A stretch of 64,000 nt of DNA from Azolla caroliniana (lineage: Eukaryota > Plantae > Polypodiophyta), in NCBI GenBank assembly GCA_043228905.1, contig JBHGNT010000001.1, positions 29,388,001 to 29,452,000 of the forward strand, read 5' to 3'. A program made the position numbers and the translations under genes. Shown here piece by piece: positions 1 through 64,000 of the stretch. The notes below the pieces were generated by a model, which saw only the letters and a program-made list of their open reading frames with translations, was not told the origin of the DNA and made no database searches. The stretch's first letter is position 1, and every line of letters begins with the position of its first letter.

Positions 1-18
1 CTCCAGATCGGTGGATTC

Positions 19-563
19 TTGAGGACAATGACGCCGGATGCGTCATGGACGAAGGACGAGTCCAACCGGATCCGGAAGAAAGCTTACCGATTCTTTCTCC
101 GGGACGGATACCTATGGAAGCACCCGAAGAAGAGGGACGGCGCTCCGCTCCGGGTGGTGGCGATGAAGGAAGAACAGGAGGAGCTGCTGACGGCCTACCA
201 CGACAGCCCTTGGGCCGGACACCGTGGAACCTGGGCCACGTTCGAGAAGATAAAGGGGAAGTACTGGTGGTCGGGACTGTACCGGGACGTGCATCGATTT
301 GTGACAACTTGCGAGAGCTGTCAGATGCACTCCATAGTCCGACACCGGGACGAACTTCACCCTACGTACCCTCCGACCATCCACTTCAAATGGATGGTAG
401 ACCTGGTAACGATGCCGATAGGAGTAGGACAGATGCGGTATCTGGTCCTGGCTCGGGAAGATCTAACGAACCAGGTTGAAGGCCGGGCCCTTCAGAACAA
501 AACGACTACGGCCGTATGTCGGTTCCTGCTCGAGGACGCAATATGCCGGTACGGGTGCGTCGG
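19..563 (+). pseudogene. Ty3/Gypsy integrase fragment (H2C2 zinc-binding domain and start of catalytic core), truncated at about 563
   Basis: The translation contains H-x6-H-x29-CxxC (HDSPWAGH...CESC), KWMVDLV and LAREDLTNQVEGRAL, then RYGCVG. The sequence then switches abruptly to LTR-A sequence (acccttcataagtgacc, also at about 7877). Confidence 0.9.
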
Positions 564-747
564 ACCCTTCATAAGTGACCCCTCCCTTCCTTTTATAGCC
601 CAAGGAGGGAGGGACCTTACAATGTGGGACAAAATTTCCCCTCTTATTTCTATACACCATTTCCTAGAACATGTGTGCACATGTTGCACACCACCGACTT
701 GCCCTTTCCACCCCGGTTTCCGCCTATGAACGAAAATCTTCACGACA
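564..747 (-). repeat. Element A 3' LTR (partial)
   Basis: Matches 7877-8060, ends cttcacgaca and abuts the PPT. Confidence 0.9.
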
Positions 748-2207
748 TCCGCCCCCACCAAACCGCACATCCACTGGTATGTGCCAAGAAGGGGAAATAG
801 GTGAGATCTTCGGCCATGGTGGTCAACCGAGTCCTTAGCGTCTTTGTCAGCTTTGCCCGACTTCGTCTTCCACTTCGAGCAAGCCCATCCGTCCCACATC
901 GACCACCGTAGCCTCCCGGTTCACCATATCCGTCTTATGCTCTCGAGCCGTTGGCTCCATTCGATCCACCATACTCGACGGAGTTCGCCGAACCACTGTC
1001 TCTGCCCGGTTCGCCAGACCCAGTCTTCGCACACCTCTCTTTATCTTCCTTCATTCTCTGCGCGACCTTGGATCAAATCCTCGTTCTTCCCGACTATTTG
1101 CCGATTATTGCACCGTGTACTCTTCGTCCACGCTTGTCTTGCCTCGGTCGCTTCCTCGACTCGGCATTGCCACGCGCCGAACTTCGTCATCGATCATCCT
1201 CGTGCTTGTCGCTAGGCCCTTACGCGGCCACATCGCACGTCTCGCACTCCGCTCCGCTCTGCGTACCCTTTCGAAAAGGTACGTTGCTTCCCCGACATCC
1301 GTATCAGTGCTCTCGTCTTCGGTGTCCTCCGCAACCTCCGATGTTGCCGCTTCACCCCGAGGTACACCCTCTTGGTCTACCTCGTATGTCCTCCGGATAC
1401 GCTCCGGATCTCTCCAATCGCACTCCGGTTTCCGCCCTTTGCGTGCCGCTCCTTTGGTTTTATCGTCTTCGCATGCCGAACACCTCAGTGTGTCGACTCT
1501 TCCCGCTCCGCGCTGTCGTGCCTTTCGGCTCCGGATCGTTTGCGTGAGTCGGGTGGGAACCACCGGGGTTTTGGACTAGGAGGAGGAAGAATTTGAGGCT
1601 AATCTAGTTATGAATATGAATAGATTATAAGAAAGAGATATAGAAACTTGTGAATCCCACAAGTATAATTGTTTTAGTTTATCTAAATCGTAGTAATAAA
1701 TTGAAATAATTTAGAATAGATTAGAGTAGATTGAGAAAAGAGATCAAACCTTGTGAATCCCACAAGTATTACATTAATCAATATTTATGTAAGAATATGA
1801 ATTTAGATTGAAAGAGATAGATTATCTTAAACTTCGTGAATCCCACGAGTATATTTTATTGATTGTTGGTGTTTTAGGAAATATATCCAATTTCCCAAAT
1901 ATTTTTCACACCTATTACATTGTGCTCCCCATCCTTATGTAGTGATGGGAGAGACTAAGCATAGCTACATGCTTTTTTTTCTAATATGTTCATGCACACT
2001 AAATGTGCATGTGATGCTTTTCTAATCCTTGCTTTTATTTGCTAAATATAGTGCTCATGCACGCTAGATGTGCATGAGTCACTTTTTAGTTGCTTGCGTT
2101 TTTCTATAAAATATTCACGCACTCTAAAAATGCACGATTTACCTTTTAATAAAGGTAGGCGCAAATAAAGCACTTATAGTTATTAAATCTATTTATAAAA
2201 CACTAAA

Positions 2208-2277
2208 GATAAGGTAGCATAATGGTAAAGTTGAGGTTTGGCTACGTGGAGGTACAAGGTTCAAATCTTGCCTTATG
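2208..2277 (+). promoter_or_regulatory. tRNA-like Pol III A/B-box cassette inside LTR-B (second copy about 4698-4767)
   Basis: A-box-like TAGCATAATGG at 2215-2225 and B-box-like GGTTCAAATCT at 2258-2268, flanked by complementary ATAAGG/CCTTAT. Confidence 0.55.
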
Positions 2278-2309
2278 CACGTGATAAATATCTTGGTATA
2301 TTATTTTAT

Positions 2310-3962
2310 TTATTTATATGTAATTAAATCGGTTATATTATTTTTTACTTTTTCACGTAGTGTACGAAATACACTACGACACTCGCCCCCTCCGAACCCG
2401 CACATCCTCTGGTATGTGCCGAAGTTGCCGATGCTCGTTGTCTCCCCTTCATCCTCCGTTTGTCCCGCTATGTCAACTTTGTCTCTCCATTTTGAATAGA
2501 CCCATTCTTTCCACCCGAACCATTGTCGCCATCCGATCCACCATATTCTTTGTTCATTCTTTGCATTGCCATGAGTGGTTGTCATGGTCCCTTGTGGTAC
2601 TCTTGAGCATCTCGGTGTATTGTCTCTCTCCACTCCGTGCTTGTCTTCCGTAGGTTCTACCCACGCGTCGATGTCGACCTCCGAATACGCGCTCGCTGTT
2701 AGGTCCTTGTGCGGCTTTAATGCATGCTTTATTTCTCGATGTTGCGCATGCGTCGTATTAGGCCGTAGCGCATGCTTCGTATTCCATCGTAGTGCATGCG
2801 CCGTATTACCCCGTAGTGCATGCTTATTTTTGCACCGTAGCGCGTGCTTCTTTTTGCGCCGTAGCGTGTGCTTCTCTTTACGCCGTAGCACGTGCTTCTT
2901 TTGGTGCCGTAGTGCGTGCTCCGTATTACATGCTTCTCCCATCGTAGACCCGACCTTCGCGTTGTCATGCTTTTGTTTACATCGGAATTTCAGACGGATC
3001 ATCTTCCATCCGAACCGGCTTCCGACTTTACCTTCCTTGTTGCCACCTCCCGTCTCTCCGGTCTCACGTTGGTTCTCGGACACAACCGCCGAAGTCTCTA
3101 GAATTAGTGGGTAGGAATCCTCGGTATTATCATCTTCCGTTGTTTCACCCATAGCCATGATCTCCTTGGCTATCTCTCCTTCGTATGCATCGGCTTCGAC
3201 CTTCGTTTCGTTGCCGCCACTTTCCTTATCTTTGGTGTTATGTCGACACCCGGGCTCCAGTACCGAAGTCTCCGAAACAATGGTGAAGGAATCCCTTCGT
3301 TCGTGCTCATTTACTTTGTCTTCCTCGTTGCCCTTCCGGTCCTCCACTTTTCCACCGACACATTCCGTCTCTCCGGTCTCACGTTGGTGCACGGGCACAG
3401 CCGCCGAAGTCTCTGGAACCGGTGTGGGGATACCCTTTCGTCCTCGATCTTCCTCCTCCTCGTCCTTTGTTGGCCTCGACTTTGGTTCGGTTTTAAGCTC
3501 CCCTTCAATGTCGACTTGCGACTTTTCATGCATCTCCGAACCCTTCCGCATCAAGCTCTCCTTCGGTGGTAGTCGGTGGCCGCTTTTCACCCACTGTTGA
3601 CCGTCGTTCGTGGACCATGTCCTCGTCCGCTTCGGTCTTAGATAGTCATATGTGTCTCGTATAGCTTCTTCAAAGGACTCCCACATCGGGCTTTGTTGTC
3701 GTATCTCGTGGATTCTCTCTTGAAGCTCATCCGTAGCCACCCGGTTGAAAGATAACACTTGCAATCTTTCTGAGATACCATATCGCAACATCTCCATTTT
3801 GTAGTCACGTAGATAGCGTGACACGTCCTTTCCATCGAATTGCCCGTTCTGTTGCACGAGCCGTTGTACTACTGTCGTGATCTCCGACATCTCGCGTTGT
3901 TCTTGTAGCATTCTCTCGAACATCATCATCATCATGTTCATCGCCTCTTGTTGATTCTCCAT
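2310..3962 (-). CDS. Element B single ORF: Gag N-terminal region, acidic low-complexity region, basic 8-aa repeats and Trp-rich C-terminus (about 550 aa)
   Basis: Uninterrupted ORF from the ATG just after the PBS through the PPT into the 3' LTR. FDGKDVSRYLRDYKMEMLRYGISE matches the gag of element F. No zinc knuckle and no pol. Confidence 0.7.
   Translation of the reverse strand: MENQQEAMNMMMMMFERMLQEQREMSEITTVVQRLVQQNGQFDGKDVSRYLRDYKMEMLRYGISERLQVLSFNRVATDELQERIHEIRQQSPMWESFEEAIRDTYDYLRPKRTRTWSTNDGQQWVKSGHRLPPKESLMRKGSEMHEKSQVDIEGELKTEPKSRPTKDEEEEDRGRKGIPTPVPETSAAVPVHQRETGETECVGGKVEDRKGNEEDKVNEHERRDSFTIVSETSVLEPGCRHNTKDKESGGNETKVEADAYEGEIAKEIMAMGETTEDDNTEDSYPLILETSAVVSENQRETGETGGGNKEGKVGSRFGWKMIRLKFRCKQKHDNAKVGSTMGEACNTEHALRHQKKHVLRRKEKHTLRRKKKHALRCKNKHALRGNTAHALRWNTKHALRPNTTHAQHREIKHALKPHKDLTASAYSEVDIDAWVEPTEDKHGVERDNTPRCSRVPQGTMTTTHGNAKNEQRIWWIGWRQWFGWKEWVYSKWRDKVDIAGQTEDEGETTSIGNFGTYQRMCGFGGGECRSVFRTLREKVKNNITDLITYK
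2705..2930. repeat. About 9 imperfect 24-bp tandem repeats in the element B ORF
   Basis: Units like tgcgccgtagcgcgtgcttctttt encode HALRRKKK-type octapeptides. Confidence 0.9.
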
Positions 3963-3978
3963 CTCCTTGCCACCCGCC

Positions 3979-3996
3979 TTCACGTCGGGTTCACCA
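3979..3996 (-). promoter_or_regulatory. Primer-binding site complementary to tRNA-Trp (element B)
   Basis: The minus strand reads TGGTGAACCCGACGTGAA, the reverse complement of the 3' end of plant tRNA-Trp(CCA) (...TTCACGTCGGGTTCACCA). Confidence 0.88.
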
Positions 3997-6900
3997 ACTG
4001 TGTCGTGCCTTTCGGCTCCGGATCGTTTGCGTGAGTCGGGTGGGAACCACCGGGGTTTTGGACTAGGAGGAGGAAGAATTTGAGGCTAATCTAGTTATGA
4101 ATATGAATAGATTATTATAAGAAAGAGATATAGAAACTTGTGAATCCCACAAGTATAATTGTTTTAGTTTATCTAAATCGTAGTAATAAATTGAAATAAT
4201 TTAGAATAGATTAGAGTAGATTGAGAAAAGAGATCAAACCTTGTGAATCCCACAAGTATTACATTAATCAATATTTATGTAAGAATATGAATTTAGATTG
4301 AAAGAGATAGATTATCTTAAACTTCGTGAATCCCACGAGTATATTTTATTGATTGTTGGTGTTTTAGGAAATATATCCAATTTCCCAAATATTTTTCACA
4401 CCTATTACATTGTGCTCCCCATCCTTATGTAGTGATGGGAGAGACTAAGCATAGCTACATGCTTTTTTTTCTAATATGTTCATGCACACTAAATGTGCAT
4501 GTGATGCTTTTCTAATCCTTGCTTTTATTTGCTAAATATAGTGCTCATGCACGCTAGATGTGCATGAGTCACTTTTTAGTTGCTTGCGTTTTTCTATAAA
4601 ATATTCACGCACTCTAAAAATGCACGATTTACCTTTTAATAAAGGTAGGCGCAAATAAAGCACTTATAGTTATTAAATCTATTTATAGAACACTAAAGAT
4701 AAGGTAGCATAATGGTAAAGTTGAGGTTTGGCTACGTGGAGGTACAAGGTTCAAATCTTGCCCTATGCACGTGATAAATATCTTGATATATTATTTTATT
4801 TATTTATATGTAATTAAATCGGTTATATTATTTTTTACTTTTTCACGTAGTGTACGAAATACACTACGACAGCGCTTGCCTTCCGTAAGCTCTTCTCGTG
4901 CGCCGATGTTGTCCCCGGAATATGCGCTCATTCTTTGGCCCTTAGGCGATCCCATTCCGCGTTCCTTGCTTCTCCTTTGCCCGTCGTGCTCTCTCACCGT
5001 AGAGCGTACCGTCATCCCGACCTCCGTGTTGGTGTCCCTCGAGGCTCTCGTTACCGCCTCGCCTCGACTTGCGCCCTCTTGGCTCGCTTGGCCCCGCACG
5101 TCCTCCGGGACGCCGCTTTGTCTCTCCCTGGTGCATAACTCTTTGCTCTCCGCACACCATCCTCCGTTTTCGTCGTTCATCCGCCGAATCCGGCAACTCA
5201 TCACTCCGTCTCTTGCAGCATGCTTGCCTCTCAACGGCTCGACCGGTCCGCCGTTGCCGGTCACTCGTTGCCGCTCTTCCGGCTACATGCTTGCTTCTTG
5301 GCCCTTCGTCGGCAGTAGTGCATGCTCTGTTTTATGCCGTAATGCATGCTTCGTGTTACACGCTTCTTCCGCCGTAGTCCCGACCTCCGCGTCAGCCTCT
5401 TCTTCCTTTGTCGTCGTAGACCCTTCCGTCTCCGTTTGGCCCTCTTGGCCATGCTCGTCCGTCTTCACGCACCGAGTACCCATTCCGGTAGCCTCGTCCG
5501 TTCCGGTCTCCGACTCCTCGCCGCCACCCGCCACCACCCGCCGTCTTTCCGGTCTTACGTTGATCCGCAACCGCCAAAGTCTCTAGAATAGGTGGGGAGG
5601 GTCCCGCTCGTTTCCGGTCTTCCACGGAACCGTAGTCATCATGCCCGCTTGGCCTCCCTCTCGCGCTCACAGGCTCCCACCGGGTGTTGTGGCTCGTTCG
5701 CCTCGACCTCCAATCATGCCGACTTAGCCTTCACCCGGATCAGTCTCAGCTGATCGAGTTCCAGTTTGGTCGGCTCCCTTCGGTAATCGTAACCGGCCGG
5801 TACATGTTTGTCCGAACAAATCCGGCCTTCCTGGCTCTTCTTCGGTTCGGGCCCGGTTGACTTTCGGTCATGTCAGATTATCGACCGGTTCATCTTCCGG
5901 TCGGGTCGGTTCCCGACTCTCTCCTATTTGCCGCTCCCGACCTCTCCGTCAGTCCTCTTGTATATGCCCGTTCCGGGCCTCGCATCCTCATCTTCGTGCG
6001 TGTTCGCTCCAGGCCACGCCTCCTCACGGCCACCACCCTTCTCTCCGGTCTTATGTTGGCATTCGAGCGCAACCGCCGTGGTCTCCGGTCTCGGTGTCGA
6101 GGGGACTTTCCTCCGTCCGCTATGACCTTCCTCGTCGTCGTTTCGGTCGCTCGCTTTGCCGCCGCCACCTTCCGTCTCTCCGGTCTCACGTGCGCTCTCG
6201 GGGCCGACCACCGAAGTCTCTAGAATAGGCGTGGGAAAAGTCCCGGTACCGTTACTCGCCGATGTCATGTTTGTAGCCACCTTCGTTCGAACGTCGTGGT
6301 CTGTGGCTATCTCGTCCCCGGTTACGCAAGCCTTGGTTACGCTTGCTACCTCCTCGTCCTCATCCTCGTCTCGGTTGCCCGCCTTGCTGTCGCCACCGCT
6401 CGTCGCTCTAGGACTCACGCCGGCACTCGGGCCGACCGCCGGAGCCTCTAGGGCCGGTGTGTGTAAGGCCGCGGCACCGCCGCTCGTTCTCTCTGTAGCC
6501 ACCTCCGTCCGGACGTCGTTATACACGGCTACCCCGCCTCCAATCGCGCAAGCCTCGATTACGCTTGTTGTCGTCTCTTCCATGTTGTCGTCTTGGTTGC
6601 CCGCCTTGCCACTGCCACCGCCCGTCCCTCTAGGTCTCACGCCGGAACTCGGGCCGACCGCCGGAGCCTCTAGGACCAGTGTGGGTAAGATCCCGGCACC
6701 GCCACTCGTTTCCTCCCCGCTCGATGTTTTGGGCCATAGTGTCCCGAAACCTCTGCCCACTCTCGAAGTGGTGCTCCCTGCTTCGTAGTCACCGGCCTCG
6801 TCCATGGCTGTCCCTTTTCCACAAGACGAGAGGGTCGCTTGCCCTGCACCCTCTCCCACGTCGTCGTCGTTGCACGCTCTTCCGGCCTCCGTATAGGCCC

Positions 6901-7521
6901 CATCGTCCAGCATATGGAGGCTTCTTCCTCCGCATCCTCGGATCGTCTCCAGCCGGACTCCATAATAAGCCCTTCTTTAGCTTCGAACTTCACCTTCACG
7001 CTGTCGCACGCCTCCCATACCAATGCCTCTAGGTCATACTCCTCCGGTTGATCGCACGTCGAGCTCTATTCCGACGGTAGTGCGTAGCCGCTCACCGCGC
7101 TCTCTTCTCCGCCGCTCGTGGGCCACGTTGTTGCCGACCGCTCCCCATCGGGTTGCGGGCATACCCACTCCGATTTCGCGTATCCGTATGCGTCCAATAG
7201 AGCTCCCTCAAAGGACTCCCATGACTCGTGAGCTTCTCGTAGCTCCTTGACCTCCTTGTGCACCGATACGACCGCCACTCGAGGAAAATACTCTAGCCGC
7301 ATCGCCTCGTCCACGCCCCCTTTCGCCATCTTGACCTTCTAGGCTCCCAAAAATTTTGGGACCTCATTCCCATTGAACCGGCCGACTCGATCGACCACCC
7401 TTTTGACGGCTTGTTGAGCCGCATCTCACTTCACCATCTTCCGTCCGGCTTCCATCACGATCTTTGCCATCATCTCCTCGAAGTCGAAGTCTTCTTCCAT
7501 CTCCATCCTCCCTTGCCGTCC

Positions 7522-7539
7522 TTCACGTCGGGTACACCA
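7522..7539 (-). promoter_or_regulatory. tRNA-Trp PBS (element A, 1 mismatch)
   Basis: The minus strand reads TGGTGTACCCGACGTGAA. Confidence 0.85.
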
Positions 7540-7543
7540 AAGA

Positions 7544-8060
7544 TGTCGCGTTGTTACGCGCGTGCGTGTAGAAGGGGGGCGGGACCACGGGGGTCTCGGA
7601 CTAGGGATTAGAGGAGAAAGAATAAGATATGACATGGAGGCTTAGCTCAAGAGGAGAAGAAGAAAGAATAAGATCATGACATAGGAGGAGAGATCGACGG
7701 AGGTAAGATACTCAACAAGATATCTTAAAACAACGAATGGTTACAACAATGGTGGCCGCATGGGCCGTACCAAAAGACTATGAGAAAACCCTAGCCGAAG
7801 ATGAATAACAAAACCCTAACCCTAAACGGCAAGAACTCTAGGCTAAGTGGTATACCTTTCATACGCAAAATAGGCAACCCTTCATAAGTGACCCCTCCCT
7901 TCCTTTTATAGCCCAAGGAGGGAGGAACCTTACAATGTGGGACAAAATTTCCTCTCTTATTTCTATACACCATTTCCTAGTACACGTGTGCACATGTTGC
8001 ACACCACCGACTTGCCCTTTCCACCCCTGTTTCCGCCTATGGACGAAAATCTTCATGACA
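7544..8060 (-). repeat. Element A 5' LTR
   Basis: TGTCGCG...CATGACA termini, 4 nt from the PBS; minus-strand TATAAAAG near 7903-7910. Confidence 0.9.
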
Positions 8061-9349
8061 ACGTATCACGCTATCTTCGGGACTACAAGGCGGAAATGAT
8101 ACGGTGCGGTGTCGTGAAGAAAACGGTCCCTTGGCGGAAACTGAATTTAGCGTGTGTAAACCGGCCCTTACACGTGAGCACACTTTCGTTGCATAGTAGG
8201 TCGGTAGGTACAAGTCGGCTGAGGTGAAATCCTAGGTAGCACGCATTCAATAGGGAGAGACATAATATGATGTAATGAATGATAACGGCCTCCCTCCTTG
8301 GGCTATAAAAGAGAGGGAGAGGAATGAAAAAGGGATCGCTTTTGTGAAGGGAAGTGTTGTCGGACTGGGACCGAGCTCTTCTCCTCCTTCTTTCTCTGTA
8401 TTCGTTGGGTGCAGGTTTTCGGGAGGCTGACTCTACTTCCTGGAACGCCCGTGTGGTTCCGGCAGAGTCTCCATCTCCCTCTTCTACGTGTGAGTGAACA
8501 GGCGTCGGTGTTCACCTTGCCGGCCTGTTAGTTGTAACCGTCTTGATATACACATACAAATTAATATACATACATTGTCGTGAAGAATTTCGGCCATAGG
8601 CGAAAACCAGGAAACGTTGGCTACATCGGCGGGGTGCAGCATGTGTACGCACCCATGTACATTTAGTGTGAATATCGAGGGCGCCTTTATGGCGCTGAAG
8701 AGAGTCAAGTCGGGGCAGACGATCCCATGTAAGGCGGAATTTGTCCCACATTGTAACGCGTCCCTCTCCTTGTACTATAAAAGGAAGGGATCACCCTTTG
8801 GAAAGGGGTTGCCCATTTTTGCATTAGAGGGTATACCGGTAGGTTTAGGGTTAGGTTTCTTCTAGTTCTTCTTCTTTCCCTTCGTGTTCGCTTAGGTTTT
8901 GCTTCAGCTCATCTCCTGCGCAAGACCCCCCTTGGCGCGACGAGCCCGTAAGCTCCCCGACGGCGGCTTGGCAGCAGACGACTACTGTAACCTACCTCAG
9001 TCCGCCTCGAAGCCGGGAATGTATTCTTCTTCTATATATATACATATACGTTTGCATCTGTCTGTGTATATTGGCGTCTTGTTGGTGTCGGGTGCTCCCC
9101 TTCTTCCCTGCGTTTCCTGTACATGAGGGCGTGAGTCGGGTCGGGCTGTGTGTGCGTGTGTGTGCGTGAGTCGGTGTTAAGCACGCTCTCTCTCTCGCTC
9201 TCGCTCTCTCTCCCTTCGGTTGCTTCCGGTGTGTTTCAGAGATGCCCCAGAAGTAGTGAAGCACGACTTCCTACGCTCCGTCACTCCCTAGTCCAAGACC
9301 CCCGTGGTCCCGCCTTTCCCCACGCACGCGCGTAACAACGCGACATCTT

Positions 9350-9367
9350 TGGTGAACCCGACGTGAA
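9350..9367 (+). promoter_or_regulatory. tRNA-Trp PBS (element C)
   Basis: TGGTGAACCCGACGTGAA, 4 nt after the LTR end CGACA. Confidence 0.9.
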
Positions 9368-9382
9368 AGGCGGCAAGGGAGG

Positions 9383-10822
9383 ATGGAGTCGGAAGACGAT
9401 GAACTTGCGGAGATGGTGGCCGAATTGGTGTTGGAGTCAGCACGAGTGGTGATGAGGCGAGAAGCAACGCAACAAGCGGTTGAGCGAGTGGTTGAAAGAG
9501 TCGACCGTTTCAACGGGGACAAAGTCCCATCTTACTTGGTAGCCTACAACGCGGAAATGGAGGAGCGTGGCGTAGACGAGGCGTTGAGGCTGGAGTTCTT
9601 CTGTCGGGTCGTAGCTGTCCGGATGCATGCGGAAATAAAGGAGCTCCGAGAGGCTCATAGTTCGTGGGAGGCCTTCGAAGAGGCGCTCCTGAAGGCATAT
9701 GGAGGGCGGCGGAAGAGCTAGGGACGGCACGACTTTGACCAGTGGGTAGCATCGGCAAAGACCCACCGGGGCACGACCAAGGCGTTCCGAGAGTTCGAGC
9801 GACGGCTTGGTCGGTTCCCGGAGCGGGAACAAGGTTTGGTGGGGGCGGACAAAGTCCTTTTGTTCGTCAGGTCGATCGACCAAGCGGAACGGGAAGCCAT
9901 CGGGATTGAGCTCGAAGATGATGACGGAGCGAATGGGCTTACGGAGGACTGGTCGAAGGTCGGAAGGGTGTGCCAACGGCTAGACAACGAGCGAGCCGAG
10001 AAGGCTAAGAGGAAGGTACGCGACGGCGTGCCATCACAGCGGGAAGAGGCCGAACGGCAAAGAGAGTCGGCAAAGATCGGCGTTGGGGCCAGGATTGTGG
10101 AGGCGTACGCAGCTCTCGAGGCGATGCTCGAGGAAGAGGAAAGACAGAGGCCGCAAGCCGAGACTGAGAAGACGGACTTGCCCCACGCGACGGCGGAAGA
10201 TCGGTACGTCGGTACCACGGGAGAGGGTGCGGAACGAAACGCCCTCTCGACTTGCGGAGATAGAACGGCCAAGGACGAGGCCGAGATACCGATCGCGGAA
10301 CCGGAACGTTGGGACCAGAGGTTTCAGGCGTGTCAGCCCGAGATCCCGGTCATTGGAGAAGCAAGCCCAGACGGGGCTTGCGCGATCGGTAAGAAGATGA
10401 CCGCCGACCACGGAGAGCCGGTGGCTACGGACAAGGGCGTAAAACGAACGGGTGATTCCTTGTGTCTTCCCACACTTGCTCCCGAGACGATGGCAGTCGG
10501 GCCCGAGTGCCCATGCGAGTCCCAAGCAAAGGAAGCCAGCAGCGATAGGCCAAGAATCACCGGCGAGACGATACGGGGAAGGAACGGACGAAAGCCCACG
10601 GACCCGATTCCGAAGAACTCGGCATTCGGGCCCGCATGGCCATGTAAGGCTGAGGAGATGGATAGCAGTACCGAGGAGTCCTGGCACGATGCCAGCGAAG
10701 TCGGATGGGAAACGGCCTGCGAGGAGGCCAAGGACGGAAGCGGCACGAGGAGATCGTCATTCCAATACGGATGGGGCGTGATCCGGTCGTGGATCGTTCG
10801 ATCGAGGCCGGATTCGGCATAG
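9383..10822 (+). pseudogene. Element C Gag-like ORF with one in-frame TAG at 9719-9721
   Basis: ORFs 9383-9721 and 9836-10822 are in the same frame. Homologous to the D ORF (RFNGDKVPSYL...SWEAFEEAL...GADKVLLF...GLTEDW). Confidence 0.8.
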
Positions 10823-11532
10823 AGGTGCCAATACGGTGTCGCGTTGTTACGCGCGTGCGTGGAGAAGGGCGGAACCACGGGGGTCTTGGACTAAGGAGAA
10901 GGGGAGAAGGAATAGGACTTCGGAATGGAGCTTAGCACAAGAAGAGAAAGAATGAACAAAAGGAAGATGGAGGCCAAATGCTCAACAAGATATATTAGAA
11001 CCGAAAACCGATTACAAAATGGCGGCCGCGTAGGCCGCACCAAACGACTATGATAAACCCGAAACCCTAATCCGACGAAGAAGAAAAGAAACCCTAAACG
11101 AAACCCTAACCCTAAAACGAAGTGGTATACCTCACTCACACTCAAAATAAGGCAACCCCCACAATGGTGCTCTTCCTCTCCCTTTATAACACAAGGAGGG
11201 AAGACCGTTACATAAAAGGGTGCTACAAAATATCCCCTTTCAATCAATGGGGATATTTCCCTTGATTTTAGGGGAGGTGGGAATGATGGGTCTTAACTCC
11301 CACCTCTACACGAACTACTATGTACCTATCTCTCTCTCTCACGTGGATGTGCGCGCAAAAGCACATCACCTCTACACTTTACAAATCCTAAGGTGCATCT
11401 CTAGCACCATACTTATCACTATCGATAAATAGAAATACAACATGGTGATGTGCAACGTTGCACATCGCGGGTTTGCTTGCTTCGCTCGGTTTTCCGCCTA
11501 TGGACGAAAATCTTCACGACATCCGCCCCCAC

Positions 11533-13866
11533 CTAACCGCACATCCACCGGTATGTGCCAAAAGGGGAACAAAACGTGAGATTTTCGGCCAAGGCGGCCA
11601 ACCGAGCCCTTGACAACCTCGTGGGCTTGCCCGGCTTCGTCTTCCACTTCGAGCAAGTCCACCCCGTCCACACGAACCACCGTCGCCTTCCGGCCCACCA
11701 TCTCCGCCGAATGGTCTCGAACCGTCGGCTCCATCCGATCCGCCACACTCGTCGATGCTCGCCGAGTCGTTGCCTCCACCTGATCCGCCACGTCCACCGT
11801 GTTTCCTCGAACCACCGACTACACTCGGACCGCCATATCCGATGCCCGCGCTTTCCTCCCCGTTCGGTCCTCCCGAACGCCGTTGCCGACCCTTTGTCCG
11901 CCTCGCATATCCTCCGGATCCGCCTTTTTCGTGCCGCGCACCCCGTCGTGCCGACTCTTCTCGCTCCGCGCTTGCCTTCCGTAGGCTTTCCCCGTACGTC
12001 GGTGTTGTCCTCCGAATGCGTGCTCGGGCTTCGGTCCTTCGATGACCCCATCACGCATTTTTCGCCTTCCCTTTGCTTGCCGTGCTCTCTCGCCGTAGAG
12101 CATACCATCGTTCCCGTGCTCGTTGCTTGGCCCTCATGCGGCCGCATTGCACGTTTCGCATTCCGCTCCTCTTCGCGTACCCTTTCGGAAAGGTACCCTT
12201 CTTCCCCGATCGCCGTTTCGCTCGGAGGAACACCCTCTTGCCCCTCTTGGCCCGCTTGACCGCACACATCCTTCGTGATGTCGTGTTCGTTCCTTTGGGC
12301 GCATACATCTTCGTTCACCGCGACCTCCCGTATGCCTCTCTTGGTGCCTTCATCCGTTGTGGCCTTCGTCCCCTCGCCGCCACCGTCCGCCACTCTTGGT
12401 CTCACGTCGGCACTCGCGCCGATCGCCGGAGTCTCTATAGCCGGTGTGGAGGATCCCTCTCGGGTCTTATCTTCGTGGCCGCCGGTCTTAGCCTCTCCGT
12501 AGGCCACCTCTTCCCACCAATCTTCCCTAGCATCGTGCCGGGTCTCGTCGTCGCCGCCTTCCTCCTCGTATTCGACTCTCGAAGGCGTGATCCGACCGTC
12601 ATCTTCGGTTGCTCGATGTGGCTCCTTCGTAGGCATGCTTGTGTCTTGGCCCTCCATCGGCCGTATTGCATGCATCTCGTCTCGCTCTTCCGCCGTAGAC
12701 CCGACCTCCGTGTCGGTCTTCTCCTCCTTTGTCGCCGTAGCCCGTTCCGACACGGGCTCGCCGTCTTGGACCCACCCGTCCACCATCTCGTACTGGATAT
12801 CCGTTCCGGTAACCTCGTACGCTCCGGTCTCCGACTCCTCGCCGCCACCCGCCGTTTCTCCGGTCTTATGTTGATCCGCAACCGCCGTAGTCTCTAGAGT
12901 GGGTATGGAGGGTCTCGTTTGTTTCCGTTTTTCCCCCGAACCATGGTCGTCGTGCCCGGCTAGCCTCCATCTCGCGCTTACCGGCTCCCATCGTAACCGT
13001 AACCGTAACCGGCCAATCGGTCTCGCCGGCTTCCTTCGGTTTGGGCCCGGTTCGCCGGCCCTTACTCTCTTCTTCTTCCGTGCCGTATTCCGGTCGGGTC
13101 GGTTCCCGAATCTCTCCTCGTTTCCGCTCCGGTCCTCTCCGTCGGACCCACCGTATACGCCCATTCCGGGGCCCGCATACTCGTCTTCATATGCGCTCTC
13201 TCCGGGCCTCACCTCCTCACGGTCACCGCCCATCTCTCCGGTCTCACGTTGGCATTCGAGCACAACCGCCGAAGTCTCCGGCCCCGGTGTCAAGGGGTCT
13301 TGCCTCCGTCTGCTCCAATCTTCCTTCTCGATTCCGTTGCCCGCCTTGTCGCCGTCACCTCCCGTCGCACTAAGCCTCATGCCGGCACTTGGGCCGGCCA
13401 TTGGAGCCTCTAGGATTGGTGTGGGTAAGGACCCGGCACCGCCGCTTGTTGTCTCCGTAGCCGCTTTCGTTCGGACGTCGTTGTCCGCGGCTCCCCCATC
13501 TCCGATTCCGTAAGCCTCTAGTATGCTTGCCACCACCTCTTCTTCGCCGTTCTCCGCATCATTTTGTTTGCCCGCCTTGCCGCCGCCACCGCCCGTCGTT
13601 CTAGGTCTCGTGCCGGCACTCGGGCCGACCGCCGAAGCCTCTAGGGCCGGTGTGGAAGGTCGCGGCACCACCGCTCGCCTCCTCTCCGCTCGATGTTTTG
13701 GGCCGCCGTGCCCCGAATCTTCCGCCCACTTTCGAAGTGGCGCTCTCCGCTTTGTAGTCACCGGCCTCATCCTTGGCCGTCCATTCGCCGCAAGACGAGA
13801 GGGTTGCTCGCTCCGCACCCTCTCCCATGTCGTCGTCGTTTCGGTCGCCCGCCTTGCCGCCACCAC
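11533..13866 (-). CDS. Element D ORF2, the frameshifted continuation of the repetitive ORF, ending at the PPT
   Basis: Same repeat units as ORF1. Ends with the Trp-rich block WTGWTCSKWKTK...FGTYRWMCG, also present in A and B. Confidence 0.5.
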   Translation of the reverse strand: MVAARRATETTTTWERVRSEQPSRLAANGRPRMRPVTTKRRAPLRKWAEDSGHGGPKHRAERRRAVVPRPSTPALEASAVGPSAGTRPRTTGGGGGKAGKQNDAENGEEEVVASILEAYGIGDGGAADNDVRTKAATETTSGGAGSLPTPILEAPMAGPSAGMRLSATGGDGDKAGNGIEKEDWSRRRQDPLTPGPETSAVVLECQRETGEMGGDREEVRPGESAYEDEYAGPGMGVYGGSDGEDRSGNEERFGNRPDRNTARKKKRVRAGEPGPNRRKPARPIGRLRLRLRWEPVSARWRLAGHDDHGSGEKRKQTRPSIPTLETTAVADQHKTGETAGGGEESETGAYEVTGTDIQYEMVDGWVQDGEPVSERATATKEEKTDTEVGSTAEERDEMHAIRPMEGQDTSMPTKEPHRATEDDGRITPSRVEYEEEGGDDETRHDAREDWWEEVAYGEAKTGGHEDKTREGSSTPAIETPAIGASADVRPRVADGGGEGTKATTDEGTKRGIREVAVNEDVCAQRNEHDITKDVCGQAGQEGQEGVPPSETAIGEEGYLSERVREEERNAKRAMRPHEGQATSTGTMVCSTAREHGKQREGEKCVMGSSKDRSPSTHSEDNTDVRGKPTEGKRGARRVGTTGCAARKRRIRRICEADKGSATAFGRTERGGKRGHRIWRSECSRWFEETRWTWRIRWRQRLGEHRRVWRIGWSRRFETIRRRWWAGRRRWFVWTGWTCSKWKTKPGKPTRLSRARLAALAENLTFCSPFGTYRWMCG

Positions 13867-15547
13867 CGTCCGTCACTCTAGGCCTCTCGCCGGCTCTCGG
13901 GCCGGGTGCCGGAGTCTCTAGGACCGGTGTGTGGAAGGTCGCGACACCACCACTCCCCTCGTCCGTAGCCACCTCCATTCGGACATCGTCGTCCGTGGCT
14001 ACCCCGTCTTCGGTTTCGCAAGCATCGAGTATGCTTGCCGCCGCCTCTTCTTCGCCGGTCTCGTCCTCATTTCGGTTGTCCGCCTTGCCGCCGCCACCGT
14101 CCGTAGCTCTAGGTCTCGTGCCGGCACTCGGGCCGACCGCCGAAGCCTCTAGGGCCGGTGTGTGGAAGGTCGCGACACCATCGCTCGTTTCGTCTTCCTC
14201 CTCCATTTCGCAAGCCTCGAGTATGCTCGCGAAATCCTCGTAGAACGTTTCGGGCAACCGCGTCCCGAAACTTCCGCCCACTCTCGAAGTGGCGTCCATC
14301 GCTCCGTAGATATCGGCCTCGTCCATGGCCGTTCTTTTTCCCCGAAATGAGACGGTCGCTTGCTCCGCACCTTCTCTCGTGTCGACGCCGTGGTCGCCCG
14401 CCTTGCCACCGCCACCGCCTTTCACCATAGGTCTTACGCGGGCACTCGGGCCGGCCACCGGGGTCTCTTGAACCGGTGCGTGGAAGGTTGCGGTACCGCC
14501 GCTTGTCTCCTCCGTACTCGATGATTCGGGCCACCATGTCCCGAATCCGCCATGTCCGCTCGAATCGGCGATCGCCGCCTCACCGTCCCCGACCTCGTCC
14601 TCGGTCGTTCTTTCCCCCCATGTCGAGAGGGCGGCTCGCTCCGCACCCTCTCCCGTGGTACCGATGTACCATTCTCTTTCGGCCTCCGCATAGGCCCCGT
14701 CCTCCATGTGTGAGGAAGCTCCTTCCTCCGCGTCCTCCGATTCGCTCGGGCCCGACCCCGCAATAAGCCATTCTTCGGCTTCGATTTTCGCCATTACGAG
14801 CCCGCACGCCTCCTGTATTAGCGCTTGTAGGTCGAGCCCCTCCAAACCGGTTCGCGATGAGCTCTCGTCCGGCGGCATGGCGTAGTTGGTCGTCGCTCTC
14901 TCTTCTCCCCCGCTCGCGGGCCGTGTTGTGGCCAACCGCCTCGCCTCATGTTGCCGACACACCCATTCCACTTCGGGCCACTCCTCGGTGAGACCATGCG
15001 CCCCATAATCGTCTTGAAGCTCGAACGTGATGTCCATCCTCTCCTCATGATGGACCGTCTCCAAAAATAGGAGGACTTTGTCCGCCCCCACCGATCTTCG
15101 TTCCCACTCCGAGAGTTGAGAGAAACGACGCTCGAACTCTCGGAATGCCTCTATTGCGCTCCGATGGCGCCTCGCCGACGCCATCCACCGATCGAACTCT
15201 CGCCGACCTCTTACCTCCGATTCCGCGCACCCGTATGCCTCCATTAGAGCCCCTTCAAAGGACTCCCACGATTCGTGAGCTTCTTGGAGCTCCTTGACCT
15301 CCTCGTACTTTGATGCGGCCGCCGCTCGACGAAAGAACTCTAGCCTCGTCGCTTCGTCCACGCCCATCCCCGTCATTTCCGCATCGTAGGCTCTCAAAAA
15401 TTTTGGGACCTCCTTCCCATCGAACCGGCCGACTAGACGGACCACCCTTTCGACCGCTTGTTGAGCCGCCTCTCGCCTCGCCCTCTTCCGTCCGGCGTCC
15501 GTCAAGATCTTTGTCATCATCTCCTCGAAGTCGAAGCCTTCCTCCAT
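13601..15547 (-). CDS. Element D ORF1: Gag-like N-terminus and acidic Gly/Ala/Glu-rich repeats (648 aa)
   Basis: ATG about 20 nt after the PBS. Gag motifs are shared with A, C and F. Repeats such as TFHTPALEASAVGPSAGTRPRATDGGGGKA. Confidence 0.65.
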   Translation of the reverse strand: MEEGFDFEEMMTKILTDAGRKRARREAAQQAVERVVRLVGRFDGKEVPKFLRAYDAEMTGMGVDEATRLEFFRRAAAASKYEEVKELQEAHESWESFEGALMEAYGCAESEVRGRREFDRWMASARRHRSAIEAFREFERRFSQLSEWERRSVGADKVLLFLETVHHEERMDITFELQDDYGAHGLTEEWPEVEWVCRQHEARRLATTRPASGGEERATTNYAMPPDESSSRTGLEGLDLQALIQEACGLVMAKIEAEEWLIAGSGPSESEDAEEGASSHMEDGAYAEAEREWYIGTTGEGAERAALSTWGERTTEDEVGDGEAAIADSSGHGGFGTWWPESSSTEETSGGTATFHAPVQETPVAGPSARVRPMVKGGGGGKAGDHGVDTREGAEQATVSFRGKRTAMDEADIYGAMDATSRVGGSFGTRLPETFYEDFASILEACEMEEEDETSDGVATFHTPALEASAVGPSAGTRPRATDGGGGKADNRNEDETGEEEAAASILDACETEDGVATDDDVRMEVATDEGSGGVATFHTPVLETPAPGPRAGERPRVTDGGGGKAGDRNDDDMGEGAERATLSSCGEWTAKDEAGDYKAESATSKVGGRFGARRPKTSSGEEASGGAATFHTGPRGFGGRPECRHET

Positions 15548-15567
15548 CTCTTTCTCCCTTGCCGCCC

Positions 15568-15585
15568 TTCACGTCGGGTTCACCA
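15568..15585 (-). promoter_or_regulatory. tRNA-Trp PBS (element D)
   Basis: The minus strand reads TGGTGAACCCGACGTGAA. Confidence 0.9.
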
Positions 15586-16667
15586 AAGATGTCGCGTTGT
15601 TACGCGCGTGCGTGGAGAAGGGCGGAACCACGGGGATCTTGGACTAAGGAGAAGGGGAGAAGGAATAGGACTTCGGAATGGAGCTTAGCACAAGAAGAGA
15701 AAGAATGAACAAAAGGAAGATGGAGGCCAAATGCTCAACAAGATATATTAGAACCGAAAACCGATTACAAAATGGCGGCCGCGTAGGCCGCACCAAACGA
15801 CTATGATAAACCCGAAACCCTAATCCGACGAAGAAGAAAAGAAACCCTAAACGAAACCCTAACCCTAAAACGAAGTGGTATACCTCACTCACACTCAAAA
15901 TAAGGCAACCCCCACAATGGTGCTCTTCCTCTCCCTTTATAACACGAGGGAAGACCGTTACATAAAAGGGTGCTACAAAATATCCCCTTTCAATCAATGG
16001 GGATATTTCCCTTGATTTTAGGGGAGGTGGGAATGATGGGTCTTAACTCCCACCTCTACACGAACTACTATGTACCTATCTCTCTCTCTCACGTGGATGT
16101 GCGCGCAAAAGCACATCACCTCTACACTTTACAAATCCTAAGGTGCATCTCTAGCACCATACTTATCACTATCGATAAATAGAAATACAACATGGTGATG
16201 TGCAACGTTGCACATCGCGGGTTTGCTTGCTTCGCTCGGTTTTCCGCCTATGGACGAAAATCTTCACGACAACGGGAGAGGGTGCGGGACGAGCCGCCCT
16301 CTTTTACATGGGGAGAAAGACCGACCGGGCGAAGGTCGAGATTTGGGAAGAGAATGAAAGCCGGTCCTATGGGTTTCCTTACACCGATCCGGCTACAGGC
16401 CCGAGTGCCGGCGTGAGTCCGACAAGAGAGATCGGTGGCGACAGGAGAACGGGACTCGGCAATCCGGAGAAAGACAAACGAACCCGAGCGAGAACCGGGC
16501 GGAGCGGACTCCCGGATGACCATTCCAGGAGGGAGGAAGAGAGCTGGCCTACGAAGAGGCCAAGGACACGGTACGTCGGTACCACGGGAGAGGGTGCGGA
16601 ACAAAACGCCCTCTCGGCATACGAAGAAGGACGACCCGGGACAGGGTCAAGAAGACAAATCGACGAC

Positions 16668-16890
16668 CGACGGAGGATCCTTCACACCGGTTCTAGAGAC
16701 TTCGGTAGTCGGCAACGCGGTCGACGTAAGACCAAGATACTGACGGTGGCGGCGAGGTGACGAAGGCAAGGGCTACGGAAGGGCGGTCGACGGAGGATCC
16801 TTCACACCGGTTCTAGAGACTTCGGCAGTCGGCAACGCGGTCGACGTAAGACCAAGATACTGATGGTGGCGGCGAGGTGACGAAGACAAT
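16668..16890. repeat. 120-bp tandem duplication inside element C
   Basis: cgacggaggatccttcacaccggttctagagacttcgg...gaggtgacgaag occurs at about 16668 and 16788. Confidence 0.9.
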
Positions 16891-19800
16891 GGGCGTAAGG
16901 ATGTCCGGTACTACGAGATCCCCACACCGTTCCGGAGACTCCGGTTGTGCTGCCATCGTGGCAACGTGAGACTGAGGGAGAAGGAAGGTGGCGGCGGGAA
17001 ACAGGACTCGGCTACGCGGAAGACACGAGGAGAGTCTAGGAGGGACTCAAACAAAAGACACCCGAGTTTCGGCAAGCATAGAAATGGAGTCCGGTCCTAT
17101 GGGACCCTCACACTGATCCGGAGACTCCGGCAGTTCGGCCAACGTGGCAACATGAGACCGAGGGAGAAGGACGGTGGCGGTAGGGAACGGAACCCGATGA
17201 CACGAGGTTCGGAAGAAGCTAGTAAGGGCAAACACGGAGAGGTGTGTTAGGCCGAAAAGGCACACCTTGGGCAGAACAAGAGTCTCGCAAGTGGCCATCG
17301 CGGGCCGGATCGAAGCGTGCCTACGGGACGGTGTTCGGCGGGGGCGGGGCCGAACGAAGGAAGCGGAAGACGGCACAAGGGAGGTGCCGAGAATGAAGTG
17401 ACAAGTGCCTAGTGGACTGCACAGGGTCGGGATCAGGATGGCAAGAGAGGCCGGAGGAGGATCCTCCACACTCACTTCGTAGATCTCGGTAGCTCCGTCG
17501 AAGTAACGAAGACTGACACGGCAAGCCGGGGTGACAAGCTGGTGGGGGCGAGGGGACGGCGGCAAGCAGAAGACTCAGGACCTATTGCAGCAGCACGAAG
17601 ACGGGAAGGGCCAAGCGGGCTACTACGGGGTGTTCCTCAGATGCAGAGGACACTGGTATGCGGGTGAGTGGCGATGCATGATCTGGCCGGAAAGGGACCG
17701 ACGAGGCGTGCAATAAACCGGAGTGCGACATAGGCAGTGCCAAACAACGGGCGAGGGTACCTGGCACACGGAGGTGCCGAAGCGGAAAGGCGAGCGCGGA
17801 AAACGTCGGAAAGGGATCCTCCACACCGTTCCGGAGACCATGGCGGTTCGAGCTGACGCGGCGATGTGAGACCATGGAGAAGGAAGGTGTCGGCGGAAGG
17901 ACGAAGGCAACGCGAACCACCATTAGGACATCACGATTCGACAACGGAGGCCAAGCGGGCTGCCACGGGCATTCCTCAAGCGGAGGACATCGGGCATACG
18001 GCGAGAAGCGAGGCGTTCATACGGCCGAACAAGGGCCAACGGAAGAACGCGTACTACGGAGATCGCGGCCGAGGACCCATTGACGGGTCAAACGAGCCTA
18101 CGAGGAGGCGAGCGCGAAGGAAGACTCGAAGCCGACGGATCTAACTGGCAGCGAGCCGGGATGCGGATCACGGGAGACCGGTTTCTCACCGGCCGAAATC
18201 TCTCACCCTTCAACCAGATTGGCACGTACCGGTGGACATGCAGTTAGGTGGGGGCGAATGTCGTGAAGAATTTCGGCCATAGGCGAAAACCGGGAAACGT
18301 TGGCTACATCGGCGGGGTGAAGCGTGTGTACGCACCCATGTACATTTAGTGTGAATATCGAGGGCGCCTTTATGGCGCCGAAGAGAGTCAAGTCGGGGCA
18401 GACGATCCCATGTAAGGCGGGATTTGTCCCACATTCTAACACGTCCCTCTCCTTGTACAATAAAAGGAAGGGATCACCCTTTGGAAAGGGGTTGCCCATT
18501 TTTGCATTAGAGGGTATACCGGTAGGGTTAGGGTTAGGTTTCTTCTACTTCTTCTTCTTTCCCTTCGTGTTCGCTTAGGTTTTACTTCAGCTCATCTCCT
18601 GCGCAAGACCCCCCTCGGCGCGACGAGCCCGTGAGCTCCCCGACGGCGGCTTGGCAGCAGACGACTACTGTAACCTACCTCAGTCGGCCTCGAAGCCGGG
18701 AATGTATTCTTCTTCTATATATATACATATACGTTTGCGTTTGTCTGTGTATATTGGCGTCTTGTTGCTGTCGGGTGCTCCCCTTCTTCCCTGCGTTTCC
18801 TATACATAAGGGCGTGAGTCGGGTCGGGCTGTGTGTGCGTGAGTCGGTGTTAAGCACGCTCTCTCTCTCTCTCTCTCGATCTCTCTCCCTTCGGTTGCTT
18901 CCGGTGTGTTTCTGAGATGCCCCAGAAGCAGTGAAGCACGACTTCCTACGCTCCGTCACTCCCTAGTCCAAGACCCCCGTGGTCCTGCCTTTCCCCACGC
19001 ACGCGCGTAACAACGCGACAACGTGTTCACATACTCGGACTTCTAGTCGTCTCGTTTTGTTGTGTTGATGCATTGTGATTCCTATGTGCCCCGCGTCCGT
19101 GCGCGTGCAAGTGCGTCTGTTGCCTTCCCGTTCCCCTCCTTCTCAGCTATTTCTCGGTCCAAGACCCCGGTGGTCCCGCCTCGTTCTACACGCACGCGCA
19201 TAACAACGCAACAACGGGATTTCGAAAGGACTGCAAGTGACATCCTTCAACCGGCTGGCTACCGACAGGCTTCAAGTAAGTATCCACAGGCTACGACAAC
19301 AAAATCCGACGTGGGAAGCGTTTGAAGAGGCACTAAAGACCACGTTCGCTATCAAGGACTCCTCCAACGCAACGCGGAGAGGATTCGAGGATTGGGTGGA
19401 AACGCCGGACAAGGGGATGAAGGTCCTCGATGTGTTTTTGGCATTCAAAAGTCGGTTCGGGAGGTTGTCTGCGAGAGATCAAGCTATCCTCGCACCGGAC
19501 AAAGTTATTATGTTCTTACGAGCCGTAGACGTCTGGGACCGGAAGGATCTTAGAGTGCTTCTAGAGGACACGACTACCGAGAGTGGCCTCACCTAAACAT
19601 GGGAAAGCATGCAGGATATCGTCGTGCGATACACAAAGAGGGGGCAATGGCTTGCCAACGAAGAAAAGAGGGTTTCGGAACCAATGCCGAAACCGAGATC
19701 CGGATCGGAAGACTATCAACCGCGGGCTCGGGAGACGACGACCAAGAAGGGAATCGACGCAACCACGGTAGAGCAGTTGTTGAAAGAAATGGAGAATCGG

Positions 19801-20679
19801 AATAGCGCGATGGTAAAGAAGTTGGATGACCTTCCCACAAGCTCCAAGTATATGGACCGTCGGTGCATATGGTGCGATAGCACCGAACATGATCGGAGGG
19901 ATTGCGACGAGCACAAGGAGGCATTACGACAGGATCTTATCTATTACGAGGGAAATCGGATACATTCGATGGACTCTCGGAAGCCACTCCGACCGAACTT
20001 CTGGAAAGGCGACATGAAGAAGGTCCTAGAGGAGGAAATAGCGGCGAAGAGCAATTACGCGACAACCGCGGGAATACGTGTCGGGGAGTCATCGGGAGCA
20101 AAGATATCTTTTTGGCCGGAAGTGCTAGAAAACACCGAGAAAACCGACTCCAACTAGATCCGAAGCACCGCGGAAGGCATCCAAGAAGCTACGGGATGGG
20201 AGTGCCCCGTCGATAAGAATAGCATATACGCCCTATGTCAATTACATGAGGTGTATGTGGACGAGAAGCGGCGACGCACAGAGGATGCGGTTGGACCATC
20301 AAAGACACCGGAGAGCTGGAACTCCAACGGAAGAGGGAAAGGAAAATTGATTCCGACATTCAAACTCGCTTCGGACATCAAGCAACGGACGGACATAAAG
20401 AAAGTGTTCGAGGAAAGAATCCTCGATAGCCGGGTAGATTTTTCACTTCGGGAATTACTCGGAATAGCAAAAAAGGAGTTCCATGATCTTCTTGTGGATC
20501 TCGTAAAAAGAAAAAGACAAAATACGGAGGAAAGTGCGTCGATGGTGAATGCAAATACCGTTCTGATGAACGACACCGAAGTGGAGGACGAGATTCCGAA
20601 TTCCCACTATACAAAGCCACACTGGGCGCGTGCAACTATAGAGACTCCGGTCCGAATCGGCAACATCAAAGAGCCCGTG

Positions 20680-21125
20680 CACACTACGTGAAATATGTAA
20701 AATACTATATCCGATTTAAATTACGTATAATAAAATAAAATAAAATATTAAAAATATTTATTACATGTAAAGGGCAAGATTCAAACCCTATACCTCCACA
20801 TAGACAAACCCCAACCTTACCATTGTACTAACTTATCTTAAGTGTTCTAAATATAGATTTAATACGTATAAGACCTTTATTTACACCTACCTTTATTAAA
20901 AGGAAAGTCATGCATTTTTTTAGAATGCGTGAATACTTTATTTATAAGAATAATATACACCAATAAAAAATGACTCGTGCACATCTAGCAAACATGAGCA
21001 CTATATTTAGGAAATAAAAGCATAATGTAAAAAGGCAACTCATGCACATTTAGAGTGCATGAACACTTTAGAAAAAGCATGAAGCTATGCTTAGCCTCTT
21101 TCATCCTTATATAAGGAGGAGAGAA
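20680..21125 (+). repeat. Diverged partial LTR of the B type (probable 3' LTR remnant of F)
   Basis: Reverse complement of about 1925-2363, with shared blocks acactacgtgaaa, cctacctttattaaaagg, gcacatctagc and gctatgcttag. Confidence 0.8.
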
Positions 21126-21420
21126 AGATGTATGTGGGGTTGTTGTTTGACATGACCATGTATTTGGATGTGTTGGTTAAAACATAACACTTGACTATAT
21201 ACAAGAAGTGAAGAGTTCGAATCTTGACATGATTGTTGTCATGTCTGTGACAACTACCTAGTAGACTAGGAGCATAGGCCTCCAACGGCCTACCGGTTCG
21301 CACATGGGTCCAGCTCCCAAACACGACTCACCAATCCGACTCTCAAGTCTGGATCTCCAATCCAGGCGCTTTGATCAGGCTCTCGGCTTGTTCAGTCGAT
21401 CTAGCCCACGTTGAGCTTGC

Positions 21421-22021
21421 TTGCTCAACAATATTCAAATAAGATATCATTGGAGCCGAGAGTGGGAAGAAGATATGGAGTTTGCTCTAACGAAGATTCA
21501 CACATCGGAGATTGGATTCGACATGCTAACGAAGGTGTTGTCGGCTGAAAGTCTAAAAGCACATCGGAGTTGGATCGAACTTGTGAAGCCCCATTTGAAG
21601 TGAATTGGGACTTTGTTGAGATTCGAGAATAGATCATTTTCGGATGGGCTGAATTCAGGATTGAGGTGTGTGCCGGATCAAATGAGTCTAATCTCAACAC
21701 CGGATGGAGTCTGGCTAAGTATCTAAAAAGGTCAAATACGTAAATAGGTTTTGTAACGATCGTATTTAGGCCAGTCATGTAAATAGCCCGAAAGTTATCT
21801 AAGTATAAAGATAACTAAGGCAAACTGTTTGAGGCGTAGTTGAGTAGTCTTGTTGTGTGTAACTGTGTATTGTGTGTGTGACCTCCATAGCTAAACAGAT
21901 GAAGTGAGAGAGAGAGAGTGAGAGAGAGAAAGAGAGAAAGAGAGAAAGAGAGAGAGACAACGAGAACATCTCTCTTGTAACTACCTATTGGTGAAGGACG
22001 CGAACTCAGGTTTGTGCAACA
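21421..22021 (+). mobile_element. Ty1/Copia remnant: RNase H C-terminus and probable 3' LTR (about 21614-22021)
   Basis: IQIRYHWSREW...KIHTSEIGFDMLTKVL resembles Copia HIDIRYHxxR...IHTxxNxADMLTK. It is followed by a TGTTG...CAACA segment with a TATA and a GA tract. Confidence 0.7.
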
Positions 22022-22320
22022 CCAAGATTTTAAGAAGATATCATGAACAATGCAAATTACAATAAAGTTTCAAGAATATAATTTAGCATTTCCTTGTACA
22101 TATGTCCCCTCTTTCTCGACAATATTTAAGGAACCCTTCATCAATTCGGTGTCTTCCTCTCGTATCAATGTACATGGTGTCTGTTAGGAGGGTCCCATTA
22201 TGAAGGAAGTTAAATACTTAATACATTGATCAAGTATCAAGTAACAAATGTGTGTTTAGGGAGGGGGATTTTTCAATTTTGGTTTTTACATGTCTTAATG
22301 CATATATTTTGTCTTAATGA
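22015..22320. repeat. Copy of SAUR upstream block (paralogous to about 25678-25975 and 30240-30550)
   Basis: caacaccaagattttaagaagatatcatgaac...gcatatattttgtc is nearly identical at 25680 and diverged at 30240. Confidence 0.85.
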
Positions 22321-22328
22321 ATAAGGGA

Positions 22329-23137
22329 TGAGTTATATAAATTAATTAACATATCAACAAATCCCCGATATCAATATTTAGCCTACTACTAAAAGCATCT
22401 TCTGCATTAGTAGTATGATTGGGTACTATGAAAGCACCCCTCATTTTTCGAACCATATCCAACAATTCTTCACATTTCTCATTAATGATTAGTTCATTTT
22501 TTATTTTTAAAAAAAGTTTATTTTTAAGGTCAAAATTCACCGTGGTATTAATGAAAAGATGCCCAAAGGCCGCAAAGAATCCATACAATAAATTATAACC
22601 CTCCTACCCACATGAATCAACATGTCTAGTAGTGAAAACCCTCATGCATTGTCCTTTCAAGCTAGGGGTAGCAATGGGCACGGTTTCGACTCGAACCGAA
22701 CTGAACCATTAAGCCATGGTTTAACCGTTTATTGAGTTATATAAATTAATTAACATATCAACAAATCCCCGATATCAATATTTAGCTTACTACCAAAAGC
22801 ATCTTCTACATTAGTAGTATGATTGGGTACTATGAAAGCACCCCTCATTTTTCGAACCATATCCAACGATTCTTCACATTTCTCATTAATGATTAGTTCA
22901 TTTTTTATTTTAAAAAAAAGTTTATTTTTTAAGTCAAAATTCACCGCGGTATTAATGAAAAGATGCCCAAAGGCCGCAAAGAATCCATACAATAAATTAT
23001 AACCCTCCTACCCACATGAATCAACATGTCTAGTAGTGAAAACCCTCATGCATGGTCCTTTCAAGCCAGGGGTAGCAATGGGCACGGTTTCGACTCGAAC
23101 CGAACTGAACCATTAAGCCATGGTTTAACCGTTTATT
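22329..23137. repeat. 404-bp tandem duplication
   Basis: 22329-22732 and 22733-23137 are nearly identical; the duplicated 80-aa ORFs reflect this. Confidence 0.95.
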
Positions 23138-23345
23138 GGTTCCAAAAAAAATTAACCGTTTGGTTTGGTTTGGATTCTCGATAAACGGTTCGGTTCAGTT
23201 TTAAAACTCAGGTTTATAGGTCTACAAGATTAGTTTAAAGGTTTTTGGTTAACCTTTTTTTTTTTACCTTAATAGTTTTTTGATATAATGGTTTTTTATT
23301 GATTTATTAAATTTAACTTAAATGCTTATTTAATTTAATGTATTT
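23073..23345. mobile_element. One end of a hAT-type non-autonomous element with AACCG-type subterminal repeats
   Basis: Begins TAGCAATGGGC and is the reverse-complement homolog of about 27395-27633. Confidence 0.6.
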
Positions 23346-24103
23346 TTGTTTCTTCCCCTTCCATATGCTTGCCCATTTCCTTGACAACTTCAAAACATTG
23401 TAGTTGTTCTAGTGCTCGAGAATTGTTCTAAACACTCATATGTATGTCTCAATCAAGGCAAAAACACTAGGTTTTTGGAAAATATTTGTGCACGACAATT
23501 TGATAATTATACGTTGGCTTTTACAAAAATTTGGCAAATATGTTTGTGGATGTGAAGATATACAAACAAGTGGAGTGTATAAGATAAGAGAGGTGAAGAG
23601 GTGGTGAGTGGATGAGTGAGTGAAGAGAGTTGACCATATGAACAAGTGGATGGGGAGTTGGAAGAGCAAAACAACACAAATCAAAGTAGTCGAAAGAACT
23701 TAGATGCAACACATGAATGTTGATCACACATGCTACAAGTGCCCAACAACCAGAATTTGATTGCATGAATTAAATTTTTTGCTAGAAAATGCCAAATGCA
23801 TGTTTTGTATTGTTTTTGACACCTTTCTAAAATCTACAATATGATATGACACAAAATGTTTTGGTTTATGATTTCATCTTTTTCTTCATCCAAGAAACCC
23901 TTTATCAGAATTTGGTGATCTGGTGTGATCACATAAATTAATCCCATACATTGTCACATAGTTTTTGGAGTTCAACTCATAACTATTTTGTTTTACTCGA
24001 ATCTTAAATTTGATCATGTACATGTAAAAGTGGGGATGAATGAACCAATATCATTAAAAATTTATCAATAACACATTTATGCGATTGATGCATTAGTGTA
24101 AGA

Positions 24104-24661
24104 TTAATTGTTGGATTCGACTAACAAAATGATATGCTCAAAGAAGGCAATATCACACGGAATTGTGATGGGTCCCTCTTGATCAAACCCGAATTCTTCA
24201 TTAGCCTTCTCTAGTAAGGTTGCAAACAAAGGATGGTTAATCATATTTGCCTTTAAAAGAAATCGTCTCCTTTCTTCGCCCACATACAAAGCAAAGTAGC
24301 CTCGAGGTGTTTTGCTGAAACTCTTCTTCTTGCAACTAGTATCGATATTAGCCATGTTTGAGGGGCGCCTTAACGGTGACATGAAATAGGATAATGATTT
24401 TGATAATGAATTCAGTGGTGACCTCGGTAAATATTCAATATTATTATCATTAGCACCATTATGATAAGGTTTATCATTATTCTTAATATTATTATTGTTA
24501 GAAGTGAACAATGCTTCATGTTGTTCTAGATAATCTAATTCATTGAAAGCTTCATTATTGGAGCAATAAGGATGCACAAATCTAGCACACTTGGGTAACA
24601 CTATATTAGAGCACATCAATGGTTGCATGCTCTTGAATATCCCCCTCCGATTCCTCGCCAT
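24104..24661 (-). CDS. SAUR: SAUR (small auxin-up RNA) family protein, 185 aa, intronless
   Basis: TPRGYFALYVGEERRRFLLKANMINHPLFATLLEKANEEFGFDQEGPITIPCD is the SAUR domain. ATG at 24661; TATA at about 24877-24883. Confidence 0.93.
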   Translation of the reverse strand: MARNRRGIFKSMQPLMCSNIVLPKCARFVHPYCSNNEAFNELDYLEQHEALFTSNNNNIKNNDKPYHNGANDNNIEYLPRSPLNSLSKSLSYFMSPLRRPSNMANIDTSCKKKSFSKTPRGYFALYVGEERRRFLLKANMINHPLFATLLEKANEEFGFDQEGPITIPCDIAFFEHIILLVESNN

Positions 24662-24804
24662 TTGTGAGTACACTTTGAATGCCCCTGGTATAGAGAGGTA
24701 GAAAAGAAGAAGAGTATTGACGTCTCTAAAGAGGTTAATTTGGTTTGTGAACCCAAAACAATATAGGTTGTATAACTTGTTTAAGAAATAAAACCGAAGA
24801 AACA

Positions 24805-24806
<2 letters not shown>

Positions 24807-24849
<43 letters not shown>
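24807..24849. repeat. (AG)n microsatellite in the SAUR 5' region
   Basis: Seen directly. Confidence 0.95.
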
Positions 24850-24852
<3 letters not shown>

Positions 24853-25190
24853 TGATTAATAAACGTGCGAGCAACCTATATAAGGTTCACCATGGCATTG
24901 TTGATCAAAATGAAATAATATTATATTCATAATGATTTGAGATTAATTTATATAAATGAAATGCTTACAACTCACGCACCTCCCCATAGTCAACAACTTT
25001 CTTTATTTATATTTAGAACTAGGATTAGATCTCCTATGTTTTATCACATTCCAAATCTTTGTAGGTGATATGTGCACCTTCCCTCACTTATATGAGAAGA
25101 TAGATTCTCCCTTTACAATGTTCTCTCAAGCTTCACATAGCGAGTCATTGTCCTTCACATATTTCAAAAAGTACACAAACAACTTTATCT

Positions 25191-25196
25191 TGTCTC
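25191..25196 (+). promoter_or_regulatory. Candidate auxin-response element TGTCTC upstream of SAUR
   Basis: TGTCTCCCAT lies about 530 bp upstream of the ATG. It is a single hexamer and could occur by chance. Confidence 0.35.
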
Positions 25197-25322
25197 CCAT
25201 TCTTTTCTCTGTCTTTGTCATTCGGTTTGACTATCTCGTGCAACGAAATAGTTATAAGGAAATAATCAATAGTTCATGTTGGTTCCTGAGAGTGTCTTCC
25301 TCCGCCTTAAGTTAGTTAGGTC

Positions 25323-25564
25323 CATAGTACGTAAAATTCATGTTCGTCTAGCATAACATTCGTTTTCCTAAGTTTGGAAAACGAATGCGAATGTTATTCA
25401 AACATTCTTGTGTTTTTTTTTTCCCCCTTTTTTTAATGTTTTTTTTTCATTTTTTAGACTTATTTACATCATAATAAATAGTTAATCCAAAAGTACAGTA
25501 GTTATCATTCTTTGAGGGGGTTTTTCTTACGCGAATGCGCGTATGGTACGTGGTTCATACTATG
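25323..25564. mobile_element. hAT-type MITE
   Basis: TIR CATAGTA.../...TACTATG with a perfect 8-bp TSD GTTAGGTC (25315-25322 / 25565-25572). Internal 12-bp hairpin cattcgttttcc/ggaaaacgaatg. Absent at the paralogous site near 30110. Confidence 0.85.
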
Positions 25565-27115
25565 GTTAGGTCACTTTGACATCGACTTCTATAAGTCATT
25601 ATTCAATGAATATTTAAGAAAAATAAAGCATCTAAATTGAACGTGTTAAACAATGGGAATAATAAATGACAACTAGTACAACACCAAGATTTTAAGAAGA
25701 TATCATGAACAATACAAATTACAATTAAGTTTCTAGAATATAATGTAGCATTTCCTTAAGTACATTTGTCCCCTCTTTCTCGACAATATTTAAGGAACCC
25801 TTCGTCAATTCGGTATCTTCCTCTCATATCAATGTACATGGTGTGTATTAGGAGGGTCTCATCATGAAGGAAGTTAAATACTTAATACATTGATCAAGTG
25901 TCAAGTGACAATTGCATGTTTAGGAAGGAGGATTCAATTTTGGTTTTTACATGTCTTAATGCATATATTTTGTCACTACTTAAACTTAGGCCATTTCAAG
26001 CGAATAAAGTAAATGTATGTACATATATGTCAATGTACTTGAAACTTGCTTTCCTTGTTTTTGGAAAAAAAAAACTTGCTTTCCTTTATGATAAGAAAGC
26101 CATCAAGGTTTATAACACGATTAGCTTTGTATGGGTAATTTAAAATACCATGTTTTCAATAATCATGAAAAGATTATCACAGTAAAATGTGATACATCTA
26201 AACAAGACATTGCAAGATATCTCTTTTATGTGCTACAAAGTCATAGAACGGGAGACTTTTCTTCAAGTCACTTGTCTTTGAAAGGAATAAGGGATAAATT
26301 AATTAAAATATGGGAAAAGTAGCAGGATACCCCTGGAAGTTCGTCTATTTACCAAAATACACCTAGAAGTTCTAAATTTACCAAACTACCCCTATGTCCA
26401 AAAAAATACAATTTATAAAGTAATTATACACTCAAATATATAAGCATTATTTACTAGAGTACCATTAAACCTAAACTTATTTATCATAATGCCACGATAT
26501 ACCTATTTTGACCAATTTTATTTTTCAAAATACATCATAAATCAAACTAAATTATTAAAATTATATTATATATCAAAATTTTCAATTGAAAAGTCACCTT
26601 AAAATCCAATTCTATGAATTTACACCGAGTTATACTAGCTTAATCCCATAAATTAACATGTAATTACACCGAGTTATATACTCCCTTACTCCATATTTGA
26701 TTAACACTAAGGGACGCTGCTTTAATTGGCAATTTTCTTTTATAGCATTATTAACCATTTTGTGAATGTTTTTTTTTAATAAAGGAAGATACACCTTAGT
26801 ATATTACTTGAAAAGTCTACATAAGATAAATAGAAGGAGACATTTCATCTCACTTCTTTTTGTAAGATACAAAAGCTAAATTATATTAACTTTTTCTAGG
26901 GCAATTTCTCAAACTATTAGTGTTTTTTATATTTTTCTCTAGATTCTATATGTAGACGGAGTCAATGCAAACTTTTTTCTGCTTACAAACATATGCAAGT
27001 ATTTTTTATTTCACGTAGATATTATATTACGAAGGATGTACGACGTACCCAACTACATACCACATAGGACTAAATTGAATGTAGTACCTTTGAAAGATGA
27101 TTTGCTACCATCGAC

Positions 27116-27633
27116 TAGCTATGGGCCCAGTTTGATTGGGTTCTTTGCCGTGAAATCAAACGAAACCATTTATAGAAAACAATAAATAACCAAGCCACTT
27201 AGGAAAAGTGAAACCAATCAGTTTATGAAAGTTTTTTTTTTTTCAAAGAAAGATGCACCTTAGTATATTACTTCAAAACTGTACACACAAAAAATAGAAG
27301 GAGACAATTTATGGAAAAGTTAAAATCTAACCGAACCATTTAATCACAAATTTAAACATAACCTTTTGAGCCAAATCAATTAAGTAATTAAATAACCATT
27401 AAATCAAATAAGCATGTAAGTTAAATTAATAAAATCATTAAACAAGAAATCATTAATTAAACCATAAGGAAATAAAAACAGTTAACCAAAAACCGAGAAA
27501 CTCAAGTTTTAGAACCAAACCGTTTACGAATAATTGAACCAAACCAAACCTTTTAATTATATTGCAACTAATAAACCCTTAAACCATAACTTAACGATTC
27601 AGTTCGGTTTGAGTTGAAGTTGGGCCATCGCTA
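27116..27633. mobile_element. hAT-type MITE
   Basis: TIRs TAGCTATGGGCC / TAGCGATGGCCC, 8-bp TSD CCATCGAC (27108-27115 / 27634-27641), and AACCG/AAACC subterminal repeats. Confidence 0.8.
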
Positions 27634-28096
27634 CCATCGACAAAGAAGACATTTTCATTTGATTCATCCAGCAAAATATGTTGACGGAGAAAAAGGTAAA
27701 GATTATGCGAGACTTGGGTTTCCTAGAGTTGTATTAGTCCAAAGTGCTTAATGCAAGTAGCCATATGTAAATGGGAGAATCATGTGAGAGCTACAGAACT
27801 CAACCTCTTAAAATGTATCTGCCTATGAACTCAATCTTGGGTGGACACCAGGAATAATAAGTAATTTTTTGGGAAATATTGGTATGAAACATTGGAAAAT
27901 AAGGATTCACAACTTTTTTGTGGTGTGTTTTCAAGTGTTAGGTTATTTATGTACTAAAATATGGTTATGGTTCCAACAACACATCTCCTCATGACAAAGT
28001 TTGAGATTTGGTAATCTGTAGTATGTAGTCAAAGTGCCGATAATGTAGTAATAATTTTAGTGAATCCAAGTACTCACATATTTGTCATTCTTGCAT

Positions 28097-28592
28097 CCAG
28101 ATGGTAGAACATGTCTAATGTTCAAACTCAATCATACACTGAAGCTTCACTTGATAGTACTATGCAAATGGATATTTTATTGATAAAATATATATTGTGA
28201 CATTTAGAATTGTGCGAAGCAAATTCCATACACCTCATTGCCAACCAAGGTACTCTCACATTCACCTTTCTTGTATTGAGATGGCAAAAGATGTCTCTAG
28301 TCTAAACTCAATCATACAATGAAGCTCCACGTAGTTGTACTATGCAAACAAGTAAGTTCGTGATACGAAGATATATCATGACATTTAGAATTGTGTGAAG
28401 CAAATTCCATATACAAGTTACTAACATGTTCACCATTATTGAATTGAAATGAAAAATCATGTCTCGACTCTAAAATCTATTGTACATTGAAACTCAAAAT
28501 GGTTATATTGTGCAAAGCGTTATTTTATTGATACGTAGATAATAGATTATATATATCATGAAATTTAGAATTGTGCAAACCAAATTCCATGT
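28097..28592. repeat. Three imperfect tandem repeats of about 180 bp
   Basis: catttagaattgtgNgaagcaaattccat recurs at about 28201, 28382 and 28562, with shared upstream aaactcaatcataca and tactatgcaaa blocks. Confidence 0.8.
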
Positions 28593-28996
28593 ATCTCTCT
28601 TATAATCCTGAATTTGTTTAACAAATGTTTTTCAAGGCAACATATTCCATGGTGTGTTGGGACATCATCCACAACATGGAGCCTAATCAAACTATTTATA
28701 AGTTATAACATGGAAAGTTCATCAATTGCATGAATAACTCGACAAAGGACATTAATATAGAGTACAATAACTCGTTCAAAATACTTAGTTACAGGATTGG
28801 ATGAACTTTAGCAATTTTATAGCAAATTAGTGGTGTATACATTTTGTGATATGGTGGGATCAATCAATTTGTCCCATCATAACTTTTGGAATCCAACTCA
28901 TAACTATTTTTTAGTTATAGTGGTAAGTTTCATCATGTACAAAGAAATTTGGAGATGAATGAACCTAGATAATTAAAATTACATTTAACAACGCAT

Positions 28997-29518
28997 TTAT
29001 AAGATTGATGCATTATTTTGGGATGAATTGTCGCATTCCACTAACAATACAATGTGCTCAAAGAAGGCGATATCACACGGAATAGTGATGGGTCCCTCTT
29101 GATCAAACCCAAATTCTTCTTTTGCCTTCTCTAACAAGATTGCAAACAAAGGATGGTTAACCATACTTGCCTTTACAACGAACAGCTTCCTTTCTTCACC
29201 CACATACAGACTGAAATATCCCCTAGGTGTTTCAACATGACTCTTCTTATTACAAATAGCATTGATATTAGTCATGCTTGAGGGGGAACTAAACGACGAC
29301 TTTAAATAGGATGATGACTTTAATAATGAATTGATTGGTGACCTATTATTATTATCACAAGTGAACAAGGGTTCACATTGTTCTTCATAGTATAACTCGT
29401 TGAATGCTTCATTACTAGAAATACGAGGAAGTGAGAATTTGGCACACTTGGGTAGCATGAAAGTAGAATGCATCAATGGTTGCTTGCTCTTGAATATCCT
29501 TCTCCAAATCCTCACCAT
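28997..29518 (-). CDS. SAUR: SAUR family protein, 173 aa, tandem paralog
   Basis: TPRGYFSLYVGEERKLFVVKASMVNHPLFAILLEKAKEEFGFDQEGPITIPCD. ATG at 29518; TATA at about 29705. Confidence 0.93.
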   Translation of the reverse strand: MVRIWRRIFKSKQPLMHSTFMLPKCAKFSLPRISSNEAFNELYYEEQCEPLFTCDNNNRSPINSLLKSSSYLKSSFSSPSSMTNINAICNKKSHVETPRGYFSLYVGEERKLFVVKASMVNHPLFAILLEKAKEEFGFDQEGPITIPCDIAFFEHIVLLVECDNSSQNNASIL

Positions 29519-32500
29519 TTGTGAGTACACTTTGACGGTCTCTTGCTTGGAGTGGATAGAAGATGACAATGAACCGTATTAACGTTTCTAAAGAAGTGAA
29601 TGTGGCCTATTAGACCCAAACAATATAGATTGTATAACTTGTCCTGAAAATAAGGTTAGGAAACACAGGAGAGAGAGGTTGCAATTAATAAATGTGTGAG
29701 CAACTTATATAATGGCTATCATGGCCTTAATTATTGAAATGATCCACGATTAATAATAAAGGACACACTCATAGCCCAACCCCCACCCCCCAAGTTTTAT
29801 TTGTTTATGTATAGAGCTAGGAGCCTAGGACTAGAGCTCACTTTATATGTAGATAATATGTGCATCATTTCCTCACTTATATGGGAAGATAGATTCTCCC
29901 CTAGTAGTCTTTTCCCAAGTTTCAGACCATCCGCCGTTAGCCTCGACAGGTTAAAAAATACAAAAACAACTTTTCATGTTTGTGAATAATATCGGTTCTT
30001 TCTATAATTGTCTTTGTCATTTGGTTTGACTTTATTATGCAATGAACCAATAATTCAGCTAAAATGAATCGTTCTCATTTGGCCTATCATAGGGTTTTCT
30101 TCCGACCATAGTTCGTCAACATATTTTGTCACACGTTTCTATCAAAGTCATTATTCAATGAATATTTAAGAAAAACAAAGAATCCAAGTTGAACATGCTA
30201 AGCAATGAGAATAATAATATAAATTCTAAGCTAGTACATTAACAAGATTTCCTTATATTTAGAGCATATAGTGAACAAAATAACAAAGTTTCAAGAACAT
30301 TTCTTCGTTATGCCCCTTCCTTCTCAACTATATTTCAGGAACCCTTCTTTGATTAGATATATTTCTTTTTATGTCAACATGCATTGTGTTTGTTGGGAGG
30401 ACTCCATTATCGAGGAAGAGCTATCCTCTATATAACGATGAAGTTTCAAGCTATATGTGTTTTTAGGGAGGGATTCAATATTGTTTTTGACACATCTTAG
30501 CATACATATCCATTCACCACTTTTAACTTACACAATTCAAGCAAAATAGAGTAAATTTGTGCATATGGAATTTACTTTTCTTTATGTTAAGAAAACGACC
30601 AAGGCGTAGACAAATCAGGCTATGTACACTCTACTATTTCTAGGTCGCTTCCATATATATTTGGCTATCGTTTTGTGACACCTTAGATAAAAAAGGTGGG
30701 GTAATTGTTGTCCACGTAACACCAAACGATTTCCTTACAAAACATGTTATTTTTCAACAAACATCAAGACATAACTAGAAAGCTTCTGAACGCAGCTAGA
30801 CATTGATATCATTGAAAGCAATATGGGTGATTTGCATGCCAAAGGGGGTAGAGCAAGTGAGGTGGCTGGAAGCACCATTTTGGATATCATGATGTGAAGT
30901 CCACCAATGGTGTGGTTGCCCAGAGTGAGAGGAATTGTGCTTGTGCCGACTCTTGTGACTCTGAATCTCCCTATAGGTTTTCGAATTGTGCATGCAAGGA
31001 TACCATTGGATCAAACAAACCCCATGTATAAGTATTGACAATACTATCAAATGCATGGATGAGTGATTTTAATTAGGGGGAATATCAAACAAACCCGTTG
31101 TATAAGTACCAACAATATGATCAAAAGCACCACCACAATGTATTAGGAGTAGTATCGAGGGGAATATCAAATGCACCCATGAGGGTACACTCCTTGTTTG
31201 ATGACATATCAAAAGCACTCCTCTTGTTAGCACTATCAAGGGTACCATCAAAAGATTCCCTTGTGAAAAGTACGTCGATGTTTTTAAATGGGCATCCACT
31301 AATCATGTATTCATTACATTATATATTTGCTAACTAGCATGTCCTTATCTTTATCATCACTCAATTTGTATAATATGACCTAATCATCTTGATTTTTAAT
31401 GAGGAATGTAAATTGAAATAAGGATGAACGTCATTCATTAACAATTAGTGCATATTTGTTCAACACTAATGACCATTGTTTTAATCAACATTTTAATTTC
31501 GAGCATAATTAACCATTTTCTAAATGTTACAATATATTACATTGATATTTCATAAACTACGATATATTTAGTATGTTGGATTGAGTAGACATATTTCTCT
31601 ACAATGTGTTGATTCAATACTCCATTACCCCTTCATTGACAAAATGGGTAAGAGTTATTGTCAGACATTCTCAAGCTACTAACATTCGTATATTATGAGC
31701 TAAGGAACTCTTTCTTTCCTCTTAAATAGTTACTATAACCAAGAGGTTAATTCGTGCCAAAATGTAAACCATGCTTACTATTTAAGACACAAAAAAGCAC
31801 ACCCAATGGAGCAAACTAGGCTTTGATAAGTTTATGTACACCACAATCCAGTCGAAGGAGAATACCACAAGGTTTAGAGTAAATCACTTAACAATAATCT
31901 CATGAAAAATGAGGGATATATAGATATATAGGTTTTAAATCGTCTTTAGAGGTTAAATATGACTTATGAGACAAAAAATATAACATTTCCACACAATACA
32001 TGTGAAGGACAGTAACAGATTCTTGATGTTCTAGAACTTTACTAATGAATTTCATTAGTAGCAAATTCTTGTTTAGAGTGCAAGGATTGGGTTTGGTGCA
32101 ATATAATGTGTGAAGCATGAGCCTCCATATTTTCTCAATGTCATGATACATAGGATTGCAAAAAGGTCTCATGCATAGAAGATGCAATTGATGTACCATG
32201 AAGGAAGTGTGTTACAACCCATCTTCCAAACCATTTTTTCCATAACTTGCATCTAACTAAAGCACAACTTTCTGCCTTTTCATACGATTTTAGGAAGTCA
32301 ATGTGAGGGACTTTTTGAACCTTAAGAATGTATTCAACAACCTTTTTCATGGCCTCATCTCATTGGGAAGGATTACATCTCAAAAAGTAGGAGGGTGTAT
32401 GACATTTGTTTCTCGACTTTGTTACGCTTTGTTTAAGAAAATGCTTTTGGACATTTTCAAACGCTTTTCAAGTGGACTTATAAGCGATACTGTCTCCCTA

Positions 32501-32871
32501 TACTTCCACCCCATAGAGAACCATTAGTGTCATTGATATGTCAAAAACGTATTTCCTTGAGGACCCAACATTTAATTTCTCCACCATTGCATGTGTTCTC
32601 AAATGCATAATGTGCTCTATTTCCTGCCTTTAAGTGGGGAACTAGTAGATTTATTCAATCTATGACTCGAGCAGCCTCAAGGGCAAGCTATTTAAGCTTT
32701 CCACAATTTCAAGGGCGTAATATTTACAATGTAATATTCCAATTTTGACATATTAGCATATTTGCATTCCTTTTTTCGGTACACCATCTCCCGAGAAAGT
32801 CTCATTCATATTTGAATTGCAATTGTTATGAGGACAGCTTCTCCGGCCCCGGGTTTCACAAGTGTTAGCGG

Positions 32872-33117
32872 CATAATATGAACCATGCGTACCATTCGCG
32901 AATGTTTTAATGATTCGAGTGTGGTAAACACACTCCGAAGTATGGTAAATACCTGGTAAATACCATACTTTTGCATTCATTATTTATTATAAGGTAAGAA
33001 AGTTAAAGGTAAAAAGTGTAAAAAAAACACAAGAATGTTTTGATAGCATATGCATTCGCTCTCATTCGTATGAAAAAGAATGTTGGCCCAATCCATTCTA
33101 GGATATTACATACTATG
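32872..33117. mobile_element. Second copy of the CATAGTA-type MITE, opposite orientation
   Basis: Ends cataatatgaaccatgcgtacc...tacatactatg mirror 25323-25564. No clean TSD. Confidence 0.55.
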
Positions 33118-46200: not shown

Positions 46201-48703
46201 AATGACCAGAGCAATCAGCATCTATTTGAGAAGTTTCCTTACTTATATCCTCATGATCATTACGATCACAGTCATCAGCAACTTTTTTCTTTACTTGGTT
46301 GCTTTCAGAGAATTCCTGAGGATCATTCAAAGCCATCCGTCTTAGGTCTTCTCTTATAATACCTCGGCTCCTTTTATGCTCTATATTCTTATTTCTGGTT
46401 TCATCCATCCACTCATCTTCACCAGAATTTGCATCTCTACTAGAGCAATCACTACCATAGTCAGTATCTGACTTGTAGGCTAACCTTGGCGATTCAGGAT
46501 CTTGACAGCTAATGACGGAAGGTGGTATGTTATCAGTACTTCTGTTTTCATTGAGAGGCTTTGGACTTCTTTCTGAAGAATGAGAAGCTTCAAACAACCT
46601 TAGCAGTTGTTGAACCTACAATAATCCAACTTATGTGTTATCTCATATTAAGAAATTACTGATCCAAAGGAGCTTTCTCCTTCCTATACTTTGTCGTTAT
46701 GATTCAAACAACAAAACTACCTGGTGTCCTGTGAGATCCATTCTGTTAAGTTTGTGATTCTGGGCATGACCTAGAATTGGACTAAATGCTTCTTCATTGA
46801 GAACCAAGATATCATTGCGAGGGTACATCGTTACCTTGAAAATCAATAATTATGTGAAAAAAGCTCAGCAGAAAGGAAAGCTTGCAAATATTTTAAAATT
46901 CCTTCATCTATTGCTAATATAGCTCACCTTGGAAGGAGAACATGTTTCACGTCTTCTCACATTAGAGGAATTGTTAGTCTCCATTGAGTTCATATCCCCA
47001 TTGTTTGTGACAGCCTGAATAGAAAAAACCCCAAAGTGGAAAAACAGAGAAAATTTGATTTGTTAGTCTCCCTCAAGTTCATATCCCCATCTATGCTTGC
47101 AGCTTGACTAGAAAAGAAGAAAATCGAAAGAAAAAAAAAGTTTATAGAGTAATATCAACTTCAAGGAACAAGAATACCAGGGCATCATACATACATGAAA
47201 ACAAAAAAGAGGTATGTAGGCCAATTAGAAATTGCATTTACTTCCATGACTGTTGAACCACAAAAGCAATTTAAAACCTGAACAAGAGAAAGAAAGAATA
47301 CTTCGAAGTACCCCCCAATTTTTTCTTTATTTCCTCAAATGCCCCTAACTTTCTTGTTATTTCACCAACCACAATGATTTGGCACCCACAGGGATAAAAT
47401 GGGCTAACCTCAAAAATACCATACAGGCATTTGTTGGTGGTGTTGAATAAGAACAATGGCATTCCTCTGCGGATGCCCTTAATCGAGTCTTCAAAGTTCA
47501 CATAGAGACCTGAAAGTAGTCAACAGTGTACGATATTCACACAGGTTTATGTGTAAACGAAAATATTCAAGCCTAAATTCAAGGGGGTCTTTCGTTTATT
47601 GGGCAAATGTTATGAGCATAAGCATAACTAAATGATTAGGAGTTAATGAAAGATGGAGGAGATCCATAATTATAACAAAAGATCAAGCCTTATTTATGTT
47701 GGGAATGTTATTAGCACGTGCATAATTGCAAGTTAATAACAACTTATGGACTTTTCTTTAGCCTCCATTGACTCTCGATTCTTCAGTACAAAGTGATCGA
47801 GTTTAATAAAGGATTGTGAACTTCTTTAGCCTTCATTAACTCCTAGTTACTTAGTCATCAGTAGTTTAGAGTATAATATGAGCCTTTTTAACTCATTGAC
47901 TTCGTTAAGCTTTTATCAACTCCTATCATACAAAGTGAGTTAAGAGTTAATGGATCATTATAGACCCTTCCTAGCCTTCATCTACTCCTAATTACTTGGT
48001 ACCAAGGAGAACAAAACAAATCCTTAATAGCAGCAAGGACCACATGAATACATTAGAAATCAACACAAGGAGATTTCATAACAATAATGCTTGATCATAT
48101 ATTTAGGGAAAAATGATAAATAAAGTAATATTACTTAGGACGGGAGTTCATAAAGGTTTCTTTTTCATCAACTCCTGGTAACTTTACTTGGTTATGCAAA
48201 TGTGTATGAGTTCAAGGAGGAGGTAACACAAAGGAATGATGGGAGACATATTCCATTTTGTCTAATCTGAACTTAAACTAGATGGGTATTTCTACAAATA
48301 TTTATTGTTATTCGCTCAATTTACTTGACAACATGTGTGCGTTTGCTCAAAAGAAAGAAAAAGAAGCCATGGCAATACATACAGAAGAAGCTCCGCATTA
48401 CAAAAAGAAACATAGTCACATTGACAAAGAGAAAACTCTGTAGAAATAGGAAGATAAAAAAATAACTTTATAGAAATGGGGCAAAATATGAAATTTGAAG
48501 GGGGGGGGGAAGGATGAGAATATATAGTTCTAACCAAATGTGTCTGTCTGTAGATCCGGCATAGTCGATCTATTACAGATGAAGACAAAACCCTCTGCGT
48601 TGTGTTTCATTAAGGCTTTTGCAGCTCTCCAATCGACTGAGTCAGCGCGACTGGGGGAGGGAGAGAGGACGTGAAAGCATCGGTGGTTCTTTAGAGCTCC
48701 CAT
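43251..48703 (-). CDS. DCD-domain plus Trf4/TENT-type non-canonical poly(A) polymerase / nucleotidyltransferase; exons 48703-48535, 47509-47409, 47014-46928, 46834-46721, 46615-45419, 45314-44862, 44773-44669, 44182-43826, 43709-43584, 43400-43251 (about 950 aa)
   Basis: All junctions are GT-AG and in frame. DCD: GFVFICNRST..FG|L..IRRGMPLFLFNTTNKCLYGIFE|A...QVQQLLRLF. NTase: FGSIATGLCLQHSDVDIV, AVDITIG, GGLGSFSL, IDDPLRPGVNVGAGSFR. The exon 8 acceptor is the least certain. Confidence 0.85.
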
Positions 48704-49399
48704 TAAAATCTCTGAGGCTAGGGGGTTTCAAAAAACACGCAGATACAAAAAAGGAGGGGCAGGGGATGGAGGAGGAGAAGGAGAAGGAGAAGGAGAAGGT
48801 GGAGGAACAGAGGTAGGGTTAGAGAGCAGAAAAGAAAAGAAAAGAAAAGAGCAGATGAAATGATCAGAGAGAGAGAGAGAGAGAGAGAGAGATGAGTGAT
48901 GATGAGTGATGATGATGATGGCGATGGAGAATCGATCCTTCGTGGGTCTCCCGAGCTTCTTCGTCCTTTCTTTTTCTTCTTCTTCTTTTCTTCTTCTTCT
49001 TTCTTTTTCTTCTTCTTCGAAGTTTCTCACTTGGAGAGCAAAAAGAGAAAGAACGAAAGGAAGGAAGGAAGGAAGGAAGGAAGGAAGGATGAGAGAGGTG
49101 GAGGAGGGCCTCAAGGTATGAAACCAAGCAATTTTGTGGCCTTCGTTGTCCGTGTGTCCCGAAGGACCTTCTGATGTCTATGTGCGGCCATCCGTTGTAA
49201 GACCCTGCAAAGGAGACCTGTGGTTCTGTATCACGAAAGGATTAGGGCTAGCATTGTCAATAAGTATGTTCTGTTTGCTCGGCTTCGCCCTTTAACAATC
49301 TCTCACTCACAAATCTTCTTGTGATGAAGGGACATTAATGGATCAAATTTCCCGTGCACGATACAATGTAAACGATTTGCTTTTTGGTTTTCATGAAAA

Positions 49400-50103
49400 C
49401 TTCAAATCTCTTACAAAAGCAATTGGTGGAGTTGTCCAATATAATCGTTGCTTATTTTAAGACACATTCATACCTTCACTTTACTCCCTAAGACTTGGGA
49501 GCCAACTATTGTTTCATGAATCAAGAATCTATCTTGACATAGAAAACCCTTTGCATAAGCTCCAAAGTATATGTAGGAGTCATTCGTGACCATCCAATTA
49601 CATCATTTTATATTGAGTCGATTCATGTGGTTCTTCGTGATTTGGCAAATGGGATTTCCTTCAACAATATTAACAATCTCGACCATCCAATAGTTCTTGG
49701 TCCTTCGTTAATTCAAATTGCATAATTTTAAGGTTGACTAGAGAAACCACACTATCATGAAGTTCAAGAAAAATCGAGCAACTCTTAACTATATTGTCTT
49801 GATCATGTTCGATTCAAGATATATTGACTATTTGTCCAAAACATGTGTGAACGAAACGAAAGAGGATAGGTTTGTATTCACAATGTTAGCAAGTATTTAA
49901 TCCATCCTGCATAAATCTAGGAATCAACTTCAAATGAAATATCAAGAGATCATTGGTTTCTTTAATAAACTAACACCAAACATGCTCTCTCAAAGCGACT
50001 ACCAAGTGATTTCTATATTGGTTTACAACTAGGGAAGAAATTGTCGTGGGGCTAGTTTTATGATCTCTTGCCATTAGAGGTCAAGGCTCTTCTAGGATAT
50101 ACA

Positions 50104-50142
<39 letters not shown>

Positions 50143-51760
50143 ATTTGGCCGAATTTATCCAACATCTAACATTACGTATTCGTGTTGGAGCACTTATGTA
50201 TATCATTTGTTAAGACAAAAGATGGTTATCTTAGTTTGGTCATGGATTATTGAGTATTGAATAAGGTCAATATTGAAAAATTATAAGCTCTATCATTAAT
50301 CTCATAGAGAGCATTCTTTTGGATCATACAAAGGTTCAAATGGCTTTACATTGATAGAAATTACATGATGTGTGTGGTGCACAATGTGTCTTGGAATTTG
50401 CAAATTTCTATTGAAAATTCATGTTAAGTTCATGCTGCTTCTCACATGACTTACACAAAAACAACAATTTAAATGATTTCAATTGCAGCAAAGTCATATG
50501 AAAGTTGAAAGCAAGAGTATACATTTACCCCATATTGTTTATGCTTATGTAGCCAAGCAATTCATCCTCAAAGTTGATGCATCTATATTGCACTTGGAAA
50601 TGACTTGTTTCACATTGAGCCAATGGATAAGTGCATTTCATTGGCAAAAGTTTAAAGATGCAAAAATCAAGCATGTTATCCATGAGAACAAACTTACTAG
50701 CCACTATGGCTTCCTTCGAGCAATGACATAACCTCTTGGATGGTTCCATTGACCAAATATTGTCTATGATTTACCACAAGAACCTCACATTTTAATCTTG
50801 AGTGGTCGATGAGCTTATAGGTAGTTTCTAACATGTTTCAATATTTTTATCATGTATTGTCTAGGGAGCTTTTGTTGATTATCAAAAGCACATCCTATTG
50901 GGTTTTGATTGTTCACGACTAATGATAACTAATATCTTTGAAAATCCCATCGATTCAAGCATTCTTGATGTACTTTGTATTGATATTTATCAGGACACTA
51001 TTACCCAACACATTGGTTTGAAATATGCCTCTTGCTAAAGATCTGAGTAGCCTCATATAAATTTTAAATGGTTCAGTTGTCATGATAGAAAACATTTTTG
51101 AAATAATCACTTATGTGTTCGTTATGACCCTTCTTAACTCAAAGTTTTAGTGTTCTTGGTGACACAAAAATGGTTGGGATTTTTGGAGTTTGCAAGATTT
51201 AGAGCTAGTTAGTCGGAAAATTTTGGTACCTCCTAATTTCTAATTTGGTTCTGGACTATGTTCACACATGATGTATGTTGCCCATGTGTCTAAATCATTC
51301 GCATGGTTGTTGCAATCATTAATAGTTTCCAAAGGTCATTGGATTTCATTACAAATCTCTTATCTTCTAATGGTTTTAATGTCATACTCATAATTGTTGA
51401 TTAGCACACTCAAATGTTGGATTTTCTTCCATGCTCCAAGAGTATAGATAGTTGAGGAGACAATCAACCTAGTTACACGATAAATATTTAGATATTCTGG
51501 TTCCCATATGGCATTTAGTGATCATAAGCGACCATTCATTTAAAAAATTTGCAACAATTTTCACAAGCTTGCCAAAATCTCGTGCAAGTTGTCATCCACA
51601 AAGGGAAGGCAAGGTCAAATGCATAAATCAAACGTTAAGATAATACCTTTATTGCTTCATCAATTATCAACATGATGATTGGGTTGACTTCTTGTATTTT
51701 GAAAAATTGATTTACAACAATTTGAACCATATGTCTATAATAAAAACATATATAATCAAA
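49400..51760 (+). mobile_element. Highly degenerate Ty3/Gypsy pol remnant
   Basis: RNase H-like FILKVDAS...AFHWQKFKDAKIKHVIHENKL (compare FxLETDAS...AFHSRKFxxAExNYxIHDKEL). Integrase-like HGLLQ..DFIT..GF..IL..VD near 51300-51400. Many stops. Confidence 0.65.
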
Positions 51761-53314
51761 CAATTAGTGAAAGAGAGAGCAAGAAAGAAAGAGAGATCAT
51801 GAAAGACAAACCAAGAGCAAGATAATCAAACACATTCCATTATCTTCATTCCCCTGATTTATTGGGAATTGGAAGGGAGGATAATATTGACCACGTTGTT
51901 CACATGTATATAGTTAAAGCATGTATGTTGATTGCATCAAGACACCTTTGTACTAATGATGGCCTTCTAAATTTGACACTTGCCCCCTTCAAAAAGTATC
52001 ACTAATTGGTCCTACATTTACATTTCCCATAAGTAGTGAAGGTCGATCAATCAATTTTGAGACCATGATTTGTTTCATAGGTAAATTTTGACCTCTAATA
52101 GATGTCAATGCTTCTTCCTCTACTCTCACATAATTACCCCAACCCAATGTTGGTGTGACCAAACACAAACACCCAAATGATGTTACTAGAGAAAGTATAT
52201 GAATAGTTAGGGCATAGATGGGTGAGTTGTTAGCATTACACAAGTAAATGCATGATAAATTACTCATTAAGGCATATTGTTAAGGAATTGGAATTTGTCA
52301 ATCAAATACAAATTCCACTCTACTATATGGGATAGAAAAAAATGCAGAGAGCCTAAGAAATCCCATCAATAAAAGAGTGGAGTCATACTTCCATATTTCA
52401 AGGTCGTATAGAGGGGGGAAAGATAACAATTGACCCGTTGACGTATCTACTCTTTTAACAATCTGATGGTGAAGGTATACTTTTGCACAACTACAAGACT
52501 TTTGAACAAAGCACAAATCCCGCACCTTATTACAATTAGACGATACAGTTGTATTTTTAATTTTTTTCAGTAGATCAACTCATACTTTACTACATCAGTT
52601 GTTTTACAAAGAGCACTCTATAAAAGCTCAAAGGTCTCATGTGTCACTTTAGCCCCTAACAGATGATAATAGGTAATCCTCTCTTTCTCCAATGAAAATT
52701 GAGACAAGACAATATTAAATCATCCTCTCTTTCTCAAACGAAGTGCAAAACACAATTGGAAAAAATAACTTTTACACTACCCAAACGTGCTTTAGAACAG
52801 CAAAAAATGCCATGCCATACATACATTACAAGGATGTACTGCGATAATGTATATTGAGGCCTCCCTGCCCCCCTCAAGATCTTCCTTGCTCTAAATTTAC
52901 ATACCCTCTTAAAAGCCAGCAAAATGGCCTTCTTTCTGTGTTATTATACTGTTTGTCTCCATATTTTGATGATAGGACAAGTAATAATCTAGAAAAACTA
53001 AGTTGAACCTACCGCCACCCCTAGATATACATGATACCAACGAACAAAGGTTGTTGAGATATTTTCTATCAAATTTATGTAGGGCCTATATTGGTTATTC
53101 AAAACCAGCAAAGGATAAAATGCTTCACCAAACAATGCACAATCCGGGAAGGACATAAAGCTGCCACACCATGTCAAATTGGCATACACTACTTCATGCC
53201 GGTATTTGATATTCCCATCACTCAATGGCAAAAGAAGTAGAGTTGTGAACGCGTACATGATGAATTTCCATGGCATTGCCCCTCTACTGGATCTCCAAAC
53301 ATGCTTGTTTACAA

Positions 53315-63610
<10,296 letters not shown>

Positions 63611-64000
63611 CTGGAGCATATGACCAGCCATGATCAAGTTTACAAACACGAAAAATATCAATCAAAATAGACTCTCTGTGCCCTCTTATAATTACACAGT
63701 TGTTTAATTTGGAGCCTTTCCATCAAATGAACTAAATAAATGCTCAAACTCATGAGATCTGACAAATTTGATTAACACTCAATGTAAATGAATACAAACA
63801 ACGATAGAGTAGATCTCTCCTAATGAACCAAGTTCCCTAAGTTGAGGCCAATCAGCCGATTAAGAGGTTTATAAGCATCCACGGGAGGCATAATGCACAG
63901 CGAAGTAACTGCACCGAGACATTTATGTGGCTAAATCCATTTATGGAAAGTAAATGGTCAGACAAGGATGCGCAATAGTAGCCAGCCCTTTATATAAACA

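What the first reader, a model, noticed from the sequence alone, without database searches (positions are those of the whole stretch)
2208..2277. tRNA-derived Pol III cassette embedded in an LTR
Seen: LTR-B contains GATAAGG TAGCATAATGGT...CAAGGTTCAAATCTTG CCTTAT, with A and B boxes at tRNA spacing and a pairable acceptor-like stem. It lies antisense to the element and is present in both LTRs. The diverged LTR at about 20771-20835 reads TAGTACAATGG...GGTTTGAATCT. The variants TTCAA and TTTGA are the two CpG-decay products of the canonical GGTTCGAATC, which points to a real ancestral B box. Known: Cassandra TRIMs carry 5S Pol III promoters in their LTRs. Inference: this is a tRNA-type analogue (antisense RNA, TFIIIC insulator or captured SINE head).
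Basis: partly seen in the sequence, partly recalled or inferred. Interest (0 to 1): 0.7.

Follow-up and report, generated by a model that had tools for sequence, protein, structure and literature searches.

The report
Decaying tRNA relic in retrotransposon LTR
A plant jumping-gene family carries a decayed tRNA-like piece with RNA polymerase III promoter boxes, facing backwards, in each terminal repeat; the boxes drift like their neighbours and are altered in related sublineages, so the piece is likely a captured passenger rather than a working promoter.

Summary
A tRNA-like 71-nt stretch (2208-2278) with A and B boxes lies antisense in U3 of both LTRs of a young 3.4-kb gag-only Ty3/gypsy element with Phygy hallmarks (4-bp NCGN target duplication, Trp-type primer site). 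It exceeds chance (0 of 1000 shuffles) and is Rfam's best hit locally (tRNA, 17.7 bits, below threshold). The cassette also sits in the LTR of a partner with an open RNase H-integrase frame.

In 33 copies fetched by a flank motif, the boxes are no better conserved than the flanks; 1 of 33 keeps all 11 core positions; an 11-copy clade shares an altered A box, and 21 of 33 lost the B-box C. Only the T-arm pairs well. It faces away from the element, so it cannot drive it as in Cassandra.

tRNA-bearing LTRs are published (Helenus, 2024), and this scan noted such LTRs in at least 10 other genomes, though not this family. Best reading: a captured tRNA or SINE head carried as a passenger. No expression data were obtained.

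The parts
2208..2278 (+). tRNA-like cassette in U3 of the 3' LTR, antisense to the element
   Evidence: Rfam tRNA 17.7 bits over the full model
2215..2225 (+). A box (TAGCATAATGG)
   Evidence: 0 mismatches to TRGCNNARYGG (consensus recalled); core TNGNNNANNNG as in PMC11724288
2258..2268 (+). B box (GGTTCAAATCT); CpG site of relatives at 2262-2263
2304..2307 (+). first run of four T after the cassette (possible Pol III stop; five or more T only from 2341). AT-rich context, so weak
4698..4768 (+). same cassette in the 5' LTR (differs at one position, in the acceptor-like stem)
20766..20837 (-). diverged cassette (B box TTTGA) in a truncated LTR-B fragment 20681-21132 that follows a gag fragment of the same family (19215-20680, +)
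1514..2381 (-). 3' LTR (868 nt), TG...CA ends
4001..4871 (-). 5' LTR (871 nt), 99.3% identical to the 3' LTR: 3 substitutions and one 3-nt indel
1510..1513 (.). 4-bp target-site duplication GCGC, left copy (right copy 4872-4875); NCGN type
3980..3996 (-). primer-binding site, 4 nt from the 5' LTR; tRNA-Trp type (isotype recalled; Phygy uses Trp in 81%)
2382..2394 (-). polypurine tract abutting the 3' LTR
   Evidence: same tract beside 5 of 29 LTR tips in the loci
2310..4085 (-). single open frame, 591 aa stop to stop: gag-like N-terminus plus low-complexity tail, no pol; ends inside the 3' LTR before the cassette
   Evidence: no Pfam hit; 60-75% identity over the N-terminal part to DUF4100/protease-bearing Gag proteins
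1933..1941 (-). position of the Pol II TATA box of relatives (TATATAA); degenerate (TACATAA) in this element. Places the cassette in U3, about 270 nt upstream
   Evidence: assignment as TATA box is inferred

Best explanation
The 71-nt stretch is likely a captured tRNA-gene or SINE-head fragment that sits antisense in U3 of one Phygy-like Ty3/gypsy LTR family and is likely carried along as a neutral passenger. Shown: it is tRNA-like beyond chance, lies antisense in U3, occurs in gag-only elements and in an LTR beside an open RNase H-integrase frame, and its boxes vary as much as the flanks. Inferred: it entered one LTR once, before the sampled subfamilies split; reverse transcription copied U3 to both ends of every daughter; the element is transcribed by Pol II from its own TATA box on the other strand, so nothing selects for the boxes, which erode by CpG decay and ordinary substitution. 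The window's young subfamily happens to retain the best-looking version.
For: Chance excluded. Family-wide presence: of 34 loci fetched by a motif outside the cassette, 33 reach into the cassette region and show it whole or in part; L024 is interrupted just before it. Partner LTR beside an open 736-aa RH-INT frame: L026; LTR beside a full-type gag: L022. No extra conservation: A 0.876, B 0.895, between boxes 0.892, flanks 0.908 and 0.889; 76% and 59% of 324 other 11-nt windows are at least as conserved. 1 of 33 copies keeps all 11 core positions, 15 the A core, 7 the B core. On a tree built without the box columns, an 11-copy clade (bootstrap 92) lacks the A-box G, and the pairs L009/L023 (98) and L011/L033 (100) lack both that G and the B-box C. 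All 8 loci with assembly coverage of 14 or more lack the A-box G, and 5 of the 8 lack the B-box C. Internal-branch changes at core sites 11 vs 7.8 in matched background, whereas the LTR tip (positive control) has 1 in 11 sites. In three runs the B-box C>T share (11, 18, 15% of depth) exceeds that of the neighbouring CpG 2245-2246, which is not listed at the 8% cut-off. Cloverleaf lost: anticodon stem 23%, D stem 55%, acceptor 59% paired. The three other LTR types of the window show no such cassette.
Against: The young subfamily of the window has both boxes intact in both LTRs, and by depth 82-89% of laid contigs keep the B-box C and 51-72% read the canonical G next to it. The partner LTRs L022 and L026 keep a canonical or near-canonical B box although their U3 tip beyond the cassette is different. 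Seven of 11 core sites never change on an internal branch, and terminal changes at core sites are low (9 vs 15, P 0.10). The T-arm stays 95% paired, and the covariation score exceeds 500 of 500 shuffles (that control ignores relatedness). The 34 loci are biased to old, assemblable copies, come from metagenome assemblies of possibly several species, and 11 sites give little power. The capture event itself (donor, SINE tail, duplication) was not found.
Confidence: 0.62

Rival explanations
1. The B box alone is a TFIIIC-binding site that acts as a chromatin barrier between flanking DNA and the LTR's Pol II promoter about 270 nt away; the A box is dispensable, and copies that lose the B box still spread for a while.
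For: Position in outer U3 suits a barrier. L022 and L026, the partner LTRs with the highest assembly coverage (34, 136), have canonical-type B boxes but altered A boxes. 82-89% of depth keeps the B-box C in three runs. PMC11724288 (passage) says the A box matters less for initial TFIIIC binding in yeast.
Against: 5 of the 8 high-coverage loci lack the B-box C; C>T is fixed in supported pairs; B box no better conserved than flanks; sister LTR types lack it.
Confidence: 0.15
2. In subfamilies with both boxes intact, Pol III makes a 95-135-nt antisense RNA that pairs with U3 of the genomic RNA and feeds small-RNA self-regulation.
For: Both boxes are intact in both LTRs of this young element, with TA-rich DNA upstream and T runs downstream.
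Against: Only 1 of 33 sampled copies has both cores; T runs are expected in such AT-rich DNA; no selection signal.
Confidence: 0.12
3. The resemblance to tRNA is chance in a degenerate LTR.
For: Rfam score is below gathering (17.7 vs 29) and was found only in a narrow, post hoc search; two other copies tested gave no tRNA hit at E 10 (L022, L004); the part between the boxes aligns only weakly to the window's tRNA-Asp (z 0.3-2.3).
Against: Strict A+B pair in 0 of 1000 LTR shuffles; whole-cassette alignment to the window's tRNA-Asp z 1.7-4.3 in 9 of 9 copies tested; full-length model match with T-arm and acceptor in register; canonical GGTTCGAATCC occurs in a relative (L022).
Confidence: 0.08
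4. It is a Cassandra/Helenus-type Pol III promoter that transcribes the element itself.
For: tRNA-like boxes in both LTRs of a non-autonomous element.
Against: It points away from PBS, gag and PPT; T runs stop Pol III within about 25-60 nt; the element is 3358 nt with 868-nt LTRs; the Helenus entries seen carry the tRNA on the element's sense strand; the LTR type is shared with a pol-bearing partner.
Confidence: 0.02

Closest known systems
Helenus / TRIMp3 (Kojima 2024, PMC10886601; read parts 1-4 of 6 of the text, passages, and supplement passages incl. Helenus-1_SMo)
   Same: tRNA-like sequence with A and B boxes in both LTRs; no functional cloverleaf; PBS and PPT present; proposed origin by SINE2 insertion into an LTR. 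The paper also says that 'not a few' Repbase LTRs hold a tRNA-like part.
   Different: Helenus are 311-1263-bp non-coding TRIMs with conserved boxes; the three LTR entries seen in the supplement carry the tRNA on the sense strand; the one plant family (Selaginella) has 120-bp LTRs and 5-bp TSDs. Here: antisense, in U3 of 868-bp LTRs, gag-coding 3.4-kb element, 4-bp TSD, LTR shared with a pol-bearing partner, boxes not preferentially conserved.
Cassandra TRIM (as described in PMC10886601; original paper not read)
   Same: Pol III promoter motifs from a small-RNA gene in both LTRs of a plant retroelement.
   Different: 5S-derived, sense, highly conserved and shown to drive the element's RNA; none of these holds here.
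Phygy clade of non-chromovirus Ty3/gypsy (Neumann et al. 2019, PMC6317226; passages and one supplement row)
   Same: 4-bp TSD with NCGN preference, tRNA-Trp PBS, RH before INT in the partner.
   Different: No tRNA-like LTR segment is mentioned in the passages seen; this copy is a gag-only derivative; RT-based placement was not done.
TR-GAG elements (PMC4350172; search listing and start of abstract only)
   Same: Under 4 kb, LTRs, PBS, PPT, one gag-like frame.
   Different: Described from angiosperms; the cassette is not part of the definition.

Membership tests
Helenus (TRIMp3) | tRNA-like sequence in both LTRs | tested here: met
Helenus (TRIMp3) | TRIM: short (311-1263 bp), no protein coding | tested here: not met
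   3358 nt with a 591-aa frame; partner with RH-INT
Helenus (TRIMp3) | A and B boxes conserved above surrounding sequence | tested here: not met
Helenus (TRIMp3) | tRNA part oriented to transcribe the element (sense; seen in 3 supplement entries, not stated in the text passages) | tested here: not met
   antisense to PBS/gag/PPT
Helenus (TRIMp3) | Pol III transcription | not testable with these tools
   no raw RNA reads available
Cassandra | 5S rRNA-derived segment in LTR | tested here: not met
   Rfam gives tRNA, no 5S hit
functional tRNA gene | cloverleaf with four paired stems, passing ARAGORN/Rfam thresholds | tested here: not met
tRNA-derived SINE (SINE2) | tRNA-derived head with A/B boxes | tested here: met
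tRNA-derived SINE (SINE2) | free-standing copies with body, tail and target duplication | tested here: inconclusive
   none in 148,451 letters; share of laid contigs running on into unlike sequence 0-0.02; no whole genome held, and loci were picked by an LTR motif
Phygy (non-chromovirus Ty3/gypsy) | 4-bp TSD, NCGN preference | tested here: met
   GCGC duplication; 18 of 24 flanked LTR tips NCGN
Phygy (non-chromovirus Ty3/gypsy) | tRNA-Trp primer-binding site | tested here: inconclusive
   PBS present; Trp identity recalled, no host tRNA-Trp in hand; Phygy 81% Trp
Phygy (non-chromovirus Ty3/gypsy) | RT/RH/INT phylogeny groups with Phygy; no chromodomain | not tested
   no REXdb reference here; no chromodomain Pfam hit in L026's frame
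TR-GAG | under 4 kb, LTRs, single GAG frame, no pol | tested here: met
   definition from the abstract start

The most novel reading that the evidence does not exclude
A protein-coding Ty3/gypsy lineage uses an outward-facing tRNA-type module in U3 as a portable TFIIIC barrier or antisense Pol III unit that shields or tunes its own Pol II promoter, scattering very many such sites through the host genome; the subfamilies now multiplying keep the B box while older copies lose it.
Probability: 0.15. Interest if true: 0.65.

Novelty: new member of a known kind. Interest (0 to 1): 0.25.

Why it matters
As a passenger it is a tidy example of how LTRs pick up small-RNA gene fragments, the first step proposed for the birth of Helenus and Cassandra, here in the unproductive orientation and in a coding family. 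It also warns that a high-copy LTR can inflate tRNA-pseudogene and B-box counts in this plant group. If the minority reading held, it would be a retrotransposon carrying its own Pol III-type insulator or antisense unit, testable with one point mutation.

Tried and rejected
No whole genome is held for this window, so no genome-wide copy set or SINE search. No RNA holder listed; the one presumed RNA run laid (X23) gave 0 contigs and X20 is probably DNA: no evidence either way on expression. Viral contig scan: 0 matches. Rfam on 1-24000 found no tRNA hit at E 10; on L022 and L004 cassettes none either. One search used a mis-registered structure string and is discarded; one search uses the register. 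Idea that the shared segment is a CACTA transposon end (CACTACGTGAAA at 2362 and 20682): rejected, the motif is part of the ordinary LTR tip in the loci and no second end was found. Idea that the cassette primes reverse transcription: rejected, no complementarity to the PBS by inspection. Donor isotype: not determined; most copies have GTC at the anticodon position, but the middle part aligns only weakly to the window's tRNA-Asp. Minimum-energy folds are not cloverleaves (z -2.5, -1.2, -0.7). Depth bins were not used to rank parts of the LTR. Host lineage: an Atlas look-up of a host gene gave only Eukaryota. Literature searches for an antisense tRNA-like segment in coding or moss LTRs gave nothing relevant (3, 1, 0, 0 papers; listings only); the library lacks most subscription papers and Repbase reports. 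Sequence look-up in earlier findings: none.

Full report
Observation. A scan of the whole window for an A box and a B box 28-38 nt apart (consensus motifs recalled) finds, with no mismatch, only the copies at 2215 and 4705. With one mismatch per box it adds only the copy at 20830 (-) and the window's true tRNA-Asp gene. A strict pair arose in 0 of 1000 dinucleotide shuffles of the LTR and 0 of 40 block shuffles of the window. On 2170-2320 the Rfam tRNA model is the best of 4227 families and spans 2208-2278 at 17.7 bits (E 0.19; gathering 29). It is not reported in a 24-kb search, ARAGORN calls no cassette in the window or in 34 of 34 loci, and two other copies gave no tRNA hit. So the stretch is tRNA-like beyond chance but is not a tRNA gene.

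The element. It spans 1514-4871 on the minus strand. The LTRs (1514-2381, 4001-4871) are 99.3% identical, with 3 substitutions and one 3-nt indel, so the insertion is young. It has a GCGC target duplication, a primer site at 3980-3996 (Trp type, recalled), a purine tract at 2382-2394 and one 591-aa frame with a gag-like start and no pol. Eighteen of 24 flanked LTR tips in the fetched loci border NCGN. A 4-bp NCGN duplication and a Trp primer are the marks of the Phygy clade described from Physcomitrella (PMC6317226, passages and a supplement row). The host is a land plant (auxin-inducible genes), probably a moss; this was not established. Relatives have a TATA box at the place of 1933-1941, which puts the cassette in U3, about 270 nt upstream of it and about 100 nt from the LTR tip, pointing outward. 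The third copy lies in a truncated LTR (20681-21132) behind a gag fragment of the same family.

More copies. No genome is held. To avoid choosing copies by their boxes, I scanned metagenome contigs with a motif 38-66 nt upstream of the cassette and got 34 loci. The cassette is a fixed part of this LTR type. It is also in L026, where the LTR abuts an open 736-aa RNase H-integrase frame, and in L022, beside a full-type gag; these two have a different U3 tip beyond the cassette. Between 2856 and 3952 contigs lay on the LTR in each of four runs labelled as four organisms, so the family is abundant and shared by relatives. The other three LTR types in the window show no such cassette. A profile of the cassette found no free-standing copy in the 148,451 letters held, and almost no laid contig ran on into unlike sequence (0-0.02); this is a weak test for a SINE.

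The CpG argument. Among 33 copies that cover the B box (the twin 5' LTR and three truncated loci left out), 5 read CG, 21 TG, 5 CA, 1 GG and 1 is deleted. In three runs 51, 72 and 67% of depth read G at 2263.

The conservation test. Mean agreement with the commonest letter is 0.876 for the A box, 0.895 for the B box, 0.892 between them, 0.908 and 0.889 for the flanks and 0.924 for the LTR tip; 76% and 59% of 324 other 11-nt windows match or exceed the boxes. Of 33 copies, 15 keep the five core A positions, 7 the six core B positions and 1 (this LTR) both; two of the 33 have deletions across a box. Old copies decay whatever their function, so I separated shared from private changes on a tree of 36 rows (L007 dropped as too short) built without the box columns. 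A clade of 11 copies (bootstrap 92) lacks the third A-box base, a G of the core TNGNNNANNNG (PMC11724288, passage). The pairs L009/L023 and L011/L033 lack this G and the B-box C, whose need for TFIIIC binding I recall from yeast work. All 8 loci with assembly coverage of 14 or more lack that G and 5 lack the C. Internal-branch changes at the 11 core sites number 11 against 7.8 in base-matched background (P 0.84 for a deficit), while the LTR tip has 1 in 11 sites. By depth, C>T at 2262 is 11, 18 and 15%, whereas the nearby CpG at 2245-2246 is not listed at the 8% cut-off (that table covers only the middle of the stretch, and one search showed 40 of 160 rows, so the A box was not fully assessed in the runs). 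The cloverleaf is lost: over 30 copies without large deletions the T-arm is 95% paired, acceptor 59%, D stem 55%, anticodon stem 23%.

Results against my reading. The window's young subfamily has both boxes intact, and 82-89% of depth keeps the B-box C. The two partner LTRs keep canonical-type B boxes. Terminal changes at core sites are fewer than expected (9 vs 15, P 0.10), and 7 of 11 core sites never change internally (expected 6.9). The covariation score beats 500 of 500 shuffles, a control that ignores relatedness. The loci favour old copies and may mix species, and 11 sites give little power. A B-box-only role in the active subfamilies is therefore not excluded.

Mechanism. Most likely a tRNA gene fragment or SINE head entered U3 of one ancestral LTR in reverse orientation (inferred; no donor, tail or duplication found, no terminal CCA) and has since been copied to both ends of each daughter by normal reverse transcription. 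The element would be transcribed by Pol II on the other strand. Pol III starting at the cassette would run outward and meet four T within about 10-25 nt, so it cannot make the element's RNA. I give 0.62 to the passenger reading, 0.15 to a TFIIIC barrier, 0.12 to an antisense Pol III RNA, 0.08 to chance and 0.02 to a Cassandra-like promoter.

Comparison and novelty. tRNA-derived sequence in LTRs is published: Helenus (PMC10886601; parts 1-4 of 6 read, plus passages and supplement passages), and that paper notes that many Repbase LTRs hold tRNA-like parts. A 2026 sugar beet paper cites the same idea (PMC13570524, passages). This element is not a Helenus: it is long, coding and antisense, and its boxes are not preferentially conserved. 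Structurally it fits TR-GAG (PMC4350172, abstract start only). Four searches found no description of an antisense tRNA-like segment in a coding or moss LTR, within a library that lacks most subscription papers and Repbase. This scan has noted tRNA-bearing LTRs in at least 10 other genomes but not this sequence. Verdict: real, modestly new as an instance, most likely non-functional; interest 0.25.

Noticed in passing
L011 2842-2914 (-): Free-standing degenerate tRNA-like gene (Rfam tRNA 38.8 bits, above gathering; missed by ARAGORN) about 100 nt outside the tip of an LTR-B; one case, no evidence of targeting.
   Followed up: partly
window 1933-1941 (-): The window element's TATA position is degenerate (TACATAA) where relatives read TATATAA, yet the element is young; it is also the subfamily with the best A/B boxes.
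   Followed up: no
window 1-21200: Dense nest of Phygy-like elements with four LTR types sharing termini and primer site; several are gag-only with long low-complexity frames (e.g. 10837-16271, LTRs 99.4% identical; 8576-19020, 95.3%).
   Followed up: partly
L022 1200-1378 and L026 oriented 330-515: Partner LTRs replace the AT-rich stretch between cassette and tip with a different pyrimidine-rich segment of about 140 nt, a U3 module swap.
   Followed up: no
window 1970-2150: U3 holds a duplicated unit of about 60 nt with TGCA/CATG palindromes, and 1609-1856 holds three GTGAATCCCAC repeats; candidates for the real regulatory motifs.
   Followed up: no
L027 near 2607; L024 near 537: Other insertions interrupt the LTR inside the cassette (L027, an inverted LTR of the same family) and about 14 nt before it (L024); single cases.
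   Followed up: no
window 40690-40763 (-): Genuine tRNA-Asp(GTC) gene followed by a T run.
   Followed up: yes
window 24104-24886 and 28997-29578 (-): Tandem auxin-inducible (SAUR-type) genes; further host genes: a nucleotidyltransferase (44856-46615) and a MATH/UCH protease exon (63225-63722).
   Followed up: no
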